From the NCBI GenBank assembly GCA_049472335.1, contig JBLIRO010000007.1, positions 13,244 to 77,243 of the forward strand: a stretch of 64,000 nucleotides of DNA, in the 5' to 3' direction. The position numbers and the translations under genes were made by a program. The notes beneath the pieces were generated by a model. That model saw only the letters and a program-made list of their open reading frames with translations. It had not been told where the DNA came from and searched no databases. The DNA is from a bacterium (GTDB lineage Bacteria; SZUA-182; DTGQ01; JAFGSM01). How positions within the stretch are numbered: position 1 is the stretch's first letter; each line of letters begins with the position of its first letter. Below, piece after piece: positions 1 through 64,000 of the stretch.

Positions 1-1390
1 ATTGCTCCTCTTTTATGGGCAAGGGATACTCACCGGTAAAACAGGCACAGCAGATCCTGTCTTTCATATGTCCGACGGATTTTTTCATGCCTTCTACACT
101 CAGATACTCTAAGCTGTCTGCCGCGATAAAATTGCTGATCTCTTTATTTGTATGAGAAGATGCTATTAACTCCTGGCTGGTAGGAGTATCGATTCCATAA
201 AAACATGAATAACATACGGGTGGAGAAGAGATTCTCATATGAATCTCACGTGCCCCTGCCGAACGGATCAAGGAAACGATCTTTTTGCCTGTTGTGGCCC
301 TGACTATGGAATCATCGATCACAATAATCCTCTTCCCTCTGATTAACTCCTTTACCGGGTTCAGCTTCAATTTGACCCCAAAGTGACGGATCGATTGTTT
401 TGGCTCAATGAAGGTCCTTCCCACATAACGGTTTCGGATCATACCAATATCATAGGGGATTCCCGATTCCTCCGCATATCCCAAAGCTGCGCTGTTTCCT
501 GAATCAGGTATAGGTATGACAATATCGGCATCTGTCCCGGATTCTCTCGCCAGTTGCCTTCCAAACTCCTTTCTGGTCAAATGGACATTCAGGCCGTTAA
601 TCATGCTATCAGGCCTTGCAAAATATATATATTCAAATACACAAAAACTTGTCTTTTCAGGAGAAAAAGGCTTAAAACTTCTTACGCCGGCATCAGAGAT
701 AATTACCATTTCACCCGGCTCGATCTCCCTTATCAGCTCGGCACCGATAAGATCCAATGCACAGGTCTCAGAGACGAGGCAGAAGCCTTCTCCGATCTTT
801 CCAAGCGCTAAGGGGCGGAAGCCGCGGGGATCGCGTATCCCGATCATCCGGCCTTCGCTTAAAAAAAGAAGCGAATAAGCCCCTTCGATCTTAGAAAGGG
901 ATTCAATAATCCTTTGCGGAAATCCTATTGCCTTAGACCGGGCAATCAGGTGGACAATGACCTCACTGTCTGTTGTGGATTGAAATATGGACCCGTCCTC
1001 CACCAAACGATTACGGATCTGATCGGCATTGACAAGATTCCCGTTATGGGCTATGCCCATTGTACCATGTGCATATTTGACTACAATGGGCTGAGATTCT
1101 GCTATTGAACTTTCACCTGCCGTTGAATAGCGTACATGACCGATTGCCATATTGCCAGGCAGTTGCGCCAGCCTGGACCGGCTAAATACATCCGCTACCT
1201 TACCCATGGCCTTTTCGATATACATTTTGCCTTCATCCGAAGACAAAATACCCGCGCTTTCCTGCCCACGGTGTTGCAAGGCAAAAAGCCCAAGATAAAC
1301 CAAATTGGCCGCTTCAGGATGGTTATAAACACCTACCACACCGCAGTGTTCATTCCATCTCCGGCCTGTTTTCTCTTTTTCTGTAAACAT
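1..1390 (-). CDS. purF: amidophosphoribosyltransferase PurF; the 3' end runs off the window
   Basis: My own reverse-strand translation from the ATG at 1390 gives MFTEKEKTGRRWNEHCGVVGVYNH...GIAHNGNLVNA...IVIDDSIVRATT...CCACFTGEYPLP, showing the Ntn-amidotransferase Cys and the PRTase motif. It is absent from the ORF track because it is open at the window edge. Confidence 0.93.
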   Translation of the reverse strand, partial: MFTEKEKTGRRWNEHCGVVGVYNHPEAANLVYLGLFALQHRGQESAGILSSDEGKMYIEKAMGKVADVFSRSRLAQLPGNMAIGHVRYSTAGESSIAESQPIVVKYAHGTMGIAHNGNLVNADQIRNRLVEDGSIFQSTTDSEVIVHLIARSKAIGFPQRIIESLSKIEGAYSLLFLSEGRMIGIRDPRGFRPLALGKIGEGFCLVSETCALDLIGAELIREIEPGEMVIISDAGVRSFKPFSPEKTSFCVFEYIYFARPDSMINGLNVHLTRKEFGRQLARESGTDADIVIPIPDSGNSAALGYAEESGIPYDIGMIRNRYVGRTFIEPKQSIRHFGVKLKLNPVKELIRGKRIIVIDDSIVRATTGKKIVSLIRSAGAREIHMRISSPPVCYSCFYGIDTPTSQELIASSHTNKEISNFIAADSLEYLSVEGMKKSVGHMKDRICCACFTGEYPLPIKEEQ

Positions 1391-1396
1391 CTTGTT

Positions 1397-3610
1397 CTAT
1401 GTCAGCTTTTCCGGAAGGCTTTTCTCCCATAGAAAGCTCAGCCTCCTTATAGGACTCTTAATCCATGGGCCGATCTTCAGGTCATCACCCCCAACACGGC
1501 CGATAACCTGCCATGGGATTGCAATCCTGGTTGCCAGTCTCTCCCACTCCGGGATACTTTTTTCGTCAATACTGACAATAATTCTGGAAGGGGCCTCTCC
1601 AAAAAGCATGGAATCTATTCTATCACCTTTATTCAATCTGATTTCAGCCCCCACAAGTCCTGAAGGGGAAAAACATGATTCAGCAAGTGCTACGGCAATT
1701 CCTCCCTCTGAGCAATCGTGCGCGGATTTGATTATTCCAAGCTCGATTCCGCGCAGGCAAGCGCTTTGAACCTTGACTTCAAAAGAAAGATCCACCTGTG
1801 GAGGTTCTCCTGTTATAAGACCGTGTTCCGCTTTCAAATATTCACTTCCACCGAGATGATCCCCTATTTCACCTACAAGACAAATCAGGTCCCCTTCCTT
1901 CTTGAACCATGGCGTGACAAGTGCACATGTATCCTTCAAAAGGCCCACCATACCAATGACAGGTGTGGGGAAAATAGGCTCTCCAAGCGTCTGATTATAA
2001 AAGCTGACATTTCCCCCTGTCACAGGTGTTGAAAAAAATTCGCACGCTTCGGCAATACCTTCGACTGCTTCATCAAACTGCCACATGACTTCAGGATTTT
2101 CGGGATCTCCAAAATTGAGGCAATTTGTTATGGCTAAAGGTCTTGTACCCGTGCATACCAAATTCCGCGCCGCCTCAGCCACGGCGAGTCTGCCTCCCAT
2201 ACGTGGGTCCAGGTAACAATAACGGCCATTGCCATCCAGTGTCATACCTATAGCCTTAGATGTACCCATTACCCTCAAAACCGCAGCATCCCCGCCAGGC
2301 AGAAGTATGGTATTTATACGTACCATATGGTCATACTGCTCGTAAACCCATCCCTTGGAACCAAGCTCAGGTGAACCCATCAGTCTTTCAAGAACGGCCG
2401 TATAATCATCGGGCTCCGGAAGGTTATCAGATACCCACGCACGATTTTCCTCTATATATGCAGGTCTTTTTTTAGGATTGTTATATACAGGCGCGTCTTC
2501 ACTCAATGCCCGGGCAGGAATATCAGCTACCTGGCGTCCGTCTTTTTTCACACGCATTCGCCCGTCCCCTGTAACCCGTCCAATGGTTAATCCATGTAAA
2601 TCCCATTTGGAAAAAATCTCCTCAATTTCCCTCTCCCTTCCCTTTTTGGCGACAAGAAGCATCCTCTCCTGGGATTCTGAAAGCATGATCTCATAAGGGG
2701 TCATACCCTCTTCCCTTACAGGCACCAGATCCAGGTCTATATCCACCCCTGCCCCTCCTCTTCCCGCCATCTCACAATTGGAACAGGTAAGACCCGCGGC
2801 GCCCATATCCTGGATTCCGACAATGTAATCCGTCTTCATTAATTCCAGGCAAGCTTCGAGGAGAAGCTTCTCTGTAAAAGGATCACCCACCTGTACAGTT
2901 GGCCTTCGTTGCTCCGATTGCTCATTGAATTCCTCAGAGGCCATGGTCGCGCCATGTATTCCATCTCTTCCTGTGCTTGATCCGACATATATAACTGGAT
3001 TACCCTCTCCGCATGCCCGCGCATAAAAGATCCTTTCCCTGTGTGCAATTCCCAGGCAAAAGGCATTAACAATCGGATTTTGAGAATAACACTCCTCGAA
3101 GCAGACCTCTCCACCCACCGTTGGAATGCCCATGCAATTACCATATCCGGCTATCCCCGCAACTACCCGTGTCATGAGATACCTGTTTTTAGGATGATTC
3201 AGGGGACCAAAACGCAGGGAATTAAGACACGCTATGGGCCGCGCTCCCATTGTGAAGATGTCCCTGATGATTCCCCCCACTCCGGTAGCAGCACCCTGAT
3301 ATGGCTCAATATAGGAGGGATGGTTATGACTTTCTATCTTGAAGATCATAGCCAGATCATCATTAATTGCCACAACTCCGGCATTTTCGCCGGGCCCTTG
3401 AATGATCTGTTCCCCTTCGGTCGGAAATTTTTTTAATATGGCCTTTGAGCTCTTATAGCTGCAATGTTCCGACCACATCACAGAGAAAATACCAAGCTCT
3501 GTGTAATTTAGCTCCCGGCCAAGCAAGCGCTTGGCCCGTTCATATTCCTGTGGTCTCAGACCATGCTGTTCAATGATCTCTGGTGTGATTTTAATCTCAT
3601 AAGGATTCAT
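1397..3610 (-). CDS. purL: phosphoribosylformylglycinamidine synthase subunit PurL (FGAM synthase II)
   Basis: 737-aa ORF containing [18 protein letters not shown] and the tandem AIR-synthase-like halves typical of small PurL. It sits in a purS-purQ-purL-purF run. Confidence 0.95.
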
Positions 3611-4308
3611 CCTGCAACTCCCATAGTCTCTTTAATAAGGGATGAAAAGATTACCCTGCCATCCTCCGAACCCAACAGGGTTTCGGCGCATCTTTCCGGG
3701 TGTGGCATCATACCTAACACATTTCCATCCTTATTACAGATCCCCGCTATATTCCCAACAGAGCCATTGGGATTAAATTCATCCTCTACCCTTCCATCAT
3801 CTCCGCAATAACGAAATACCACCTGTCCCTTTTTTTCCATCTCTGCAATATTATCAATATCATTATAATAACATCCCTCCTGGTGGGCTATGGGCATTCT
3901 GAGTATCTGCCCCACATTGCCTGCGCAGGTAAAAGGCAAGGATGCGTTTTCCACCCTTATATAAACATATTTACAAATGAAACAGAGCCCCTTGTTAGTC
4001 AACATTGCACCGGGAAGCAATCCCGACTCGAGGAGGACCTGGAAACCGTTGCAAATTCCCATAACAAGCCCTCCTTTCTGGGCAAATCCCTTTATCTCAT
4101 TCATAATGGGGGAAAATCTCGCTATGGCGCCCGCCCTAAGATAATCCCCATATGAGAATCCTCCGGGCAGAAGGATAAAATCATATCCCTTCAGGTCCTT
4201 TTGCTTATGCCATATATAATCCGTTCCTAAACCCATGACATGCTTCAAAACATGGTAACAGTCATGGTCGCAATTTGAGCCAGGAAAGGCAATTACCCCG
4301 CAACGCAT
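3607..4308 (-). CDS. purQ: FGAM synthase glutamine amidotransferase subunit PurQ
   Basis: 233 aa with a class I GATase pattern (GICNGFQ nucleophile elbow, HPE near the C-terminus). It overlaps the purL start by 4 bp. Confidence 0.95.
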
Positions 4309-4563
4309 TTAAACACCCCCCTGTATTTCAAATCTGTATTCCTCAATAACAGGATTGGCCAGAAGCTTCCGGCACATCTCATCTATCCTGCCCTTAGCTT
4401 CCTCGGGGTCTCCATCCTTGAGGTGAATTAAAACATATTTACCAAGTCTCACACCTTCCACCTCATTATAACCCAGGGAATCAAGCGCATGATGAATTGT
4501 CTTTCCCTGTGGATCTAAAACACCGGACTTCAGAGTTATGTAAATCTTGGCTACCATGATCAC
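4309..4563 (-). CDS. purS: FGAM synthase subunit PurS
   Basis: 84-aa ORF directly abutting the purQ start, with a typical PurS sequence (VLDPQG...LGY). Confidence 0.9.
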   Translation of the reverse strand: MIMVAKIYITLKSGVLDPQGKTIHHALDSLGYNEVEGVRLGKYVLIHLKDGDPEEAKGRIDEMCRKLLANPVIEEYRFEIQGGV

Positions 4564-4630
4564 CCTTTCTTAAAGTAATTAATATATTTATGAAATAAAG
4601 GCAAAAAAAGGATTAATTCTTCACATCGAA

Positions 4631-4659
4631 ATTATACGTTAATTTATGTATATTCACAA
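4631..4659 (-). promoter_or_regulatory. candidate sigma-70 promoter for purSQLF
   Basis: The minus strand reads TTGTGA, 17 nt, TATAAT, about 65 nt upstream of the purS ATG. Confidence 0.35.
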
Positions 4660-4804
4660 TAGAAAATATTCTTGTTCTTATATTTCTTTTAAATCATAAA
4701 AACCCATTTTACAATATAATACTGTTATTTTTCTAAATATCTTGATTTAGAAAGCCGATAACATATAATAGTGAAATAATATTCAGACTATTTGGAAAAA
4801 AATT

Positions 4805-5653
4805 ATGACTTCGGTGATGAAAATAAAATTCTGGGGAGTCCGGGGCTCGATCCCGAGCCCCGGCAAGTCTACCGTCAGATATGGTGGTAACACTTCCTGC
4901 GTCAGTATCCACACCGGCTCAAATAAAATCCTGGTCTTAGACGCAGGCACAGGTATACGTGAGCTGGGTAATTCAATAAAAGGGGGCCATGAAGAAATTT
5001 TTATCCTTTTATCCCATCGCCACTGGGACCACATTCAGGGCTTTCCATTCTTCTGGCCCATCTATGAATCGCACAGAAAGGTTAATATCCTTTCTAATGA
5101 ACAGGGGAAAAGCATGATATTATCCCTCCTCAATCAGATGGACGGCGCCCATTTCCCCATTGAACCACAAAATCTACCTTCCCTTCATCAATGCATAAAT
5201 GAAGATGTCTCGTCTTTCCTCAGCCATTATGGCTTTACTGTCTCCAGGATAGCCACGAACCATCCGGGCAATGGTTATGGTTATCGCGTTCAGAAAAATA
5301 GTCATTCCGTGATATATCTCACTGATAATGAGCTTGAACCTCCATATAAAAAAGAAACAGAATTTTATGAATTTGTCCAATTCTGCAGGGATACGGATTT
5401 GCTGATACACGATGCTCAATATCTGGAAAAGGATATGCCTCAGAAGCATGGTTGGGGCCATAGCCTGATAATCCAGGTATGCAAGTTAGCCGCGGAGGCA
5501 AAAGTAAAACACTTGATATTGACACACCACGATCCTGAGCGCACTGATAAAGAGATAGATGCCATCCAAAACAGTGCGCGCACCTGGTTCAAGGATAAAG
5601 GCCTTGATATCCAATGCACCGCTGCCTATGAAGGGCTCACAATTTATATCTAA
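4805..5653 (+). CDS. MBL-fold metallo-hydrolase
   Basis: 282 aa with the HxHxDH motif (SHRHWDHIQG) and an N-terminal KFWGVRGSIPSPG...YGGNTSCV pattern. Confidence 0.8.
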   Translation: MTSVMKIKFWGVRGSIPSPGKSTVRYGGNTSCVSIHTGSNKILVLDAGTGIRELGNSIKGGHEEIFILLSHRHWDHIQGFPFFWPIYESHRKVNILSNEQGKSMILSLLNQMDGAHFPIEPQNLPSLHQCINEDVSSFLSHYGFTVSRIATNHPGNGYGYRVQKNSHSVIYLTDNELEPPYKKETEFYEFVQFCRDTDLLIHDAQYLEKDMPQKHGWGHSLIIQVCKLAAEAKVKHLILTHHDPERTDKEIDAIQNSARTWFKDKGLDIQCTAAYEGLTIYI

Positions 5654-6414
5654 AAACAAGGAAAGCATGCTACCCGGATACTACCCACCACACAGTTTCC
5701 TGCTGGGTCACAGCAGCTACAGATGTCTTTTAGCGTGACATTAATATCTGGTCTAGAGATTGTCACACTAGTGTTTGTATCCGCCAGGGACTCGTCGATA
5801 GTAGGGGGCCCGGACAAAGCATCAACAAAATGATGATTCATACTGGATGCGCTCTCTGCTTTTGCAATCGTCGCATACAATGATATCATATCTGGTATAT
5901 TATTATAGAAAGAATATGGGCTAAGATCGAGTACCGCATTGTAGCCATCACTGACAACCGCTACATCCCCTTTGAAGAAAGGATACTGTGGCTGGTAAGT
6001 GATGCCCCTCGTCCAATCCGATAGGGATGGTGTCGTCCATGTCCAAACATATTCCAGGAATGCCGGCAGAACGTCAAGAAAACCCATGTACCAGCGAGCG
6101 TTAAAGTACGGGTCGATGTCAATTCTTGATGTCTGAATGTAACCAGGATATTTAGTATATTCAGTCAATGGGTTAATGGTAGTACTAATGGGGTAATCGC
6201 TTGCGTTGTAGCGCCCATTAGTTGTGCTTGTGATCCAGCTAGTGAAGGGCCATTCTCCGAGGGATGGCTTATATAAAAAAGGACTAAAGCCCGGATCAAT
6301 CACACCATCTAACCAGTAGTGATCAGGCGGCGAGTCAATCTGTGTGTATGCAGATGCACATACTAAAATAACAAAAATGAAACTTCCAATTAAAATAAAC
6401 AATACCTTTTTCAT
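5650..6414 (-). CDS. secreted hypothetical protein with a C-terminal Cys cluster
   Basis: I placed the start at the internal ATG at 6414, preceded by GAAGGGA. It has a signal peptide (MKKVLFILIGSFIFVILVCASAYTQ), an aromatic-rich body and a C-terminus CSCCDPAGNCVVGSIRVACFPCF. I recognise no family. Confidence 0.55.
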   Translation of the reverse strand: MKKVLFILIGSFIFVILVCASAYTQIDSPPDHYWLDGVIDPGFSPFLYKPSLGEWPFTSWITSTTNGRYNASDYPISTTINPLTEYTKYPGYIQTSRIDIDPYFNARWYMGFLDVLPAFLEYVWTWTTPSLSDWTRGITYQPQYPFFKGDVAVVSDGYNAVLDLSPYSFYNNIPDMISLYATIAKAESASSMNHHFVDALSGPPTIDESLADTNTSVTISRPDINVTLKDICSCCDPAGNCVVGSIRVACFPCF

Positions 6415-6702
6415 ATCTATCCCTTCTTTCAATAAGTTGTTAAAAACATTCAAACCTGCTACATCCTTATTATTCATAGTACTACCTCCTTTTTAGAAAA
6501 ATTAATACTGACAAGATTACACCGCATCGCAGAGGATTTGTAACTCTTACGTTTTTAATAGACGTAAAAAAAAATATAAATTTCCTTGTGAATTTTTTGC
6601 GACCGGCGGATTTGCCAAATCACAAGTTATTAGCCCAAAATTAAAATTTCTGGTCAAAACCGGTTCGACCCGAATCTCTTACTTTGATATAATCATTTCA
6701 TT

Positions 6703-7827
6703 ATGAATATGAAAAAGCAGGAATGGATCATTATTCAGGAGGAACTAGAGAACCGGATCCTATACGGACTTAGCTGTGAATGGAAACTGGCTCTTTCGAT
6801 AGCAAATCTCCCCAAAAGAGACCTTATGCAAATGCCCTTATTCAGCATCAAGGATATGAAAGGAAAATGGGGATATTGGTGCAAAGAAAGGCGTGAAATC
6901 TCATTAAGCCGGAACCTTATTTTGAATCATTCATGGGATTCCGTCAGGGAGATACTGATTCATGAAATGGCCCATCAATATACGGATATGATCCTATTCG
7001 CCCGGGATGAGCCTCCACATGGGCCCAGTTTCCACAATGCATGCCATATTCTCAGGGCTAATCCAAAGGCATCGGGTTCTTATCCACCCCTTGATGAAAG
7101 GGTTTCAAATAAAACACTCAATCTTGAAGACAAGATTCTGATAAAAGTAAAAAAGCTTTTGGCCCTTGCGAAAAGTCATAACAAAAACGAGGCGGAAGCA
7201 GCAATGACCAAAGCTCATGAGTTCATGGCAAGATACAACCTAGACCCTTTTGCACCCGGAAAAAGCCGTAATTTTGGTAGTATTTTCCTAGGCAAGCCTG
7301 CTCTTCGACATAGCAGGGCAGATTATCTCCTTGCAAATATTCTGAATGATTTTTATTTCGTGCAAGGGATTTGGGTTTCTGCTTATGTTCTGGTAAAAGG
7401 CAAAATGGGAAGGGTTTTGGAAATAAACGGAACTATTCGGAATATCCAGATAGCATTTTATATATATGATTACATCCAAAATTTCATTAAGAGCCAATGG
7501 TCATATTATATTAAAGATAAGGAATTAAACCATCACGGAAAGACCGATTTTGCTGTGGGCATTCTGGAAGGCTTTCGATCTAAAATAACTTCTCAGGAAA
7601 AGGAGGAAAAAGGTCCCGTGATGAGCCGTTCACTTATAGAAACTGAAGACCCTCTATTTGTAAATTATTTACATTATAGATATCCTCGCATCTCAACATT
7701 TAACAAAAGTATCTATACCCGGGATGAAAAACTGGTGAATGATGGAAAAAGGATCGGCAAAGGGCTTATTATTTCTGAAGGGGTTACGGAAAAAAAAGAA
7801 AGTCAAAGATTTCTGCCAGGGAATTAA
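6703..7827 (+). CDS. SprT-like zinc metallopeptidase domain protein with a DUF2786-like helix
   Basis: It contains an HEMAHQ (HExxH) motif and then KVKKLLALAKSHNKNEAEAAMTKAHEFMARYNL, which resembles DUF2786. Confidence 0.6.
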   Translation: MNMKKQEWIIIQEELENRILYGLSCEWKLALSIANLPKRDLMQMPLFSIKDMKGKWGYWCKERREISLSRNLILNHSWDSVREILIHEMAHQYTDMILFARDEPPHGPSFHNACHILRANPKASGSYPPLDERVSNKTLNLEDKILIKVKKLLALAKSHNKNEAEAAMTKAHEFMARYNLDPFAPGKSRNFGSIFLGKPALRHSRADYLLANILNDFYFVQGIWVSAYVLVKGKMGRVLEINGTIRNIQIAFYIYDYIQNFIKSQWSYYIKDKELNHHGKTDFAVGILEGFRSKITSQEKEEKGPVMSRSLIETEDPLFVNYLHYRYPRISTFNKSIYTRDEKLVNDGKRIGKGLIISEGVTEKKESQRFLPGN

Positions 7828-7842
7828 ATTTTTTGAAATGGT

Positions 7843-7967
7843 TCACCACTGAGACACAGAGGCACTGAGAAATAATTTTGGAAGTAACACTTACAGAGCA
7901 GATAATGGTGAGGTAATAAAATTTTTATCTTTTGATTTTTCTCTGTGTCTCTGAGCCTCCGTGGTGA
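7843..7967. repeat. REP/MITE-like imperfect palindromic element (ACACAGAG core)
   Basis: The left arm is TCACCACTGAGACACAGAGGCACTGAGAA (7843-7871). The right arm is TTTCTCTGTGTCTCTGAGCCTCCGTGGTGA (7938-7967). The arms are approximately reverse-complementary, and a related element lies at 32130-32188. Confidence 0.6.
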
Positions 7968-7983
7968 GATGAAGGAGTAAGTT

Positions 7984-8306
7984 ATGGACCAGTTAAACAA
8001 AATGTATTCAGAATTCGATGATATGTATAAAAAACTAAAGGGATGAAAGAACGCTTCGAAGATATAAAACAATTTTATGAAGAGGCGGATAAACAGGTTG
8101 AAGAGATGAGGCACCACCATGAAGAGGAAGCCAGAAAGATCTTTGAGGCATTGGAAAAACGGGATGAGGAGATCAGAAAATATTTAGAGACCAAAGAACA
8201 GGACAGAATAAGTCATTTACTCGCTGATATGGGGAATTTAATAGATGAGATGTTTGATATAAGGCTCAAACTTCTCGATAGCAGATATGATAAGGAGAAT
8301 GCATGA
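7984..8306 (+). CDS. small coiled-coil protein, either frameshifted or a 20-codon leader ORF coupled to an 87-codon ORF
   Basis: A strong SD (GAAGGAG, 6-nt spacer) precedes the ATG at 7984, and that ORF stops at 8044-8046. The stop overlaps the ATG of ORF 8043-8306 (ATGA), which has no good SD of its own. Both parts are charged and helical. Confidence 0.45.
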
Positions 8307-8602
8307 TTCAAAAAAAGATAAGATTGACACGGAAAGAAGCAGAGAGTTATGTGATTCCCTTTGGCAAATTTAATATGGTGGCTGTTGTTACAGATATCGG
8401 AATGATCGGATGCGGGATGTTTGATGTGTTAGCATTGGATAAATTCGATTACCCCGCAGCAAGGCTAAAATCAGATACTGGAGGTCTCATTGACAACGTT
8501 GATGACCTCTTGAGGGGAATTGTTAAGGATGCAAACAAAGCTGCCCAAAACAGGGGTATAGAGATTGGCATGACAGGCGCACAAGCCCTTGATTTATTGT
8601 AA
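8303..8602 (+). CDS. DUF1805 (YunC-like) domain protein
   Basis: 99 aa with the pattern IPFGKFNMVAVVTDIGMIGCGMFDV...ARLKSD...A, typical of YunC-family proteins. It overlaps the upstream ORF by 4 bp. Confidence 0.65.
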   Translation: MIQKKIRLTRKEAESYVIPFGKFNMVAVVTDIGMIGCGMFDVLALDKFDYPAARLKSDTGGLIDNVDDLLRGIVKDANKAAQNRGIEIGMTGAQALDLL

Positions 8603-8859
8603 CAGTTTAACATTTTGTAACTTTAGGGACTTGACAGTTTAGGAACTTTAGCGCACTTTCTAATCAGCTTTATCTTATATTCTTTTCCAAACTTTTATCT
8701 CTTAAGGCTTGCATTTAAAGACAAAATTCTACCTGCCGGCTGATATTTGACATATCATATTTACTATGTCATATTATTTGGCAATCTTGATATTTGGAAT
8801 CTCTTTAAAAATTTTCAGATTTATTAGCTAAGATCCCAATCCCTTTATCATTTTAGAAT

Positions 8860-10374
8860 ATGGGCATTAAAGAATCTATATTTAACAGTTTAAATGGAGC
8901 GTTTGTGGGAGAGGCAATTTCCGAATATGCCACAACTGTTCTATTGATAGATGACTCACGTACAGTTTGTGAGGCTATGAATGAAATCTTTAAGGATGAA
9001 GAGGATATAAAATTTTATTATTGCACTGATCCGGCACAAGAGGAAAAAATGGCCGAGGAAGTTAAACCTACTGTCATCCTTCAGGACCTTGTTATGCCAG
9101 GGATAGATGGATTAACCATGGTTAGCAAGCTCAGAGAAAATAAAATAACCCGCGATGTTCCCATGATTGTTCTTTCCGCCGAAGAAGATCCTAAGATCAA
9201 GGCCGAGGCCTTCGCGCTTGGTGCCAATGATTTTATGGTAAAATTTCCGAACAAAATCGAACTCGTAGCCCGGATTCGTTATCATTCAAAAAGTTATATC
9301 AATTTGTTGCAACGCAATGAAGCTTATCAGGCCCTGATTGAAAGTCAAAGAAGGCTTGAACTACGTAACCGTTTTATCCGTGAAACCTTTGGTCGTTACC
9401 TGTCTGACGATGTAGTAAACAAACTTCTGGAATCTCCCGAAGGGCTTAATCTGGGCGGAGAAAAGCGTAAGTTGACCATCATGATGTCCGATTTAAGGGG
9501 TTTTACATCTCTGGGAGAGAAATTGACACCTGAGCAAGTGGTTAATGTTATCAATAACTATCTAGAGACTATGACGAACATCATTTTTAACTACAATGGA
9601 ACTATTGTGGAGTTTATTGGAGATGCCATTCTCTCTATTTTCGGAGCGCCAAACCAAATGGAGGATGATGCAGCTAAGGCAGTTGCATGTGGGATTGAAA
9701 TGCAATTAGCCATGGATTCCGTCAACGAAAGGAATAAAAAAGAGGGCATGCCGGAATTAAAAATGGGTATAGGTATTAATACCGGTGAGGTCGTTGTAGG
9801 AAATATCGGCTCACAAAAACGCACCAAGTACGGCGTTGTTGGAAATAATGTAAATCTTGCTTCCAGGATAGAATCGTTTACCGTCGGCGGCCAAATACTC
9901 GTTTCTGAAAATACCAAGAAGGATGTGGGTGACATATTGAAGGTGAGTAAAGAGATGGAAGTAGAAACAAAGGGTATAGATGAACCGATTACAATATATG
10001 AAGTGGTTGGAATCAGCGGCGAATATGACCTTTATATGCCCGAAATATTTAGAGATGAACTTCTCTGTCTGCCAAAGGAGATACCAATAAAGTTTGTTTT
10101 AGTTAAAGATAAAAGCGCAAGCGGCACACTTCATCTGGGAAGTATCATCAAACTGTCATCTTTAGAGGCGGAAATAAAATCCCAGACAAAGGTCCGAGAA
10201 CTCTGTGATTTAAAATTTCTGTTGGTGGGACAAAATGACGAAGATATTCCCATTGAGCTTTACGCAAAAGTGATTGACCGGAAAACCGACGATGCCTCCA
10301 CGTTCTTAGTCCATTTCACATCCATGCCTAAAGTCACGGAAAATTATTTAAAAGGGCTTTTGGAAACCTGTTAA
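8860..10374 (+). CDS. response-regulator receiver fused to a class III adenylate/guanylate cyclase, with a C-terminal PilZ-like region
   Basis: REC domain: LLIDDSRT...ILQDLVMPGIDGL...DFMVKF. Cyclase domain: IMMSDLRGFT, FIGDAILSIFGAP, GINTGEVVVGNIG, YGVVGNNVNLASRIE. The last ~120 aa contain DKSASG, resembling the PilZ DxSxxG motif, but I see no clear RxxxR. Confidence 0.9.
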   Translation: MGIKESIFNSLNGAFVGEAISEYATTVLLIDDSRTVCEAMNEIFKDEEDIKFYYCTDPAQEEKMAEEVKPTVILQDLVMPGIDGLTMVSKLRENKITRDVPMIVLSAEEDPKIKAEAFALGANDFMVKFPNKIELVARIRYHSKSYINLLQRNEAYQALIESQRRLELRNRFIRETFGRYLSDDVVNKLLESPEGLNLGGEKRKLTIMMSDLRGFTSLGEKLTPEQVVNVINNYLETMTNIIFNYNGTIVEFIGDAILSIFGAPNQMEDDAAKAVACGIEMQLAMDSVNERNKKEGMPELKMGIGINTGEVVVGNIGSQKRTKYGVVGNNVNLASRIESFTVGGQILVSENTKKDVGDILKVSKEMEVETKGIDEPITIYEVVGISGEYDLYMPEIFRDELLCLPKEIPIKFVLVKDKSASGTLHLGSIIKLSSLEAEIKSQTKVRELCDLKFLLVGQNDEDIPIELYAKVIDRKTDDASTFLVHFTSMPKVTENYLKGLLETC

Positions 10375-10420
10375 TAAATAATAATTCCCTTCATTATTGA
10401 TAAGTGATTCAGGCCGGTAC

Positions 10421-10448
10421 TTGACCTATGAAATGTTGGTGTTATATA
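10421..10448 (+). promoter_or_regulatory. candidate sigma-70 promoter for the giant ORF
   Basis: TTGACC, 16 nt, TATATA, about 85 nt upstream of the ATG at 10534. The ATG itself is preceded by GGGGGAG. Confidence 0.35.
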
Positions 10449-10533
10449 AAAAAGACACAATCAAGATTTTTTGATTTATGAGAATGCCAATTTGACCAGG
10501 GTTTACAGTAACTAAAGCGGGGGAGCAATAAAT

Positions 10534-13500
10534 ATGACTTCGATAACGTGGCTTCATATATCAGACTTGCATGTTTGTCATCCAAAATACGGACACAGCT
10601 ATGAGGAAGTTGCGAAGAAGTTAGTGGACGATTTGAACCGTCTCAAGGATGAACACAACCTGATTCCAGACATGATCTTTTTTACAGGTGATATTGTATT
10701 CGGCCAGAAAAGCGCGGGTGAAGGGAAATCGATACCAGAACAGTATAAGGAAGCAAATATATTCCTTGAAAGCATTAGGACCACTTTTGACGAAGGCTTT
10801 CCCAAAAAAAATATTTTTCTTGTCCCTGGCAATCACGATATAAACCTTACGGTTGACAATAAGTCTCTTATACTATGGCTTCGGGAAAAAGCGGATCTCC
10901 TGAAGTTAACGGAGGTGATCCACGAACCTGCCAGTCTATGGCAGTCTTATATAACTAAATTTAAAGAATATGAAGAGTTTTTAAAAACTTACGGATACGA
11001 GCATCTAATAGGTGATCCGTCAAAAGCTATTTATTCCGATATACGGGAATTCAAAGGGATCAAGGTCGCTATTGCAGGTTTCAATTCTGCATGGTCATCT
11101 TCCGGGAAAGGGAAAAAGGAAAAGGGAAAGCTTTGGCTGGATGGAGAACGGCAATTGTCATCCTTTCGGGCAATCCTCAATAAGGCTAATTTCTCCATAG
11201 CCTTGATGCACCACCCTCTTAGCTGGTTTACAAAAAAAGAATTCCCTTTTTTTCAACGCAAACTGGAACCTGAATTCAAATTTCTGCTTCATGGTCATTA
11301 TCATACAAGCTGGATAACTCAGATTAATGAACATAATCGGATTGCCGCAGGACCTTGCTACTATAATACGGAGAAAGAACCAGGATATAATTTCGTTCGT
11401 TTGAACCTTGAAGAGGGAAAAGGTGAAGTATGGCTCAGGGAATATAATCCATCTGGACCCGGTGAATGGGTTCCATGTCAAACAGACGATGGACAAACGG
11501 ATCAATATGGAAGATATTATTTGATGAATGTCGCCTGGTTGAAGGATATGAAGGATACTCTGAGCATAGGCGCAGGAATAGAAAACGGAGAAACATCTCC
11601 ATCAAGGGTGTATGAAATTCCCAGCATTCATGAAAAAACAGGCATCGAAACATTTCATTCAGATGTTTTTTTACCCGCCCGACTGATTTGTAAGTTTTAT
11701 GAAACTATACATAGTATGGATAAGAGAGAGCTACACGAAGAGGTTTTTCAGGGTGGTCCTACACGAATCAAAGACATGTTCTTACCAAAAGAGGATATAG
11801 ACTTCCAAATGGTGGACCTGAAAAAAGATATTGAGATCCCATTTGAAAAAAAAGGGCCATGGCTCCAAGAATTAAGAACGGAAGAGCAAATCCGAAATCA
11901 CTTCATCCCTTTATGTAAGATATTTAAACATATAGATGAATGGATTTCCAAGGACAGGGATATACTTCTGTATGGCCCCCCATTCTGCGGCAAGACAAGC
12001 CTCCTGACATTTCTGTCGTTGGAAGCCAAGAGGCGATATGGAGACCAGTTGCCCATTGTGCGGCTTAAACCAACCAAGGATCTAAAAAGTGAAGAGATAG
12101 AGGGGGCAGTGACAAGACTGCTTCAACACCTTGAGCATATGGATATCTTTGGCAAAAAAAACCAGGCAATTCTGGTGGTTGACAATATTCATAAGCCCGG
12201 GATATTTGCCATAACCAGAGAATTATTAAAATCACCCCATCATTGCAGGGTCTGGGGCGCCGCCCGTTGCTCCCGATTCGATGAAATCCTGAGCAAGGAC
12301 GAGGAAAATCCATGGAATAAAAAAGGGATTATAAAATATGATTGTGGATTGATTGAAGAAAAAGACGTTGATTATTTCACCGATCATGTTCTAAAGCCCC
12401 TGTTAATTGCCAATGGAGAAGAAAATCAGATTGATGATGTAAAAGCCACTATAAAGTCTATGGACCGAACACCGATCAGGTTCCTTTGTCAAGTGTGGAA
12501 ATTGATTAAAGACAAAAGACTCGATGAAGGCCTTGGATATGCTTCATTGATAAGAAAAGAACCTACAGGTGTGGACGAGATTGTAAGGTCGATTTTACCT
12601 CACAATATCGCCGGTTTAAAGGCAATTGCCATCGCTGCCTTTCTTCAGGGGCCGTCTTGGGAGCTATTAACATATGTTCTTTCAAAAACCGAGAGTTTCG
12701 GAGATGATCTGGCAGCAGAAACCATAACGGATTTGCGCCAATCTCTTGCATTATCTAATGATCCGGAAGAACCAAACAAGGTCTTCATGTATGCCCAGAT
12801 ACAGGAAGAGATTTGCAGACCGGGGAATCTCTCGGATTTCTTTAAGAATGAGATCTGGGGAGGGATCCAAGGATTTCTTAAAGACTGGAAGCATCTAAAA
12901 GAACAGGGTTCCCATGAAAAACTATGCACATTCTGGCTATCCCTATCGGACCTGGCAAAGGAAAATGATCAGAAAGAGATCGCCGTAAATAGTGCTGAAA
13001 GAGCCCTGGAATATGCCTCCGGAGAACAGGAAATAAAGGCCCTGTTTGAAATAGCATTGGCAACAAATCGCCTTAAGGGGAAATGGTGTGAAGACACCAT
13101 CAATCTACTTTGGCGTGCGGTTGAAAAATCCGGGCAAATGGAAAAAGTAACATTAGACGCTGCTTATGCAAAGGCAATTCTTGGAAACCTTTTTCTCAAT
13201 ATCGACCCGCCAAATATTGAAAGGGCCATATCTTTCTTGCACGAAGCCAAAAATGCCTGCGAATTCCTCGGGGCAGACTCAGACGTAGGGCATCTGAATA
13301 AAATGCTTGCACTTGCGAAGATAAATCAAGGGGACAATAAGATCATGCAGGCTGTCCATCATGCGCGACAGGCACTGGAAACATATCGTAAAATCAAGGA
13401 TATTACCAAGGAGATAGAAAGCCTTTATTTGCTTGCTTACTGCCTGCGGATGCAATCAAAACCGGATTGGCCTCAGGCAATCACTTGTTATGGGGAAGCT

Positions 13501-16500
13501 TTGGATCTTTTGAAAGAGCCGGAGCAGCAAGCTGAGCGTGCACAGGCTCTTTATCAGATGGCATTTTGTCTTTATAATCAGGTTAATCCTGATTGGTCTT
13601 CAGCAATCAGGGCATCCGATGAATCTGTCAAGATTCTTAGAGGACTTAAAGACACGCAAGGTTTGATCGATCATTTATTACAGTTTGCATGGTTGTGCCA
13701 TAATCAGGCTAAACCGAACTGGGAAGAGGCAATCTCAAGTTACCGGGAAACACTTGAACTTCCAAAGGCCCCCGAACAAAATGCCGACCGGGCCCTGATT
13801 TTTTATCTGCTGGGATATTGCCTATATAATCAACCTGATCCGGATTGGTCCGGGGCTATCATGTATTTTCAGGATGCGTTGAAACTACAACAGAACCAGG
13901 GACAAGATATAGATAAAGGACTGACACTCTATCAGTTGGCCTTTTGTCTCCATAATAAACCTGAGCCGGATTGGGAAGAAGCTATCAGATCTTATCAGGA
14001 TGCATTAAGGTTCCTGACAGGACCAACTCAACAGACAGAACGGGCGGAGGCATTATTTTATCTGGCATACTGCCTGTATAATCAACCGAAACCTGACTGG
14101 GCCTCAACGATCGCTTGTTACCAAGGTGCACTGGAGCTTCTTACGGACCCGGGAAAAAAAGAAGAACGGTCGGAATCATTTTATCAACTGGCCTTTTGTC
14201 TCCATAACCAATCGGACCCGGACTGGGCAGAGGCCATAGCTTGTTACAAGGAAGCTTTAGAGCTGCTTACCGATACAGGGGAACAATCAGACAGAGCAAT
14301 GGTCCTTTATCAACTGGCCTTTTGCCTTCATAACCAGCCGGACCCGGACTGGGCAGAGGCCATAACACATTACAGGGAAGCCCTGGAACTATTTATTGAT
14401 CCAGAGCACTGGGCTGACAGGGCAATGACATTGCATCAGTTGGCCTTTTGCCTTCATAGCCAGCCGGATCCGGATTGGGCGGAATCTATCGTCCGGTACA
14501 GGGAAGCCTTAGACCTGCTTACTGATCCGGAATACGAATCTGAAAGAGCAATGACACTTTATCAACTGGCCTTTTGCCTCCATTATCAGCCGGATCCGGA
14601 TTGGGCACAGGCGATAACTTACTATAGTAAGGCCTTGGAGCTACTTACCGGTTCAGAACAACAATCAGACAGGGGAATGACTTTATATCAGACTGCCCTT
14701 TGCCATCAATATCAGCCGGATCCGGATTGGGCACAGGCTATAATACACTACCAGGAAGCATCGGAACTACTTACTGATACGGAACATGAAGCTGAGCGGA
14801 TACAATCACTTTACTGGTTGGCATTTTGTTTCCATAATCAACCTGAGCCAGACTGGGCACAGGCTATACAATATTACCGGAAGGTATTGGAACTTCTTTC
14901 GGGACCGGAACATCAATACGAAAGGGCACTATCACTCTACCAGTTGGCTTTTTGCCTTTACAACCAGCCTGAACCTGATTGGCCGGAAGCAATCAAAGCC
15001 TCCATAGAATCTGTCGAGATTTTCGAAAGCCTGGATGATAAGCAAGGCTTGCTGGATTCTCTGCTTCAGTTTGCCTGGTTGTGCCATAATCAGTGCTATC
15101 CTGATTGGTTCAGAGCGATCAGCAGTTACCAGGAAGCCTTAGAACTGCTTACAGGGCCGGAACATAGAACCGAACGTGCTCGAACTCTGTATCATTTAGG
15201 ATTTTGCCTTCAAAACCTTATGGAACCTAAATGGTCTGAAGCTATTACATGTTATATGCAAGCTTTAGAAATACAAACAGATGAAAAGCAACAGACTGAT
15301 AGGGCAAAAACCCTTTATCAATTGGCATTTTGTTTTCAACATCAGGGGGAACCAAACTGGTCAAGGGCGATTACCTGTTACCGCAAAGCATTAGAGCTCC
15401 AGACAGACCCGGAGCAGAAAACTGAGAGGGGACAAACTTTATATCAATTGGCATTTTGTCTCCACAATAGGCAGAAACCAAATTGGTCAGTGGCAATCAA
15501 ATATTATCAAGAGGCATTGGAACTTCAGACGGATACGGAAGAAGATCGCAAAGAAAGAGCAAAGACCCTTTATCAACTGGCATCCTGCTTTCACAAAAGG
15601 CCGACCCCTAATTTTTCAAAAGCAATCCTCTATTATAACGAAGCTTTAGAAATTCAAACGGACCCGGATCAAAGAATCGATCGGGCACGAACGCTCTATC
15701 ATTTGGCATCTTGCCTCCGTAATCAGCCGGAACCGGATTTGTTCCAGGCAGCCGCCTATTACAGAGAGGCACTGAGACTTCAATCAGATCCCGATCAAAG
15801 ATATGACCGGGCAATGACTCTGTATTGGTTAGCGTATTGCGTTTATAAACAACCGGATCCGGATTGGTCCGAGGCAATCAATGTATCGCGTGAATCAGTA
15901 AAAATCTTTAAGGATCTGGAAAAAAATGATGAACTATTGGATTCCTTGATACAGCATGCCTGGTTATGTTACAACCAACCGAAGCCGGACTGGTCTGAGG
16001 CAATAACCCATTACCGGGAGCTAATAGAACTCCAATCGGATCCGGATCAGCAGGCAAACAAGGCAAGATCCCTTTATCTGCTGGCTTATTGTCTCCATAA
16101 TCAGCCTGATCCTGACTGGTCAGAAGCGATAATGTATTACCAGGAAGCTCTAGAATTTCAGACATCTTCAGAACAACAACTCGACAGGGCATGGACACTT
16201 TATCAATTGGCATATTGTCTTCATAATCAATCCGAACCCAACTGGTCTGAAGCCATTAAATATTACCAGGAGGCACTAAGATTACAGATTAATCCTGAAC
16301 AAAGGGCTAACCGTGCACTGACTCTATACTGGATTGCTTCTTGCCTTCATAATCAGCCGGAGCCGGATTGGTCTATGGCCATCAAAACGTCGAAAGAATC
16401 TGTAGAAATCTTTAAGGACCTGAATAAAAAGCAGGATCTTTTGGATTCTTTAATACAGTTTGCCTGGTTGTGTCATAACAAACCGGAGCCGGATTGGGAC

Positions 16501-17475
16501 AATGCAATCAAGTATTATCTTGAGGCTTTGGAATTACAAACAGAGCCGGAACAGCAAGACGACAGGGCATTGAACCTTTTTCAACTGGCAGCCTGTTACC
16601 ATCAAAAACTGGAGCCGGATTGGGACAACGCGATCAAATGTTACAATGAAGCATTGGATTTGCAAACGGATAAGGATCAGCTGGACAACAGGCCACGCAT
16701 GCTTTGTCGTCTGGCTTTTTGCTACCATAATAAGCCTGAGCCGGACTGGGCCCAGGCAATAGATTGTTATCGAAAGGCGCTGGATTTACTAACCTCTCCG
16801 GAGCAAAGATCCGAACGGGCACGGACCCTTTATCAGTTGTCGTATTGTCTTTATAAACAGCCGGAACCGGATTGGGATAACGCAGGCAGGTTTGCAAAAG
16901 AAGGGCTTGAGCTTTCCCGGCTTCTTGGAGAAAGGAGACAACCGCCGTTGCCTCCTTCTCAACTGGCAAGTATATTCGAGGAAATGTCGAGTCCGGATCT
17001 GGAGGCAGCTACCGATTTCCGGCGAGAGTCGGTTGAAACCTTAAAAAACGTGAATAGCATCTTTGATCTCATTGTCACAGTCGACAGAAAAAGCGAATTC
17101 AACGAAGGCGACTATTGGGCAAAGAAGCTCGAGAATACAAGGCTTATCGACATTGATGAATCTGATAATATCGCTTTGGAGGATCAAAGGATGGCCTTTT
17201 TGGATCTCCGCCGAAATGACCTAGACGGGGTTTTCAGTATTGCCAAAAAACTCCATAACGGTCCTCAGCATTCCCGGGCGCTCGGGCTGGCAGCCATTGC
17301 CCACTTCGCAAAGGATGAAAGCGATGCCGCTCTTGAGGATTTGATAAACGCAAAAGCAGGTCGTGAAGACCTTACCTGGCTGAAAAAAATAGCCGAAGGA
17401 TACTTTAAAAGATATAACAGGGATAAGCTGGAAGGCTTCTTAACACTGGTTGATGAGGCAACACAAACTGGATGA
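10534..17475 (+). CDS. giant multidomain protein: metallophosphoesterase, P-loop NTPase, 28 x 42-aa TPR-like repeats and a unique C-terminal domain
   Basis: 2313-aa uninterrupted ORF. The five calcineurin-like phosphoesterase motifs occur in order (HISDLH, FTGDIVF, VPGNHD, LMHHP, LHGHYH). Walker A is LLYGPPFCGKTSLL (nt 11974-11997) and Walker B is AILVVDNIH (~12169-12192). The 126-bp repeat array spans 13414-16945. Confidence 0.9.
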   Translation: MTSITWLHISDLHVCHPKYGHSYEEVAKKLVDDLNRLKDEHNLIPDMIFFTGDIVFGQKSAGEGKSIPEQYKEANIFLESIRTTFDEGFPKKNIFLVPGNHDINLTVDNKSLILWLREKADLLKLTEVIHEPASLWQSYITKFKEYEEFLKTYGYEHLIGDPSKAIYSDIREFKGIKVAIAGFNSAWSSSGKGKKEKGKLWLDGERQLSSFRAILNKANFSIALMHHPLSWFTKKEFPFFQRKLEPEFKFLLHGHYHTSWITQINEHNRIAAGPCYYNTEKEPGYNFVRLNLEEGKGEVWLREYNPSGPGEWVPCQTDDGQTDQYGRYYLMNVAWLKDMKDTLSIGAGIENGETSPSRVYEIPSIHEKTGIETFHSDVFLPARLICKFYETIHSMDKRELHEEVFQGGPTRIKDMFLPKEDIDFQMVDLKKDIEIPFEKKGPWLQELRTEEQIRNHFIPLCKIFKHIDEWISKDRDILLYGPPFCGKTSLLTFLSLEAKRRYGDQLPIVRLKPTKDLKSEEIEGAVTRLLQHLEHMDIFGKKNQAILVVDNIHKPGIFAITRELLKSPHHCRVWGAARCSRFDEILSKDEENPWNKKGIIKYDCGLIEEKDVDYFTDHVLKPLLIANGEENQIDDVKATIKSMDRTPIRFLCQVWKLIKDKRLDEGLGYASLIRKEPTGVDEIVRSILPHNIAGLKAIAIAAFLQGPSWELLTYVLSKTESFGDDLAAETITDLRQSLALSNDPEEPNKVFMYAQIQEEICRPGNLSDFFKNEIWGGIQGFLKDWKHLKEQGSHEKLCTFWLSLSDLAKENDQKEIAVNSAERALEYASGEQEIKALFEIALATNRLKGKWCEDTINLLWRAVEKSGQMEKVTLDAAYAKAILGNLFLNIDPPNIERAISFLHEAKNACEFLGADSDVGHLNKMLALAKINQGDNKIMQAVHHARQALETYRKIKDITKEIESLYLLAYCLRMQSKPDWPQAITCYGEALDLLKEPEQQAERAQALYQMAFCLYNQVNPDWSSAIRASDESVKILRGLKDTQGLIDHLLQFAWLCHNQAKPNWEEAISSYRETLELPKAPEQNADRALIFYLLGYCLYNQPDPDWSGAIMYFQDALKLQQNQGQDIDKGLTLYQLAFCLHNKPEPDWEEAIRSYQDALRFLTGPTQQTERAEALFYLAYCLYNQPKPDWASTIACYQGALELLTDPGKKEERSESFYQLAFCLHNQSDPDWAEAIACYKEALELLTDTGEQSDRAMVLYQLAFCLHNQPDPDWAEAITHYREALELFIDPEHWADRAMTLHQLAFCLHSQPDPDWAESIVRYREALDLLTDPEYESERAMTLYQLAFCLHYQPDPDWAQAITYYSKALELLTGSEQQSDRGMTLYQTALCHQYQPDPDWAQAIIHYQEASELLTDTEHEAERIQSLYWLAFCFHNQPEPDWAQAIQYYRKVLELLSGPEHQYERALSLYQLAFCLYNQPEPDWPEAIKASIESVEIFESLDDKQGLLDSLLQFAWLCHNQCYPDWFRAISSYQEALELLTGPEHRTERARTLYHLGFCLQNLMEPKWSEAITCYMQALEIQTDEKQQTDRAKTLYQLAFCFQHQGEPNWSRAITCYRKALELQTDPEQKTERGQTLYQLAFCLHNRQKPNWSVAIKYYQEALELQTDTEEDRKERAKTLYQLASCFHKRPTPNFSKAILYYNEALEIQTDPDQRIDRARTLYHLASCLRNQPEPDLFQAAAYYREALRLQSDPDQRYDRAMTLYWLAYCVYKQPDPDWSEAINVSRESVKIFKDLEKNDELLDSLIQHAWLCYNQPKPDWSEAITHYRELIELQSDPDQQANKARSLYLLAYCLHNQPDPDWSEAIMYYQEALEFQTSSEQQLDRAWTLYQLAYCLHNQSEPNWSEAIKYYQEALRLQINPEQRANRALTLYWIASCLHNQPEPDWSMAIKTSKESVEIFKDLNKKQDLLDSLIQFAWLCHNKPEPDWDNAIKYYLEALELQTEPEQQDDRALNLFQLAACYHQKLEPDWDNAIKCYNEALDLQTDKDQLDNRPRMLCRLAFCYHNKPEPDWAQAIDCYRKALDLLTSPEQRSERARTLYQLSYCLYKQPEPDWDNAGRFAKEGLELSRLLGERRQPPLPPSQLASIFEEMSSPDLEAATDFRRESVETLKNVNSIFDLIVTVDRKSEFNEGDYWAKKLENTRLIDIDESDNIALEDQRMAFLDLRRNDLDGVFSIAKKLHNGPQHSRALGLAAIAHFAKDESDAALEDLINAKAGREDLTWLKKIAEGYFKRYNRDKLEGFLTLVDEATQTG
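13414..16945 (+). repeat. in-frame tandem array of 28 x 126 bp (42 aa) inside the giant ORF
   Basis: The repeat consensus is RAxTLYQLAFCLHNQPDPDWxEAIxYYxEALELxTDPEQxxD. I counted the units by hand. One unit has an extra codon. Confidence 0.9.
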
Positions 17476-17631
17476 AGCCTTTAAACCGGCAGCATAGATT
17501 ATTATCTTGTTTTGGCTTCCTTTTTTGCCCACTTTGTGTCCTCTAAGATAAATCTGTCCATCAGTTTGATCCTGTTCCTTCGAACAACTTCAAAAATTGC
17601 TGCCAAGAAAAATTCAGACTTTACACATTAA

Positions 17632-18048
17632 TTATAGGGATTGTATAAAACCTTCCCTAATTAAATAGCTTGTTATAGCACTCGTTATCTTTTCTGCAAT
17701 CTTAAGGTCCTCTTTGGCTTCCTCCTTACCAATACTCAAATCAAACTCATAATCTCCAATTTGCCTTTCACGAAAAAGACGGGTAAGCAATTTACTAAAC
17801 TCTTTTGAAAAAATAGAAGTTTTAATGAAATACTGATTAAAAGCACTAATCACGGCAGAATGTTTGGAAAAAACAAGTTGTCTCGTCAGTAGAATAGCTT
17901 CCATTGCATAGAAAGCTGCATAGTAAGCCCTGGATGAGGCAAAGTCATAGTCACCTTCATCAATCTGCCGTTTTGCAGATGCAACAGATCTGTTAGCCTT
18001 TTCTATCATCGTTTTTAATTGATCTCTGAGTAATTTATCATTGTTCAT
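17632..18048 (-). CDS. HEPN domain protein (toxin of a MNT-HEPN pair)
   Basis: 138 aa with the PF05168-like pattern GDYDFASSRAYYAAFYAMEAILL...SKHSAV...RERQIGDYE. It overlaps the upstream nucleotidyltransferase gene by 4 bp. Confidence 0.8.
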   Translation of the reverse strand: MNNDKLLRDQLKTMIEKANRSVASAKRQIDEGDYDFASSRAYYAAFYAMEAILLTRQLVFSKHSAVISAFNQYFIKTSIFSKEFSKLLTRLFRERQIGDYEFDLSIGKEEAKEDLKIAEKITSAITSYLIREGFIQSL

Positions 18049-18365
18049 AAGACTATCCCTTCTTTTGTAACATTCATCAAAAGGGGACTATAGATCTGCC
18101 TTTGATATCTTTCTTCTGAGATAGCAAATGCAGAAATAACCGCATTATATTGATAAAGGGCCTCACCTGTTATTTCATCGATGATCTGGTTGACGTTCCG
18201 CGATACCTTGTCAACAACTACTAAACAATCATAATCGGAGCCTTGAACATCATCTCCTCGCGCCCTTGATCCAAATAAAATAACCTGTTTAAGGTGACTG
18301 CCTATTTTTTTTCGAATTTGAGACACAAGGTATTCCAATACTTCATCTTTTCTGACATGCTTCAT
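18045..18365 (-). CDS. minimal nucleotidyltransferase (MNT antitoxin)
   Basis: 106 aa with the LFGSRARGDDVQGSDYDCLVVVD pol-beta-type NTase motif. Confidence 0.9.
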   Translation of the reverse strand: MKHVRKDEVLEYLVSQIRKKIGSHLKQVILFGSRARGDDVQGSDYDCLVVVDKVSRNVNQIIDEITGEALYQYNAVISAFAISEERYQRQIYSPLLMNVTKEGIVL

Positions 18366-18636
18366 TATTTCCCCCTGAATGATAGAAAGAAGAGCGCCAT
18401 TCTTCGTTTATGTAAAATGTACTTTTATTCATTGACATTTTACCAACCCTTTTATAACATTTCAATTGATTTAAATTAATATATTAACAATACGTTAAGT
18501 TTCATTTTTTCTCCAAAAATCAAATTTAAATCATTACATATAGGAGAAATTATTTATGAGACCAATTACTAGTCGAGATAGAGTAAGAGATATTTTTAAT
18601 CTTTTTTCAAGTAGAATTAGAGAAAATAGTAATAAT

Positions 18637-18912
18637 TTAATAAACCTGATCATGTGGTCCAATATTGACAGGAACAATGGTTTTTTCTGAAATGAAAAAT
18701 TCCATGGTAATGCGATAGGAGATATTGATTGATACCGAGTAGAGATCCTTTAGATTACCAGATAACATATGCAGCCTTAATGAAGGGTGATAAGGATTTA
18801 ATTCTAGAAGTTTTAATACCTTTTCATAATGGCCAAGTAATTCCGGGTGTTTCCTGGCAAATTTTTTTGCCCGCTTGATATAGCTCTTAGTGTAGATGAG
18901 AGCGTAACTCAT
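18637..18912 (-). CDS. RelE/StbE (YafQ-like) family type II toxin
   Basis: 91 aa ending in ...HMLSGNLKDLYSVSINISYRITMEF...VNIGPHDQVY. It overlaps the upstream antitoxin by 4 bp. Confidence 0.7.
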   Translation of the reverse strand: MSYALIYTKSYIKRAKKFARKHPELLGHYEKVLKLLELNPYHPSLRLHMLSGNLKDLYSVSINISYRITMEFFISEKTIVPVNIGPHDQVY

Positions 18913-19163
18913 CCCTTAGTAATGCGCTTGATGTGATCTTCCACATCTTCTTTTATATAATTACCAGTTTCTAATTCCCTGCGGGCATCTGCAAGGGCTG
19001 CTTCCAGCTCATATTCCCGAAAACGGTTGTAGGTTTCCATATCGACCACCACATATTTACCTTTTCCCCTGACTGTTATGATTACTTCTTCCTGATCTTT
19101 TATTAAATCATCTATCACAGATACCCCTTTTTTCTTCAACTCATTTGCAGATATATATGTCAT
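18909..19163 (-). CDS. Phd/YefM-type antitoxin
   Basis: 84 aa; the sequence ISANELKKKGVSVIDDL...VIITVRGKGKYVVVDMETYNRFREYE is typical of prevent-host-death antitoxins. Confidence 0.65.
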   Translation of the reverse strand: MTYISANELKKKGVSVIDDLIKDQEEVIITVRGKGKYVVVDMETYNRFREYELEAALADARRELETGNYIKEDVEDHIKRITKG

Positions 19164-19328
19164 AGAGTACCCCCAATCTTTAAATTTATAATCTACTTTT
19201 ATACACCATAATAAATACTATTAATAGTTTTGTCAATAGCTCATTTAGATTAAATAATTAAAGTACATTTAAATATACTCCCAGCAATCAAAATATATTT
19301 TAAAAATCCTGAATAGATATTGAGCAAT
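18952..19328. repeat. direct repeat copy 1 (antitoxin gene plus its upstream region)
   Basis: It aligns by eye with 19471-19850 at an offset of ~520 bp, with only scattered mismatches across the antitoxin ORF and ~80 bp upstream. Confidence 0.8.
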
Positions 19329-19460
19329 ATCATTATATTCTCTTACAATAAACATACTGAAGGCAATGTCATTGAGTTAAGCATTTACCGTTAAAATATC
19401 CTCTTTTTAAAGGAGCAATTAAGTATTGTGTCCCCTTAATTTCCCCTCCTTAATTTCCCC

Positions 19461-19682
19461 TTAATTTCCCTTTATATAATCACCATTTTCTAATTCCCTG
19501 CGGGCATCTGCAAGGGCTGCTTCCAGCTCATATTCCCGAAAACGGTTGTAAGTTTCCATATCGAGCACCACATATTTACCTTTCCCCCTGACTGTTATTA
19601 TTACTTCTTCCTGATCTTTTATAACATCATCTATCACAGATACCCCTTTTTTCTTCAACTCATTTGCAGATATATACGTCAT
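19461..19682 (-). CDS. orphan paralog of the Phd/YefM-type antitoxin (no cognate toxin downstream)
   Basis: 73 aa, nearly identical to the 18909-19163 product through residue ~65, with a divergent truncated C-terminus (GDYIKGN). Confidence 0.6.
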   Translation of the reverse strand: MTYISANELKKKGVSVIDDVIKDQEEVIITVRGKGKYVVLDMETYNRFREYELEAALADARRELENGDYIKGN

Positions 19683-19850
19683 AGAGTACCCCCAATCGTT
19701 AAATTTATAATCTACTTTTATATACTATAATAAATACTATTAATAGTTTTGTCAATAATACTTTTGGATTTAATGATTAAAGTATATTTCTATTATGCGC
19801 TATCAGCAATAAAGACGTGTCTTGTGAAAATCCAGAATAGATTGTGCGAA
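19471..19850. repeat. direct repeat copy 2 (orphan antitoxin plus upstream region)
   Basis: See copy 1. This copy ends within a few bp of the purC stop codon. Confidence 0.8.
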
Positions 19851-19855
19851 GGTTT

Positions 19856-20578
19856 CTATTGGATATCTGCCTCTTTGCAGACCCTCTTAAAGACCTCCTG
19901 GTAGGCATCCTCCACCTCTCCCAGGTCCCTTCGGAAGCGGTCCTTGTCCAGCTTCTTCAGGGTATTTTTGTCCCATAGACGGCAGCCATCCGGGGTAATC
20001 TCATCCGCAAGGCAAATGGACCCGGAGGGGGTTTTTCCGAACTCCAGTTTAAAATCAACAAGTATGATATCCAGCTCTTCAAAAAAATTCTTCAGTATCC
20101 TGTTCACCTTGAGGCTGATGTCCTTGATATACGCCAGATCATCATCACTTGCAAAGCCGAATACCCGGATATGGTTCTCGTTGATCATGGGATCATGGAG
20201 GGCATCATCCTTATAGAAAAATTCCAATATGGGCGCTTGAAGCTCCCCACCCTCTTCCATTCCGAATCTCTTGGCAAGGCTCCCTGCGATCCTGTTTCTT
20301 ACGACCACCTCGATGGGAAAGATGGTGAGTTTCTTGACAAGCATTTCCCTGTCATCTATCCGCCGTACGAAATGGGTCGGGATTCCCTCTTTTTCCAGCA
20401 GCTTAAAGATGGCCGTTGATATCTTGTTATTATATATCCCCTTATCAATGATGGTCCCTCTCTTTGTGGCATCAAAGGCAGTAGCATCATCCTTAAAGTA
20501 CTGGATCACCAAAGATGGATCTGATGTGCTATATATAATCTTGGCCTTTCCTTCGTAAAGTTTATTTTCTTTTTCCAT
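19856..20578 (-). CDS. purC: SAICAR synthetase
   Basis: 240 aa; LYEGKAKIIYST...DDATAFD...NRIAGS is typical PurC. Confidence 0.95.
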   Translation of the reverse strand: MEKENKLYEGKAKIIYSTSDPSLVIQYFKDDATAFDATKRGTIIDKGIYNNKISTAIFKLLEKEGIPTHFVRRIDDREMLVKKLTIFPIEVVVRNRIAGSLAKRFGMEEGGELQAPILEFFYKDDALHDPMINENHIRVFGFASDDDLAYIKDISLKVNRILKNFFEELDIILVDFKLEFGKTPSGSICLADEITPDGCRLWDKNTLKKLDKDRFRRDLGEVEDAYQEVFKRVCKEADIQ

Positions 20579-20600
20579 GATAGTTCCTTCCTTTTTTCAC

Positions 20601-20650
20601 TTTGCATTTTGCATTTTGCACTTTTCATTTTGCATTTTTGTTTTTGCATT
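20601..20650. repeat. imperfect tandem octamer repeat (TTTTGCAT-like, about 6 units)
   Basis: The sequence is tttgcattttgcattttgcacttttcattttgcatttttgtttttgcatt. It spans the purB stop codon and the purB-purC spacer. Confidence 0.7.
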
Positions 20651-21959
20651 CCCCCTCAAAAATCCCCTCCCCAAATACCCTCCTGAATATGGTATCTACA
20701 TGCTTAAGGTGATATTCGGGAGAAAAGGCATCCTCCAGGTCTCCCTCGTCCATAACCTTTTCCAACTCAGGGTCCTTTTGCAGGAGGTCTTTGAAATCCC
20801 CTTTTTTGTCCCATGCCTCCATGGCGTTTCTTTGGACAATATGATATGCATCCTCCCTGCTGATCCCTCTTTTTACAAGCTCTAGAAGTACCCTTTGCGA
20901 GTATATAAGCCCGCCTGTAAGCTCCAGGTTTTGTTTCATACGCTCCGGATAAACGATCAGGCTGTCTATCAGCCTGGCAAAACGATTGAGCATATGGTCA
21001 AGCAGTATGGTGGTGTCAGGGCATATGATCCTCTCGACAGAGGAATGGCTGATGTCCCTTTCATGCCATAATGCCACATTTTCGAGGGCTGCCTGGGCAT
21101 TGGATCTTACCAGTCTTGCAAGCCCGCACATCTGCTCGGACACGATGGGATTCCTTTTATGCGGCATGGCAGAAGAGCCTTTCTGTCCCGCTGTAAAGCA
21201 CTCTTCTGCCTCCAGCACCTCCGTCCTCTGGAGATGCCGGATTTCCAGGGCAAACTTGTCTATGGAGGAAGCGATTACCGCAAGCGTTGTAAAAAACTCC
21301 GCCAGCCTGTCCCTCTGGATGATCTGTGTGGAGATAGGCGCGGGTTTGAGGCCCAGTTTTTTACAGACATATGCCTCTATTTCCGGAGGGCAATTGGCAA
21401 AGGTCCCTACCGCACCGGAGATCTTTCCTACACTGACAGTCTCCCTGGCCCTCTCCAACCTGACAAGATTCCTCTCCATCTCCGCATACCAAAGGGCCAT
21501 CTTCAGACCAAAGGTGACAGGCTCGGCATGTACTCCATGCGACCGGCCTATCATAACATCGGAATGGTACTGAAAAGCCTTTTTCTTGAGAGCATCAATC
21601 AATACCTTACAATCCTGGATCAGGATATCCGATGCCTGGGTTAATTGCACCCCCAGACAGGTATCGAGAATATCGGATGAGGTCATACCTAAGTGGATAA
21701 AGCGAGCATCTTCTCCCACGTGCTCTGAAACGGAGGTTAAGAATGCTATGACATCATGCTTGACCTTCTTTTCGATCTCGTCTATTCGCTTTATGTCGAA
21801 TCCGGCCTTTTCCTTTATAACCTTTAAGGCATCCTTTGAAATGGCTCCCTTTTCTGCCCAAGCTTCACAGGCAAGGATCTCGATTTGAAGCCATATACTG
21901 AACTTGTTCTCCGGCTCCCAGATCCTTCCCATTTCCGGCCTTGTATATCTTGATATCAT
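20625..21959 (-). CDS. purB: adenylosuccinate lyase
   Basis: 444 aa with MISRYTRPEMGRIWEPENKF... and the fumarate-lyase signature region GSSAMPHKRNP. Confidence 0.95.
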   Translation of the reverse strand: MISRYTRPEMGRIWEPENKFSIWLQIEILACEAWAEKGAISKDALKVIKEKAGFDIKRIDEIEKKVKHDVIAFLTSVSEHVGEDARFIHLGMTSSDILDTCLGVQLTQASDILIQDCKVLIDALKKKAFQYHSDVMIGRSHGVHAEPVTFGLKMALWYAEMERNLVRLERARETVSVGKISGAVGTFANCPPEIEAYVCKKLGLKPAPISTQIIQRDRLAEFFTTLAVIASSIDKFALEIRHLQRTEVLEAEECFTAGQKGSSAMPHKRNPIVSEQMCGLARLVRSNAQAALENVALWHERDISHSSVERIICPDTTILLDHMLNRFARLIDSLIVYPERMKQNLELTGGLIYSQRVLLELVKRGISREDAYHIVQRNAMEAWDKKGDFKDLLQKDPELEKVMDEGDLEDAFSPEYHLKHVDTIFRRVFGEGIFEGECKNKNAK

Positions 21960-22004
21960 AGTACTTCCTACGTCTTTATTTTTATTTATTTTTATTGCTT
22001 AATT

Positions 22005-22769
22005 CTAACTAAGTTCAATAGGTCTTATGGATCTGTCCTGCAAAGCCACCTGAAGCTCAATATGTTTGCAATCAAGCTTTTGTAAGACCTTCATGGCATT
22101 TAACTGTACCATATCGTTCATATTGTTCGTCTGACTTATATGCGCCAATACCACATGTTTCAAATCCGTGTGAATAAGGTCCGTCAACAGGGATGCTGAG
22201 TCCTCATTGGAGAGGTGTCCGAACATACCTTTGATTCTTTGTTTAAGCCACCAGGGATATGGCCCCCGGAAAAGCATGCCCGGGTCGTGATTCGACTCCA
22301 GGATTAGACACTGAGACCCTTTGAGGGACTCTCTTACAAGGTGAGTGGGCTTTCCCAGATCGGTTGCCAGACCTATTTTTGATCCTTCACCATAAAAGCA
22401 AAAACCGACAGGATCGGCCGCGTCATGTAAAACTGAGAAGGATTCAAATCCGATGTCTCCTATTTCAAAACCATTGCCTGCTGAAAAGACATGAAGATTC
22501 TTAATAGGATTGTTCATATTATTTTTAAGATTTTCCCAGGTGCCACGGCTCAGATATACAGGGATGTCGAGTCTTTTAACTAAAACCTCCAAGCCCCTTA
22601 CATGATCCGAATGCTCATGGGTAATCACCACGCCATCCAGTTCATCCGGTTTAATCCCAATCTGGTCCAGTCGCCGCAAAATCTCTTTACAGCTAAATCC
22701 TGCATCAATCAGAACACGGGTCTTAGATGAAGTTACAAATGAGGCATTACCCGAGCTTCCGCTTCCCAA
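22005..22769 (-). CDS. MBL-fold metallo-hydrolase (YycJ-like)
   Basis: It has the motif VITHEHSDHVRG. The true start may be a few codons upstream (KISLKICVLGSGSSGNA reads through behind a G-rich SD up to ~22793). Confidence 0.8.
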   Translation of the reverse strand: MGSGSSGNASFVTSSKTRVLIDAGFSCKEILRRLDQIGIKPDELDGVVITHEHSDHVRGLEVLVKRLDIPVYLSRGTWENLKNNMNNPIKNLHVFSAGNGFEIGDIGFESFSVLHDAADPVGFCFYGEGSKIGLATDLGKPTHLVRESLKGSQCLILESNHDPGMLFRGPYPWWLKQRIKGMFGHLSNEDSASLLTDLIHTDLKHVVLAHISQTNNMNDMVQLNAMKVLQKLDCKHIELQVALQDRSIRPIELS

Positions 22770-22815
22770 AACACAGATCTTAAGGCTAATTTTCCCCCCC
22801 CTCTACATGTCTAAA

Positions 22816-23280
22816 TCACATGCCGGTATGTCCGAAGCCCCCGTCCATTCTATCTGAATCAGGGAGTTCTGCCACTTCTTCCCAGCATGCTGTAATGACA
22901 GGCTGAATCACCATTTGTGCAATTCTGTCCCCACGTTTTATTTCAAAAGGGTCTTTACCAAAATTGACAAGTATTATCTTTATCTCTCCTCTATAGTCTG
23001 CATCGATGGTTCCGGGTGTATTTAAAAGACTGATGCCGTGTCTTATGGCAAGTCCGCTTCTTGGCCTTATCTGGGCCTCGTACCCCTTGGGTACCGCAAT
23101 GGCCAAACCGGTAGGTATCATTTCCCTCCCTCCCGGAGAAATAACAACAGGTTCGCTGACAGCAGCACATATATCCATACCTGATGCGTGATTGGTCATG
23201 TATGCGGGATAAGGAATATCATCAGTTCCGGTTAGTCTTTTGATTGGGATACTGATCCTGTTCATAATATCTATCAACAA
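22816..23280 (-). CDS. dut: dUTP diphosphatase
   Basis: 154 aa with the motifs RPRSGLA, GTIDADYRGE and GGFGHTG. Confidence 0.95.
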   Translation of the reverse strand: MLIDIMNRISIPIKRLTGTDDIPYPAYMTNHASGMDICAAVSEPVVISPGGREMIPTGLAIAVPKGYEAQIRPRSGLAIRHGISLLNTPGTIDADYRGEIKIILVNFGKDPFEIKRGDRIAQMVIQPVITACWEEVAELPDSDRMDGGFGHTGM

Positions 23281-24557
23281 GTCAATTGTTTTTTTTCAAG
23301 GGATATCCCATCCAGCGGTCCGATAGAAGCCAAATTCAGATAACGGGTATCCATGATCCGGTTAGCCAGGTTTTGTATATCTTTCTGTGTGACCCTGTCG
23401 ATGGCCTCCAGGGTCTCGCTCAAAGTGTAATGCCGGCCAAAATACATCTCCTGTTTGGCAAGCCTGCTCATCCTGTTTACCGTGCTTTCAAGGCCCAGCA
23501 TCATATTCCCTTTTAGCTGGTTTTTCGCTTTCTCCAATTCTTCTTCGGGAACAGGGTCCGTCTTTAATTTCTGAAACTCTTTCAACACCAGATCGATTAC
23601 CTCCTCCGCGCTTTCCTTTTTGGTTCCGGCATATACAACAAACATCCCTGTATCCTTGTAAGATGAGGAATAAGAAAAAACAGAATAGGCAAGTCCCCTT
23701 TCTTCCCTGATGGTTTGAAAAAGCCGGGAGCTTAATCCACTTCCCAATATAGTATTAAGGATATATCCGGCATGCCTTGCGTCGTCGGCATGTGTCAGGC
23801 CGGCTGTTCCCAGGCAAATGTGAACTTGCTCCAGTTCCTTTTTTTTCAAGGATATATTATGTTCAATCATCGGTAAAGACTGCTCTGGAAATGTATGCGG
23901 TTCCTCAGGACTGGGTATTATATCTTTTACCATATCCAGGATCTCTTCATGTTTCAGGTTTCCCGCGGCAGCCAATATTATTCTCTGGGATTGATACGCC
24001 TTATGGTAATAATTCTTGAGACTCTCTCCGGTCACAGAGTCAACAGTGGATTTTATTCCTATAATCGGCCTGCCGAGCGGATGATCCTTCCAGAATCTCT
24101 GTATCAAAATGTCATGAATATAATCATCAGGGGTGTCTTCGATTGAACGAATCTCTTCCAGAATAACGGCTCTTTCCCGCTCAATCTCATCTTCAGGGAA
24201 AACAGGATTCAAAAGGATATCTACCATGAGATCCATGGTTAAAGAAAGGTTTTCATCCAGACAATTGGCCAGAAAACAGGTAAACTCTCTCGATGTAAAA
24301 GCGTCGAGGTGGCCTCCGATAGAATCGATCTCTATTGCTATTTCCCTGGCAGAACGCTCTTTTGTACCCTTAAAGAGCATATGCTCAATAAAATGGGTCA
24401 CTCCGCTTAAAGGATCCGGTTCGATCCTTGATCCGCCAATTATCCAAAAGCCAAACGCCACAGACCGCACATAAGGGATGTATTCTGTGACAACCCGCAT
24501 CCCGTTATTCAGGGTTGATTCCTTATACTGCCCGGGTTGAAATTCTTCAGGGCTCAA
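23274..24557 (-). CDS. M16 family (pitrilysin-like) zinc peptidase
   Basis: 427 aa with an inverted zinc motif (HFIEHMLFKGT). The TTG start overlaps the pnp stop. Confidence 0.9.
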   Translation of the reverse strand: MSPEEFQPGQYKESTLNNGMRVVTEYIPYVRSVAFGFWIIGGSRIEPDPLSGVTHFIEHMLFKGTKERSAREIAIEIDSIGGHLDAFTSREFTCFLANCLDENLSLTMDLMVDILLNPVFPEDEIERERAVILEEIRSIEDTPDDYIHDILIQRFWKDHPLGRPIIGIKSTVDSVTGESLKNYYHKAYQSQRIILAAAGNLKHEEILDMVKDIIPSPEEPHTFPEQSLPMIEHNISLKKKELEQVHICLGTAGLTHADDARHAGYILNTILGSGLSSRLFQTIREERGLAYSVFSYSSSYKDTGMFVVYAGTKKESAEEVIDLVLKEFQKLKTDPVPEEELEKAKNQLKGNMMLGLESTVNRMSRLAKQEMYFGRHYTLSETLEAIDRVTQKDIQNLANRIMDTRYLNLASIGPLDGISLEKKQLTC

Positions 24558-26797
24558 TAGCGCCCACCTCCACGGCGAGAATCCCGGTCACCCCTATATT
24601 TCCCATCCCTTTGCTGATGGTTAGAGTGCCTGCGGTTATCTCCGTGTCTATCGAACCTGCGCTCTCCTCTATCCTCATGCCGAGGCGGGCGATAATCCGG
24701 ATCAGACGGGTCCGGTTTCGGAAGGAGCTCCTTTCTGCCCAGTTTAACCTTACCATCCGGATCTATGCCGATAACCTTAACCTGGATCTTTTCTCCCTCT
24801 TTTATTTCATCTTCTATGCGTCGAAAATATTTATGGCTGATCTCTGTTTTATGAAGAAGCCCGTCAGTGCCGGGAAGGATTTCGATGAAGGCCCCAAAAT
24901 CGCAGATTTTCTTAACTGTGCCTTCATAAATTTTTCCCACTTCAGGCTCTTCCGTCATGGCCAGGATCCTTTTCCTGGCTTCCTGATTTTTTTCAGCATC
25001 AGTGGAAGAAATAGTCACCCTGCCTTCGTCGTCGATATCAATCTTTACCCCTGTCTGTTCAATTAATCCACGGATAGTCTTTCCACCAGGGCCTATAACG
25101 ATGCCTATTTTCTCCTTCGGTATCTGAACAAACATGATCTTAGGGGCATATTGAGAGATCTCCGGTCTTGGACTGGCAAGCGCCTCCATCATTCTATCCA
25201 GGATCTTCATTCTTCCCTCACGGGCCTGCTGTAAAGCCTGAACCATAATATCTTTGGTCACACCTGCAATCTTTACATCCATCTGGAAGGCGGTTATCCC
25301 TTCCCTCGTGCCTGCCACCTTGAAATCCATATCCCCTAAATGGTCTTCCATGCCCATAATATCGCTCAAGATTGCAAAGTCTTCTCCCTCCTTAACTAGC
25401 CCCATAGCAATCCCCGCCACAGGCGCCGTTGTTGGCACCCCCGCATCCATAAGGGATAGCGTTCCCCCGCATACAGATGCCATGGATGAAGATCCGTTTG
25501 ATTCCAATACATCAGACACAATCCTGATGGTGTAAGGGAAGATATCCTGGGACGGTATAACAGCCTGAATAGCCCGTTCAGCCAATACGCCATGTCCGAT
25601 TTCTCTTCTTCCCGGCGAACCTAAGAATTTGACTTCACCTACACTGAAAGGAGGAAAATTGTAATGAAGCATAAAACTCTTATACCGTTCACCTAAAAGA
25701 TCATCGATTTTCTTCTCATCCTCAGGGGTCCCGAGGGTGGCGATGGCCAATGCCTGGGTCTCTCCTCTGGTAAATAACGCGGACCCGTGAGTTCGGGGGA
25801 GAATACCCACCTGACAATCAATCGGTCTTATCTCATCCCATTTTCTACCGTCAGGCCTTATTTTTTTTCCAAGTATCAAATCCCTGGCAAGCTCTTTTGT
25901 CAGATCTTCGAGAATAGTTTTTATCTTCCATGTCTTCTCCTGATCTTCCTCGTCAGAAACAAACTTGGCCAGAGCTTCTTCGCTGATCTGAGCAAGCCTG
26001 CGGCTTCGCTCCAATTTCCCCGGGATAACCAGGCCCTCATTAGTCAAAGGGAGCGCAAAATTTCGAACCTGCTCAATAAGCTCGGACTCAATCTGAACTT
26101 CTTCCACCTCTTCTTTAGGAAGACCGACCTTTTCTCTTAATTGTTCCTGCAATGATATAATGGGCTGAAACTGCTCATGGCCGAAAAATATCGCGTCCAA
26201 CATCAATTCCTCTGAAACCTCGTTGGCCATACCCTCAACCATGGTCACTGCGTTCCTGGTCCCAGCTACGATAATATTTATTTTGCTTTGATCAAGCTGT
26301 GAATAAGTAGGATTTACGACAAATTTATCGTCGATCAATCCGATTCGGACTGCCCCTACAGGCTCGTTAAAAGGAACTTGAGAAATGTTCAGCGCGCATG
26401 AGGCACCAATTAAAGAGAGTATATCAGGGTCATTCTCCTGGTCCGCAGACAAGACCATAGCAATGACCTGGGTCTCTTTAGTGAATCCTTTTGGAAAAAG
26501 GGGACGGATAGGACGGTCTATCAACCTTGCAGTCAGGGTCTCCTTCTCTCCCGGTCTTCCTTCACGTTTAAAAAAGCCCCCGGGAATCTTACCGGCCGCA
26601 TAGGACTTTTCCATATAATTAACCGTTAAAGGGAAAAAGTCTATTCCCTCTTTGCCTTCTTTAGCGCTCACAGCGCTAACCAAAACGACCGTATCCCCAT
26701 ACCTAACGGTAACAGCCCCGTCTGCCTGTTTTGCCATCAGCCCTGTTGTAACGGTTAATGTCCTTTGGCCGATCTCCGCTTCCAGAATCTCTATCAT
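24554..26797 (-). CDS. pnp: polynucleotide phosphorylase
   Basis: 747 aa with two RNase PH-like halves plus KH and S1 regions, and an Arg/Asp/Gly-rich C-terminal tail. Confidence 0.97.
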   Translation of the reverse strand: MIEILEAEIGQRTLTVTTGLMAKQADGAVTVRYGDTVVLVSAVSAKEGKEGIDFFPLTVNYMEKSYAAGKIPGGFFKREGRPGEKETLTARLIDRPIRPLFPKGFTKETQVIAMVLSADQENDPDILSLIGASCALNISQVPFNEPVGAVRIGLIDDKFVVNPTYSQLDQSKINIIVAGTRNAVTMVEGMANEVSEELMLDAIFFGHEQFQPIISLQEQLREKVGLPKEEVEEVQIESELIEQVRNFALPLTNEGLVIPGKLERSRRLAQISEEALAKFVSDEEDQEKTWKIKTILEDLTKELARDLILGKKIRPDGRKWDEIRPIDCQVGILPRTHGSALFTRGETQALAIATLGTPEDEKKIDDLLGERYKSFMLHYNFPPFSVGEVKFLGSPGRREIGHGVLAERAIQAVIPSQDIFPYTIRIVSDVLESNGSSSMASVCGGTLSLMDAGVPTTAPVAGIAMGLVKEGEDFAILSDIMGMEDHLGDMDFKVAGTREGITAFQMDVKIAGVTKDIMVQALQQAREGRMKILDRMMEALASPRPEISQYAPKIMFVQIPKEKIGIVIGPGGKTIRGLIEQTGVKIDIDDEGRVTISSTDAEKNQEARKRILAMTEEPEVGKIYEGTVKKICDFGAFIEILPGTDGLLHKTEISHKYFRRIEDEIKEGEKIQVKVIGIDPDGKVKLGRKELLPKPDPSDPDYRPPRHEDRGERRFDRHGDNRRHSNHQQRDGKYRGDRDSRRGGGRY

Positions 26798-26872
26798 GTA
26801 TACATACCTCCGCGCCCCCCATTCTCTAGCTTTTATGTGAAAATATTATCGTTAATCAAGTAGAGAAAAAAA

Positions 26873-27142
26873 CTATTTTCTTATACCCAATTTATCAATA
26901 ATCGCCTTATATCTCTCAATATCTTTTGTCTTAAGATAATTTAGCAGTCTGCGACGCTGACCAACCAGCTTAAGCAGCCCTCTGCGAGAATGGTGATCCT
27001 TCTTATGGATCTTAAAATGCTCGGTCAGATATGATATCCTTCCGCTCAACAGAGCTATTTGGACCTCAGGAGAGCCTGTGTCTGTCTCATGAAGTTTGTA
27101 TGTGTCAATAAGCTCTTTTTTTTGCACTCTAGCCAGTGTCAT
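26873..27142 (-). CDS. rpsO: 30S ribosomal protein S15
   Basis: I placed the start at the internal Met ([32 protein letters not shown]...), which lies behind GGAGG. The 44-codon N-terminal extension in the ORF track is rejected. Confidence 0.95.
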
Positions 27143-27597
27143 ATGCTGATACCTCCTTCCTGACTTAATATAAGATATTAGAATACCATAGTAGGACTTT
27201 AAAGTAAAGCAAATACAATTCACAACAGCTCTGACGCATAAAATATTTTTAACAGTTTTCTTTTGATTACTCAATCCAATTTTTATAAAAATTTTATTCT
27301 TTAACCTAATTTTCTACAGAAATAGCCGGGAAAAAGGCTCTAATTTTTTTCAAAAAAAGAGAAAAAAGCCATACAAACATACCACAAGCCATTGATTCTT
27401 CTAAAACCAGCATCAACTGTTAAATTTCGGGTTTAGACATACCTGACCTAATAATTTTCCGCAAGACAGTTTCTTCTCCACTCCAAATTAAGTCTGAATA
27501 ATCTGGACGTTTCATCCATAAAATTTTATAAATGCCTTCATGCCCTTTTTTATACAAAGGGATCTCAAAAGATTTGAGTGTTGTGCCAATATATTAA

Positions 27598-28387
27598 TTA
27601 AGATGTTCTATGCACATCAAGACTTTGATAAAACCTGATTAGAAGACCAGGAAGCCCCCTTTGTAATATCTTCAAATAATTTTTGGCCGCCTCCTGGCGC
27701 GCAGCTATTTCTTCCGAATATGTCATATATTCGGATTTTGCATTATCCACCACGATACGCCTTGTCCTGAAGAGCCCTTCTATAGATTGTTTTCTTCTTA
27801 GTCCTGCCTGCACTTTGTGTCGGGCCTTCTTTTGTTCCTTCCTCTCTGCCACCTGCATCCTGTGTCTTTCCATCCTCGTTATCGGGCCAACTCCTCTCGA
27901 AAGTTGGCATCCAAGATATACACATAAATATCCTCAATCGTGAACAGCCCCTTTGAATGTCTGTCCTGCCTCCCACGACCCTTGGTTTTTCCTATTTTGT
28001 CCCTGTATTCTGAGGCCCAGGTAGAGGCTGTGTAAAGTATACATCCTAAAATCCTTTCTCCCGATACTATTAAATATCTCAGATGTAGCCCAAAGGGGGT
28101 TTTATATTCTAAATAATGATATCTTTGCACATATTCGTTCCATAACCCAACTGCTCCCTTGAAACCTTTTTTATTGTGACCTCCCCCAACTGGTTCATCC
28201 TTCCCTGTACCAGTCCACCAGCATCGGTGCATGGTGTTATGTTTACCTTCACATTCCTTATCCCTTTTTTCAAACGTAATGGCGACAGCTTGATATGCCC
28301 CTGGGCTTCCAGTTTCTCCAATGTCCGCAGACAACTATTATGCTTGTTCGTATCATTGGGCGCCTGCCAGGATAAAGGATATTGCAT
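27598..28387 (-). pseudogene. decayed DUF4338-like gene (frameshifts plus an internal deletion) with a trailing ORF fragment
   Basis: The pieces lie in at least 3 frames. They include WNEYVQRYHYLEYKTPFGLHLRYLIVSGERILGCILYTASTWASEYRDKIG, joined directly to KTKGRGRQDRHSK...IEDIYVYIL. As I recall the DUF4338 family consensus, these are the RYHYLGY...LRY...RD..IGW block and the GRGR.DR C-terminal block, with the middle missing. Confidence 0.5.
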
Positions 28388-28810
28388 TTTTAAAAGAATC
28401 GAAGTATAAAGGTAATATAACTTAGTTTAAAAGAAGTACATTTACAGGTAAGATCTATCTCGATACATATAAATATAATCGCTATTATTTATAGATGGCC
28501 GATGTGAGATAATATGGTCTAGGTAATTGATGTACGTGAAGAGATGGCAGTATTTTATACTTCATCCTATATTTCCGTCTGGTTCCGGAATCCCCTTTAG
28601 AGAGTGCAAAGTAAGGCGGATGTATCGATGTGGATCAATTTTTGCGACTACCAAGTCATGGTGGGAATATAACTACAGCACAAAAAGATACAAGCAGGAA
28701 TAAGATAAGAAAAACCCCTTAAATATAGTTAAAGGGTATCTTGTATGAATTTATCATTTTTTAGTTTTAAAGATATAGGGTGAGCAGGCTTTCTTTGAAA
28801 GGAATAAATC

Positions 28811-29923
28811 ATGTTTGGAAAGTGTTCCCCTAAAACAGGTTTGCAAATAATTACTGCAGTTGTTTTTGCCGTCTCCTTCCTTGCGGTCGGTTGTGATAGT
28901 GAGAATGCAGTAAAAAAACATCATAAGGCCATGAGCACCTTTACCGAAAGTGAGTACCAAATCCCGAAGGTGCCTGTTGACCGTCATTACATCGGCTATG
29001 CCTGGTCCAAACAATTCGGACCGGTAAAAGACCCTTTGACAAATGAGATTAAGATCAAGAAGGAAAGATCCTTCAACAAGGTACAACAGGATTTTGCCTA
29101 CAATGTCGGTATTGGTCTCGGGGCTCAGAGTATTACCGGCCCCGGAGGCGAAACCGAGTTCCAGCGCGCCGCGACAGACAGATCGAAACTGGAAGGGGTG
29201 GAGGTCATCAAGCCCGTTTCGCTGCCAGATATCCCCTTCGAACCCGAAGTGCCATATATAATAGAGGCTTTACGCCTGAAGGGTTTTACGATCAAGTCTG
29301 ATACGGCCACCGATTTAGGGCTCAATATTTCTGCAAGTAAACCTCTAATGGGTAAGGGAAGAGGCTCGGCAGGAGTTGGAGCTGAAAGTCATACGGAAAC
29401 CGAGGGCGAGGGGCTTGTCGTTGCTTACAAACTTAGTAAAATCGATATGTTATCATACGATAAGAAAGAATCTGACATCTTGCCTCTCGAAATTGAAAAA
29501 CCTCTGGATTTCCACGAAGCCGGAGTAGTTGTTAGAGCGAGTCTCAGTATCATAGAGCCCGGCTCCAATGAGACCCATCCAACTGATATCCTGTGGCCTT
29601 GTGAACGGGCCCAAGCGAATAATTTCGACATAGTGGCTGTTTGGATTGTTGATGTAGTACCAATTGATCTGAGGAAGAAACGTCTTTCTATAGGATTCCC
29701 CGCCTATCCCGAGATTGAGGATTGCAACTATTTTAGCGGCTTGATATTCTCCAGGATAGATCCTGTCACCGATAAGATACACCGTCAGAAGATCACCATC
29801 ACTGTCGAAGATGCTGAGGTTTCTGACACCTTGCAGCCTAAAACCTGGAACGCCAGGGTCTCTCTTATAAGTGAGTCATTCAACATCAGTTTGGTTTTGG
29901 CTAAGGAGATGGAGGAGGACTAA
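28811..29923 (+). CDS. lipoprotein of unknown function
   Basis: 370 aa with a lipobox (FLAVGC at residues ~23-28). I recognise no family. Confidence 0.7.
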   Translation: MFGKCSPKTGLQIITAVVFAVSFLAVGCDSENAVKKHHKAMSTFTESEYQIPKVPVDRHYIGYAWSKQFGPVKDPLTNEIKIKKERSFNKVQQDFAYNVGIGLGAQSITGPGGETEFQRAATDRSKLEGVEVIKPVSLPDIPFEPEVPYIIEALRLKGFTIKSDTATDLGLNISASKPLMGKGRGSAGVGAESHTETEGEGLVVAYKLSKIDMLSYDKKESDILPLEIEKPLDFHEAGVVVRASLSIIEPGSNETHPTDILWPCERAQANNFDIVAVWIVDVVPIDLRKKRLSIGFPAYPEIEDCNYFSGLIFSRIDPVTDKIHRQKITITVEDAEVSDTLQPKTWNARVSLISESFNISLVLAKEMEED

Positions 29924-29993
29924 TGTTACAGACAGTCTGTAAACCCAAAAACTCGATCGGGGATTTCCCCAAAGAGATTAGTATGAAGCCGAA

Positions 29994-30956
29994 ATGTACA
30001 GAAAAGTTATCATGAGGCACACAAAAATTATCCTAAGACACATGCAAATCTCTACATCATTCATAATGATATGTGTTTTCTTGATATTCTCAATCCTCCC
30101 TCTGCGGGTCCATGCAGAGGATAGCACAAAAGTTGACTGGGTGAACGGCTACATCCTTGCCACAGGATATGGGACAGCAAAACAGGGAACAAACAAAGCT
30201 TATGCAGTAATATCCTCAAAAGAGGCTGGGAAGTATCTTGCCATGAGAAGTCTACTGGAAGCTATCAAGGGTGTGTACATCGATTCACAGGTTTTGGTGC
30301 GAGACTATATAATTGAAGAGGATATTACCCGCATTAAGGTGGAGGGGCTGCTCAAAGGAGCAGAGGTTATTGACACAAAAACAACATGGGAAGAGGGGCT
30401 GCCAATAACAGCTGTTACCATGAGGATCTGCATGAGCGCGCAAGGTACTGGCTGCGAACCAGGAAATACACTCATTGACACCCTACAGTTAAACAAGTTT
30501 GCGGATTCACCGCTAATTCCTAAAAAGAGATATTCCCAGGATACTGCCCTGCGGAAGCCCTCACAGGGCACATCCGATGATGACGGTTTAAGTAAAAAAT
30601 CACTTAATCAGGTAACAGGCGTCATTTTCAGCCTGCAAGGGCATCCATTCCGCAGGGTACTTCTGCCTGTGGTTGTTACTTTAAGCAAGGATGGCAGTAT
30701 GTCCACAGTATACTCAGTGAAACGCGTCGATCCCGAGATAGTTATAAAATACGGAATCATCCGCTATGCTAACACGCTGGAGCAGGCTGGAAGAATCGAA
30801 AAATTAGGGGACGAGCCTTTAATAATTCCCATTGAAAAGGTCACTGATGACAACATATTGGCAATCAGTACCAACAGTGCGCAAAAGATCTACGAGACCA
30901 CAATGCATGGCAATGATTACCTGCGGAAGGCAAATGTGGCTATCAGTTCCGAATAG
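29994..30956 (+). CDS. secreted LPP20/FlgP-like domain protein
   Basis: It has a signal peptide ending RVHA-ED. It then reads GYILATGYGTAK...AYAVISSKEAGKYLAMRSLLEAIKGVYIDSQVLVRDY...VEGLLKGAEV, the LPP20-family pattern. The start is uncertain; an alternative Met lies at 30042. Confidence 0.55.
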   Translation: MYRKVIMRHTKIILRHMQISTSFIMICVFLIFSILPLRVHAEDSTKVDWVNGYILATGYGTAKQGTNKAYAVISSKEAGKYLAMRSLLEAIKGVYIDSQVLVRDYIIEEDITRIKVEGLLKGAEVIDTKTTWEEGLPITAVTMRICMSAQGTGCEPGNTLIDTLQLNKFADSPLIPKKRYSQDTALRKPSQGTSDDDGLSKKSLNQVTGVIFSLQGHPFRRVLLPVVVTLSKDGSMSTVYSVKRVDPEIVIKYGIIRYANTLEQAGRIEKLGDEPLIIPIEKVTDDNILAISTNSAQKIYETTMHGNDYLRKANVAISSE

Positions 30957-31241
30957 GAGTTAAGAATCAATAAGAGGGCTTGAAGGTTCTATATTCCTGG
31001 CTTTTGACTCCTTGCTTCTGAATTTTGACTAAATGCTTCTGGCACCTGATCTCCTGCTCCCAATTACCCCATTATGATCAAAATTTTTTTATAAGAGAGG
31101 GGGGGATAAGCATTTAAACAAATTTGGGAAGTAAATGCCTAAAGAGAAAGGAGGGATTATATAGAGGGATAAAATATAAGGATTAATATCCGAAAAAATA
31201 GTAAAATAAAAATTCTTCTTTAAAAATCAAGGAGGCTTAGA

Positions 31242-31976
31242 ATGGAAAGAAGAAATGAAATGATCATCATAATGTGTTCAATTGTATTCATAACTATTTT
31301 TATTGCCTTTAAAGCTTCGGCTCAATCAAAATTTAAATGGGATATAACCCCCCGGCTGTGGTATGTTGATTGGGATGCGGGTGAGAATTTGAGTGACTCA
31401 ACATTGATGTATGGATTAGGTGGCTCCATTTCTTATAACAAGTTCGCTTTTGGATTATCTTTTCTCACCGGAGAATTTGAGTCTGAAATTTCTGGTTCTG
31501 GATATGATTCTTATCATGGTTATTATGACTATAAAATAAATATATCCGCTGATCGTTCGGATATTGATGTTTATGCCAGCTATAGAATAATTGATCCCTA
31601 CCTGAGTTTGTCTCTTGGTTATAAAATTATCGAATATGATATAAAGGCTACTGAGTCTCTCTATAATGAGCAAGTAAATGCTGATGGAGAAATGACAGGT
31701 TTTGGCTTAGGTGCATCTGGGGCTTTCCCTATTCGGGATAAATTTTACGGGTATTATATAGCTTCTTATTTACCCTCAATGAAATCTAAATATGAAGATG
31801 AGGAAGGTTCAGATGAGGGACATGTGAATACATTTAATTTAGAATTAGGTGTTGGATATATGATTAATGAAAAAATAACAGCGGGCTTGGGGTGGAAATA
31901 TCAGAATCTTGATTGGGAAGAAGGAGAAGATGAAAAATTAAATGGTATCATCCTTATGGCTAACTTTGGATTTTGA
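31242..31976 (+). CDS. small outer-membrane beta-barrel protein
   Basis: It has a signal peptide (AFKASA-QS), alternating aromatic/Gly-rich strands and a C-terminal ...ILMANFGF ending in Phe. Confidence 0.6.
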   Translation: MERRNEMIIIMCSIVFITIFIAFKASAQSKFKWDITPRLWYVDWDAGENLSDSTLMYGLGGSISYNKFAFGLSFLTGEFESEISGSGYDSYHGYYDYKINISADRSDIDVYASYRIIDPYLSLSLGYKIIEYDIKATESLYNEQVNADGEMTGFGLGASGAFPIRDKFYGYYIASYLPSMKSKYEDEEGSDEGHVNTFNLELGVGYMINEKITAGLGWKYQNLDWEEGEDEKLNGIILMANFGF

Positions 31977-32129
31977 CAAAGCTCTCAAATGATAGAATAT
32001 AAATCATTAGAATTCTCTCTATATATATTATTTAATATCATCCTGAGGTATCCAACTGATAAATAATCAAACAGATTTCAAATGGAGAATAGCCGATTCA
32101 GACTAAAAATCCAATTCTCAAAAATACTC

Positions 32130-32188
32130 GGTGTTCTCTGTGTACTTTGTGGTAATATTTTAAACCACTCAAGAACACAGAGAACACA
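32130..32188. repeat. REP-like imperfect palindrome (ACACAGAGAAC core)
   Basis: GGTGTTCTCTGTGTACTTTGTGG, ~12 nt, CCACTCAAGAACACAGAGAACACA. It shares the CTCTGTGT/ACACAGAG core with the 7843-7967 element. Confidence 0.5.
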
Positions 32189-32397
32189 GGGTTAATCAAA
32201 TTATTCCGAAACAATTTGATATTCCTTCAGGCGTAAAACTAACCAACTGAATTAAACGCCCTATTCGGAAAAAAGGAGTCAGAATCCACACTTGTAAATT
32301 TCCTTCTGCCTCCTGAGATTTCTTAAGTCAAGTCAATACTACTGAGTTCTCAGCAACAAAGTGTGAACAAAATTTTCATTATATAGTCCGTAAGCGG

Positions 32398-33603
32398 CTA
32401 AAAAGTAAATGGGGTTTTGAATATTTTCTTTTCTTCTTTTAAGTTCTTTTCCTTGTTTTTTTCTAATAAATCACTCTTTTCATCTTTTTCTAAGGGTTTT
32501 TTTTGTGAATTTATTTCCTGTTTTTTTTGAATCTCAAAGAGTTCTTCCTCAACCGCCTTTATTTCTTCATTGATGTTCTGTTGCTCATTCATGAGAGTTT
32601 TCTTTTCCTGAAGTATTTTTTGCATTTCTTCAAGTTTCTTTTTTTGTTGCTGGAGTTCCTCCATATCTTTTTGTAGTTTCTGTCTCTCCAAATCAATTTC
32701 TTTGTCTTTTAGTAAAATATCTTTATGAACTTTAAGATCATCATTATAAAGAAAGTTAATAAAAATAAACTCTCCACCTTCATCCATGGTTCCTTCTAAT
32801 GGTCTACAAATAGGAATTTGTTGGGCATTTCTGGAAATAAAAAGTTTGATTTTTTCGAAAATACTTAGTGGGGTAATATAAAGTTCCTCATTATCTTCTA
32901 ATATCTTTATAAAATAGTAAGCAAAAATAGAATGGTTTTCAAAACCGGTATCTGATACTGGTTGAATATGACCAGAGGTTAAGACCTGACGTGACTTTAG
33001 CTTTCCATAATTTTTTATATAATTATAGTCGATTTTTGCAGGAGGTTTAAAAACCGATCTTAGCAAAAGAGTGCCTGAAAAACATGAATCAGAGACTAAA
33101 TAAATATGCTTACATCCAGCGGCTTTAATTAAATCGTGAATTGTAGAATTTGGTATATAGGTGCTGTAATCACTAAATTTAGAATCAGAAGGTATCCAAT
33201 TTCCGGTATTGAGCTCAGTATCCAGATATCCATGACCTGCAAAATAGATAAACAAGTTATCATCTTGTTTAACCTTTCCTATCAGACTTCTAAATTCTTT
33301 TATTATCCTTCGTCTTGTTGCATCTTGATTAATAAGAAGTACAATATTTTCCTCAGGAAAACCATATTTATGTATTAAAAGCTCATATATTTTTTTAACA
33401 TCATTCACAGCGGTTTGTAAAGGGTCCCATTCATCATATTTATTGATCCCGATTAGAAAACCCCAGAATTCACCTTTTGAAGGGAGATTATTTATATCCT
33501 TTGAGGACACAAAGATACCACGATCCTCACAAAAACTTATTTTAGGACAAAAAAAATATCCTAATATTAATATAATGAAAATACAGCAAATTATTTTTTT
33601 CAT
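32398..33603 (-). CDS. caspase-family (peptidase C14) protein with a signal peptide and a C-terminal coiled coil
   Basis: The catalytic dyad contexts are IYFAGHGY and IYLVSDSCFSG. There is an N-terminal hydrophobic signal (MKKIICCIFIILILGYFF). The last ~110 aa are a K/E/Q-rich heptad-like coiled coil. Confidence 0.85.
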   Translation of the reverse strand: MKKIICCIFIILILGYFFCPKISFCEDRGIFVSSKDINNLPSKGEFWGFLIGINKYDEWDPLQTAVNDVKKIYELLIHKYGFPEENIVLLINQDATRRRIIKEFRSLIGKVKQDDNLFIYFAGHGYLDTELNTGNWIPSDSKFSDYSTYIPNSTIHDLIKAAGCKHIYLVSDSCFSGTLLLRSVFKPPAKIDYNYIKNYGKLKSRQVLTSGHIQPVSDTGFENHSIFAYYFIKILEDNEELYITPLSIFEKIKLFISRNAQQIPICRPLEGTMDEGGEFIFINFLYNDDLKVHKDILLKDKEIDLERQKLQKDMEELQQQKKKLEEMQKILQEKKTLMNEQQNINEEIKAVEEELFEIQKKQEINSQKKPLEKDEKSDLLEKNKEKNLKEEKKIFKTPFTF

Positions 33604-34075
33604 TAAACGGCGTCACAATATCTATTCACTGCAAAAAATGAAAAAAGTATGCTAAAGTATTTTTTATACACAATAAGATATCAAAAAATAATTTTTTGGA
33701 CGTTAAATTATAATATTTAAAAATAAACGTATAATATATAAAAAATCTCTTTCTATAGCTAAGATAGCTAAATTTTAACCTTTTGTCAAAACAAATAATC
33801 AGTAAGAGCTTTTTTGATCGAGTCATTAATCTGAAACAAATAACTTTTAAAAATCACAGACAATATGATAGTATACTATAACTCATTCAATATTTGCGAG
33901 TTTGATTTCAGTTGTTATTATTTGATATAGCTATTTTTACAAAGGAAATAAGTCAAGGGATTTTTATAATATTGATCCTGAATATTTATATATTACAATA
34001 TATCATAAATATCATAAAAAAGCAGAGATATCTTTTTAGCAAGACGGTTGTAGTAGAGAAAAAGGAGAATGTCTG

Positions 34076-34948
34076 ATGACATTATATAAATTTTTCACGC
34101 CTTCATGCATTTTGGTCCTTTTGTTTTTTTCTCTTCCCCAATATAGTTTTGCAAAGCAGTCACAGATTATAGAGGCAGATGGCTATTCATGCATGGGTGA
34201 TGAGAAATCGAGAAAGCAGACAAGAGATGATGCCCTGATAGATGCAAAGAAAAAAGCAGTTCAACATTGTGTGACTTATATTAAGAGTGAAACAAGGATC
34301 GAAAATGCTATCCTCACGCAAGATATTATTGATGCATATACTAATGCAGATATACATATTCTTAATGTGCAAGAATTGGGCTGGTCAAAAGACAAGGATT
34401 CTGGTGAATGCTTTTACGTCCACATAAAGGCAGAGGTCATTCCCCGTGAAGAAGTGATGGAAAAAATAATACAGGGGAAAGCTTTAGAAAAGAACCCTGA
34501 AGCCCCTCTCAATGTCTCTGTCTGGACTGATAAAAAAGAATATTCAAAAGGAGATAAAATAAAAATATATATAAGAGGGAACAAGCCCTTCTTTGGAATA
34601 GTTCTCTATAAGGAGGCTAATGGAAATTTAGTCCAGCTCCTACCTAATCCTTATAGACGAGATCAGTATTTCAATGGCGGTGTTGTCTATGAGATACCCT
34701 CAGGAAATGATAAATTTGAATTGGAGGTGAGACCTCCCTTTGGTGAAGAGATTGTCACCCTTTATGCAAGCACTGAGATGCTGGGTGAAATAGAACTCGA
34801 AAAAGCGAAGGGTGTATATTTGGTAAAGACAAAATATGATGAAGTGCCTTTTAAAACCCGTGGAATTGCTATCACAAGAAAAAAACAAAGGGAAAAAATT
34901 CCTGCCGAATTTTCAGAAGTAAACTATGCTGTTAAGATAGATGAATAA
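34076..34948 (+). CDS. secreted LPP20-like plus DUF4384 domain protein
   Basis: It has a signal peptide ending SFA-KQ, an N-terminal LPP20-like segment (ADGYSCMGDEKSRKQTRDDALIDAKKKAVQHCVTYIKSET) and a DUF4384 pattern (VSVWTDKKEYSKGDKIKIYIRGNKPFFGIVLYKEANGNLVQLLPNP...EIVTLYAS). Confidence 0.65.
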   Translation: MTLYKFFTPSCILVLLFFSLPQYSFAKQSQIIEADGYSCMGDEKSRKQTRDDALIDAKKKAVQHCVTYIKSETRIENAILTQDIIDAYTNADIHILNVQELGWSKDKDSGECFYVHIKAEVIPREEVMEKIIQGKALEKNPEAPLNVSVWTDKKEYSKGDKIKIYIRGNKPFFGIVLYKEANGNLVQLLPNPYRRDQYFNGGVVYEIPSGNDKFELEVRPPFGEEIVTLYASTEMLGEIELEKAKGVYLVKTKYDEVPFKTRGIAITRKKQREKIPAEFSEVNYAVKIDE

Positions 34949-34952
34949 ACCA

Positions 34953-35324
34953 TTATTCATGACTGTATTGCGCACATGCAGTATCGGATTCCCAAACCCT
35001 TACCCAATCCAATTGTAAGGTTTCTTTATCTGTCTTTTTCAGAAACTCCTCAAAAATAAAACACGCGAGATTCTCTGATGAAGGGTTTTTAGAATTAAAA
35101 GGGGTGATATCATTAAGAAAGGAATGGTCCAATTTAGAAAGGATCTCGTTTAGCATATTTTTCAATATCTTGAAATCAATGCCCAAGCCGATGGAGTTAA
35201 GCCTGTCGGTCTTGACCATCACCTGGACTCGCCAGTTATGTCCATGAAGGCTTTCGCATTTTCCCTCATATTCTTTTAATTGATGAGCGGCGGCAAAACC
35301 GGATTCCACCATTAGTCTGAACAT
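34953..35324 (-). CDS. queD: 6-carboxytetrahydropterin synthase
   Basis: 123 aa; the motifs CESLHGHNW and the C-terminal ESDT...Y are typical of the QueD/PTPS family. Confidence 0.85.
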   Translation of the reverse strand: MFRLMVESGFAAAHQLKEYEGKCESLHGHNWRVQVMVKTDRLNSIGLGIDFKILKNMLNEILSKLDHSFLNDITPFNSKNPSSENLACFIFEEFLKKTDKETLQLDWVRVWESDTACAQYSHE

Positions 35325-35327
35325 CTT

Positions 35328-36404
35328 TTACCCCTTTTTCCTTTGATGAACAATCTCTTTTATCTCAGCAAGTAATGCTTCCAACAAATCCTCTTCCTTT
35401 ACAGAACATATAATTCTGCCCTTTCGGAAGACCACACCCTTCCCATTACCTCCTGCAATCCCTACATCCGCATCGCTGGCCTCACCGGGGCCGTTTACTA
35501 CACAACCCATTACCGCGACCTTTAATGGAATCCTTATTTCCAAAACCTCCTGTTCGATCCGCTCAGCCAGTCTAAAAAGGTCGATTTTACAACGTGCGCA
35601 TGTGGGGCAGGATATAACGTCTACACCCACCTGTCTGAGATTGAGCGATCTCAAGATCTCATAACCCGCCCTGACTTCGAGTAATGGATCACCAGTTATG
35701 GATACACGTATAGTATCTCCTATCCCTTCAGATAATAATATACCTAAAGTTATTGCAGATTTAATGGGCGCAGTGAAGGGACCGCCTGCCTCCGTCAGGC
35801 CGAGATGAAGGGGATAATCCGTTTTTTGAGCTATAAGACGATACGCATCGATAGTCGCATTCACATCCGAGGATTTTAAAGAGACCTTTGTAAGTCCAAA
35901 TCCTTCGGATTCAAAAAAATCCAAATGCCTCATTGCGCTCTCTACCAGGGCCTCAGCACATGGTGAGCCGAATTTTTCATAAAGATCCCTTTCTAATGAA
36001 CCCGCATTCACTCCGATTCGAATAGGGACCTGCCTGGATTTTGCCTCCTTTAAAATCTTCACCACTCGATCTTTTGAACCTATATTTCCGGGATTTATCC
36101 TTATCCCGTCCACACCCTGCCTAAGGGACTCTAAAGCGAGCCGATAATCAAAATGGCAGTCTGCTATCACAGGAATCGGAGAGGCACTTACTATATTCCC
36201 AATAGCCTCAGCGGAATCCTGGTCTGGGACGGATACCCTGACTATCTCACATCCAGCCTCGGCAAGCAACCGTATTTGGGATAAAGTAGCGGAGACATCG
36301 CGGGTATCGGTCTTGGTCATAGACTGAACCGAGATAGGCGCATCACCGCCTATCAAGGTATTCCGCAGTTGAATCTGCCGTGTCTTTCTACGCTCAATCT
36401 TCAC
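35328..36404 (-). CDS. ispG: HMBPP synthase (flavodoxin-type) IspG
   Basis: 358 aa with RRKTRQI...IGGDAPISVQSMT and the CPTCARC...GCVVNGPGE Fe-S motif. Confidence 0.95.
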   Translation of the reverse strand: MKIERRKTRQIQLRNTLIGGDAPISVQSMTKTDTRDVSATLSQIRLLAEAGCEIVRVSVPDQDSAEAIGNIVSASPIPVIADCHFDYRLALESLRQGVDGIRINPGNIGSKDRVVKILKEAKSRQVPIRIGVNAGSLERDLYEKFGSPCAEALVESAMRHLDFFESEGFGLTKVSLKSSDVNATIDAYRLIAQKTDYPLHLGLTEAGGPFTAPIKSAITLGILLSEGIGDTIRVSITGDPLLEVRAGYEILRSLNLRQVGVDVISCPTCARCKIDLFRLAERIEQEVLEIRIPLKVAVMGCVVNGPGEASDADVGIAGGNGKGVVFRKGRIICSVKEEDLLEALLAEIKEIVHQRKKG

Positions 36405-36636
36405 CGTTTTTGTCGTCCTTACCCTTCGTTAATTTACCTTTGACTTTATCAGCCTTTGCCTTGATCCTTTCTTCACCTTCCTGGCAGAAACCTTTGAGAC
36501 TTTTCTTCATGGAAAGCTCCCATTTTTCCATTCTCTCGCCTACCTTTATGAGTGTGCCTCCCCCTCCAAAAAAAACAAAGGCTAAAATCGAAAGTAATAG
36601 AAAAAAGATATAAATCAGCCTTCTTATAATCTTCAT
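36394..36636 (-). CDS. small membrane-anchored hypothetical protein
   Basis: The ORF has one TM helix (IYIFFLLLSILAFVFF) and a Lys-rich tail, and overlaps the ispG start. The start is taken at MKIIRR. Confidence 0.4.
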   Translation of the reverse strand: MKIIRRLIYIFFLLLSILAFVFFGGGGTLIKVGERMEKWELSMKKSLKGFCQEGEERIKAKADKVKGKLTKGKDDKNGED

Positions 36637-36774
36637 GCTGTCCCCCAAACCAAATTTAATTCCAATAAAAAAGGTTATCTAAAAAATTCTCTGTTCCTTT
36701 TATAGGCTTCTGCTTTATATTTAGAAAGCTCTTCTTTTCTCTTCATTCCAATAAAAAAGGTTAACTAATAGATT

Positions 36775-37254
36775 CTATATTTCTTTATATATCGAATGCA
36801 ACTTTGAAAGACGCTTTTGTTGCTCGCTTCCATAAGCAACAATCTCAATTTTTCGTTCCGTCGGAGAAATATGATGCATATTAATCTTAAAATAATCATC
36901 AGGGAGAAGGTTTTCGGCCCGATCAGCCCATTCGATCAAACATATCCCTTTGCCGAAAAAAAACTCTTCATATCCCAGATCAATAACTTCATCAAGGCAC
37001 GAGAGTCTATAAAAATCAAAATGATATATGGGCAAGCGCCCTCTATACCTGTTTATTATAACAAAAGTGGGACTGGTTATATACACATTCTCCGGGACAC
37101 CTAATCCTTCACATATCCCCTTGATAAAACATGTTTTTCCAGCTCCCAGCTCCCCGAAAAAAGCCAGTATGTCACCGGCTAAAAGCTGTCTGGCAAGGAG
37201 ACGTCCCAAATTCATTGTCTGTTCCGCGGATCGACTCAATAAGACAAAAGTCAT
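36775..37254 (-). CDS. tsaE: tRNA t6A biosynthesis ATPase TsaE
   Basis: 159 aa with the GELGAGKT P-loop and the YHFDFYRL motif. Confidence 0.85.
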   Translation of the reverse strand: MTFVLLSRSAEQTMNLGRLLARQLLAGDILAFFGELGAGKTCFIKGICEGLGVPENVYITSPTFVIINRYRGRLPIYHFDFYRLSCLDEVIDLGYEEFFFGKGICLIEWADRAENLLPDDYFKINMHHISPTERKIEIVAYGSEQQKRLSKLHSIYKEI

Positions 37255-37279
37255 AGTATTTGCAACAAAAAACTATCCT

Positions 37280-38089
37280 TTAGTTTTGACCCAGTTTGAA
37301 ATTGATTCGAATAATCCCCTCTTGAAGGGGGACATTCACAGATGGTTCAAACCGCCAGGAAAATATATAAGCTAATGCCTTTTCTTCCAATTCCACAGAA
37401 AGCTTCTGTACAGGTATCGCATTAACTACCTGGCCTTTTTCATCTACCCAGAATCTCAACTTTACGAGGCCCTCTTCATCACCCTGATAAGTGGGAGGTT
37501 TTTCCGGCTTGGTGATCCATGTTCGGGGAGTTCCCTTCCATGTAATATCAGGGATTTGTTGTGACGGCTTTTCTTCTGGAAACTCATCAGGAAAGAACGA
37601 GTCTGATATGTCCGAATCGTTCAACTCTGTCAGTGTTTCTTTGTGTCTTGTTTCGCCCTGAGGATTTAGAAATGTTTGTTCGTCTATTTGGGTTGATTCA
37701 GTAAATTCTTCCGGCCATACCATAGCATATTCATCCTCGCGAGGCATTATGGTATGCTTTGGAAGCAGGATCTCAGGAACTATGTTATCTTGTTCAGGCA
37801 TACCTTCCCACCTCTTATGTTCAAAGTCCCTTAGAATTCGCTCAGTTATCATTTTACCAGTACCCTGAATCCCGTTTGGCCCCTCTCCGATTTCAGGAGG
37901 ATTAGAATCAGTTTTTCCTGTATCGGTTCTTGTGGCAAAATCGAAAGACGAAAGATATTCGATAGGGATAACTCCTTCTATACGGCCGGATTCCCTAGTG
38001 TGCGGCTCCGGTATCCTCGGCCATACAAAAATAACGATCCCATGTATAAGGAAAGAGGCCAGGATGGCATAAACGAACTTCTTGTCCAT
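37280..38089 (-). CDS. TonB-like energy transducer
   Basis: It has an N-terminal TM anchor, an acidic/Pro-containing linker and a C-terminal TonB-type domain (GLVKLRFWVDEKGQVVNAIPV...). It lies downstream of exbB/exbD. Confidence 0.65.
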   Translation of the reverse strand: MDKKFVYAILASFLIHGIVIFVWPRIPEPHTRESGRIEGVIPIEYLSSFDFATRTDTGKTDSNPPEIGEGPNGIQGTGKMITERILRDFEHKRWEGMPEQDNIVPEILLPKHTIMPREDEYAMVWPEEFTESTQIDEQTFLNPQGETRHKETLTELNDSDISDSFFPDEFPEEKPSQQIPDITWKGTPRTWITKPEKPPTYQGDEEGLVKLRFWVDEKGQVVNAIPVQKLSVELEEKALAYIFSWRFEPSVNVPLQEGIIRINFKLGQN

Positions 38090-38095
38090 TTCTCC

Positions 38096-38515
38096 TCAAT
38101 CAACCTCTTGTCCCGATTCAGGGCTGGTGGCGATGGCCATATCTTCGAGTCCCGACTTCTTGGCCATGTCCATAACCTTTACTACCATGCCATGCCTGGC
38201 CATTTCATCAGCATGGATTATCAGAACCTGATCCTTTGATTCCCTGGTTTTGGCCTCCAATGCCGATTTAAGCTCAGAAAGGCTCATCCTGTTATTATTG
38301 AGGTAAAACTTCCCTTCTTTTGTAATATGTACTTCCAGTCTTTCGCGAGATTTAATGACCTGCGAAGATGCCTTAGGAAGTTTGATCTGCAGCCCCGGTG
38401 TTGCCACAAAGCTTGTTGTAAGCATGAAAAAAATCAGCATAAGGAGCACAACATCAATAAGGCTTACGATATTGATCTCCGGAAGGATTTGATGATTGTT
38501 TTCTGAAAAATTCAT
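38096..38515 (-). CDS. exbD: ExbD/TolR family biopolymer transport protein
   Basis: 139 aa; INIVSLIDVVLLMLIFFM is typical. Confidence 0.85.
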   Translation of the reverse strand: MNFSENNHQILPEINIVSLIDVVLLMLIFFMLTTSFVATPGLQIKLPKASSQVIKSRERLEVHITKEGKFYLNNNRMSLSELKSALEAKTRESKDQVLIIHADEMARHGMVVKVMDMAKKSGLEDMAIATSPESGQEVD

Positions 38516-39162
38516 CTCTTCCCCCTTACCGGCTCATGATGAAGGCCTATCCTTTCTTCCAGTATATCCAAAAGTTCCATGGATGTACTCTCCATTTCCA
38601 GGATATAGGCATTGGCCTTTTTAAGAAAGTAGTTGTGAACCACCAGAGTCGGTATGGCTACAACCAAGCCTGCTGCCGTAGTAATCAATGCCTCTGAGAT
38701 TCCTGCCGCCAAAGCTGTCGGATGCCCGACACCCTGAATGGATATGACCTGGAAAACCTTTATCATACCCGTGACTGTACCCAAAAGTCCTAATAATGGG
38801 GAGATAATGGCAATAGTGGACAAAACAGCCAGATAACGGTATAGTTTGTCAGATTCCTTTTTACCCGCATGTTCAATAGCCTCTTTGATCTGTTCTCTTG
38901 GTTGTTCCCTTTTTAAAATCCCCGCTTCCATGATCTTCGCTATAGGCCAGATATTATGAGAACAGATGGCAATCGCCTCTTGCACCTTACCTTCATTCAA
39001 GACTTTTTTCATCTTTCCGACAAACTCCGGAGGGTGAATTCTGCTCCCCCTCAAGAAATAAAATCTTTCCAGAGTAATAGCCAATGCGATCACGGAGCAG
39101 AATAAAATGGGTATCATTATTATCCCGCCCTTGATAATATAATCTATCATGTTTTCCCCCAA
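38512..39162 (-). CDS. exbB: MotA/TolQ/ExbB proton channel protein
   Basis: 216 aa; LGLLGTVTGMI...ALITTAAGL is typical. Confidence 0.85.
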   Translation of the reverse strand: MGENMIDYIIKGGIIMIPILFCSVIALAITLERFYFLRGSRIHPPEFVGKMKKVLNEGKVQEAIAICSHNIWPIAKIMEAGILKREQPREQIKEAIEHAGKKESDKLYRYLAVLSTIAIISPLLGLLGTVTGMIKVFQVISIQGVGHPTALAAGISEALITTAAGLVVAIPTLVVHNYFLKKANAYILEMESTSMELLDILEERIGLHHEPVRGKR

Positions 39163-39292
39163 TCCTTATTTAATTTTAATATGTTTCTGTTTCATTAAAA
39201 TATATTTCATCATATCACGCATTCTAAGCTTCAAAATTTAATTTTAATATGTTTTCCCATCCATCAGACTTATCATTACTTCATTAATCTAA

Positions 39293-42200
39293 TCACTTCT
39301 TTAATCCCTCGACTCTCTTTCCTGCCTGTCTTGCCCAGGTCCCGTCTTCCGTATCAAATTTGATTGCCTGATTATATGCAGTAAGGGCATCTTGATTCTT
39401 TTTCTGCATTTCATAGACCTGGCCTATACGATAATAAACCTTAGCCTTCCACTCATCCTTTTCCTGGTAAAGATATATTATCTTCATCAACTCAAGGATA
39501 GCATTATCATAATCTTCAAGGTGGATATATGTCTCGGCCAGATCATAAATGGACTTGAGCCGCAGGTCTTTATCCTCGGCCCGCATAGATGATTCAAAAT
39601 GATCCTTGCTTTTTTTATAATCCCCCGACTCATAGTAAATTCTGCCAAGGGCATAATTTGCCTTTTCCGAAAGGTGGCTTTCCGGAAACTGAGCAAGTAC
39701 TTGTTCATATATCTCTTTTGCCTTCCTGTACTCTCCTGTTTCATTGTAGATATTACCCTTTGCAAACAATGCCTCAGATGTCTTTCCATTATCATCTGTC
39801 AGGGTTAGAACCTGATCAAGGTACTCAAGTGCCTTTTCATTTTCTCCGTGTGACGCGTATAAACTCCCCAGGTTTAGACACGCATCGGCCTTCAGTTCGG
39901 TATCGGAATATCTAAAAAGGATGGTCTTCAGGGTCCCAACCGCCATCTTATAATCTCCTATTTCACTGTAAATCTGAGCCATTTTCTTAAGGGATCTTGC
40001 TGACCATTTGCCTTCAGGGAAGTAATCTACCAGGCGCTGATACACTAGAATCGCTTTTGGCCAATCCCGACGGGCCTGATAGGTGGATCCCAAACGAAAT
40101 TGGATTGTCTCCGAAAGAGGGTCCTGTCGATATCTTTCCCAGAATTCTTCCGCGTTTTTTATATAACCGTCCATATCACCTGTTTGATCAAGGCTCAAAA
40201 TGATACCGTATTTTGCTTCTTTTACCAAATCGGACCCGGGATATTTATCTATTAGTCTCTGGTAGTTCTGAATCGCCCTTTTATACGTTCCCATATTATA
40301 AAAACAATCTCCGATCTTAAGCATTGCCTGGGGGACAAATGTGGTATCCTGGTAAATACGGATTATATTACTAAATTCATTGAGCGCTTCTTCATATTTA
40401 CCCATCATAAAATAAATCCAGCCCGCCCTGTATCTGGCCTCGGCCCCTAAGGGGCTATCCGGATATTCGGATACGAGTCTTCTAATATATGCTAAAGCCT
40501 TGTCTCGATCATTTAGCCTTAACATTACAAGGGCCTGTCTGTAGTAAATCTTATCCTTAAATTCAATATTTGGATATTCTTTTATTATCCTCTGCAGAGT
40601 CTTTTGCGAAGCCTTATAAGATCCAAGATTATAAAAACATTCAGCCAATCGAAACATGCCTTCCGGCCTCTTCTCCCCCTTTGGATAATCTCTTATAAGT
40701 CTTTGAAACTCATCTTTTGCCCTGGGCCAATCTTCCTGTGTATAGTATGACCAGGCTATACCAAATCTGGCAAGTTCCGCCAGTTCGCTCTCCGGGAACT
40801 TAAAAACTTTATTGTAATATTCTATGGCCCCTGAAAAATCCTTTTCTTCAAAACGGGTATTTCCAAGCCAATAGTAAATCTGATCTTGAATCTCTGAATT
40901 TGGGAATAACTCCAGATGGGTTGTAAATGCCTTACCGGCAGGACCATACTCTTTCTGCAAATAATATGATTGTCCAAGCCTGAAAAGCGCCAACTGTGAA
41001 AGCTCAGGCATCTCAACATACTCAGCTACATCTCTGTAATATGAGACAGCATCAGCAAAAATCTTCAGATTATAAAGTCCTTCCCCAATCATAAATATAC
41101 CTGCTTCTTTCATCTCCCCTTCCGGATATTTTTGTGTCATTTCAAGCCAAATGCGTATAGCCTGTTTATATTCCGAACTATGGAAATAGGACCAGCCTAA
41201 CCTGAAAATTGCCTTTTCCGCTAAGGGATGCCCAGGGAAACGATCTGCTATTCTCATAAACATATCGGATGCCCCTATATAGTCCTTAAGAGAAAATAAA
41301 CTCTTTCCCTCTAGATAATATACATTTGCTATTAAGGGACTTTCGGGGAAACGTTTATCGAAATCGGATAATAGATCTAATACATCCTCATATGATCCCT
41401 GAATATAATGAATCCAGGACAAACCATAAATGGCTGAAGGCTCCCTGGGATGCTCAGGGAATTTTTTTAAAAACCACTCGTAGGCCGATCTTGCCTCTTT
41501 TATCTCCTCAGCCTGAAAAAGGGCTTCGGCCTTCCAAAACCCTGCCTCAGAAACGAGAGCGCTCATGGGATAATTATGGAGGAAAAGATCATATTCATCA
41601 GCAGCCTCTTTGAACCGGCTGACTTTGTAAAGAGAGTTTCCTAATAAATATTGGGTTTTTTCCCGGAGAGGGCTTTTATAATAACTGGAAAGAAGGGTCC
41701 TAAAAAGTTGTATTGCCTCTTCTTCTTCACCCCTCTGATCCATTATCCATCCAAGAGAATAAAATGCATAATCCGCGAACCTCGATCTCGGTGAATGTTC
41801 AATTATATAACGGTAATAGAATGCCCCTATATCCAGATCACCCGCCTGGAATGCAGATTCTGCCGCCCAGTAATATGCCTGCCCAAGATAAGACGAATCC
41901 GGATATCGGCTACCTAGTTCGAGAAAAAGATTGAATGCCTCTTTGTATTGTCCCTGTTGATATTTAAACCTGCCAAGATCGTAATAGCCCTTGTCTCCAA
42001 GTATGGTCTTAGAAAACAGCTTTTCTATGGGAGAACCAAAAATGCAGCATGAGGAAGGTGAGTCATACGGAGCGACCTTGCTTCCTTCCAGGCCGGAGGG
42101 CAATTCATCCTGTTTTACCAAATCCTCTGGTATGTCCTTTATCCCTGTTACTCTCTCGGGGGGAAGGGCCTCCTTTCGTTCCTCCTTCAACTTCAGGGCT

Positions 42201-42346
42201 GACCGGCCCACAGCGATTATTTCCGGTAATTGGAGTATCTCTGCTGCCAGGGCATTTTTATAGGCCGAACAAAAGGGAAAAAGGGATATGGAGATAAATA
42301 AAACAGCAAATACCATTTTAAAAAAACGGATGAGGCATCTACTCAT
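39293..42346 (-). CDS. large secreted TPR-repeat protein (YbgF-like repeats)
   Basis: 1017 aa with a signal peptide and many degenerate 34-38-aa A..Y..G..y...g.y..A repeats. Confidence 0.8.
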   Translation of the reverse strand: MSRCLIRFFKMVFAVLFISISLFPFCSAYKNALAAEILQLPEIIAVGRSALKLKEERKEALPPERVTGIKDIPEDLVKQDELPSGLEGSKVAPYDSPSSCCIFGSPIEKLFSKTILGDKGYYDLGRFKYQQGQYKEAFNLFLELGSRYPDSSYLGQAYYWAAESAFQAGDLDIGAFYYRYIIEHSPRSRFADYAFYSLGWIMDQRGEEEEAIQLFRTLLSSYYKSPLREKTQYLLGNSLYKVSRFKEAADEYDLFLHNYPMSALVSEAGFWKAEALFQAEEIKEARSAYEWFLKKFPEHPREPSAIYGLSWIHYIQGSYEDVLDLLSDFDKRFPESPLIANVYYLEGKSLFSLKDYIGASDMFMRIADRFPGHPLAEKAIFRLGWSYFHSSEYKQAIRIWLEMTQKYPEGEMKEAGIFMIGEGLYNLKIFADAVSYYRDVAEYVEMPELSQLALFRLGQSYYLQKEYGPAGKAFTTHLELFPNSEIQDQIYYWLGNTRFEEKDFSGAIEYYNKVFKFPESELAELARFGIAWSYYTQEDWPRAKDEFQRLIRDYPKGEKRPEGMFRLAECFYNLGSYKASQKTLQRIIKEYPNIEFKDKIYYRQALVMLRLNDRDKALAYIRRLVSEYPDSPLGAEARYRAGWIYFMMGKYEEALNEFSNIIRIYQDTTFVPQAMLKIGDCFYNMGTYKRAIQNYQRLIDKYPGSDLVKEAKYGIILSLDQTGDMDGYIKNAEEFWERYRQDPLSETIQFRLGSTYQARRDWPKAILVYQRLVDYFPEGKWSARSLKKMAQIYSEIGDYKMAVGTLKTILFRYSDTELKADACLNLGSLYASHGENEKALEYLDQVLTLTDDNGKTSEALFAKGNIYNETGEYRKAKEIYEQVLAQFPESHLSEKANYALGRIYYESGDYKKSKDHFESSMRAEDKDLRLKSIYDLAETYIHLEDYDNAILELMKIIYLYQEKDEWKAKVYYRIGQVYEMQKKNQDALTAYNQAIKFDTEDGTWARQAGKRVEGLKK

Positions 42347-43949
42347 TTATTTTCTCCTTGTCTTTAATTCTTCCCATTTCATTAATTCTCTCCCCCTTTT
42401 TTCTTACATCTTTTATATTCCTAATGGCCATTATGCGCTCCTGAGCCGCCTGTGACAAATCCTTTGTCCCGCCTTTCATTTCTGTTACTTGATTATAAAA
42501 ACGAAGCGCGAGATCCTCCTCTCCTTTCTGCTCATATATATTTCCAAGGCGAAACCTGGCCATTTGTATCCATAATAACTGATCAGGAGCGGAAAATACG
42601 AGCGAATTATATTCATGAAGTGCCTTTTCATGTTCACCTGACGAAAAAAGAGACTCAGCCAGCCTATATGATGCTTCAGCAGCAAGAGATGAATTTTTTG
42701 TTTTTCTCGCCTTTGAGTAGAACTCAATTGCTTCTTTTAATTGCCCTTCCTGATAATAAATATTTCCAAGATAAAAAGATGCCATTGATAACTTTTCAAG
42801 GTCTGAAAAAAGTTTAATACCTTTTTGTAGATATTGCTTAGCCGGCTCCGTCTTGTTCATTTTGGAATAACCAAGACCTATCTGGAGAACAACTTCAGGG
42901 ATTAAGGATTGATCAGGATATCTCTTTTCAATGATCGTGAAAGTATCAACACCCTCCTTATATCTCTTCTGTTTAAAAAAGATTTGGCCGAGTTGAAAAA
43001 GGACCTGTGGGATTTTGGAATCGTTTTTTGGGGCTTTATTGAGAAACGCCTGAAAGATTCCGATAGCGTCTCTATCCCTTCCTAAATAAGATAAAGCCAG
43101 TCCCTTTTTTAATACTATCTTATCCTGATCTTCGGGGTTATCCCTGACATAGGCTGAGTAATGCGTGAGCGCGCCCTTATAATCTTTCTGCTCAAAAAGG
43201 GCATCTCCTAAACCAAGATGAATCTGAGAAATAAGTCCTTCGGATAAATTCTTATTCAAAAGCTCTTCGAACTGCTTTACTGCTTCATCATAACGGCCAA
43301 GCTCTATTAGGCACCATCCCGCACCATAAAGGGCCTGAGGAATGTATTTATCCCTGTTTGAATCTCCGGCATAGGTGTTATAAGCGGTTAGAGCCTCGGA
43401 ATATCTCTTCAGATGATAGAGGGATTCGGCTATCCAAAATCTGGCCTCAGGGGCAAAATCCGATGAAGGCGCCTCCTCAATCAACCTTCTGTAACCTGAA
43501 ATAGCGGAAGAAAAATCCTGTTGTCTGAACATCACCCCGGAAAGCCGAAAGAGTGTTATATGGGTCAATTTATGACCGGGAAACAGATCCAGAACCTTTT
43601 TATATGCTTTTTCCGCCAGGGAGTTCTTGTTCTGGATACGGCAAGCCTCCCCTATCCGAAACCAAGCGAAGGGCACTTTTTTACTATCGGGATAAAGCTC
43701 TAAGAATTTTTGAAATTGATCTACAGCAAGGTCCAGGAATCCATTATTGTATGCTCCGAGAGCTACCGTATAAAGACTGTCTTCAGAAGTAATTTCAGCG
43801 AAAGATATATCAGGCCAAAACAGGTTGAACTCAAAGATCAGACTGCTAGAGACCAGTACTATAAAAAACAGAAAGATGTGCCTCTCCGGTTTCGGGGAAA
43901 AAGGACAAAATCCTCTTTTAAGATTATGTATACAAACCCTGTTTTCCAT
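42339..43949 (-). CDS. TPR-repeat protein
   Basis: 536 aa with a TM/signal segment and repeated TPR hairpins. It overlaps the downstream TPR gene by 8 bp. Confidence 0.8.
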   Translation of the reverse strand: MENRVCIHNLKRGFCPFSPKPERHIFLFFIVLVSSSLIFEFNLFWPDISFAEITSEDSLYTVALGAYNNGFLDLAVDQFQKFLELYPDSKKVPFAWFRIGEACRIQNKNSLAEKAYKKVLDLFPGHKLTHITLFRLSGVMFRQQDFSSAISGYRRLIEEAPSSDFAPEARFWIAESLYHLKRYSEALTAYNTYAGDSNRDKYIPQALYGAGWCLIELGRYDEAVKQFEELLNKNLSEGLISQIHLGLGDALFEQKDYKGALTHYSAYVRDNPEDQDKIVLKKGLALSYLGRDRDAIGIFQAFLNKAPKNDSKIPQVLFQLGQIFFKQKRYKEGVDTFTIIEKRYPDQSLIPEVVLQIGLGYSKMNKTEPAKQYLQKGIKLFSDLEKLSMASFYLGNIYYQEGQLKEAIEFYSKARKTKNSSLAAEASYRLAESLFSSGEHEKALHEYNSLVFSAPDQLLWIQMARFRLGNIYEQKGEEDLALRFYNQVTEMKGGTKDLSQAAQERIMAIRNIKDVRKKGERINEMGRIKDKEKINE

Positions 43950-44294
43950 AAACTGATTTTATCTCCGACTTTCTTCTTTTGCAAGGAGTCCTTTATTTCA
44001 GGCTGTCTTTTTTCATACGCGAAAGCTTATATTTCTATTTCAGCAATCACCTTACCTTATATACTAAATACTCCTTCAACTATTTTTGTGTGCTAATTGC
44101 CGTATGTCCTTTCATTTCATTGACTTTTAATGATAAGTATGCTAAAAATATAGACAATCCTTTTTTCATTGCAGAATTCTTATCTCTGAAAATCATTAAT
44201 AAAGGGCTTATTGATTTACACAATTCAGTTAAAAAACCAAAATGGGTTTCCGGATTTCTGATGCACAATCATAAATATAATGAGGATTATTTAT

Positions 44295-44798
44295 ATGCCT
44301 ATTTATGAATTTCTTTGCCTTGATTGCAACCGAATTTTTAGTTTTCTTTCCAAATCATTCAATGAGGACCGAATACCCAATTGCCCTAAATGCAAAGGGA
44401 AGAAGATGACAAAACAGATATCCCTGGTATCACCCTTTATCAGCAAAAGCTCAAAGCAACATCCTTCATCTCAAAGCGGTGATGAATCAGAGAGGCCCTA
44501 TGATCCTGCAGAAGAGGCCAGGATGGAAAAAGCTATGAAAGTGCTTGAAAAGGAAATGGCCGGGATGGATGAACAAAATCCGGACCCGCGTCAATTAGGC
44601 CGTTTAATGAGAAGAATGTCGGAAATTACCGGAGAGCCAATGCCGGAAGAAATGACAGAGGCGGTAAAGAGGCTCGAGGCCGGTGAGGATCCGGAAAAAA
44701 TCGAAGAAGAAATGGGTGATTTATTCGGTGAAGGCGAATATGGAAATGATGCCGGCTATGGTGGCCCTGTTAGAGATCCAGGACTATATGACTTTTAA
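44295..44798 (+). CDS. FmdB-family zinc-ribbon protein with an acidic tail
   Basis: MPIYEFLCLDCNRIF...CPKCKG (CxxC...CxxC). The start is taken at the MPIYEF Met. Confidence 0.75.
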   Translation: MPIYEFLCLDCNRIFSFLSKSFNEDRIPNCPKCKGKKMTKQISLVSPFISKSSKQHPSSQSGDESERPYDPAEEARMEKAMKVLEKEMAGMDEQNPDPRQLGRLMRRMSEITGEPMPEEMTEAVKRLEAGEDPEKIEEEMGDLFGEGEYGNDAGYGGPVRDPGLYDF

Positions 44799-45087
44799 CC
44801 CAAATCTTGATGGATTCGTAAAAAAGTCGTTTCGTCGTCTCCGGGGGCCTTTTTTGAAAGCACAAAAGCTTGCTTCGCTGCGCTAAGGCCTTTAATAAAA
44901 TCAGTAAGGTCTTCTGATAACCGATAATCATGCTGATAAAAAAAGCCGCTACAAAACAATACGGTTATCCCTAATTATTAAGTAACGGCCTTTCTAATTC
45001 TGATTAATTATATAAATATTTCACCAGATAATTCTTATAGTGAAAATCTCTATTCCTTAAAATAGATAAATTCTTAAAAAATTAATA

Positions 45088-45525
45088 CTATTTTACGACG
45101 ATTCTATCGTTTTGACTTCCGAATGAATTTGGAACTCTTTCAGAACTCTTTGGATCATCCCTCCATTCTCCATCCACCAAAAACCTGTAATCATATACAC
45201 CCGGTTTAAGCTGAAGGGAAGTAGTCCATTCACCTGAGTTGGATCTGGTAAGGGAGCATGAATTCGTATTCCAGTCATTGAAATCACCGGCTAGATTAAC
45301 CTGATTCGCATCCGGTGCATAATAAGAAAACTGTATTGATTTTGTTGCCGGTTTTGAAGGCGAAGTTGATAGCGGCTTTGCTTTTGGTTCCGGCGCCGGC
45401 TTAGCCATCGATTTCATTTTAGATCCATTCCCGGAATTCTTACAGGCGGCTTTGTTAGTTGTCTTGTTTACTGTCTTTTTTTGGTTAATAGAGGCTTTAG
45501 TAGAGGTTTTTCTTTTTGTAGCCAT
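45088..45525 (-). CDS. CBM48/glycogen-binding-domain protein with a Lys-rich N-terminus
   Basis: The C-terminal ~85 aa read VNLAGDFNDWN...GEWTTSLQLKPGVYDYRFLVDGEWRDDP, an AMPK-beta/isoamylase N-domain-like pattern. Confidence 0.7.
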   Translation of the reverse strand: MATKRKTSTKASINQKKTVNKTTNKAACKNSGNGSKMKSMAKPAPEPKAKPLSTSPSKPATKSIQFSYYAPDANQVNLAGDFNDWNTNSCSLTRSNSGEWTTSLQLKPGVYDYRFLVDGEWRDDPKSSERVPNSFGSQNDRIVVK

Positions 45526-46387
45526 CTTACCCCCCTTTATATAAGGTTTATCTAATCCAATTTACCTAACTTAAACAAAATTACTTATACCTTATCATAA
45601 CTTTTAGATCAAATAAAGTCCTCCTATCTGGTAATAGTAATTCCTATTTCTTGCTTAAATCCTTTCAAGCCGGACCTAAGTCAAAATAGTTAAAATCTGA
45701 AGCACTAAACTTTGATCCTTCTTAAATATAATCCATCGATAATTTATAAATAGGTATAATATTTCTTTATAAGTAGGTATAACACCTAAACTTTAAGATC
45801 TTGGATTATTTTGTTTATTCCAAATCACCATGCAAAATTAAATCTTAGTGCCTGCAAATCAGAATTAATAATAAACATATATAAAAATCATATAAAAAGC
45901 AAGCCATTAAATTCAATTAAAATTTTGTCAGACCAAAAATTTAAACCCGCAACTTTTATCTTATTAAAGCATAACTAACAGGTAGTTAAGCCTTTAAATT
46001 CTATTTCCATCAATCTATTCTTTCTTATCGGCCAAAATAAGAGGATAGCCTTACCATCTTCTACCGTAACTTTTTATATACTTAATATACAATTATCATA
46101 TAATAAAAATCAAGGCGCGGTAAATGTGCCCCCCCCGCTCCTATTTTAAAGGTGAAAAATTTATTTTTAAACTGGAAGGATTTTGCCAGAAATTATAAAA
46201 CAATATACACTATTCTGGCCTTGACTTGACCTTTTTAGTATATCATTTATTATATATTCAAGATACATTAAGGCAAATGTAAAAGTTTCTCTGAAAGCCA
46301 TGATTAGCAATATATACGAATGATAAATTTGGGCAACGTTTTTCAATATATATAAACGCTAACCTGATTTGCCAAAGGAAGATAGGA

Positions 46388-46735
46388 ATGCCTATTGACC
46401 AAAGATTGAGCACAAAAAAGATAACACCCGAGTTAATAAATTATATTGTTAAAAAAATCGTTCGGGAAATTAAACCGGAAAAAATAATTCTGTTTGGTTC
46501 ATATGCCAGAGGTGATTTTAATCAGGCTAGTGACCTTGATCTATTTATTATCAAAGATGATGAAGCATCAAGTCGAGTGATAAGACGGAAAATAGAAGCT
46601 TTGTTGCGGGGGCGAAAGTTTGCCATTGATCTTTTGGTGCGGAAATCCGAAGAAGTAGAATGGAACTTCAAAGCCGAGAATCCATTCTATTTATATCATA
46701 TTTTTAAACATGGGAAAGTGCTTTATGAAAAATAA
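46388..46735 (+). CDS. minimal nucleotidyltransferase (MNT antitoxin), second pair
   Basis: It contains LFGSYARGDFNQASDLDLFII. Confidence 0.85.
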   Translation: MPIDQRLSTKKITPELINYIVKKIVREIKPEKIILFGSYARGDFNQASDLDLFIIKDDEASSRVIRRKIEALLRGRKFAIDLLVRKSEEVEWNFKAENPFYLYHIFKHGKVLYEK

Positions 46736-47141
46736 TCCTGAGAAGGTGAAACTAATAAAAAATTGGCTTTCCTTTGTCAGGGAAAATCTTCTATTTGCCA
46801 AAGCAGGCATGAAGGAAGATTTTTCACCCTATCATACTGTATGTTTCATGTGTCAGGGAAGTGCGGAAAAGTACTTGAAGACGTTTTTTCTTTGGATGGG
46901 CTGGGAATTGAAAGAAACCCATGACTTGTCAGAACTACTGGATTTATGTATTGAGTATGATGATTCTTTTGAACATTTGTTTCCGGAATGCGAGATACTA
47001 AACGAATATATTACTGAAGGACGTTATCCTGGAGATCTGCCTTTTGAAAATATTAGCAAAAATGAGGCAAAGGAGGCAATCGAGGCAGCAGAAAAAATAG
47101 CAAATCATGTATTGAACAATATACGTCTCCCATCTGATTAG
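46725..47141 (+). CDS. HEPN domain protein (toxin), second pair
   Basis: The start is taken at MKNNPEK, overlapping the MNT stop. It shows the HEPN pattern ...AEKYLK...THDLSELL...GRYPGD...EAIEAAEKI. Confidence 0.8.
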   Translation: MKNNPEKVKLIKNWLSFVRENLLFAKAGMKEDFSPYHTVCFMCQGSAEKYLKTFFLWMGWELKETHDLSELLDLCIEYDDSFEHLFPECEILNEYITEGRYPGDLPFENISKNEAKEAIEAAEKIANHVLNNIRLPSD

Positions 47142-47181
47142 TTTAATTACATAGCCAAAACTATTTCTTTCACCTTAACAT

Positions 47182-47376
47182 TTAGCTAAGATCTTTCAAT
47201 CTCCTCTGTAATTCCTCTGTAGACAGCTTTTCGAGCTCTTCTTTAGCTGATACCGGCATACCCCTTTTCAATTGGGCCATTCTGATATCACCTATTAATT
47301 CACCCTTTATTAGCCCTTCAGCTCTGCCCTCAACTCTACCTTCAGCTATCCCTTCGGCTATCTCTTTTTTTATTAA
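47182..47376 (-). pseudogene. 3' remnant resembling the C-terminal (DUF4351-like) end of an Rpn/YhgA-type PD-(D/E)XK putative transposase
   Basis: My own translation gives LIKKEIAEGIAEGRVEGRAEGLIKGELIGDIRMAQLKRGMPVSAKEELEKLSTEELQRRLKDLS*. The frame is closed by a TGA immediately upstream, so only ~64 codons remain. Confidence 0.35.
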
Positions 47377-47620
47377 TCACCGATTTTCGCGTCAACAAAA
47401 AAGCATCAAAAGCTTTTAGGTATTTTGAATAAATATCAAACAATATCAATATATTACAAAATTTCTATCTTATATACAATGACGTTTAAAATGTTTATTC
47501 AATAAGCAGTAAAACAGACAATAAATCTGGCTACTTAATTAAAGAGTAAAGAGCCTAGGTGAGGCTCTTCTTCAAAATTAAAATATGAAAATACATAAAG
47601 GCAAATATTGGGTTCTTTTT

Positions 47621-47636
47621 TGTGATAAATATCACA
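47621..47636. promoter_or_regulatory. perfect CRP/FNR-type palindrome TGTGA-N6-TCACA
   Basis: TGTGATAAATATCACA in an intergenic region, with a TATAAT hexamer about 10 nt downstream on the + strand. No obvious target gene. Confidence 0.3.
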
Positions 47637-47837
47637 TTATTAACCCATATAATGTGACATTTTACCATTTTAACAAACGTTAAAAAGACAAATTATTCTT
47701 ATAATTTGAATCCTGCATAATTTTTCACTTTAATTCACCTGGAAATTTATAAAGTTTGTGGGGACTGATTACTGATTTATGTTAGATTATATCAGGAAAT
47801 ATAGGAATCCTTAATTTATTGTTTTAATGAAGAAAAA

Positions 47838-47912
47838 TGGTGGAGGACAGGGGATTTGAACCCCTGACTTCTGCCTTGCGAAGGCAGCGCTCTCCCACTG
47901 AGCTAGTCCCCC
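47838..47912 (-). tRNA. tRNA-Ala (anticodon CGC), CCA encoded
   Basis: The reverse complement GGGGGACTAGCTCAGTGGGAGAGCGCTGCCTTCGCAAGGCAGAAGTCAGGGGTTCAAATCCCCTGTCCTCCACCA folds as a cloverleaf by hand. It has a 7-bp acceptor stem with the G3:U70 Ala identity pair, the anticodon loop TTCGCAA and a GGTTCAAAT T-loop. Confidence 0.9.
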
Positions 47913-48302
47913 TTTTAATCCTTTGTTTTTCAAAAATATTAAATGTGTTTGATGATAATTAATATCATGTATTTTTATATTCGTCAATGGATATTCAGAT
48001 AAAAACATATTAAAGTCAGGGGTATAAAAGGCTAAATAAAAATCTTAAGGCTTAATATATTTACAAGTATTTACAAGATCTATAGCTCATATCTATGACA
48101 AGTAATCATTTGGGAGCAATTGAACTGGATACAGCAACTGAATGCAGCTTTTAATAAATACCTTAATATGGTAGAATTCTATCAGAAATATGAATTTTAA
48201 TAGCTTTACAGTTGCCTGTAAGAGCTTAAGCAGGATAAAAGTTTTATCCACTTTTTGTATTTATTTTTAAGAAATTACAAATGCATAGGTATTGTAGATA
48301 GC

Positions 48303-49247
48303 ATGGAAAATAGTTCTGATTCCGAAAAAGAGATTGTTTGCCCTAAGTGCAGCAGAAGATTGCTTGAAAAGGACACAAACTTCTGTCCGTCGTGTGGAAC
48401 TCAGGTGTGCCGGATTCAAGATTTGGAAGATATGAATTCTCTAATGCCTCATGAACAGGAATGTTCATTTTCAGATAAAGACCGGGCAAAGGATTTCCAG
48501 GTTCAACCCTGGGCCGGTTTCTGGATCAGGTTGGGCTCATTCTGGATGGACGGCTTAATAATTTTGATGATAGCCATGTTTTTGGGAAGTCTCACCTATT
48601 CCACAGCTATAGGAGACTATCTGTTTCCAAATTCAGAAAAGATAATGCTGTTTCTGCTTATTTTATTTATCTTCTATCATGCCCTATTCCTTGGTAAATT
48701 TAAAACAACACCCGGCAAAAGGTTTTTCGGATTATCAATAATACCTTCAAAGACTTCCGCAAGCTTTGGTTATTCAGAGACGTTTTTGAGGACATTATCA
48801 TATTTCATTTCCGGATTTCCCTTTGGTACAGGATTTTTATGGATAGCCTTCGATGTGAACAAACAGGGTTGGCATGACAAGATAGCAAAAACATCTGTTA
48901 TTAAAAAAGCCAGGGTTCCAATCATAAATAGATTCGGGACTCTAACCATTTTGACCTTTTTAGTGATTTTAATGATTGCTCTCCAATTCAATTTGACTAT
49001 GGGATATAAATCGCTATTTAATTATACCGGTAAGCCTATGAGGGATCGGGGCAAAGAAATAGTGAGTCTTCTAGTCACTCAAAAGGAAATCAAAAAGGGG
49101 GTATTTAAGGAAATTATTACAAGGGCTGGGCCTCACACCATCAGGCTTCCTAAAACAGCCCGTGATGGTGAGATATTTAAAGTAAACCGGACTGAAGAAG
49201 AGGGAGGCGTCTTCTATATCAGGATTGTTATAGTTGAAAGGATCTAA
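48303..49247 (+). CDS. zinc-ribbon plus RDD-family membrane protein
   Basis: The start is taken at MENSSD. It has CPKCSRRL...CPSCG, then an RDD-like membrane domain (WIRLGSFWMDGLII...GWHDKIAKTSVI) and a ~90-aa C-terminal soluble region. Confidence 0.65.
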   Translation: MENSSDSEKEIVCPKCSRRLLEKDTNFCPSCGTQVCRIQDLEDMNSLMPHEQECSFSDKDRAKDFQVQPWAGFWIRLGSFWMDGLIILMIAMFLGSLTYSTAIGDYLFPNSEKIMLFLLILFIFYHALFLGKFKTTPGKRFFGLSIIPSKTSASFGYSETFLRTLSYFISGFPFGTGFLWIAFDVNKQGWHDKIAKTSVIKKARVPIINRFGTLTILTFLVILMIALQFNLTMGYKSLFNYTGKPMRDRGKEIVSLLVTQKEIKKGVFKEIITRAGPHTIRLPKTARDGEIFKVNRTEEEGGVFYIRIVIVERI

Positions 49248-49282
49248 AAAAAATGCCCCGCAAAGAGGGGGCATCTTTTTTT
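49246..49282. terminator. bidirectional rho-independent terminator
   Basis: An A-run is followed by the stem ATGCCCC (49253-49259), an 8-nt loop and GGGGCAT (49268-49274), then a T-run. It lies between convergent genes. Confidence 0.65.
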
Positions 49283-49306
49283 ATCTGATATAAATTAACA
49301 ATTAAA

Positions 49307-49681
49307 TTACAATGTCTGTAAAAAATCAGTCAAATTATCTATATCTTCATCTGTAGGATCTTCTTCAAACATAGATAACCTTGGTTCTTCGTATAGATGA
49401 TCCTTTAGCCATTTCTTCATTTCTTCCGGTTTCAGTCTTGTCGAAACACCTTCCAAGTCAGGAGCATCGTCAAGTCCGCCCCCTTCTCCATTTAATAGGT
49501 GGCACATCAGACAGTTCACTTCCTCAAAGATCTCGTTTCCGCTTTGTGCGGATTCCGAAAGGTTTTCATCCTCTGTTGCCCATGAAACCGGACCTTTGCT
49601 GGAGCATAAATAAAAGAAAACACCGAAAACAATAAAAATTACCAGAGAGATTTTTAGAAGATCATATTTCGAGATTTTCAT
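49307..49681 (-). CDS. membrane-anchored monoheme c-type cytochrome
   Basis: It has an N-terminal TM helix and a single CxxCH motif (CLMCH). Confidence 0.7.
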   Translation of the reverse strand: MKISKYDLLKISLVIFIVFGVFFYLCSSKGPVSWATEDENLSESAQSGNEIFEEVNCLMCHLLNGEGGGLDDAPDLEGVSTRLKPEEMKKWLKDHLYEEPRLSMFEEDPTDEDIDNLTDFLQTL

Positions 49682-50015
49682 AAATGCCCCCCTTTATTGA
49701 AATTTTTTGATCTACTATAATTTAAATTACTTAATCAAACACCCAATAATATGGAAAAGTATTTTGATTCTTATTAATTATCGGCCGTATAATAAAAAAC
49801 TTTCAATAATATCCAATATTAACTTACGTTTTGAGACATATTTTTTTCTTGATTTCAATATACGGGATCAAAAACCATTATCGGTGGCAGTTTCTCATAA
49901 AAATACCGTGCCAGGCAATTGGAAAGGAGTTCTTATGTAACCTATATAATGTGAGGTAGAAAAATTGATCGCGGATTTTGAATTGATTTGGAATTGACAG
50001 AATTTATCAGGAATC

Positions 50016-50045
50016 TTGACAAGGAATCCGGTGTTTGGATATACT
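50016..50045 (+). promoter_or_regulatory. candidate sigma-70 promoter for the inositol-3-phosphate synthase gene
   Basis: TTGACA, 18 nt, TATACT, about 180 nt upstream of the ATG at 50224. Confidence 0.4.
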
Positions 50046-50223
50046 TTTTTATCTCATCAGGGTAATATATTATTGCTTTAGAAAAAACATTTTACTTTGA
50101 ATTATTTATTAATTACTGTTTCTTTACCATTCCATTTAAATATCCTAAAGTTTATATACTGAATTTAATAGGGACTTGAGAAAATCCTGATTTCTAAAGT
50201 AATAAAAAAAGAGGTAATGATTT

Positions 50224-51333
50224 ATGGATAAAATTAAAATAGCTATTGTGGGGATTGGGAATTGTGCAAGCTCACTAATTCAGGGAATCGAATATTACAG
50301 GAATAAAAAAGAAAGCGATGTCATTGGTCTGATGCATTGGGATATAGGCGGATATAAGCCCCCAGACATAGAAGTTGTTGCGGCATTTGATATAGACAAA
50401 AGAAAGGTTGGTAAGGATTTGTCAGAGGCTATATTCGCTCCGCCTAACTGTACAACTATATTCTTTAAGGATATAGCCAAAAGTACAGGTGTTAAGGTAA
50501 GGATGGGAAACATATTGGATGGCCTTTCAGAACATATGAAGGAGTACGATGAAAAATATCGTTTTGTTTTGTCAGACGAAAAAGAACTATCCAAGGAAGA
50601 ATGTACAGAGATATTAAAAAAATCCGGGGCGGAAATAATGCTGAATTATCTTCCGGTCGGAAGTGAAAAAGCGACAAAGTTTTATGCTGAATGCGCCCTC
50701 GACTCAGAAACGGCTTTTATAAACAATATGCCCGTCTTTATTGTGAGTGATCCAGAATGGGCAAAAAGATTCACTGAAAAAAACATCCCTATAATTGGTG
50801 ACGATATCAAGTCTCAGCTTGGTGCAACGATTATTCATAGAACATTAGCCTCCCTTTTTAAAAAAAGGGGAGTAAAGTTAGAGAGGACATATCAGCTAAA
50901 TACCGGCGGGAATACAGACTTTTTAAACATGCTGAATAAGTCCAGGTTGAAAAGCAAGAAGGTATCGAAAACAGAATCTGTACAATCTGTTCTCAATGAA
51001 AAAAGACTGGATTCCGACAATATTCATATTGGCCCAAGCGATTATGTTTCATGGCAAAAGGATAATAAAATCGCTTTTATAAGGATGGAGGGAAAACTCT
51101 TCGGCGGCGTTCCTATGAATTTGGAATTAAGATTGTCTGTTGAGGATTCTCCAAATTCCGCGGGTATTGTCATAGATGCCATTCGATGTTGTAAGCTCGC
51201 GTTGAAAAGAGGAAAGGGCGGCGTTTTATATTCTCCTTCAGCATATTTTATGAAACATCCGCCAAAACAATTTACAGATGACGAAGCACATAGGATGACA
51301 GAAGAATTTATTAAGGGATTAAGAGATGAGTGA
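50224..51333 (+). CDS. myo-inositol-1-phosphate (inositol-3-phosphate) synthase
   Basis: 369 aa; KIAIVGIGNCASSLIQGIEYY, ...NYLPVGSE... and SQLGATIIHR are typical of the short archaeal/bacterial MIPS. Confidence 0.88.
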   Translation: MDKIKIAIVGIGNCASSLIQGIEYYRNKKESDVIGLMHWDIGGYKPPDIEVVAAFDIDKRKVGKDLSEAIFAPPNCTTIFFKDIAKSTGVKVRMGNILDGLSEHMKEYDEKYRFVLSDEKELSKEECTEILKKSGAEIMLNYLPVGSEKATKFYAECALDSETAFINNMPVFIVSDPEWAKRFTEKNIPIIGDDIKSQLGATIIHRTLASLFKKRGVKLERTYQLNTGGNTDFLNMLNKSRLKSKKVSKTESVQSVLNEKRLDSDNIHIGPSDYVSWQKDNKIAFIRMEGKLFGGVPMNLELRLSVEDSPNSAGIVIDAIRCCKLALKRGKGGVLYSPSAYFMKHPPKQFTDDEAHRMTEEFIKGLRDE

Positions 51334-51356
51334 TCCTTTTATAACCCGGATCTGGA

Positions 51357-51758
51357 TTAAAAACCATCCCAGTGGAGATGTACAACGCCATTTTGTTCTA
51401 ATTTTTTACCAATATACTTTTTAGCCAGTTTTTTAAGCGGCTCTCTGGTAAACGGGATAATACAGAAAAAACCTAATAAATCGGTTAAAAGACCCGGTGT
51501 AATTAAAAATATCGCACCTATCAATACAAAAAGACCGTTCCAAAGCGGCTCAGCAGGAAAAATTCCTTGCCCTAAATCGGATATTAGATGCTGAATAACT
51601 CTTAATCCCTGAGCCCGTGCAAAGATCCCTCCCATAATCCCGGTGACCAGCACAATTAAAATTGTTGCTCCGGCACCGATAATAGTCCCTATCTTAATAA
51701 GGATATAAAATTCAACTAAAGGAACAATTGTAAAAAGCAATATCAATTTCAAAAGCAT
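51357..51758 (-). CDS. fxsA: FxsA family membrane protein
   Basis: 133 aa; LLFTIVPLVEFYILIKIG...ITPGLLTDLLGF is typical of FxsA. Confidence 0.8.
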   Translation of the reverse strand: MLLKLILLFTIVPLVEFYILIKIGTIIGAGATILIVLVTGIMGGIFARAQGLRVIQHLISDLGQGIFPAEPLWNGLFVLIGAIFLITPGLLTDLLGFFCIIPFTREPLKKLAKKYIGKKLEQNGVVHLHWDGF

Positions 51759-52155
51759 AGTCTTTTATACAACAATCTTTCATAGATGGTCAAGGAATAA
51801 ACCCGGATCCGGGTTAAAAACTCTAACAGGCAACAAATTGGATGTATACCTGTTTTGTTAATGGTGTTGCCCATTGAAAAAAACCATGCCCAGCTTTATG
51901 AATTAAATTTCATAATAATTTTAAATGTGTAATAAAAATAATAATATGATTATTTTTGCACATATACCAATTTTATCAATTTATTCATATACTTAAATTA
52001 AGTATATGTCAAAGTACCGGGCCTGTTCCGCGTTTCCTCTTTTAAAAAGGTCTTAAATCAACGGTTTTGAAGCCCCAAAATTATTGTTTATTTATATATT
52101 TTATGTCAAAATTATTGTTTGGTAAAATTAAATCAATTTTAAAATATCTTTTGTT

Positions 52156-52170
52156 TGGCATATTTATTGC
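52156..52170 (+). promoter_or_regulatory. candidate sigma-54 (-24/-12) promoter
   Basis: TGGCATATTTATTGC has the GG and GC dinucleotides at the canonical 12-nt register (consensus TGGCAC-N5-TTGC). It lies ~170 nt upstream of the ATG at 52341. Confidence 0.45.
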
Positions 52171-52340
52171 TTCAATTTATGCCAGCACTCTTAAACACAG
52201 AGTAAATTTGGTAATCTATTAAAACTGGGGGGGATATGCCAATTGTTTAAGTCACCCGACAACCATCTCTTCATGGGTGACAGCCTAAAATGCGGCAAGA
52301 TAAATTCACATAAAGTAAAAAGTAGAAAGGATGATGTCTT

Positions 52341-53270
52341 ATGAGAACAAAATGTAGTTTATGGGTTCTGAGCCTTAGTATGATTTTGTTATTTATTAGT
52401 TTTTCAGTTACCTCATTTACTCTGTATGCCCAGATCACAACTTATAACCCTTACTCATATTATTCAGGATACAATCCATACAGTTACTATTCCGGATATA
52501 ATCCTTACAGCTACTATTCCGGATATAATCCTTACAGTTCCTATTCCGGATATAATCCTTACAGTTCCTATTCCGGATATAATCCTTACAGTTCCTATTC
52601 CGGATATAATTATGGCTATAGTCCATATGGCTATTCAAGTCCGTATTCTTCTTACTCCGGGGCCTATGGGAGCCCTTACGGTTACGGCTCGTATTACGGC
52701 AGCTCTTACGGAAGTCCTTATGGAAGTTACTATGGCGGCAGCCCCTACGGAAGCTATTATGGCAGCTCTTATGGCAGCCCCTATGGAAGTTACTACGGTA
52801 GCCCTTACGGAAGCTATAGCGGATTATATGGAACTTCTCCTTACAGCAGTCTTTATAGCGGTTTATATGCAGGTAGTGCATACGGTGCCGGGCTCTATGG
52901 CAGCGGCCTAGGACTCTTGGGAGGTCTCGGTGGATTGAGTCTTTATTCAGGGCTTAGTGGTTTGGGGGGTCTTGGCGGCCTCAGTGCTTATTATAGTGGG
53001 CTCGGCGGATTGGGTCTTTACTCAGGACTCAGTGGCTTGGGTAGTCTTGGTTCTTTATACGGACTTGGCGGCCTTGGCGCTTATAGTGGCCTCGGCGGAT
53101 ACTCTCCGTTCTCTTTGTCTAATCTTTATTACCCAATTCAAACCACTGCCGGATTGAGTTACCAGATTCCTTATCTCCAGCTTGCGCCGCTTTTAGGAGT
53201 TAGTGGTCTATATAACCAGCTTTTTCCTTATCTTTTTAATACGACTACCGGCACGGATACTACACAATAG
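52341..53270 (+). CDS. secreted Tyr/Gly/Ser-rich low-complexity repeat protein
   Basis: It has a signal peptide (...SFTLYA-QI) followed by three repeat blocks: (YNPYSYYSG / YNPYSSYSG)x6, then SPYGSYYGSSYG repeats, then GLGGLSxYSGLSGLG repeats. Confidence 0.7.
   Translation: MRTKCSLWVLSLSMILLFISFSVTSFTLYAQITTYNPYSYYSGYNPYSYYSGYNPYSYYSGYNPYSSYSGYNPYSSYSGYNPYSSYSGYNYGYSPYGYSSPYSSYSGAYGSPYGYGSYYGSSYGSPYGSYYGGSPYGSYYGSSYGSPYGSYYGSPYGSYSGLYGTSPYSSLYSGLYAGSAYGAGLYGSGLGLLGGLGGLSLYSGLSGLGGLGGLSAYYSGLGGLGLYSGLSGLGSLGSLYGLGGLGAYSGLGGYSPFSLSNLYYPIQTTAGLSYQIPYLQLAPLLGVSGLYNQLFPYLFNTTTGTDTTQ
52443..52610 (+). repeat. about 6.2 tandem copies of a 27-bp in-frame repeat
   Basis: The unit TATAATCCTTACAGTTCCTATTCCGGA is repeated with few substitutions, and the last three copies are identical. 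Confidence 0.9.
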
Positions 53271-53324
53271 ACTACTACAGAAAGGTAATATAAACCTAAG
53301 TTGATATCCCAGTATCTAAGGATT

Positions 53325-53354
53325 GGCCCATTCACCATGATTGGTGAATGGGCC
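53325..53354. terminator. perfect 13-bp hairpin between convergent genes (terminator or RNA-stability element, no U-tract)
   Basis: GGCCCATTCACCA, loop tgat, TGGTGAATGGGCC. Confidence 0.45.
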
Positions 53355-53469
53355 GTCCTGACTTTATCCGAACCCGACAAATTTATAAAAACCAATTGGC
53401 GATTGCCTGCGATTTTCATCAACTGCTCGAAAACCAAACATTTTTTTAAATAGTTTCGATTGTCTTGCC

Positions 53470-54246
53470 TTAAAATTTTTTTGATTCTTTGCTGGTATAG
53501 TTTATGTCTTTTATCATTCTCTGACGGAGCATCTCATACATCAAGATACCTCCGGCCACACTTACATTCAAGGAGTTAACTTTGCCCAGCATGGGAATAC
53601 GGACAATAAAGTCGCATTCCTCACGCAACAATCTACTCATCCCCTTTCCTTCGCTTCCCAGAACAAGGACAACAGGACATGTAAAGTCAACCTGGAACCA
53701 AAGTTCCTTGCCCGCCAGATCCGCACCAACAATCCAGAATCCTTTCTTTTTGAGGATAAGGCAGGCTTGAACAAGATTGGAAATACGGATAATCGGGGTG
53801 GAGGTTATTGCTCCCGCGGATGTTTTGGCCACAACGGGAGTTATTCCCGCCGACCTGTGCTTAGGGATTATAATCCCTTGCACGCCCACAGCATTCGCAG
53901 TCCTGACGAGGGCTCCCAGATTATGAGGATCTTCGATACTATCCAGAATCAGCAAAAATGGTGGATAAGGGAGTTTATCCATTTTCTCAAGACATTCTTC
54001 AAGGCTATATGTCGGCTCGGAGCGGGTAGAGATTTCTGCAACCACGCCCTGATGAACCTTCCCGGGAAATAAAGTCTCGATTTGGTGCCTAGGCACGCGC
54101 AAAACGGATACCCCTTTTTCTCCGGCACACTTAAAAATCCTGTCCAGCAGGTATCCGTGAGCGTTTTTTGCCACCAGGATCCTCTGAACAGGAGTTTTTC
54201 CTGAAAGGACTTCCAATACAGGACGACGGCCAAAGAGCATAGCCAT
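53470..54246 (-). CDS. rlmB: 23S rRNA (guanosine-2'-O)-methyltransferase, SpoU/TrmH family
   Basis: 258 aa with the SpoU motifs DSIEDPHNLGALVRTA, LVLGSEGKGM and IPMLGKVNSLNVSVA. Confidence 0.85.
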   Translation of the reverse strand: MAMLFGRRPVLEVLSGKTPVQRILVAKNAHGYLLDRIFKCAGEKGVSVLRVPRHQIETLFPGKVHQGVVAEISTRSEPTYSLEECLEKMDKLPYPPFLLILDSIEDPHNLGALVRTANAVGVQGIIIPKHRSAGITPVVAKTSAGAITSTPIIRISNLVQACLILKKKGFWIVGADLAGKELWFQVDFTCPVVLVLGSEGKGMSRLLREECDFIVRIPMLGKVNSLNVSVAGGILMYEMLRQRMIKDINYTSKESKKF

Positions 54247-54261
54247 GGGCCTAATACCTCT

Positions 54262-55692
54262 CTATTCTGTTATCTTCCATATGGTGGTACAGTCCGGTTT
54301 ATCCTCTAAATGTATATTGAGAGATGCAAGAGAATCTCTTATACGATCAGCCATGGACCAGTCTTTATTTTGACGACATAAGGCTCGAATATCAACCAGG
54401 ATTTTCAAAAGGTCTTCCGCAAGGTTATTTAATACCTTTCCCTGCCCTTTTTCCTGGAAAAGGCTCAATACTGCACCTAAATTCTGAACCGCCTTTTTAG
54501 ACGTCCTAAGATCCACAATACCCTGAGGATTTCCCTGATATTCCCTTAGGGCCAGATTAATATCTTTAATAAATTCAAAGATATGACCCAATGCTCCCGC
54601 AGTATTAAAATCGTCATCCATTGCTGCTTCAAAATCCTTTTTCAGATTCTGTATTCGGTTCACGCATTCATCTGAAGGCTGTATTTTTTCTTTCCCTGTC
54701 TCCTCCAAAAGGTCTATGTTTTGGAAAGCCGTATATACTCTTTCCAGGGCCTTTTTTGCCTCCTCGATTCTTTCTGTTGTGAAATCTATAGGGCTGCGAT
54801 AATGCGTTGAGACCAAGAAATATCTGACAGCATCGGCAGGAAACTTCGATAATATCTCACGAATTGTAAAAAAGTTCTTAAGGGATTTGGACATCTTTTC
54901 CTGGTTAATGCTTACAAATCCATTGTGAATCCAATATCTGGCAAAAGGTTTGCCTGTTGCCGCTTCTGATTGAGCGATCTCATTTTCATGATGAGGAAAA
55001 ATCAAATCCTTTCCACCACCATGTATATCAAAGGTGTCCCCCAGATACTTTTGAGACATCACAGAACACTCTATATGCCAGCCAGGCCTGCCCGGCCCCC
55101 AGGGGCTGTCCCATTTTGGCTCACCAGGTTTGGATCTTTTCCAAAGGGCAAAATCCAGGGGGTCCTCCTTGCGCTCATCTATCTCAACCCTCGCACCCGC
55201 TCTCATTTGATCCGGATCTCTTCCTGAGAGTTTTCCATAATCCGGTAATTGCCGGACACTGAAAAAGATGTCACCATCCCGCTCGTAAGCAAAACCCTTT
55301 TCTATCAGGGTACTTACCATTGCTATCATGTCTTGTATATGTTCTGTAGCCTTAGGCTCAATATCAGCAGGCCTCAAACCCAGTTTTTCAAAATCCTCCA
55401 TATATGCGTCGATATAGCGACAGGCAATTTCATTGGTGTCACAGCCCTCCTGCCTTGCGCAGTTTATTATCTTGTCATCCACATCCGTAAAATTCCGCAC
55501 ATAAGTCACCTGATACCCCTTATACTCGAGATAGCGCCGAATAATATCGAAAACCAGCGCCCCCCGCGCATGTCCCAAATGACAAAGATCATAGACAGTA
55601 ACCCCACACACATACATTCCTACTTTTCCGGGGGCCAAAGGGTGAAACTCCTCCTTTTTTCCAGTTAACGTGTTATATATCATTAAGCCCAT
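54262..55692 (-). CDS. cysS: cysteine--tRNA ligase
   Basis: It has the HIGH-type (CHLGHARG) and KMSKS motifs. The start is taken at MGLMIYNTLTGKKEEF, and the 21-codon upstream extension is rejected. Confidence 0.95.
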   Translation of the reverse strand: MGLMIYNTLTGKKEEFHPLAPGKVGMYVCGVTVYDLCHLGHARGALVFDIIRRYLEYKGYQVTYVRNFTDVDDKIINCARQEGCDTNEIACRYIDAYMEDFEKLGLRPADIEPKATEHIQDMIAMVSTLIEKGFAYERDGDIFFSVRQLPDYGKLSGRDPDQMRAGARVEIDERKEDPLDFALWKRSKPGEPKWDSPWGPGRPGWHIECSVMSQKYLGDTFDIHGGGKDLIFPHHENEIAQSEAATGKPFARYWIHNGFVSINQEKMSKSLKNFFTIREILSKFPADAVRYFLVSTHYRSPIDFTTERIEEAKKALERVYTAFQNIDLLEETGKEKIQPSDECVNRIQNLKKDFEAAMDDDFNTAGALGHIFEFIKDINLALREYQGNPQGIVDLRTSKKAVQNLGAVLSLFQEKGQGKVLNNLAEDLLKILVDIRALCRQNKDWSMADRIRDSLASLNIHLEDKPDCTTIWKITE

Positions 55693-55797
55693 AACATAAA
55701 ACCCCTTTATTGAAACAATTCTATTTTTGCCACAAAAATTCCTCCAAAAAAACAAAGAAAATGCCTAAAGTAATATAAGTGCCTAAAGTGTTTTCTT

Positions 55798-56268
55798 TCA
55801 ACACTCTTCAAGGCATACTATAGCATAAGCCGCAATGCCTTCTTTAGCAAAAAGGATTAGGCCATTTGTGGTAGTAGCCTTGATTGAGACCCTGTTTTCT
55901 TCTATTTTAAGGATTTTCGCAATTGTTTTTGTCATCTCGGCTTTGTAAGGAGAGATCTTGGGGTTGTCAGCCACAATGGTGGTGTCTACATTACTGACCC
56001 TATACCCGAAATTTTCAATCATCCCAATCACCTTCTCCAAGAAAAAGATACTTGAAATCTGGTAATACTTTTTATCAGTATCAGGAAAATGTTCTCCAAT
56101 ATCACCCTTTCCAATGGCCCCTAACAGGGCATCACAGATTGCATGGATCAGACAATCCGCATCCGAATGGCCGGCCAATCCCTTTAGACCGGGAATCCTG
56201 ACTCCGCCCAGGACAAGCGGTCTTCCTTCCACAAGCGGATGAAGATCATAACCAAAACCTATCCTCAT
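55798..56268 (-). CDS. ispF: 2-C-methyl-D-erythritol 2,4-cyclodiphosphate synthase
   Basis: 156 aa with MRIGFGYDLH...GHSDADCLIHAICDALLGA. Confidence 0.95.
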   Translation of the reverse strand: MRIGFGYDLHPLVEGRPLVLGGVRIPGLKGLAGHSDADCLIHAICDALLGAIGKGDIGEHFPDTDKKYYQISSIFFLEKVIGMIENFGYRVSNVDTTIVADNPKISPYKAEMTKTIAKILKIEENRVSIKATTTNGLILFAKEGIAAYAIVCLEEC

Positions 56269-56969
56269 TTAGATATACCCGTCTTTATAAACTGCTCAGC
56301 CAGTTGAAAATCTTCGGGATAAGTGATCTTTATATTCCAGAAGCTGCCTTCTATGACCTTAATGTCATGAGGTAACCGTTCCACCAGCGAGGCCTCATCA
56401 GTGCCATAGAATCCTTCCCTTTTAGCCAGGACATAAGCCTCTTTGATCAAAGAGAGCTTAAATACCTGAGGTGTTTGGGCTATCCAAAGGTCTTTGGAAG
56501 GCATTGTGCCTTGGATAATTCCACTTTTATCAACCCGCTTCAGGGTTTCCCTTATCCTAAGGCCTAAAATACAAGCGCCTCTTTTTTTTGATTCATTAAT
56601 GGATTCTTCAATCTTTTTTTGATCCACAAAAGGTCTGGCTCCATCGTGAACAATGACGATATCGTCTCCACTCGATGTATCATAAATCTCTTGCAGGCCA
56701 CAGGCAACGGAATCCTGTCTCTGGGCACCGCCGCCGACAACCTTAGCGACCTTTGTCAGATTGTTGTTTGCTAGTATGTTGTCCCGGACCCACCCAAGGT
56801 CATCCTTTCTAACTACTAATATAATCTCATCAACCAATGCCGATTTTTGAAATTTGAGAGCAGTATGCGCAAGGAGTGGCAACCCGGCAAGCAGCATATA
56901 CTGCTTCGGCATATCTCCTCTTATCCTCTTACCACTCCCGGCAGCAGGGATAATGACCTTGACGCTCAA
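56265..56969 (-). CDS. ispD: 2-C-methyl-D-erythritol 4-phosphate cytidylyltransferase
   Basis: 234 aa with VIIPAAGSGKR...PKQY. It overlaps ispF by 4 bp. Confidence 0.93.
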   Translation of the reverse strand: MSVKVIIPAAGSGKRIRGDMPKQYMLLAGLPLLAHTALKFQKSALVDEIILVVRKDDLGWVRDNILANNNLTKVAKVVGGGAQRQDSVACGLQEIYDTSSGDDIVIVHDGARPFVDQKKIEESINESKKRGACILGLRIRETLKRVDKSGIIQGTMPSKDLWIAQTPQVFKLSLIKEAYVLAKREGFYGTDEASLVERLPHDIKVIEGSFWNIKITYPEDFQLAEQFIKTGISK

Positions 56970-57063
56970 TTTTTAAGGCCTTTCCATAAAAGAAAGGCGA
57001 AGCATTGCTTCGCCAAATTTTAACTGAAAACTGACCAACGAGGGCAACAATAATCCTTAATAT

Positions 57064-57552
57064 TTATCCCTCTTCTACCTCAAAAATCCGATCGATGAGT
57101 TGCGTAGCCTCGAGAGATGTTATCTTTTTAGCATGTGAAAGTTCGACAACGATCAACTCTTTTGTATCTTCCAGCATCTTTTTCTCACCAAAGCTCAATT
57201 CTCGTTGTTGTTTCAATAGACTCAGATTTCGTAATACGGCTGCCATCTGGAATATTGATCCGCTTTTTAATCTGTCGAGGTTATCTTTATAACGCCTTGT
57301 CCAGTTAGCCGACATCTCTTCTATGTCACCCTTTAAAATCTCAAAGACCTTGCTTACCTCTTCCGGACCGATTAGTTGGCGAAGGCCTACTGTTTCCGCA
57401 TTATCCGTAGGAACCATGATCATGCTGTTGTCAGCCAGTATTCTCAAAATGTAAAATTGTTGTTTATTACCTTGAATTTCCCTTTCCTCAATAGCTTCAA
57501 CTCTACCTACACCTAAGGTAGGATAAACAATCTCTTCACCAACCTCAAACAT
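57064..57552 (-). CDS. carD: CarD family transcriptional regulator
   Basis: The start is taken at MFEVGEEIVYPTLGVGRVEAIEEREI, behind AGAGGGGG. It has a CarD_CdnL_TRCF RNAP-interacting domain pattern. Confidence 0.85.
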   Translation of the reverse strand: MFEVGEEIVYPTLGVGRVEAIEEREIQGNKQQFYILRILADNSMIMVPTDNAETVGLRQLIGPEEVSKVFEILKGDIEEMSANWTRRYKDNLDRLKSGSIFQMAAVLRNLSLLKQQRELSFGEKKMLEDTKELIVVELSHAKKITSLEATQLIDRIFEVEEG

Positions 57553-57669
57553 AGGCCCCCTCTCTTTATAATTGCCCAAATATTGGATCAAACCAACATT
57601 ATTTCTACTTTTTAGAGATCTCATTATAGCACAAATTATCCTTTATTAAAACCTTCTGGATTCAAAGAC

Positions 57670-57819
57670 CAGGGTATCGGCAAAGTCATTGTTAGGGCAA
57701 AGGGACACAAAACTTAATTAAATTAAAACAAGGATTGTCACATTAATTCCGATTAAATATAATTAAGTATTGTGTCCCGATTAATCTTTAAGCTTTTTGG
57801 TGACTTTGCCGATACCCTG
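57670..57819. mobile_element. 150-bp MITE with 19-bp perfect terminal inverted repeats and a 10-bp target-site duplication
   Basis: TIR-L is CAGGGTATCGGCAAAGTCA (57670-57688) and TIR-R is TGACTTTGCCGATACCCTG (57801-57819). They are flanked by direct ATTCAAAGAC copies (57660-57669 and 57820-57829). An inner second inverted repeat, GGGACACAAAACTTAATTA / TAATTAAGTATTGTGTCCC, matches at 18 of 19 positions. Confidence 0.65.
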
Positions 57820-59182
57820 ATTCAAAGACTAGTTCAATTGCTTCTTTAACAGTATCTGCATATATGACCTTCAGCCCTTTTTGTCCTCCTGTCCCATCTG
57901 ATTTATTGGCAGAAGGGAGAAGACAAACACGGAATCCTCTTTTACATGCCTCCTTCTCTCTCAAAGCAGATTGGTATATCGGCCTGATCTCTCCGGTAAG
58001 GCCAACCTCCCCGATAACTGTCAGGTCAGGGGGTAATGGATAATCCTTTAAACTGGAATAAATAGCCAATATTATCCCCAGATCCACGGCAGGTTCATCG
58101 AGCTTCAGTCCGCCAACCACATTCAGATAGATATCCTTGTCTTGCAGGTATAATCCCAGTCTCTTTTCAAGAACGGCGATCAAAAGGGCAGCCCTGTTCG
58201 GATCTAAACCATTACAAGTCCTCCGGGCCATACCAATAGTACCGGGTGAAACCAGGGCCTGCATTTCAACCAGGATTGGCCTTGTTCCTTCCAGACTGCA
58301 AACTATAACCGAGCCGGCATACGGCTCCTGATGGGTGTTGAGAAAAAGCTTGGAAGGCTCGGTCACCTCAATAAGACCCTGGCCGGTCATTTCGAAAAGA
58401 CCTATCTCATTTGTCGGCCCGAACCGGTTCTTGACACTTCTTAGTATACGAAAGGTATGGTGACGGTCACCCTCAAGCCCTAAAACCGTATCTACAATAT
58501 GTTCCAGGACCCTTGGCCCGGCAATAGATCCGGTTTTAGTTACATGTCCTACTAAAAAAGTGGCTATATTTTTCTGCTTGGACAGGTACATCCATTGAGT
58601 TGCCAGTTCCTTGATCTGGCTCAGGCTGCCCGGAGGGCTTTCAATACGGTCCGTATAGGTCGTCTGAATAGAGTCAAGGATTATTACCTGGGGTTTTAAG
58701 GTATCAATATAGTTCATCATTTGCTCGAGGCGGGTACCCGTATAGATATGCAGATTTGCTGAAGAAAGCCCCAATCTGTCTGAGCGGATCTTTATCTGCC
58801 TTGCAGATTCTTCACCTGAGATATACAGAACTGTTTTCTGTCTGGCTAATTTGTCGGATATTTGCAGAAGAAGCGTTGACTTACCTATACCCGGATCTCC
58901 GTATACCAGGACAACAGAACCCCTTACAAGGCCGCCGCCCAACACCCGATCCCATTCGGGTATCCCTATGCCGATCCGCTCCCCCTCTTCGTCCTCCAAC
59001 TGGGGCAGAGGAATAGGAGGAACATCGAAGGGGACATCTCCGACGGAAAAACCAGCAAGCACCCTGTTATTCTTAACAGAAGGAACCTCCAGTAATGAAT
59101 TCCACTCCCCGCATTCCGGACAGCGGCCCATCCATTTCAATGATCTGAATCCACATGTCTGACAAACAAAGGACTGAGCCAT
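57788..59182 (-). CDS. radA: DNA repair protein RadA
   Basis: 464 aa with an N-terminal zinc finger (CQTCGF...CPECGEW), Walker A (GDPGIGKST), a KNRFG motif and a Lon-like C-terminal domain. The last 10 codons lie inside the MITE. Confidence 0.95.
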   Translation of the reverse strand: MAQSFVCQTCGFRSLKWMGRCPECGEWNSLLEVPSVKNNRVLAGFSVGDVPFDVPPIPLPQLEDEEGERIGIGIPEWDRVLGGGLVRGSVVLVYGDPGIGKSTLLLQISDKLARQKTVLYISGEESARQIKIRSDRLGLSSANLHIYTGTRLEQMMNYIDTLKPQVIILDSIQTTYTDRIESPPGSLSQIKELATQWMYLSKQKNIATFLVGHVTKTGSIAGPRVLEHIVDTVLGLEGDRHHTFRILRSVKNRFGPTNEIGLFEMTGQGLIEVTEPSKLFLNTHQEPYAGSVIVCSLEGTRPILVEMQALVSPGTIGMARRTCNGLDPNRAALLIAVLEKRLGLYLQDKDIYLNVVGGLKLDEPAVDLGIILAIYSSLKDYPLPPDLTVIGEVGLTGEIRPIYQSALREKEACKRGFRVCLLPSANKSDGTGGQKGLKVIYADTVKEAIELVFESGYRQSHQKA

Positions 59183-59186
59183 AATA

Positions 59187-60698
59187 TCAAAGCCCTGGCA
59201 ATGGGAGCTTGCTCAATAGGTATTTCAGGTCCTTATCCTCAAAAGTGAATCCAGCACCCGCAAAGAAACTCTGGTTTTGTGAATTAACGGCATCATCCCA
59301 GCCTATATTAATGATAAAGTGCCTCTTTAATATAGCCCTGGCAAAAAGTTTAAGATGGGGCTTTGTCTCACCAAGGTCCCAGCCCTCAATCCCGAAAAGG
59401 AGGTTATCTTTGAAAGGATAATAGTCGATCCCAACACCCCCTGTTGATTCCATTAGTCCGCCCCGAAGAAAAAAAGGTCCAAATTGTTTAGCTATTAGAA
59501 GATTAAACAAAAGAGGATCTTCCTCGGTTTCTATTTCTACGGCCTTTTCTTCCCCCCCCTCTATAACCGTTCGTTTAGAAGTGACTTTCTCTTTGAAGTC
59601 ATCTATTACCTCAAGCAAATAGTATTTCCCTTCACGAGGCTGAAACTTCAGGGAAAAATAGGATTTGGATTTTTCAAACTCGGTCAGATATTCCGATCTA
59701 AATCCAAGATGCAGACTAAAGGCTTCCGCTTTACTTAACATAGAATTTATATTGTCTAAAGAACCGGAGAAATCCTCATACAGCTTATCCTCGGTAAGTA
59801 ATTTACCCATTGTGCCTTCTCCCCTGTTCAATCTTTCAGCAACTTCGCTCAACTGCTGAAGAGTAAAATCCAGTCTGCCGGAGGCATCGGCGAAGCCCTT
59901 CAGGGTCGCGCCTATTCCATAGCCATTGGGGTCCACCAAATCTCTTAAAGACTCCGTCGTTTTCGATATATCCTGCATCATATCCGGACCATATGTAGCA
60001 AGGTCCGAAGAAAATCTGCCAAAGTCATCTATAATGCCTGCCAATTGCTCCTTATTATCAAACATCAATTTGTTCAGCTCTTCAGAAAAATCAGCTAGAT
60101 TATTTACTAACCTGTTAAAATCCTTCTGGTTCTGAACAACCATACTATTTATACCGGTTGTCATTTGCTCCATATTTTCCATTATCTGATTCAATCTTGC
60201 CTGCCCTTCCTGAGTACCAAAAACTCCACTTAGAGACCGGGCAATGGATATAAGCTCCTCCGCCAAAGTCCCTAAATGTTGAGCCATGTCATCCACATCC
60301 TTCGTTTCAATGGCTTTAGTTATTCGATCCCCATTCTTTAAGAGAGAAAGGCTTTCGGATCCAGGTTCAATTTCTATATATTTTTCCCCCATTAGGCCCA
60401 GAGAACGTATCCATGCAATTGCATCTTCCCTTATCTCGATTCCATCTTTTATCCACAGGGTCAATTCCGGATATCCACGAATAAGAACTACATCTTTTAC
60501 ATAACCAGCATCCACACCACTGACTTTGACCCTTGCCTTCAAATCCAATCCTGCAATAGAGTTAAATTTAACCTTAAGTTGATATCCATCCTCTTTATTA
60601 AAAGAAAACTTTCCGACACGAAAAGTTAAAAAGGCAAGGATGAATATGGACAAAAGGACCAAAAGCCCTACCTTGGCCTCAGTGGATATCCCTTTCAC
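59187..60698 (-). CDS. MlaD/MCE-domain protein with a long helical and C-terminal extension
   Basis: It has an N-terminal TM anchor and an MCE domain (SIAGLDLKARVKVSGVDAGYV). It sits downstream of mlaE and mlaF. Confidence 0.8.
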   Translation of the reverse strand: MKGISTEAKVGLLVLLSIFILAFLTFRVGKFSFNKEDGYQLKVKFNSIAGLDLKARVKVSGVDAGYVKDVVLIRGYPELTLWIKDGIEIREDAIAWIRSLGLMGEKYIEIEPGSESLSLLKNGDRITKAIETKDVDDMAQHLGTLAEELISIARSLSGVFGTQEGQARLNQIMENMEQMTTGINSMVVQNQKDFNRLVNNLADFSEELNKLMFDNKEQLAGIIDDFGRFSSDLATYGPDMMQDISKTTESLRDLVDPNGYGIGATLKGFADASGRLDFTLQQLSEVAERLNRGEGTMGKLLTEDKLYEDFSGSLDNINSMLSKAEAFSLHLGFRSEYLTEFEKSKSYFSLKFQPREGKYYLLEVIDDFKEKVTSKRTVIEGGEEKAVEIETEEDPLLFNLLIAKQFGPFFLRGGLMESTGGVGIDYYPFKDNLLFGIEGWDLGETKPHLKLFARAILKRHFIINIGWDDAVNSQNQSFFAGAGFTFEDKDLKYLLSKLPLPGL

Positions 60699-60712
60699 AA
60701 AACCCTCCTTTT

Positions 60713-61474
60713 CTATCTATGACGATTCGTAATCGGTCCCTTGGCGCTTCCGGTAATAAATTGAAAAACAATTGGATTTTTGGTTTGTTGAATTTCATCC
60801 GGTGTTCCTACTTGTATAATCCTGCCTTCAAATAGCATTGCTATTCGATCGGCAATCTTATAAGCGCTTTTCATATCATGCGTAATAGCAAGAGATGTGA
60901 TATTGAGTCTCTCTCTCATACTTAAAATCAATTCATTGATTACATCTGCCATGATTGGGTCGAGCCCTGTAGTGGGTTCATCATAAAGCAGTATTTCAGG
61001 TTCCATGGCGATAGCCCTGGCAAGTGACACCCGCTTTTTCATACCTCCACTCAATTCCGATGGCCTCAAGTCTTCTATACCTTTCAGCCCAACCATTTGA
61101 AGCTTTTCTGCCACTTTCTCGCGAATCTTTTCCTTTGAGAGTTTGGTATGCTGAAGCAGACTAAAGCCGACGTTTTCCCATACATAGAGAGAATCAAAGA
61201 GGGCGCCGGCCTGAAATAGCATACCGAATTTCTTTCGAAAATCATTGAGTTCTCTTCCCCTCATATCACTTATGTACTTTCCTTCAATCCGAACCCTACC
61301 CTTATCGGGTTTTAGCAGCCCAATTACATGCTTCATCAACACGCTTTTCCCACTTCCGCTTCCACCAATAACAACCATGGACTCACCCTGAAAAATCTTT
61401 AGATTAACCCCTCTTAAAACATAGTTTGAGTTGAAGGATTTATGCACATCTATCAACTCGATAAAGGAATCCAT
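60713..61474 (-). CDS. mlaF: ABC transporter ATP-binding protein, MlaF-like
   Basis: Walker A is GGSGSGKS, the signature is LSGGMKKR and Walker B is LLYDEPT. Confidence 0.9.
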   Translation of the reverse strand: MDSFIELIDVHKSFNSNYVLRGVNLKIFQGESMVVIGGSGSGKSVLMKHVIGLLKPDKGRVRIEGKYISDMRGRELNDFRKKFGMLFQAGALFDSLYVWENVGFSLLQHTKLSKEKIREKVAEKLQMVGLKGIEDLRPSELSGGMKKRVSLARAIAMEPEILLYDEPTTGLDPIMADVINELILSMRERLNITSLAITHDMKSAYKIADRIAMLFEGRIIQVGTPDEIQQTKNPIVFQFITGSAKGPITNRHR

Positions 61475-61492
61475 AAAAACCCCGGTTTAAAA

Positions 61493-62278
61493 TTAAAAGA
61501 GCAATGCAGTCAATATATAGTCAGATATTAAAATCAACATAGAGGAAAGCACAACAGATCCTGTTGTTGCTTTCCCTACTCCCTCGGCGCCTCCCTCTGT
61601 AGATAATCCTTTATGACATCCGATAGTGGAAATGATCAAACCAAAGCAGCTCGATTTGAACAGGCCGATATATATGTCTTTCCATTCCATAAAATCAAAG
61701 GTGCGACGAATATAGATAATCGGGTTTGCATGCAACATCTTAACACCCACAAAATATCCCCCGGCAATACCAATAAAGTCTGCCAGCACCGTCAAAATTG
61801 GGAGCATAATAATCCCTGCTAAAATCCTGGGTACAATCAAATAGGGTATAGGATCTACAGCCAGAGTATATAATGCATCAACTTGTTCTGTGACCTTCAT
61901 AGTCCCTAATTCAGCAGCCATTTCCGATCCGGCTCTGCCAGCCACAATAAGACCTGTTAAAACCGGACCTAGTTCTCTTACCATGGATAAGGCCACCACT
62001 GTCCCTACCATAGTTTCAGCATTAAATCGTTTAAAACCTATATAGCTTTGAAGGGCCAGCACCATTCCAGTGAAAGTGGCTGTAATCAGAGTAACAGGAA
62101 CAGAATTAACACCGACCTCTTCCATTTGCTTTAAAGTTGCCTTCCATTTGAGGGGCGGGCGAAAAAGCCATATAATTGCTTGCACCATCAATAAAAGGAT
62201 CTTCCCGGCTTCTTCCAGATAGTAATAAAAGAATCTTCCCAGATTTTCAAATAATGATTCGTCTTTTTTTTTATTCAT
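61493..62278 (-). CDS. mlaE: ABC transporter permease, MlaE-like
   Basis: A multi-TM permease. The start is taken at MNKKKDES to avoid overlapping the alr 3' end. Confidence 0.85.
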   Translation of the reverse strand: MNKKKDESLFENLGRFFYYYLEEAGKILLLMVQAIIWLFRPPLKWKATLKQMEEVGVNSVPVTLITATFTGMVLALQSYIGFKRFNAETMVGTVVALSMVRELGPVLTGLIVAGRAGSEMAAELGTMKVTEQVDALYTLAVDPIPYLIVPRILAGIIMLPILTVLADFIGIAGGYFVGVKMLHANPIIYIRRTFDFMEWKDIYIGLFKSSCFGLIISTIGCHKGLSTEGGAEGVGKATTGSVVLSSMLILISDYILTALLF

Positions 62279-62295
62279 CCGAACGGATACACCTT

Positions 62296-63411
62296 TTACT
62301 GATAAATCCTGGGCACTCTTGGTCCGATAGCACAAAGAATTTCATATGGTATGGTGCCCTGCCAGGAAGCCCAATCATGAGCTGTAATACTTTCCTCTCC
62401 ATGTGAACCTATAAGCACCACTTCATCACCCACCCTGATCCCTTCAAGTCCGGTTATATCTATAAGCGCCATATCCATACATATGGTACCTACTACCGGA
62501 ACCTTCACGCCCCGGATCAGTACATGAATCCTGCCAGACATGCACCGGGCGAGTCCGTCACTATAGCCAATGGGAATAACTGCAATTGTTTTATCTGACT
62601 GACAGATGTATGAACGGCCATAACTGAGGCTGCTGCCCTTTGACGCATTCTTTATATGTATAATTCTTGTTTTAAGGCTTAATATGGGGCAAATAGGCAA
62701 TTTTTTTTGTAATTCCGGTACAGGAGCAAGGCCGTAAAGCATTATTCCAACCCTTACCATATCAAAATAGGTCTCCGGGTGTTGAATTACAGCAGCGCTA
62801 TTTCCCATATGAAGTATAGGCAAAGGGCTGAAATGGCTTGAGACAGATTCAACAAGTTGCCTGAACCGGCTTGTCTGATAATGCGTATAGCTATGGTCTG
62901 ATTCTTCAGATGTACTTAAATGTGTAAAAATCCCTTCGATGGTAACATTGGGTAAAGAGCAAATACTTACTATAGCCTCTACTGCGTTTTCAAACCGAAA
63001 GCCCAGACGTCCCATACCAGTATCTATCTTTATATGGATTTTTACATTACGCTTCATTCTGAAAGCCATATCGGAAAGGGCCCGTATCGTGTCCATATCC
63101 GATATGGCCAAGATGAGGTCTGATTCAATGGCTATCTCTATCTGTTCAGGCAATGTACCTGCCATAACTAAAATGGGAAGACTTATCCCAACCTTTCTTA
63201 AAGCCACCCCTTCTTCTGTGTATGCTACCCCAAGCATGTCAACCCCCATCTTTTGGAGATAATTAGACACTTTCAGGGCGCCATGCCCATAGGCATTAGC
63301 CTTAACCACAGCCAGCAAGCGTCTTCCTTGGCCTATCCTATCCCTGATTACTTTCAGATTATGACTTAAGGCTGCAATATCTATGACCGCTCTGGTGGGG
63401 TGATCTGTCAT
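62296..63411 (-). CDS. alr: alanine racemase
   Basis: 371 aa with the PLP-lysine motif (AVVKANAYGHG). Confidence 0.93.
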   Translation of the reverse strand: MTDHPTRAVIDIAALSHNLKVIRDRIGQGRRLLAVVKANAYGHGALKVSNYLQKMGVDMLGVAYTEEGVALRKVGISLPILVMAGTLPEQIEIAIESDLILAISDMDTIRALSDMAFRMKRNVKIHIKIDTGMGRLGFRFENAVEAIVSICSLPNVTIEGIFTHLSTSEESDHSYTHYQTSRFRQLVESVSSHFSPLPILHMGNSAAVIQHPETYFDMVRVGIMLYGLAPVPELQKKLPICPILSLKTRIIHIKNASKGSSLSYGRSYICQSDKTIAVIPIGYSDGLARCMSGRIHVLIRGVKVPVVGTICMDMALIDITGLEGIRVGDEVVLIGSHGEESITAHDWASWQGTIPYEILCAIGPRVPRIYQ

Positions 63412-63649
63412 CCTTTTCCCGTCAAATCAAGATCCAAACCCATTTTAGTATAGTTTAAAAATTATTAAATTTCAGTTTTTTAAAATGAAAATCATTATTT
63501 TTAAAATAGCCGATATCCATGAATTCTGATGAAATATAATAACCCTAAATCACTATATTATCAAATTAGCAACTATTCTGATTCAACTCTAGGGATTTGA
63601 AACTCCAGACACTTAATATAATAAACACTTTCTTGGTTTTGTCTTTGAT

Positions 63650-64000
63650 TTATTGGATATCTTCTTGAGAAAGGTTTTCAAAACGAGTATATTCCTTAAG
63701 AAACGCCAGCTTGATAGTGCCAATTGGTCCGTTCCTCTGTTTTCCGATAATGATCTCCGCAATGCCGGCATTTTCGCTATCAGGATTATAGACTTCGGGC
63801 CTGAATATAAAAGCGATCAGATCCCCATCCTGCTCAATTGCACCTGACTCTCTTAAGTCGGAAAGAATAGGACGTCGTTCGGTCCTTGACTCCACTGCCC
63901 TACTTAACTGAGAAAGCGCGATCAAGGGGCAATCCAATTCCTTGGCAAGGCCCTTGAGTGAACGTGATATTTCGGATATTTCCTGCTGGCGGTTCTCAAT
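63650..64000 (-). CDS. dnaB: replicative DNA helicase DnaB, C-terminal part; the 5' end lies beyond the window
   Basis: It reads [11 protein letters not shown]...[22 protein letters not shown]...Y...[11 protein letters not shown], and the frame stays open to the window edge. Confidence 0.9.

Follow-up and report, generated by a model that had tools for sequence, protein, structure and literature searches.

The purEKBCSQLFMNHD operon of Bacillus subtilis carries its genes on one strand, with the internal order B-C-S-Q-L-F. Bacterial NLR-like STAND proteins (Avs/AVAST, bNACHT) have an N-terminal effector and a C-terminal repeat sensor. The window analysed here, a 64,000-nt stretch of a bacterial contig (JBLIRO010000007.1), has the B-C-S-Q-L-F order, also on one strand, and its purS, purQ, and purL genes likewise specify FGAM synthase as separate subunits, small and large. 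Unlike in B. subtilis, 15.3 kb lie between purC and purS, pnp-M16-dut-MBL stand upstream in place of purE and purK, and purS has its own conserved promoter. The pur cluster was very probably split long ago and now forms two transcription units, the interval between them being layered by age and not a single mobile island.

The ORF listing and Pfam placed purB, purC, a gap of exactly 15,292 bp (4564-19855), purS, purQ, purL, and purF on the minus strand, as reported in the first-pass annotation. The downstream half (1-4563, minus strand) is tightly packed, with neighbours that abut or overlap by 4 nt according to the ORF listing: purS (4309-4563; Pfam PurS), purQ (3607-4308; GATase_5), purL (1397-3610; AIRS/AIRS_C), and purF, which is cut by the left edge of the window and was recognized from tblastn matches to the purF of relatives. 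The relatives are related uncultured bacteria represented by metagenome contigs or MAGs. The upstream half (19856-24557, minus strand) is collinear with L098, L099, L002, and L101, and comprises genes assigned using Pfam and NCBIfam: an M16 peptidase (23274-24557), dut (22816-23280), an MBL-fold hydrolase beside purB (22005-22769), purB (20625-21959), and purC (19856-20578). A pattern scan predicted no terminator-like site after purC.

The intergenic region between purS and a divergent MBL-fold hydrolase gene (4564-4804) has a GC content of 20%, and Rfam detected no riboswitch, purine or other, within it. The purS promoter proposed in the first-pass annotation, TTGTGA-17-TATAAT (4659-4631, minus strand), was recovered by pattern scan with 10 of 12 matches. 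On the plus strand, the scan also gave TTGATT-16-TATAAT (4742-4769), which resembles a promoter for the MBL gene. The hexamers of the purS promoter are conserved in four genomes; in L096, L093, and L094, and in part in L095, the -35 and -10 elements recur before purS at the same spacing. Promoters and transcription-unit boundaries are pattern matches only; on this basis, the upstream unit would be (pnp)-M16-dut-MBL-purB-purC, ending convergently on the 3′ end of an NLR-like giant gene. The downstream unit would be purS-purQ-purL-purF, with its own sigma-70-type promoter in the AT-rich region shared divergently with the MBL-hydrolase operon.

The interval begins with a series of plus-strand genes. 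The first encodes a 282-aa MBL-fold metallo-hydrolase (4805-5653; Pfam Lactamase_B_2, HRHWDH motif) that resembles RNase Z and cyclic-nucleotide phosphodiesterases at scores below every NCBIfam family cutoff. The others encode a 374-aa fusion of a SprT-like zinc metalloprotease to DUF2786 and DUF7168 (6703-7827; Pfam and the motif HEMAH), an 87-aa charged helical protein (8043-8306), a DUF1805 protein (8303-8602; Pfam DUF1805) whose gene overlaps that of the 87-aa protein by 4 nt, a 504-aa fusion of a response-regulator receiver to a class III nucleotide cyclase (8860-10374; Pfam Response_reg and Guanylate_cyc), and a giant protein of 2313 aa (10534-17475; Pfam and repeats), which converges on purC. 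An ORF antisense to this series (7824-8120) is probably spurious. All contents listed in the first-pass annotation were present, namely the SprT/DUF2786 protein, the cyclase, the giant, an MNT-HEPN pair, a RelE-type pair, and an antitoxin. The MBL hydrolase gene (4805-5653), the DUF1805 gene (8303-8602), and a 275-aa ORF (5650-6477) had not been listed.

The giant protein has an N-terminal metallophosphoesterase domain, a P-loop NTPase (Walker A motif GPPFCGKT), and a TPR-like array of about 27 repeats of a 42-aa unit (126 nt; 13447-16887). Many bacteria have this N-terminal domain joined to NACHT or AAA_16 together with LRR, TPR, or FGE domains. The PADLOC candidate model PDC-S60 matches the N-terminus (3e-37), and the best fold match of a low-confidence structural model (pLDDT 64) was the STAND protein Avs5. 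The effector-like N-terminal domain, the P-loop NTPase, and the long TPR array resemble STAND architecture. In contrast to STAND proteins, the NTPase region lacks a significant Pfam STAND family match, the NCBIfam DS8_antiphage match is limited to the N-terminal domain at 114 bits, where the cutoff is 790, and the gene has been inherited vertically at a single chromosomal position, without a patchy distribution. The locus also recalls Pycsar in that a class III cyclase adjoins a large putative effector. In PADLOC, matches to PycC models are confined to the cyclase domain (E about 5e-23), and PDLC00736 ("Effector / Endonuclease", parent system unstated) matches the N-terminus of the giant (5e-19). 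Unlike in Pycsar, a two-component receiver domain is part of the cyclase; the PycC matches reflect the generic class III cyclase fold, and a more distant homologue of the giant, in L097, has no cyclase neighbour. A Pycsar assignment was not adopted.

The assemblies of the relatives break in the TPR repeats, so that none of their contigs reaches from purC to purS; the interval was pieced together from different organisms, with L093 and L001, L096 and L098, and L095 and L099 assumed to represent one bin or sample each. In four independent relatives, L096, L093, L094, and L095, the MBL, SprT/DUF2786, 87-aa, and DUF1805 genes lie divergently upstream of purS, the latter two being kept in all four. 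L096 is collinear with positions 803-14483 of the window at 85-89% nucleotide identity, up to the end of its contig in the TPR repeats. The cyclase and giant genes are also present in the two closest relatives, L096 and L093, the latter containing the 5′ end of the giant. In L095, MBL-SprT-hyp-DUF1805 is followed by a HEAT-repeat gene, with neither cyclase nor giant, and additional genes separate purS from MBL in both L094 and L095. On the purC side, L101 and L102 (purC 84%) have the 3′ end of the giant gene in convergent orientation, with 12 nt between it and the purC stop; the C-terminal 248 aa in L101 and 197 aa in L102 show 75 and 78% identity, respectively. In L001 (purC 86%), 3′-end remnants of the giant gene lie beside purC and its body is missing there; this lineage has therefore been rearranged.

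Divergence of the block proteins parallels that of the Pur proteins. Identities in L096, L093, L094, and L095 (paired with L098, L001, none, and L099, respectively) were 90, 85, 82, and 76% for PurL and 93, 81, 79, and 76% for PurQ, as compared to 92, 82, 79, and 66% for the MBL protein at the same position, 85, 62, 56, and 57% for SprT/DUF2786, and 84, 68, 68, and 61% for DUF1805. The cyclase, at the same position, was 95 and 80% identical in L096 and L093, and the giant 86% (over 1318 aa) and 70%. The GC3 of the block genes is 0.38-0.49 versus 0.39-0.58 in core genes, and the composition of the block is native. Based on synteny, co-divergence with Pur, and composition, 4805-17475 is a vertically inherited syntenic block, covering ~12.7 of the 15.3 kb minus about 1 kb at the 275-aa ORF, or about 80% of the gap. 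The first-pass annotation had taken the gap for a single accessory block, a reading that, by its own statement, a conserved syntenic block of the same genes in close relatives would refute; such a block is what we found for 4805-17475. Moreover, purC followed by purS occurs in no relative at about 71-97% purC or 76-90% purL identity, and the split therefore predates the clade.

Only two parts of the interval are absent from relatives. The first is a minus-strand toxin-antitoxin segment of ~2.38 kb (17476-19855) between the convergent stops of the giant gene and purC. It encodes HEPN (17632-18048; Pfam, PHROGs; Rx6H motif), MNT (18045-18365; Pfam nucleotidyltransferase; GSx10DxD motif), a RelE-like toxin below Pfam cutoffs (18637-18912), a Phd antitoxin (18909-19163; Pfam Phd), and a second, truncated Phd (19461-19682). 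The duplicated antitoxin noted next to purC in the first-pass annotation is indeed a duplicate, with 90% identity between the direct repeats 18952-19318 and 19471-19842, and 67 of 71 residues in common between the two Phd proteins. The truncated copy lacks the last 13 residues and a toxin gene, and comes with a second copy of the promoter and operator-like palindrome; repeat and pattern scans placed the palindrome AATACTATTAATAGT in both TTGACA-17-TATTAT promoters. As in type II RelE/Phd(YefM) and MNT-HEPN modules, the pairs form two-gene operons with 4-nt overlaps, the antitoxin first, and a strong predicted promoter with a palindromic operator-like sequence. Unlike in type II RelE/Phd modules, the third unit is an orphan Phd and the RelE-like toxin is sub-cutoff. 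The toxin-antitoxin pairs may be functional. The segment has a GC content of 0.334 and its genes a GC3 of 0.30-0.37, as compared to 0.39-0.58 in core genes. It was not found in L101 and L102 (12 nt between stops), L098, L001, L002, L099, or L103, and is a genome-specific insertion.

The second part, about 1 kb (5657-6682, minus strand), holds the 275-aa ORF (5650-6477, minus strand), whose product is Cys-rich at the C-terminus and has a predicted signal peptide or membrane anchor. This region is replaced by 391 unrelated bp in L096 and has no counterpart in L093. The ORF had no tblastn match in any relative and no family match in Pfam, NCBIfam, PADLOC, or PHROGs. Its GC1, GC2, and GC3 are flat (0.42, 0.43, and 0.43), unlike in neighbouring genes.

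We propose that the interval would have arisen in layers. The oldest would consist of the MBL, SprT/DUF2786, 87-aa, and DUF1805 genes, on the purS side in every relative examined. A middle layer, formed by the response-regulator cyclase together with the giant, is common to a sub-clade at purC identities of at least about 84%. The youngest, particular to this genome, would comprise the 2.38-kb toxin-antitoxin cassettes, exactly between the convergent stops of the giant gene and purC, and the about 1 kb with the secreted Cys-rich ORF. The 12-nt junction of L101 and L102 represents the ancestral state.

The purC-purS adjacency that is missing from the clade occurs in more distant bacteria. Among 42 informative distant loci, purC lies within 1 kb upstream of purS in 13, purB in 10, and an unrelated gene immediately upstream in 19. 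Distant bacteria are often contiguous as M16-dut-purB-(purC)-purS-purQ-purL-purF. Six of the loci with purC or purB upstream of purS join an M16-dut or M16-MBL context directly to purB-purS-purQ-purL-purF, several others have the full purB-purC-purS-purQ-purL-purF, and purB-C-S-Q-L-F is contiguous in the Halanaerobiales locus L005. Because distant bacteria frequently join the halves with the same M16 and dut neighbours, ancestral contiguity followed by a split is plausible; as purC-purS adjacency occurs in only about a third of the distant loci, the ancestral state of this lineage falls short of proof. Alternatively, purBC and purSQLF may never have been adjacent in this ancestry, and the Bacillus-like order would be coincidental. 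The 13 and 19 of 42 loci cited above, the purB-purC-purF of L100 (purC 66%), which lacks purSQL, and the lack of adjacency in any clade relative are consistent with this. Nevertheless, we consider it unlikely, as the halves share one strand and the canonical order within 15 kb, and distant loci are contiguous, six of them with the same upstream context. Of the first-pass proposal that a contiguous operon was split by insertion, the interruption and the plausible contiguity stand, whereas a single 15.3-kb insertion does not.

It is similarly improbable that the MBL-to-giant block was one ancient element, integrated in the clade ancestor and later domesticated. The SprT/DUF2786/DUF7168 and MBL proteins do match phage families (phrog_421 at 1e-22 and phrog_392 at 1e-11), and the NLR/Avs-like architecture of the giant is typical of defence genes. 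Against this, the content is layered, with the HEAT-repeat gene of L095 in place of cyclase and giant and the additional genes next to purS in L094 and L095. In addition, no mobility gene was detected, no relative of the SprT/DUF2786 protein was found in viral contigs or phage records, and no relatives were found in viral contigs or in phage or plasmid collections.

The likelihood is very low that the entire 15.3 kb entered recently between purC and purS as one accessory or mobile island. Genes on both strands, toxin-antitoxin modules, a defence-like NLR-type protein, the PADLOC candidates at the giant N-terminus and the cyclase, and parts lower in GC than the pur genes would fit such an island. 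Opposing it are a gene order shared beside purS by four relatives, the most distant at 76% purL identity, the giant beside purC in L101 and L102, identities that follow the Pur proteins, GC3 in the core range, and the absence of viral, phage, or plasmid relatives. Moreover, Pfam detected no integrase or transposase domain in the interval, no tRNA lies near it, and repeat searches found no flanking repeats around the block and no att-like repeats; the first-pass annotation had likewise reported neither integrase nor flanking direct repeats. A misjoin of purC- and purS-bearing regions through the TPR gene, about 27 repeats of 126 nt within which every relative's contig breaks, is scarcely credible given that independent assemblies yield purS to the giant 5′ end (L096, L093) and the giant 3′ end to purC (L101, L102), that the ORF is uninterrupted across 2313 codons, and that the repeats, only 60-75% alike, are therefore assemblable.

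An ancient split with layered additions leaves one site at which the locus resembles genomic or defence islands at core-gene hotspots. The 3′ flank of purC carries toxin-antitoxin cassettes here, a patatin-like fragment in L098, a methyltransferase and radical-SAM pair in L001, an IS transposase in L103, a different unrelated gene in each of L099 and L002, and nothing in L101 and L102. This flank differs in nearly every relative and is therefore a local variable spot. In contrast to such islands, only 2.4 of the 15.3 kb behaves in this way, the remainder being conserved and compositionally native, and integrase, tRNA, and att repeats are lacking. Insertion at a 3′-3′ junction disturbs no promoter or operon, which would explain the tolerance of varied cargo among relatives. 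We interpret the locus as ordinary gene-order decay plus the insertion of a small cassette.

The purine biosynthesis genes were mapped to the minus strand using the ORF list and Pfam scans: purB (20625-21959), purC (19856-20578), purS (4309-4563), purQ (3607-4308) and purL (1397-3610), followed by purF, which was located by tblastn and runs past the left edge of the window. This one-strand order, purB-purC-purS-purQ-purL-purF, is that of the Bacillus-type pur operon, and the map agrees with the first-pass annotation. Unlike the contiguous Bacillus-type operon, the locus has a 15,292-bp gap (4564-19855) that separates purC from purS and contains opposite-strand genes, as well as a conserved promoter 5' of purS. 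On the plus strand, the gap carries genes for an MBL-fold hydrolase (MBL282, 4805-5653), a SprT/DUF2786/DUF7168 protein (SprT374, 6703-7827), an 87-aa charged protein (8043-8306), a DUF1805 protein (8303-8602), a receiver-class III cyclase (8860-10374), and a 2313-aa Metallophos/P-loop/TPR protein (10534-17475), hereafter the giant. On the minus strand are a 275-aa ORF (hyp275, 5650-6477), a HEPN and MNT pair (17632-18365), a RelE-like toxin with Phd (18637-19163), and a second Phd (19461-19682). The gap had been interpreted as an operon split by insertion of one accessory block. The split exists and is plausibly derived, but the whole 15.3 kb does not behave as a single accessory block.

Related loci, denoted by L numbers, were retrieved on the purS side by a PurL protein search, which yielded five close relatives (76-85% identity), and by a search with the N-terminus of the giant, which yielded a still closer organism. 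In the latter (L096, JGI sample 3300041075; purL, 90%), purF-purL-purQ-purS is flanked divergently by the MBL, SprT, 87-aa protein, DUF1805, cyclase and giant genes; positions 803-14483 of the window are collinear with this locus at 85-89% nucleotide identity up to the end of its contig in the TPR repeats. From purS outward, L093 (GCA_049472295.1; purL, 85%) encodes MBL, SprT, the 87-aa protein, GH123::DUF1805, the cyclase, Sua5 and the 5' end of the giant. Two further loci, L094 (JGI sample 3300005832; purL, 82%) and L095 (GCA_975972645.1; purL, 76%), carry MBL, SprT, the 87-aa protein and DUF1805 after a 777-aa ORF and a cation-efflux protein in L094, and after a 63-aa ORF and a cation-efflux gene in L095; the L094 contig then ends, and a HEAT-repeat gene follows in L095. 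In L093 (1694-6243), a GH123 glycosidase domain is fused ahead of DUF1805 and a Sua5/YciO/YrdC gene lies between the cyclase and the giant; the window has neither. No relative spans purC to purS because every relative's contig breaks in the repeat array of the giant. In the window, this array (13447-16887) consists of a 126-nt (42-aa) unit repeated in tandem approximately 27 times, with 60-75% identity between copies.

Identities to the window were compared under an assumed pairing of purS-side and purC-side contigs. In the order L096/L098, L093/L001, L094 and L095/L099, identities were 90, 85, 82 and 76% for purL; 93, 81, 79 and 76% for purQ; 92, 82, 79 and 66% for MBL; 85, 62, 56 and 57% for SprT; and 84, 68, 68 and 61% for DUF1805. 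Values for the cyclase (95 and 80%) and the giant (86 and 70%) were obtained for the first two pairs, and none for L094 or L095/L099. The identities of the block proteins thus drop in parallel with those of the Pur proteins, and such co-divergence is the pattern expected of vertical inheritance.

Contigs on the purC side came from scanning genomes and searching proteins with PurC. In L101 and L102 (purC, 84%), the giant converges on purC, its 3' end lying 12 nt beyond the purC stop codon; identity to the window's giant is 75% over the last 248 residues in L101 and 78% over the last 197 in L102. Elsewhere the sequence 3' of purC differs. In L098 (purC, 97%; from the same sample as L096), homology to the window ends 7 nt past the purC stop codon and a patatin-like fragment follows. 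L001 (purC, 86%) has remnants of the giant's 3' end, a methyltransferase, a radical-SAM gene and unrelated genes; L099 (75%) has a beta-CASP hydrolase; L002 (71%) has a convergent DUF763 gene; and in L100 (66%), purF lies directly 3' of purC. An IS transposase interrupts purC after about codon 210 in L103 (purC, 81%). In that locus (790-2850), a 615-aa DDE_Tnp_1 transposase gene follows the end of purC homology at approximately codon 210, and an ABC-transporter permease occupies the giant's place.

Across both sets of contigs, 4805-17475 is present and syntenic in six relatives (L096, L093, L094, L095, L101 and L102). This speaks against one accessory block, and conservation of the intervening genes was the very result that the first-pass annotation had named as counting against its reading. 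Absence from relatives was found for two segments only, 17476-19855 and approximately 5657-6682. Because L101 and L102 have the giant's 3' end 12 nt from the purC stop codon, adjacency of these two ends is ancestral for the sub-clade, and for this reason the 2,380 bp at 17476-19855, which hold the toxin-antitoxin (TA) genes, are an insertion precisely between the giant and purC stop codons. The TA genes had zero tblastn matches in any relative's locus, and the segment had none among plasmid records. In place of the second segment, 1 kb containing hyp275, L096 has 391 unrelated bp. What is accessory therefore amounts to about 3.4 kb (the TA cluster plus a single ORF), and the other 12 kb, roughly 80% of the interval, is an old, vertically inherited, lineage-conserved syntenic block.

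Base composition and synteny agree on which parts are foreign. Against a window mean GC of 41%, the TA segment has a GC content of 0.334 and its genes a GC3 of 0.30-0.37; the GC1/GC2/GC3 profile of hyp275 is atypically flat. Deviant composition, as in acquired islands, is seen in these two segments, but not in the MBL-to-giant genes, whose GC3 (0.38-0.49) compares with 0.39-0.58 for core genes. GC3 alone was informative: the synonymous-codon log-likelihood relative to core genes separated no gene class. As first reported, neither an integrase nor flanking direct repeats were seen. Specifically, no integrase, recombinase or transposase Pfam domain occurs in any ORF of 4564-19855, and the window shows no repeats on either side of the block as a whole, of the TA segment or of the hyp275 segment; att-like repeats, for which a search of the junctions had been suggested at first pass, were likewise not found. 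The window has a single tRNA, at 47838. SprT/DUF2786 found no matches among viral contigs or phage records, and an exact look-up of the window's purC returned no record.

Within the TA segment, MNT and HEPN overlap by 4 nt in an operon arrangement, score above the Pfam cutoffs (HEPN, 68 bits; NTP_transf_2, 35 bits) and contain the HEPN motif RQLVFSKH (Rx4-6H) and the MNT motif GSRARGDDVQGSDYD (GSx10DxD), as in MNT-HEPN TA systems. The RelE-like toxin falls below the cutoffs of the HigB- and YafQ-like Pfam models and matches PHROG RelE-like models at approximately 1e-5 to 1e-6; its gene overlaps that of the adjacent Phd (37.8 bits; cutoff, 29.8) by 4 nt. The duplicated Phd near purC noted at first pass is part of a direct repeat (18952-19318 and 19471-19842; 90% identical). 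The two Phd proteins match at 67 of 71 residues, and the copy nearer to purC is truncated by 13 residues at its C-terminus. The truncated reading frame ends at the inner edge of the duplicated unit, where 19431-19470 contains three short tandem copies of TCCCCTTAATTTCCC. The cassettes are served by strong promoters (TTGACA-17-TATTAT) that occur in duplicate and overlap a palindrome, and their catalytic motifs are intact; their TA activity is putative. The hyp275 protein has a hydrophobic N-terminus (signal or anchor), is rich in aromatic residues and carries a Cys-rich C-terminus (CSCCDPAGNCVVGSIRVACFPCF); it had no family match.

Cargo turnover across sister lineages makes the purC 3' junction the one mildly unusual point of the locus: TA modules occur in the window, a patatin-like gene in L098, and a methyltransferase and radical-SAM pair in L001. 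In L001 (1441-4420), the purC/giant junction is duplicated. The last 116-124 nt of the giant occur there in two copies (1705-1828 and 4301-4416; 91% identical to each other), with 21 nt left over from the 3' end of purC ahead of the second. These copies bracket the methyltransferase and radical-SAM/SPASM cassette, and the body of the giant is missing. We consider it a long shot that the 12-nt stop-codon junction is an integrase-free hotspot at which different small cargos entered sister lineages independently, perhaps by homologous single-crossover integration of junction-bearing circular DNA. Such capture is hinted at by the L001 cargo since it is flanked by two 91%-identical junction copies including the purC remnant; the window contains no duplicated junction remnants of this type.

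The ancestral arrangement was evaluated using 80 metagenome loci whose PurQ is 56-64% identical to that of the window. This purQ scan returned relatives of at most 64% identity, and is thus an outgroup survey without close relatives. Among the 42 loci showing at least 1.2 kb upstream of purS, purC lies within 1 kb upstream in 13, purB within 1 kb in 10, and something else in 19. In six loci, an M16 peptidase with dut or an MBL hydrolase, the upstream context of the window, is joined directly to purB-purS-purQ-purL-purF, and the whole B-C-S-Q-L-F order is contiguous in a Halanaerobiales genome. Based on these six loci and the Halanaerobiales genome, a once-contiguous cluster is the most economical ancestor. 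The purC/purS break predates every relative found. Literature searches on pur gene order turned up nothing relevant to this locus.

As to present transcription, purS, purQ, purL and purF abut or overlap. The 241 bp upstream of purS (20% GC) carry TTGTGA-17-TATAAT, the promoter quoted at first pass and found again by pattern scan. L096, L093 and L094 share its hexamers and spacing, and L095 does so in part; thus, independent transcription of purSQLF is probably an established lineage trait. The upstream unit would run from pnp/M16 through dut, MBL and purB to purC, its genes separated by no more than about 46 nt, and end head-on against the giant. An Rfam scan of 1-40000 for riboswitches and leaders (E up to 0.1) found nothing.

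Among the conserved genes, the MBL hydrolase (motif HRHWDH) is RNase Z-like or phosphodiesterase-like and scores under every family cutoff, and the HEMAH motif of SprT is intact. A 98-aa ORF (7824-8120, minus strand) antisense to the 87-aa gene and the end of SprT is probably spurious: all of its tblastn matches in relatives overlap the sense gene. The giant appears to be laid out like an NLR. Fusions of its N-terminal metallophosphoesterase domain to NACHT or AAA_16 with LRR, TPR or FGE modules are widespread. Looked at for a STAND-type NTPase module (NACHT, NB-ARC or AAA_16), its NTPase region gives weak generic AAA matches only, with conserved Walker A and B motifs. A low-confidence AlphaFold model of residues 301-930 (pLDDT 64) had Avs5 as its top Foldseek match (E 2.5e-5, TM 0.18), which may be regarded as suggestive only. 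A PDB sequence search with the N-terminal 989 aa gave no match, and literature searches on Metallophos-STAND defence turned up nothing relevant to this locus. The cyclase and giant were also considered as a Pycsar system, and this was rejected: the cyclase, which contains a receiver domain, matches only the generic class III fold; Pfam showed no cNMP-binding domain in the giant; and no cyclase lies next to the more distant homologue of the giant in L097.

A clearer strain-specific island than the 15.3-kb interval is found at 27219-34953. These 7.7 kb between rpsO (26873-27274) and queD/PTPS (34953-35324) are replaced by 144 bp in L098 and are absent from L099 and L002. They encode a DruA-like fragment, two family-less ORFs, an OMP beta-barrel, a caspase-like Peptidase_C14 (GC 0.30) and DUF4384. 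Self-comparison of the window revealed short palindromes and short direct repeats at 32131-32187, 36656-36791, 51897-51989, 52443-52610 and 57702-57778. The one at approximately 32.1 kb also matches an intergenic region of L098 (1242-1362; 79%) and may therefore be a small dispersed repeat.

Overall, the interruption of the pur cluster looks like accretion in layers, and the recent events are only small cassettes at a harmless 3'-3' junction. The locus is one of ordinary operon fragmentation with cassette insertion at a permissive convergent junction. It carries a caution, in that a canonical operon broken by TA or defence-looking genes on both strands can mimic a fresh island insertion. For this poorly known uncultured lineage, MBL, SprT-DUF2786 and DUF1805 are now defined as a conserved cluster, and the receiver-cyclase and NLR-like giant form a conserved pair of candidates for study as chromosomal genes of signalling or immunity.

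Follow-up and report, generated by a model that had tools for sequence, protein, structure and literature searches.

Metallophosphatase-headed STAND proteins gained anti-phage validation only in 2026, with the description of DS-8, a single-protein system of a metallophosphatase and a NACHT that is active against phage in E. coli and whose defence is abolished by catalytic and NTPase mutants (DeWeirdt et al., Science 2026, PMC13092281). Calcineurin-like phosphoesterases are already among the named N-terminal effectors of bacterial NACHT (bNACHT) and TRADD-N proteins, and are one of the variable N-terminal effectors of NTP-dependent conflict systems (Kaur, Burroughs, Iyer, Aravind; eLife 2020 and 2021). 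Most Avs sensors consist of TPR-like helical repeats (PMC13581612). Here we examine a giant protein whose preliminary description treated its metallophosphoesterase (MPE) effector as unnamed, a claim that the above reports overturn, and which in our view is probably an NLR-like (STAND-type) protein of conflict or immunity that works as a single chain.

The giant gene was the sole long frame at its position in the ORF listing of the window, the 64,000-nucleotide stretch of DNA analysed here, and its host is uncultured. Its translation has no internal stops, a Shine-Dalgarno-like GGGGAG motif sits 8 nt 5' of the ATG, and a frame that stays open for 6.9 kb in DNA of 42% GC cannot be a product of chance; the single uninterrupted ORF of the preliminary description was thus borne out. 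The layout of effector, NTPase and repeat sensor proposed there is likewise real, with the protein dividing into four parts (MPE, aa 1-335; P-loop NTPase module, aa 420-765; 28 TPR units, aa 955-2131; C-terminal cap). The features of the locus are:

8860..10374, plus strand: receiver domain plus class III nucleotide cyclase, 504 aa (Pfam Response_reg and Guanylate_cyc)
10534..17475, plus strand: giant gene, ATG start, 2313 aa, MPE - NTPase - TPR array - C-terminal cap
10534..11538, plus strand: calcineurin-like MPE domain, aa 1-335 (Pfam PF00149, PADLOC, NCBIfam, residue conservation and Foldseek)
11539..11790, plus strand: linker of low confidence, aa 336-419 (little conservation, gaps in the family alignment, pLDDT <50 at aa 341-419)
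11791..12828, plus strand: NTPase module with NBD (aa 420-604), helical bundle (609-659) and winged-helix-like domain (669-764), from AF2, Foldseek and PDB profile comparison
11974..11997, plus strand: Walker A GPPFCGKT, aa 481-488 (G, F, G, K and T invariant in family alignments A1 and A2)
12169..12186, plus strand: Walker B ILVVDN, aa 546-551 (D550 invariant in the family alignments)
12829..13395, plus strand: irregular all-helical TPR-like stretch, aa 766-954 (AF2 secondary structure, pLDDT 75-90; Pfam ANAPC3/TPR matches from aa ~930)
13396..16926, plus strand: 28 tandem 42-aa TPR units, aa 955-2131 (TPR_12, 42-aa register, Foldseek KLC matches)
16927..17472, plus strand: degenerate 29th unit and conserved helical cap, aa 2132-2313 (C-terminus of relative P0004 33% identical, E 4e-23; the L007 homolog also aligns)
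17632..19682, minus strand: HEPN/MNT pair, RelE/YefM pair and lone YefM, flanking context outside the system (PADLOC PDC-S09/PDC-M05 matches)

Scans for promoters and terminators around the giant gene gave 25 and 12 hits, compared with 19.7 +/- 4.2 and 9.2 +/- 3.0 in shuffled sequence; neither was in excess and the scan is therefore silent on operon structure. Rfam identified a single tRNA in the whole window and nothing close to the giant gene.

The N-terminal part carries all five phosphoesterase motifs that had been quoted for it (HISDLH, FTGDIVF, VPGNHD, LMHHP, LHGHYH). Pfam Metallophos (PF00149) matched aa 7-258 over profile positions 4-190 of 191, well above its gathering cut-off (41.3 versus 21.5 bits, E 3e-10). 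The motif residues D11/H13, D53, N100/H101/D102, H226/H227 and H255/H257 correspond to DxH, GD, GNH[DE], H and GHxH, and nine of them (D11, H13, D53, N100, H101, H226, H227, H255, H257) were 97-100% conserved among 120 homologous domains. Judged from its sequence, the N-terminus is a motif-complete member of the calcineurin-like metallophosphoesterase superfamily. Members of this MPE subfamily head hundreds of NACHT-LRR, NACHT-FGE-sulfatase, AAA_16/NB-ARC-TPR, TIR and WD40 proteins; the domains on NACHT proteins are 40-46% identical to that of the giant protein, with the catalytic residues all kept. The NCBIfam model for the DS9_1 anti-phage phosphoesterase also matched (E 2.4e-9). The nearest solved or modelled folds found by Foldseek were B. 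subtilis YydB (model 9a6c_B, E 6e-13) and the class III phosphodiesterases GpdQ (2e-6) and Rv0805 (2e-5). These proteins and CpdA share the metal-binding motif set with the giant protein's MPE but are small stand-alone enzymes of only 16-20% identity to it, so that substrate specificity is not transferable. A literature search on YydB/YydD found nothing relevant.

Both nucleotide-binding motifs named in the preliminary description were found in the central module, with their key residues invariant in the family, where GxPFCGKT is followed by a Walker B of the form hhhhD[DN], as in a P-loop NBD of the STAND class. The residue after D550 is N in the giant protein and most relatives, and D in P0121, P0003 and P0130. 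A conserved 'WxAAR' strand, together with the Walker B, resembles the STAND DD and sensor-1 Arg motifs. AF2 modelling of aa 1-950 from an alignment of eight sequences reached only a mediocre pLDDT of 65, and the Foldseek matches of that model fell mainly on the MPE and TPR parts; the NTPase module was therefore modelled alone. The resulting model (pLDDT 88.5, pTM 0.87) showed the succession of NBD, helical bundle and winged helix. Its best Foldseek match was the SIR2-STAND EfAvs5 (5.5e-7), and CED-4, Dark, WRR4A, ZAR1 and AVAST5 were also recovered; in a profile comparison with the PDB the best match was the NBD of SeAvs7, a marginal one (E 5e-4 over 93 columns). The classical AAA+ proteins RFC, Cdc6/Orc1, ClpA and NSF scored almost as well as the STANDs and TM-scores were low (~0.3), which counts against an immune role. 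So does the invisibility of the NTPase to the Pfam NACHT, NB-ARC and AAA_16 models, none of which matched the giant protein; by sequence profile it falls into no recognised STAND family. A NACHT identity was rejected, with no PF05729 match at E <= 1 and an hhalign comparison of the NTPase family profile with NACHT modules taken from MPE-NACHT proteins that aligned just 36 columns, all of the P-loop.

The NTPase clade is very rare: among 1.84 billion proteins it has 34 representatives, and among 185,579 species genomes just 4 loci, across unrelated phyla. Its members carry other heads, namely TIR_2 (P0130), EAD1 (P0127) and, in the weakly related P0150, GT4-conflict; the L005 version is without the MPE and the L007 version has an unknown N-terminus. 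Variable N-terminal heads on one NTPase clade, combined with C-terminal TPR arrays, constitute the modularity of STAND proteins. This head swapping, and the EfAvs5 and SeAvs7 matches of the NTPase's model and profile, largely support a STAND-type conflict role for the module; the earlier assignment to a STAND/NLR-like class holds to that extent, without membership in the NACHT, NB-ARC or AAA_16 profiles.

The repeat array was confirmed as 28 units of 42 aa, in strict register bar one spacing of 43. The unit consensus is EQxxxRAxxLYQLAxCLHNQPxPDWxxAIxxYxEALELxTDP, and four interspersed pairs of variant units begin near aa 997, 1459, 1754 and 1922 (P[DN]W anchors at aa 1019/1061, 1481/1523, 1776/1818 and 1944/1986). 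Pfam TPR_12 matched 14 stretches (E 1.5e-59) and Foldseek matched the array to the kinesin light chain TPR domains of KLC1/KLC2. KLC-type 42-residue TPRs (TPR_12/TPR_10), which also occur in NPHP3 and in fungal and bacterial NLR arrays, have the 42-aa period and fold in common with this array, whereas the C-L-H-N-Q-P-x-P-D-W signature is specific to the family, recurring only in relatives such as P0004, P0005 and P0121. TRF detected a 126-bp period in parts of the array only, at 72-73% matches, so the array is old and has undergone no recent amplification. Recent amplification and assembly artefact were both ruled out by the low DNA identity between units (mean 56%, maximum 75%), the near-equal length of two orthologs, and the positional counterparts, which are the best match in the ortholog for half of the units. 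Unit positions 2-4, 22, 26-27 and 30-31 differ among units and also between orthologs while scaffold positions are fixed, a pattern that fits a ligand-binding surface under change. The C-terminal domain of ~180 aa exists as previously described but is not unique, being conserved in the family.

Orthologs in the lineage are 60-88% identical to the giant protein, and two full-length ones are P0121 (2313 aa, 62% identity, 3 gaps) and the L008 protein (2354 aa, 60% identity). At 60-62% identity, synteny, length and repeat number are all retained, which is steadier than is typical of fast-turnover defence genes and speaks against immunity. The pur-cluster setting with adjacent toxin-antitoxin (TA) modules was confirmed, purL/purQ/purS lying on one flank of the region and purC/purB on the other. 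PurB shows no more than 69% identity to any named taxon. The argument that this setting represents an insertion and a defence neighbourhood is weak: synteny of the block SprT-like - DUF1805 - REC-cyclase - giant gene beside the pur genes extends to four or five related MAGs, and in L008 no TA modules lie between the giant gene and purB, which makes them later additions. In favour of a defence neighbourhood, a distant Anaerolineales homolog lies directly 5' of a complete-looking HmaA/HmaB module (HmaA E 2e-202, HmaB E 3e-130). The context is partly core-like, within this lineage, given the pur-side synteny and the identity of the orthologs in related MAGs; adjacency to pur genes was not found beside the distant homologs. 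Two alleles in one metagenome have in common the downstream gene, the one found beside the Anaerolineales homolog, and differ in their upstream contexts. Three sampled MPE-STAND loci elsewhere (L012-L014) are solitary genes in housekeeping surroundings, also a point against an immune role.

We favour an immune-type function because the MPE is homologous to the PDC-S60, PDLC00736, DS8_antiphage and DS9_1 models and its subfamily heads so many NACHT, NB-ARC, TIR and WD40 proteins, because the NTPase clade swaps heads (TIR, EAD1, GT4-conflict) and its model shows NBD, helical bundle and winged helix with EfAvs5 as the top match, and because the Anaerolineales homolog adjoins HmaA/HmaB and the variable unit positions also vary between orthologs. 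In such a protein the 28-unit solenoid and cap would act as the sensor, the P-loop module as a nucleotide-dependent switch and oligomerisation engine, and the MPE as the output enzyme. The resting state would presumably be autoinhibited and ADP-bound. Binding of an invader protein, or of a perturbed host protein, as ligand to the solenoid would permit nucleotide exchange and, we infer, oligomerisation, which would bring the MPE domains together and switch them on. The active MPE might then cleave a phosphodiester substrate, be it a nucleotide, a nucleotide-derived messenger or a nucleic acid, and this hydrolysis may result in growth arrest or in the invader being blocked.

The cyclase gene ends 160 bp upstream of the giant gene in the same orientation and is a lineage-restricted partner, found 5' of it on the same strand also in L001, L004, L008 and L009. 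With such a neighbour, the giant protein could be a non-immune signalling STAND, a regulated cyclic-nucleotide phosphodiesterase in a lineage-specific second-messenger circuit in which the cyclase would make cNMP upon two-component input and the TPR/NTPase part, responding to a cellular ligand, would gate cNMP removal. This fits the nearest solved enzymes of known activity to the MPE model (GpdQ and the cAMP phosphodiesterase Rv0805), the JGI label of relatives ('cyclic AMP phosphodiesterase CpdA'), the conserved length and repeat number of the orthologs in their core-like setting, and the interspersion of non-defence STAND clades among defence clades (PMC13581612). Nevertheless, we consider it rather unlikely: the genomes bearing the synteny are all fairly close relatives, so that shared ancestry suffices to explain the pairing, a Sua5/YrdC gene splits the pair in L004, and no cyclase was found beside the distant homologs L002, L003 and L006 or the MPE-STAND loci L012-L014. 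In addition, conflict-system domains (TIR and EAD1) occur on the same NTPase clade, and the MPE subfamily is of the DS-8 effector type. A 'signal-erasing' NLR, one that would break down a second messenger in a regulated way (perhaps the one made by the syntenic cyclase) instead of killing, is a speculative idea to which we give little credence. If true, the TPR sensor of 1200 residues and its STAND switch would gate a cyclic-nucleotide circuit, joining two-component, cNMP and NLR-type sensing in one uncultured lineage, and the NTPase would define a STAND-like clade not classified before (GxPFCGKT / hhhhDN / WxAAR).

A housekeeping AAA+ scaffold or assembly factor with a TPR platform, the MPE serving in metabolism or repair (Mre11/SbcD-like, or in nucleotide salvage), would account for the weak Pfam AAA match (PF00004, E 5e-4, just under the cut-off), for the presence of RFC, Cdc6 and NSF among the best Foldseek matches and for the conserved placement among purine biosynthesis genes; a sequence search of the PDB with aa 1-950 also returned AAA+ P-loops alone (RFC, p97), all marginal (E >= 0.04). 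We judge this to be very improbable, as the rarity of the family and its patchiness over unrelated phyla cannot be squared with a conserved housekeeping function; the heads are swapped with TIR and EAD1, the module shows no second-region-of-homology signature and places a winged helix behind the lid, like STAND proteins and Cdc6, and the distant homologs are not adjacent to pur genes. The reading with least to commend it is a Pycsar-like two-gene defence, in which the cyclase would make a cyclic nucleotide upon infection and the giant protein would be the effector. The two genes are adjacent and co-oriented and the cyclase matched 13 PADLOC PycC profiles (best E 5e-23), but these matches are confined to the generic class III cyclase domain, for which Pfam Guanylate_cyc scores better (E 1.4e-31), and reflect generic cyclase homology. 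The receiver domain on the cyclase is typical of housekeeping two-component signalling, no cNMP-binding family was present among the 24 Pfam matches of the giant protein at E <= 1, and the giant protein has its own sensor and switch, making an upstream signal unnecessary. This reading is therefore largely refuted and extremely improbable, and membership in Pycsar was rejected on the missing cNMP-binding domain, the REC-fused cyclase and the pairing, which is confined to one lineage.

In the giant protein, the DS-8-type effector subfamily has been captured by another NTPase clade, a very rare one to which the standard NACHT, NB-ARC and AAA_16 models are blind. The TIR and EAD1 heads of that clade provide independent evidence that the MPE is a true immune-type output domain. 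The regular 28-unit sensor, full-length in ~60% identical orthologs, is a good case for studying ligand recognition by long TPR solenoids and suits the mapping of variable surface versus scaffold positions, and the lineage-specific cyclase synteny offers a concrete candidate substrate for a DS-8-type effector. Should its role prove non-defensive, the protein would be a counter-example to the annotation of STAND proteins by 'guilt by architecture'.

Compared with known systems, the best defence-database match of the giant protein was the PADLOC candidate PDC-S60 (PDLC05051; E 3e-37, aa 7-304), followed through the same domain by the PADLOC 'Effector' model PDLC00736 (E 5e-19, aa 5-338). The best stretch of the PDC-S60 match covers only positions 4-292 of a 1027-position profile and the remaining architecture is not in common; no mention of this candidate system was found in the literature searched, nor did a search joining metallophosphoesterase, NACHT and anti-phage find anything. 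A PADLOC scan at E <= 1 returned PDC-S60, TPR, Effector, mad8 and IetA only, and no Avs or bNACHT model. The restriction of the DS-8 and PDC-S60 matches to the phosphoesterase is a further point against an immune role.

With the Avs/AVAST and bNACHT proteins (EfAvs5, SeAvs7) the giant protein would share, according to its models, a tripartite organisation of N-terminal effector, NBD-HD-WHD switch and TPR-like sensor; EfAvs5 and SeAvs7 are the top structural and profile neighbours of its NTPase, yet sequence similarity is marginal and the clade very rare, and Avs sensors are irregular and shape-complementary where the present array of 42-aa units is highly regular. The conflict systems of multicellular or filamentous bacteria described by Kaur et al. 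are likewise giant single proteins with superstructure-forming repeats, and their EAD1, TIR, TPR-S and GT4-conflict domains recur on relatives in the NTPase clade. DS-8 (NF053861 'DS8_antiphage') has in common with the giant protein a homologous metallophosphatase head (E 5.5e-32, profile positions 1-274 of 994), and in both the same chain continues into a P-loop switch and a C-terminal region. It differs in that the giant protein's NTPase is not a NACHT and the giant protein is 2.3 times longer with its regular 28-unit array. With a score of 110.5 bits against a cut-off of 790, the giant protein is not a DS-8 equivalog. It is best classed as a variant of the DS-8-type single-protein anti-phage sensors and not as a novel kind of system.

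The giant gene is one unbroken ORF, 2313 aa long, with a GGGGAG ribosome-binding motif 5′ of it, and all of the parts that the preliminary description had listed were found in the window sequence.

Features of the window around the giant gene
4805-5653 (+): MBL-fold (RNase Z / Lactamase_B_2-like) gene, on one flank of the locus
6703-7827 and 8043-8602 (+): SprT-like/DUF2786/DUF7168 protein, 87-aa ORF and DUF1805 protein, upstream of the cyclase and co-oriented
8860-10374 (+): REC-cyclase (receiver domain plus class III cyclase in one protein), upstream of the giant gene
10534-17475 (+): giant gene
~13522-16674 (+): variant unit pairs interspersed in the TPR array, aa 997-2047 of the ORF
17632-18365 (-): HEPN/MNT (nucleotidyltransferase) pair, matching PADLOC candidates PDC-S09 and PDC-M05, part of a 34% GC patch
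18637-19163: RelE/YefM pair, part of the same patch
19461-19682: lone YefM gene, part of the same patch
22005-22769 (-): MBL-fold (RNase Z / Lactamase_B_2-like) gene, on the other flank
32398-33603 (-) and 34076-34948 (+): Peptidase_C14 protein and adjoining DUF4384 protein
39293-43949 (-): two large TPR proteins side by side (1017 and 536 aa), with classical 34-aa TPRs and YfiO/BamD-like matches

The N-terminal metallophosphoesterase (MPE) domain contains the five calcineurin-type motifs, and its Pfam Metallophos score was above cut-off. At the metal-binding and catalytic positions (D11, H13, D53, N100, H101, H226, H227, H255, H257), conservation across 120 aligned homologous domains was 97-100%. 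By sequence the domain, as had been proposed, looks catalytically competent. Among defence-specific profiles it matched the PADLOC candidate system PDC-S60 (E 3e-37) and 'Effector' model (E 5e-19), as well as the NCBIfam models DS8_antiphage (E 5.5e-32) and DS9_1 anti-phage phosphoesterase. In 5.8 billion proteins searched, this MPE subfamily (40-46% identity, ~330 aa) formed the N-terminus of hundreds, with partners including NACHT+LRR (many in cyanobacteria), NACHT+FGE-sulfatase, AAA_16/NB-ARC+TPR, TIR, WD40 and kinase/histidine-kinase. The nearest solved or modelled folds were the class III phosphodiesterase-like proteins YydB of B. subtilis, glycerophosphodiesterase GpdQ and cAMP phosphodiesterase Rv0805; the Mre11/SbcD nucleases were more distant. 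DS-8, a one-protein metallophosphatase and NACHT system found with DefensePredictor, protects E. coli, and defence is lost when either the metallophosphatase catalytic residues or the NACHT are mutated (PMC13092281). Calcineurin-like phosphoesterases had also appeared in earlier lists of N-terminal effectors, for bacterial NACHT proteins in a preprint by Kibby et al. and for TRADD-N proteins in Kaur et al. 2021. Because of DS-8, the profile matches, these earlier lists, the spread of the subfamily and its known folds, the effector is of a known type, and its earlier description as unnamed is outdated.

The NTPase module has its two Walker motifs as described, GPPFCGKT for A (aa 481-488) and ILVVDN for B (aa 546-551), both conserved across the family. 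Pfam detected no NACHT, NB-ARC or AAA_16 in the module, the sole match being a sub-threshold AAA, and when its profile was compared with profiles of the NACHT modules in MPE-NACHT proteins, the P-loop alone aligned. Modelled by itself in AF2, the module gave a confident structure (pLDDT 88.5, pTM 0.87) in which an NBD leads into a short helical bundle, then a winged-helix-like domain and finally helical repeats. The top Foldseek match in the PDB was the SIR2-STAND protein EfAvs5 (E 5.5e-7), with further matches to CED-4, Dark, WRR4A, ZAR1 and an AVAST5 filament; however, RFC, Cdc6/Orc1, ClpA and NSF scored almost as well, and TM-scores were low. Against PDB sequences, the family profile matched apo SeAvs7 best (entry 9N00), in its NBD (E 5e-4). 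Family members share a Walker B of the form hhhhD[DN] and a conserved 'W-x-A-A-R' strand, which appear akin to the 'DD' motif and the sensor-1 arginine of STAND proteins. We therefore place the module in the AAA+/STAND superclass, leaning towards STAND, and outside every named STAND family. Some relatives (P0121, P0003, P0130) have a second acidic residue at the position of N551, and the asparagine in the giant protein may make hydrolysis slow or absent.

This NTPase clade is very rare and patchy in distribution. HMMER, run exhaustively on 1.84 billion representatives with aa 341-950 as query, returned only 34 proteins at E <= 1e-3, and among 185,579 species (one genome per species) there were four loci, in two unclassified 'bacterium' MAGs, one Anaerolineales MAG and one Acidobacteriota MAG. 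Most members carry the MPE; others have a different N-terminus.

Clade members and relatives with other N-termini
P0130: TIR_2 head
P0127: EAD1 head
P0150, weakly related to the clade: GT4-conflict head
L007 protein (138-3887 of L007), Acidobacteriota: unrecognised ~240-aa N-terminal domain, C-terminal cap kept
L005 protein (3646-6519 of L005), Zodletone MAG: without MPE, begins ~80 aa before the NTPase

Swapped effectors of this kind on a constant switch are the hallmark of STAND-type conflict proteins. A UvrD helicase gene adjoins the Zodletone family member.

The 28 tandem 42-aa repeats were borne out as an exact register over aa 955-2131 with a single 43-aa step, directly followed by a degenerate unit 29 (unit consensus EQxxxRAxxLYQLAxCLHNQPxPDWxxAIxxYxEALELxTDP). 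Units average 45% identity in protein and 56% in DNA and TRF detected the repeat period only locally; the array is therefore old, and we rejected a recent expansion or assembly artefact. Two orthologs, P0121 (2313 aa, 62% identity) and the protein of the related locus L008 (2354 aa, 60% identity), are colinear with the giant protein at full length with hardly any gaps; hence size and repeat number are under selection. Units retain positional orthology in part (mean 58% identity versus 42% off-diagonal; best match positional in 14 of 28). C16, P23, W25 and A28 are among the fixed scaffold positions, and positions 2-4, 22, 26-27 and 30-31 vary both between units and between orthologs. At uneven intervals the regular array is broken by four variant unit pairs ('..AIxASxESVxI..' then 'LLDSLxQFAWLCHNQ'; P[DN]W anchors at aa 1019/1061, 1481/1523, 1776/1818 and 1944/1986), the first two of which sit at identical positions in P0121 (alignment portion up to aa ~1513). 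Their interspersion suggests a higher-order organisation of the array, in which they may mark kinks or sub-domains of the solenoid. The C-terminal ~180 aa, once thought unique, are kept in distant family members (P0004: 33% identity, E 4e-23). The TPR proteins at 39293-43949 are unrelated to this array.

The PurB encoded in the window shares 79-93% identity with its counterparts in the related MAGs and no more than 69% with any named taxon; the host belongs to an uncultured and unclassified lineage. In the related locus L001 (88% identity) the order is purL-purQ-purS, MBL gene, SprT-like gene, DUF1805, REC-cyclase and giant gene. L004 (67% identity) keeps this order, with a Sua5/YrdC gene between cyclase and giant gene; its DUF1805 is fused to a GH123-like domain. 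The SprT-like, 87-aa and DUF1805 genes are syntenic in all related MAGs, as are both MBL-fold genes in related MAGs. The two MBL-fold genes score below threshold against cyclic-nucleotide-degrading phosphodiesterase / anti-Pycsar Apyc1 models (NF041851 E 1.9e-10; PF23023 E 2e-5). In L008 and L009, purB directly abuts the giant gene with neither toxin-antitoxin (TA) modules nor purC in between, and the whole low-GC patch of TA modules is missing from L008; the lone YefM gene has no toxin ORF of 60 aa or more beside it. Given this synteny and the missing modules, the 'insertion' in the pur cluster is no recent island but ancestral to the lineage, and the TA modules are later additions. Elsewhere in the window, a caspase-like Peptidase_C14 gene lies in the lowest-GC patch (29% GC), and its product matched the NCBIfam 'caspase, EACC1-associated type' below the model cut-off; with the DUF4384 gene it could form a second conflict-type module.

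Distant homologs occur in other settings. The homologs from an Anaerolineales MAG and from two metagenome contigs have no cyclase beside them, and each has an Hma system immediately downstream, comprising HmaA (SNF2 helicase with NOV_C; E 2e-202) and HmaB (DUF1156 methylase; E 3e-130).

Loci where an Hma-type module (HmaA, HmaB, then a 264-aa protein) directly follows a distant homolog
L002: 14297-15979
L003: 13912-15594
L006: 14407-21462

Two alleles from one metagenome (P0004, P0005) have a near-identical helicase downstream and different upstream genes; in one of the two settings there is a family B DNA polymerase along with a 1754-aa S8 peptidase/Kelch protein. Of the MPE-STAND genes elsewhere, three sampled at random (TPR, NACHT-LRR and NACHT-FGE types) were solitary in housekeeping surroundings, with no cyclase or defence-island evidence beside them. 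This agrees with the idea behind DefensePredictor that systems of this sort are often found away from defence islands.

From the observed parts, intact motifs, fold and evolutionary modularity, we infer a trigger, substrate and phenotype, and think it rather probable that the giant protein is an autoinhibited STAND-like sensor. The resting protein would be held inactive until its TPR solenoid binds a protein ligand; nucleotide-dependent oligomerisation would follow and cluster the phosphoesterase domains, making them active on a nucleotide or nucleic-acid substrate. The main rival, in which the protein would have no immune role and would act with the REC-cyclase as a switchable second-messenger phosphodiesterase, seems unlikely to us. 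Cyclase and phosphodiesterase-like effector are possibly linked functionally in the host lineage; the cyclase pairing is not family-wide.

The same neighbour raises a minor alternative, a Pycsar-like pair. The REC-cyclase matches PADLOC PycC models; we rejected this reading because those matches reflect generic cyclase homology and Pfam found no cNMP-binding domain in the giant protein, and the cyclase is moreover REC-fused. At its usual substrate-specifying positions it has E (VEFIGD) and G (KYGVVG). Adenylate cyclases carry a K/D pair there, and the E/G pair resembles the one in guanylate cyclase Cya2, so that this cyclase may make something other than cAMP. A housekeeping AAA+ scaffold, for which the RFC, Cdc6 and NSF fold matches speak and against which the swapped effectors count, is likewise a minor possibility. 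The sensor we favour resembles DS-8 in its N-terminal MPE, which matches DS8_antiphage at E 5.5e-32; here, a DS-8-type effector is joined to an undescribed, rare NTPase clade and an unusually long, regular sensor.

Follow-up and report, generated by a model that had tools for sequence, protein, structure and literature searches.

An ancient, fixed 28-unit TPR array, the probable sensor arm of a giant bacterial phosphoesterase-NTPase protein

Calcineurin-like phosphoesterases are listed among the N-terminal effectors of bacterial NACHT proteins (bioRxiv 10.1101/2022.07.19.500537, Kibby et al.) and among the effectors of conflict systems (Kaur et al., PMC8195603). For DS-8 (DefensePredictor system 8; NF053861), it has been demonstrated that anti-phage defense needs both the metallophosphatase catalytic residues and the NACHT ATPase, and the DS-8 domain has been likened to the cGAMP phosphodiesterase SMPDL3A (PMC13092281). 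In most Avs proteins, the sensor is made up of TPR-like helical repeats, which are wrapped around a phage protein (PMC13581612). The TPR domains of LGN/Pins and KLC (TPR_12 class) consist of 40-42-residue units, of which the eukaryotic domains contain 6-8. These domains bind extended peptides in their concave groove, and the sensors of Avs proteins are irregular, bilobed TPR-like domains. Here we describe a protein that resembles these systems in different parts of its length.

In the window, that is, the whole stretch of 64,000 nucleotides of bacterial DNA that was analyzed, a single open reading frame encodes, in this order, a metallophosphoesterase, a divergent P-loop NTPase, a helical region, 28 TPR units and a C-terminal cap. 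The relevant features are the following:

8860..10374, + strand: gene that combines a response-regulator receiver with a class III nucleotide cyclase; the giant gene lies downstream of it
10534..17475, + strand: the single ORF of 2313 aa, holding the entire array
10534..11553, + strand: calcineurin-like metallophosphoesterase, the presumed effector, aa 1 to about 340 (PF00149, E 3e-10)
11851..12933, + strand: divergent P-loop NTPase and helical domains, aa about 440-800 (weak Pfam AAA match, Walker motifs)
12934..13413, + strand: irregular TPR-like helical region, aa about 801-960 (pLDDT about 90)
13414..16944, + strand: array of 28 units of 42 aa (126 bp), an LGN/KLC-type TPR solenoid
13603..13707, + strand: variant junction 1, units 2/3, AIRASDESVKILRGLKDTQGLIDHLLQFAWLCHNQ
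14170..14799, + strand: central block, units 7-11, the most similar units, including the 26-mer at 14213 and 14339
14989..15093, + strand: variant junction 2, units 13/14 (landmark and structure model)
15556..15558, + strand: one additional codon, separating unit 17 from unit 18
15874..15978, + strand: variant junction 3, units 20/21 (landmark, ortholog comparison)
16378..16482, + strand: variant junction 4, units 24/25 (landmark, ortholog comparison)
16945..17472, + strand: non-repeated C-terminal cap, about 176 aa long, also conserved where the family occurs in other phyla

The N-terminal part of the protein, the start of which (MTSITWLHISDLH) is common to the homologs P0001, P0002 and P0121, is the part that connects it to described systems. 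All metal-binding and catalytic motifs of the phosphoesterase are intact (D11-x-H13, G52-D53, G99-N-H-D102 and G254-H-x-H257), and the NCBIfam model DS8_antiphage (E 4.8e-33) and the PADLOC candidate PDC-S60 (E 2.8e-37) both match this domain only. In DS-8, as in the window protein, the homologous phosphoesterase is followed by a P-loop NTPase within one polypeptide, and profile positions 1-274 of 994 are matched; however, the score of the window protein, 114 bits, is below the equivalog cut-off of 790 bits, the NTPase of DS-8 is a NACHT whereas no NACHT is recognizable in the window NTPase, and DS-8, with its 994-position profile, is less than half the length of the 2313-aa window protein. 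In the case of PDC-S60, the N-terminal 292 profile positions match the window phosphoesterase and the other roughly 735 are unmatched, so the two proteins share the effector domain only. No full-protein match to a known defense-system model was found with PADLOC, which returned only the PDC-S60 'Effector' domain and a generic TPR model. In the list of homologs, the same phosphoesterase domain occurs atop NACHT and LRR, NACHT and FGS, AAA_16/NB-ARC and TPR, kinases, and TIR.

The NTPase is divergent. It contains a Walker A motif, GPPFCGKT (aa 481-488; 11974-11997), and a Walker B motif, ILVVD (aa 546-550, with D550 at 12181-12183), both of which are invariant among 8 homologs. The Pfam models of STAND NTPases (NACHT, NB-ARC and AAA_16) do not match this region, for which Pfam yields only weak AAA/IstB matches, and comparison with PDB sequences, by sequence and by profile, gave nothing better than E 0.04, with similarity to AAA+ proteins limited to Walker A. 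The Avs/STAND models of PADLOC and NCBIfam likewise lack a match to it. When the NTPase alignment was compared with the NACHT/AAA_16 modules of phosphoesterase-bearing homologs using hhalign, a probability of about 80% was obtained for the Walker A-B part only, and this test has little power because a control comparison between two STAND groups reached only 44%. A Foldseek search with the NTPase and helical region placed EfAvs5, a SIR2-STAND protein, at the top (E 8.8e-5, 570 columns) and the Avs5 filament 9nc9 in the ninth position, but the TM of the top match is 0.19 and the model is of low confidence (pLDDT 66.6). As far as can be judged from the sequence, then, the NTPase is not placed in STAND; in this respect the window protein differs from the bNACHT and AP-ATPase/TPR conflict proteins, which share its phosphoesterase effector class but carry recognizable STAND modules.

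The 126-bp array is real and is contained within one ORF. The sequence-only reading had counted 28 consecutive 42-aa units, and the count holds: cutting the ORF at 13414 yields 28 in-frame units, and an HMM built from the array units identifies exactly 28 domains (aa 962-2136). The unit consensus is A.TLYQLAFCLHNQPEPDW.EAI.YY.EALEL.TDPEQ..DR. The PDW loop is kept, as that reading had it (P17 in all 28 units, W19 in 26 and D18 in 22), and so is one Cys per unit (28/28), which in 24 units is residue 10 and in the other four, each coming after a variant junction, residue 11; a second Cys, at unit position 25, is present in 7/28 units, and the array contains 37 Cys in total. The GAATC(T/A)GT(C/A) landmarks are found at 13621, 15007, 15892 and 16396, exactly where they had been reported, and they are spaced, again as reported, by 11, 7 and 4 units, the second interval being 3 bp longer on account of the extra codon that follows unit 17. 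In P0121, P0001 and P0004, too, variant junction 1 falls at units 2/3.

The assignment of the units to the 42-aa kinesin-light-chain type of TPR, also proposed from the letters, is borne out by Pfam, by a structure model and by the matches to LGN and KLC. Pfam TPR_12 (PF13424) matches eight stretches with an E-value of 1.5e-59 and 198.6 bits against a cut-off of 30.1. In the AlphaFold2 model of units 11-16 (pLDDT 96.5, pTM 0.90), 12 helices are formed, and the best Foldseek match of this model in the PDB is to LGN (3sf4; TM 0.84, rmsd 3.1), followed by KLC1 (7ai4; TM 0.74), with TM to KLC1/2 of about 0.7. Each unit comprises a helix A, which is 20 aa long and runs from position 36 into the following unit as far as its position 13, then a loop of 5 residues, a 14-aa helix B and a turn of 3 residues; at variant junction 2 of the model, helix B is 17 aa long and the next helix A is 17 aa long, so that the turn is displaced by 3 residues. 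The consensus residues of helix A (L4 in 26/28 units, L7 in 21/28, A8 in 25/28 and L11 in 17/28) and those of helix B, which are offset by a 2-residue loop insertion (A22 in 26/28, Y26 in 22/28 and A29 in 20/28), occupy what we take to be the canonical TPR positions 4, 7, 8, 11 and 20, 24, 27. The fold is thus like that of LGN/Pins and KLC, but the sequence identity is only 16-21%, the array contains 28 units instead of the 6-8 of the eukaryotic domains, two of the eight extra residues fall in a conserved PxPDW loop that links helix A to helix B, and a Cys is found at helix A position 10, where TPRs usually have a small residue. In consensus TPRs, this is a buried small-residue position, and other family members carry L, S or Y for the array Cys in some units; a role in packing therefore appears more likely for the conserved Cys. 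A redox or metal-binding role was considered and is disfavored for the same two reasons. Y5, Q6, H12, N13 and Q14, the residues predicted to face the groove, are fairly uniform across the array and are not diversified.

Comparison with orthologs reveals the age of the array. An ortholog with 62% aa identity, encoded in an independent metagenome, is also 2313 aa long and also contains 28 units, with the four variant junctions at matching unit positions and only four single-residue indels; the per-unit pN/pS between the two proteins is 0.14-0.51. In the closer ortholog L001, the DNA of which is 85% identical, the first eight units correspond position by position to those of the window protein, with a dN/dS of 0.135, compared with 0.08-0.15 for the enzymatic domains. 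The most conserved part between orthologs is the pre-array helical region (81% identity, dN/dS 0.016). The cap, with the motif R..AYLALR.NDL ... W.R.IA.GYF.RY, shows 71% identity to that of P0121, and no database family match to it was found. The array of the window lineage is an ancient one, held at 28 units and four junctions and subject to purifying selection. The gene is located in this lineage not in a variable island but syntenically among housekeeping genes (pur genes, PNPase), a setting that speaks somewhat against an immune sensor; the housekeeping proteins of the genomes with the syntenic locus are only 76-80% identical.

By analogy with the Avs/NLR-type STAND proteins and with DS-8, we consider it probable that the array is the sensor or scaffold arm of an Avs/NLR-like giant effector-NTPase-repeat protein, tied through its effector to anti-phage DS-8. 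The tripartite layout, with a variable N-terminal effector, an NTPase and a C-terminal repeat arm, is present, and the same logic, including the exchange of effectors, is seen in Avs (Avs5, 9jap and 9nc9; Avs7), although the window arm is a near-perfect periodic array of 28 units and the Avs sensors are irregular. Under this scenario, the TPR arm would bind a trigger, most likely a phage protein, and binding would lift autoinhibition; once released, the NTPase would drive oligomerization, and the oligomer would activate the N-terminal phosphoesterase, which would hydrolyze a nucleotide/phosphodiester substrate and so block the infection or kill the cell. The protein would be a less typical representative of immune sensors, given that purifying selection and a fixed repeat number are less usual among arms-race sensors, and the uniform groove residues also count against this reading.

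The genomic context of the gene suggests a different function, which we regard as unlikely but which accounts for several of the observations. The neighboring cyclase might produce a cNMP for endogenous signaling, with the giant protein serving as an NTPase-gated phosphodiesterase, the TPR arm of which scaffolds or senses a cellular partner. The receiver-cyclase gene is found upstream of the giant gene in 4/4 genomes of the lineage (window, L001, L009 and L006), related phosphoesterase domains are labeled by JGI as CpdA-like cAMP phosphodiesterases, and the comparison of the DS-8 domain with SMPDL3A (PMC13092281) points in the same direction, as do the stable housekeeping synteny, the purifying selection, the fixed unit number and the uniform groove residues. 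However, the conserved gene order extends beyond the cyclase to a larger block (SprT-like, DUF1805, cyclase, giant gene, purB), and the adjacency of the cyclase may therefore reflect shared ancestry only; in L006, one Sua5-like housekeeping gene intervenes between the cyclase and the giant gene; and no cyclase is present beside the Anaerolineales and Acidobacteriota members of the family. Because the block is larger and the link is missing outside the window lineage, we downgraded the functional connection to the cyclase. Furthermore, the replacement of the phosphoesterase by TIR within the family better suits a death or immune effector than a dedicated phosphodiesterase. A stronger version, in which the cyclase and the giant protein form a self-contained circuit, with the cyclase writing the cNMP and the NTPase-gated phosphoesterase erasing it only when the 28-unit arm is occupied, appears improbable. 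In this version, given its fixed length, four hinge-like junctions and uniform groove, the arm may bind a long periodic or polymeric ligand as opposed to a single globular phage protein; if true, effector-NTPase-repeat proteins would have a sensing mode that is new for them, and the family would be a new one beyond the STAND clades recognized so far. As for the other neighbors, the best named matches of the SprT-like protein are from Thermodesulfobacteriota/Desulfobacterales (about 55% identity), the giant gene of the window is directly followed by two toxin-antitoxin pairs, HEPN/MNT and RelE/Phd, and the Anaerolineales member of the family is adjoined by a NOV_C-containing SF2 helicase and a DUF1156 methylase; these defense-type neighbors favor the immune-sensor reading.

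It is highly improbable that the array is a fast-evolving recognition surface that was shaped by recent unequal recombination and organized in super-repeats, as proposed in the sequence-only reading. It is true that no other units of the array resemble each other as much as units 7-11, which have exact runs of 26-29 nt in common: the 26-mer was recovered at 14213 and 14339, and the longest run common to two units, 29 nt, is found in units 10 and 11. Nevertheless, to describe the central units as very similar at the DNA level is an overstatement: the pairwise identity among units 7-11 is 60-75% (69-75% in 9/10 pairs), and over all unit pairs the mean is about 56%, with a maximum of 75% for units 8 and 10. 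Tandem Repeats Finder detects the 126-bp period only at 14180-14786 (4.8 copies, 73% matches) and at 16480-16750 (2.2 copies, 72%), and the rest of the array falls under its threshold of roughly 70%. The 26-nt run, with p = 0.0045 in a column-weighted permutation, is non-significant against the Bonferroni threshold of 1.3e-4 for 378 pairs, and in a gene-conversion test on the longest common runs, none of the unit pairs passed the correction. Even in the most similar unit pairs, the synonymous differences (pS) amount to 0.57-0.70, which corresponds to dS above 1, that is, saturation. Among canonical units, identity drops smoothly with distance, from 0.64 at lag 1 to 0.57 at lags of 9 and more, and the peaks sought at lags 4, 7 and 11 were not found in this analysis; with irregular 11/7/4 spacings and with junction-adjacent units no closer to each other than the background, the super-repeats are not borne out. 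The four interspersed variant junctions are the sole 'higher-order structure' in the array.

What does remain of local similarity appears to be old. Units 8-11 are more alike within a genome (0.65 and 0.68) than between orthologs (0.54), and this pattern, which could be cited in favor of a fast-evolving surface, points instead to old, local concerted evolution; the block of units 7-11 is the only place with such a signature, and only units 8-11 were homogenized, long ago. Recent duplications and differences in unit number in other family members could be cited likewise. For the window gene, recent unequal recombination is contradicted by the saturated synonymous sites and by the 62%-identical ortholog with an equal number of units and the same junction positions, and rapid evolution of the surface by the dN/dS of 0.135 across the positionally orthologous units 1-8 of L001 and by the low per-unit pN/pS. 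A constant unit number in an ortholog combined with purifying selection, the very outcome that had been named in advance as contrary to the proposal, is what was obtained.

The chance that expansion or collapse during assembly produced the array is negligible. Related short-read contigs do break in the array (that of L001 stops within the repeats and shows a frameshift and a period of 191 bp), the L008 array has a masked gap, and L007 and P0005 differ by four units. However, all exact repeats in the window array are 29 nt or shorter, which k-mers of ordinary length can resolve; the reading frame is uninterrupted over 6.9 kb and terminates in the conserved family cap; and an ortholog of exactly this length is encoded on a contig from an independent metagenome.

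The probable sensor protein belongs to a family that is, as judged from its recovered members, small: among 1.84 billion cluster representatives, the NTPase module has 40 representatives at E <=1e-3. No relatives were retrieved when species-representative genomes were scanned with the first 929 aa of the protein, an exact look-up of the window protein returned no record, and the models of Pfam, NCBIfam and PADLOC recognize nothing in the family beyond the effector and generic TPR. The members retain the NTPase, the 42-aa TPR subtype and the cap, and exchange the N-terminal domain. A phosphoesterase is found in the window protein and in P0121, P0003, P0005, P0123, P0125 and P0128; the Acidobacteriota member L008 has a TIR_2 domain (Pfam E 3e-7), which the N-terminus of P0130 resembles in a by-eye comparison; and P0004 lacks an N-terminal effector. 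The family places the metallophosphatase effector, in alternation with TIR, on a different NTPase chassis.

The recent amplification that was claimed for the window gene fails there, but it does apply to other members of the family, which carry near-identical duplicated units. The number of units is 12 in L007 against 8 in P0005, and 11 in P0003; in P0128, 9 unit pairs are at least 85% identical, and in P0130, 3 unit pairs reach this level and a repeated four-unit block is discernible by eye. In these sister lineages, the array type is still expanding through the duplication of units and unit blocks.

The array itself is largely explained, in that it is an ordinary 42-residue TPR solenoid. The broader interest lies in the protein and in the family. 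The metallophosphatase effector class has only recently been validated in DS-8, and here it is mounted on another NTPase chassis. Within the family, an array of 28 units with four junctions that is fixed across 62% protein identity contrasts with sister lineages that are duplicating units at present, and the family may therefore be a useful case for finding out what sets the repeat number in NLR-like sensors.

The whole 126-bp array (13414-16944) is contained in one ORF, 10534-17475 (+), encoding a protein of 2313 aa. Translation cut at 13414 yields 28 consecutive 42-aa units, with a single additional codon (15556-15558) between units 17 and 18, and searching it with an HMM derived from these units gives exactly 28 domains as well (aa 962-2136), the number obtained in a sequence-only reading of this DNA. 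The unit consensus is A.TLYQLAFCLHNQPEPDW.EAI.YY.EALEL.TDPEQ..DR; P17 is invariant across the units, and W19, A22 and I23 are each conserved in 26 of the 28. The array contains 37 Cys residues, including one at unit position 10 in 24 units (position 11 in the remaining four) and a second one at position 25 in 7 units. The landmarks GAATC(T/A)GT(C/A), at 13621, 15007, 15892 and 16396, mark four variant junctions (units 2/3, 13/14, 20/21 and 24/25), and copies of a 26-mer occur at 14213 and 14339, all as originally reported. That description was accurate but overstated the similarity of the units at the DNA level and over-read the landmark spacing. Tandem Repeats Finder detects the period of 126 only at 14180-14786 and 16480-16750, with 72-73% matches; these are the two best-preserved stretches.

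The mean DNA identity between unit pairs is ~56%, with a maximum of 75% (units 8 and 10), and the pairs within units 7-11 range from 60% to 75%, nine of the ten falling at 69-75%. In the most similar pairs, synonymous differences amount to 0.57-0.70, which implies dS >1, and the mean pS across all unit pairs, 0.78, corresponds to saturation. Units 10 and 11 have the longest exact run in common, 29 nt. The 26-nt run codes for PDPDWAEAI, the best-conserved peptide in the unit, and its p value of 0.0045, from a permutation with column-conservation weights, falls far short of the threshold of 1.3e-4 set for 378 unit pairs. Among the canonical units, identity drops smoothly with distance, from 0.64 at lags 1-2 to about 0.57 past lag 9, without a peak at lag 4, 7 or 11, and the similarity of the junction-flanking units does not exceed background; this pattern indicates that the array grew by ancient local duplication. 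The super-repeats deduced from the landmark spacing are absent, and there are only four interspersed variant junctions.

The same gene is present in the same neighbourhood on three independent contigs. One of these, L001 (JGI 3300041075), shows ~85% DNA identity to the window and remains collinear with it past unit 8, into unit 9; for L001 units 1-8 the best match is always the same-numbered window unit (78-85%, with any other unit at <=75%). The dN/dS for these units is 0.135, the values for the phosphoesterase, the NTPase and the pre-array helices being 0.083, 0.111 and 0.016, respectively. The L001 contig terminates inside the array (13761-14142 on that contig), where the frame shifts and a period of 191 bp (92% identity) appears; this is probably a short-read misassembly, in which case the recorded protein P0001 (1319 aa) is truncated. 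The ortholog P0121, encoded on L009 (JGI 3300005832) and found in an exhaustive representative search, is 62% identical to the window protein, consists of exactly 2313 aa with only four single-residue indels, and contains 28 units with the four variant junctions at identical unit positions. An assembly artefact is ruled out by this identity of length, unit count and junction positions. The neighbours are also those of the window, at 68-80% identity: the receiver-cyclase upstream, and purB, a metallo-beta-lactamase (MBL)-fold gene, dUTPase, M16 peptidase and PNPase downstream. Between P0121 and the window protein, pN/pS is 0.29 for the array (0.14 to 0.51 for individual units), 0.33 for the NTPase and 0.23 for the phosphoesterase; the helix-A Cys is kept in all 28 orthologous unit pairs, and the most variable positions (40, 24, 21, 25, 35 and 39) map to one face of helix B and the linker. 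A fixed unit number in orthologs combined with purifying selection is what the sequence-only reading itself had named as contradicting its proposal that the units were amplified recently and form a rapidly evolving surface; given the 28-unit ortholog and the saturated synonymous sites, both ideas are untenable for the window gene. Within either genome, units 8-11 resemble one another (identity 0.65 in the window, 0.68 in P0121) more than they resemble their orthologs (0.54), which indicates that concerted evolution of this central block postdates the split of the two lineages, whereas in units 15-19 the order is reversed. This concerted evolution left the unit count unchanged and is old enough for the synonymous sites in the window to have saturated since.

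The expected amplification is present in the family, in which the unit number spans ~3 to 28, but is absent from the window gene. An Anaerolineales gene, otherwise nearly identical in the two sources, has 12 units in MAG UBA6092 (L007, 8762-13186) and 8 in JGI contig L003 (P0005, 10001-13915); a block of four units has apparently been duplicated, identity between unit pairs reaching 100%, and the difference represents either real strain variation or assembly collapse. P0003, a paralog or close relative of this gene, has 11 units and a Tandem Repeats Finder period of 378 bp; P0128 contains nine unit pairs with at least 85% identity, and P0130 three such pairs along with a four-unit block that is repeated by eye.

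The structural model of units 11-16, built from an alignment of non-overlapping segments of the window array, P0121 and other members, is very confident (pLDDT 96.5, pTM 0.90). Helix A comprises 20 residues, starting at P36 of the preceding unit and ending at N13; it is followed by a 5-residue A-B loop (Q-P-x-P-D), a 14-residue helix B (W19 to L32) and a 3-residue turn. Among PDB structures, LGN/Pins (TM up to 0.84) and KLC1/2 (TM ~0.7) fit best, and the initial assignment to the 42-residue KLC-type TPR was right. L4, L7, A8 and L11 occupy the canonical helix-A positions of the consensus TPR, and the array Cys falls on consensus position 10, where a small buried residue is usual; a packing role is the simplest reading. 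At junction 13/14, helix B is 17 residues long and the next helix A is down to 17, so that the turn is shifted by about one helical turn and the period is still 42. Because their positions are conserved between orthologs, the variant junctions are architectural, and they probably dislocate the solenoid locally or serve as its hinges. The window also encodes a second, unrelated large TPR protein (39293-42346 (-), 1017 aa) with 34-residue TPR types and YfiO/BamD-like matches.

The N-terminal portion of the giant protein, aa 1 to ~340, is a calcineurin-like metallophosphoesterase with all metal-binding motifs intact. This domain alone is matched by NCBIfam DS8_antiphage (E 4.8e-33) and PADLOC PDC-S60 (E 2.8e-37). 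DS-8, a metallophosphatase-NACHT protein, guards E. coli against phage, and protection requires both the catalytic residues and the ATPase (PMC13092281). Hundreds of homologs are headed by the same phosphoesterase, followed by NACHT and LRR, NACHT and FGS, AAA_16/NB-ARC and TPR, kinases or TIR, in agreement with published lists that count calcineurin-like phosphoesterases among the effector classes of NLR-like proteins in bacteria.

A linker leads to a P-loop NTPase whose Walker A (GPPFCGKT, aa 481-488) and Walker B (ILVVD, aa 546-550) motifs are invariant in eight homologs; RVWGAAR and G.VP.RFL resemble NB-ARC-type post-Walker motifs on visual impression only. The module defies classification by sequence: Pfam yields only weak AAA and IstB matches, comparison with PDB sequences nothing significant, and hhalign against NACHT and AAA_16 modules ~80% probability from Walker A to Walker B only. 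When aa 401-960 were modelled with AlphaFold2, the NTPase part came out mediocre (mean pLDDT 66.6); the Avs5 SIR2-STAND protein ranks first among the PDB matches of this model (E 8.8e-5, TM 0.19), which also include an Avs5 filament entry, so membership in the STAND class is plausible but unproven. The module is rare, with 40 cluster representatives at E <=1e-3 among 1.84 billion.

Members of the family share the NTPase, the TPR subtype C-L-H-x-[QK]-P-x-P-[DE]-W and a conserved C-terminal cap, and differ in the N-terminus:

Phosphoesterase: window protein, P0121, P0003, P0005, P0123, P0125, P0128
TIR: L008, Acidobacteriota MAG (Pfam TIR_2, E 3e-7)
Similar by eye to the TIR of L008: P0130
Adaptor-like and glycosyltransferase-like, read by eye: P0127 and P0147/P0149
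No N-terminal effector domain: P0004

The hosts include Anaerolineales and Acidobacteriota MAGs; in the window lineage, one neighbouring gene has its best named matches in Thermodesulfobacteriota (~55% identity).

The analysis establishes the order of the domains, the intactness of the motifs, the TPR fold, the exchange of effectors between members, the rarity of the family and the antiquity and constancy of the array. The mechanism is modelled on Avs/NLR proteins (PMC13581612) and on DS-8: the TPR arm would bind a trigger, the NTPase would oligomerise, and the activated phosphoesterase would hydrolyse a nucleotide or phosphodiester substrate. The genomic context lends mixed support to such an immune sensor. 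The Anaerolineales member adjoins an SF2 helicase with NOV_C and a DUF1156 methylase; the helicase gene overlaps the family gene by 4 bp in L003 and L007 and abuts it in L002, and in L007 encodes 1132 aa (ResIII, Helicase_C, NOV_C), followed by the DUF1156 methyltransferase-like protein. Directly downstream of the giant gene, before purC/purB, are two toxin-antitoxin-like pairs:

17632-18365 (-), HEPN and nucleotidyltransferase (MNT) pair
18637-19163 (-), RelE/HigB-like and Phd/YefM pair

Both are missing from L009, where the giant gene abuts purB, and look like insertions at this spot. An 11-14-bp tandem repeat (CCTTAATTTCCCCT) occupies intergenic positions 19431-19474, between the antitoxin gene and purC. 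Vertical inheritance among housekeeping genes, purifying selection on the array, and the rather uniform presumed groove residues (Y5, Q6, H12, N13, Q14) count against a classical arms-race sensor.

Elsewhere in the window, a 29% GC stretch holds a caspase-domain (Peptidase_C14) ORF (32398-33603 (-)), which adjoins a DUF4384 protein gene (34076-34948 (+)); this may be a separately acquired conflict-type module. Another low-GC stretch (33-35%, within 44-52 kb) carries tRNA-Ala(CGC) (47838-47912 (-)) and zinc-ribbon/RDD and inositol-1-phosphate synthase genes. Of the two MBL-fold genes, 4805-5653 (+) and 22005-22769 (-), the latter has a weak, sub-threshold Pfam match to the anti-Pycsar Apyc1 family; the former's ortholog in L001 has the same family in its precomputed list.

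The main alternative, an endogenous cyclic-nucleotide circuit, draws on the gene for a response-regulator receiver fused to a class III adenylate/guanylate cyclase (8860-10374 (+)) that precedes the giant gene in each of the lineage's four genomes (window, L001, L009 and L006). This adjacency, however, belongs to a larger syntenic block, is interrupted by a Sua5-like gene in L006, and is not seen beside family members in other phyla, making such a circuit rather unlikely. The favoured reading takes the array as the sensor arm in a new, rare effector-NTPase-TPR family, which is nearest to DS-8 by effector and to Avs by logic.
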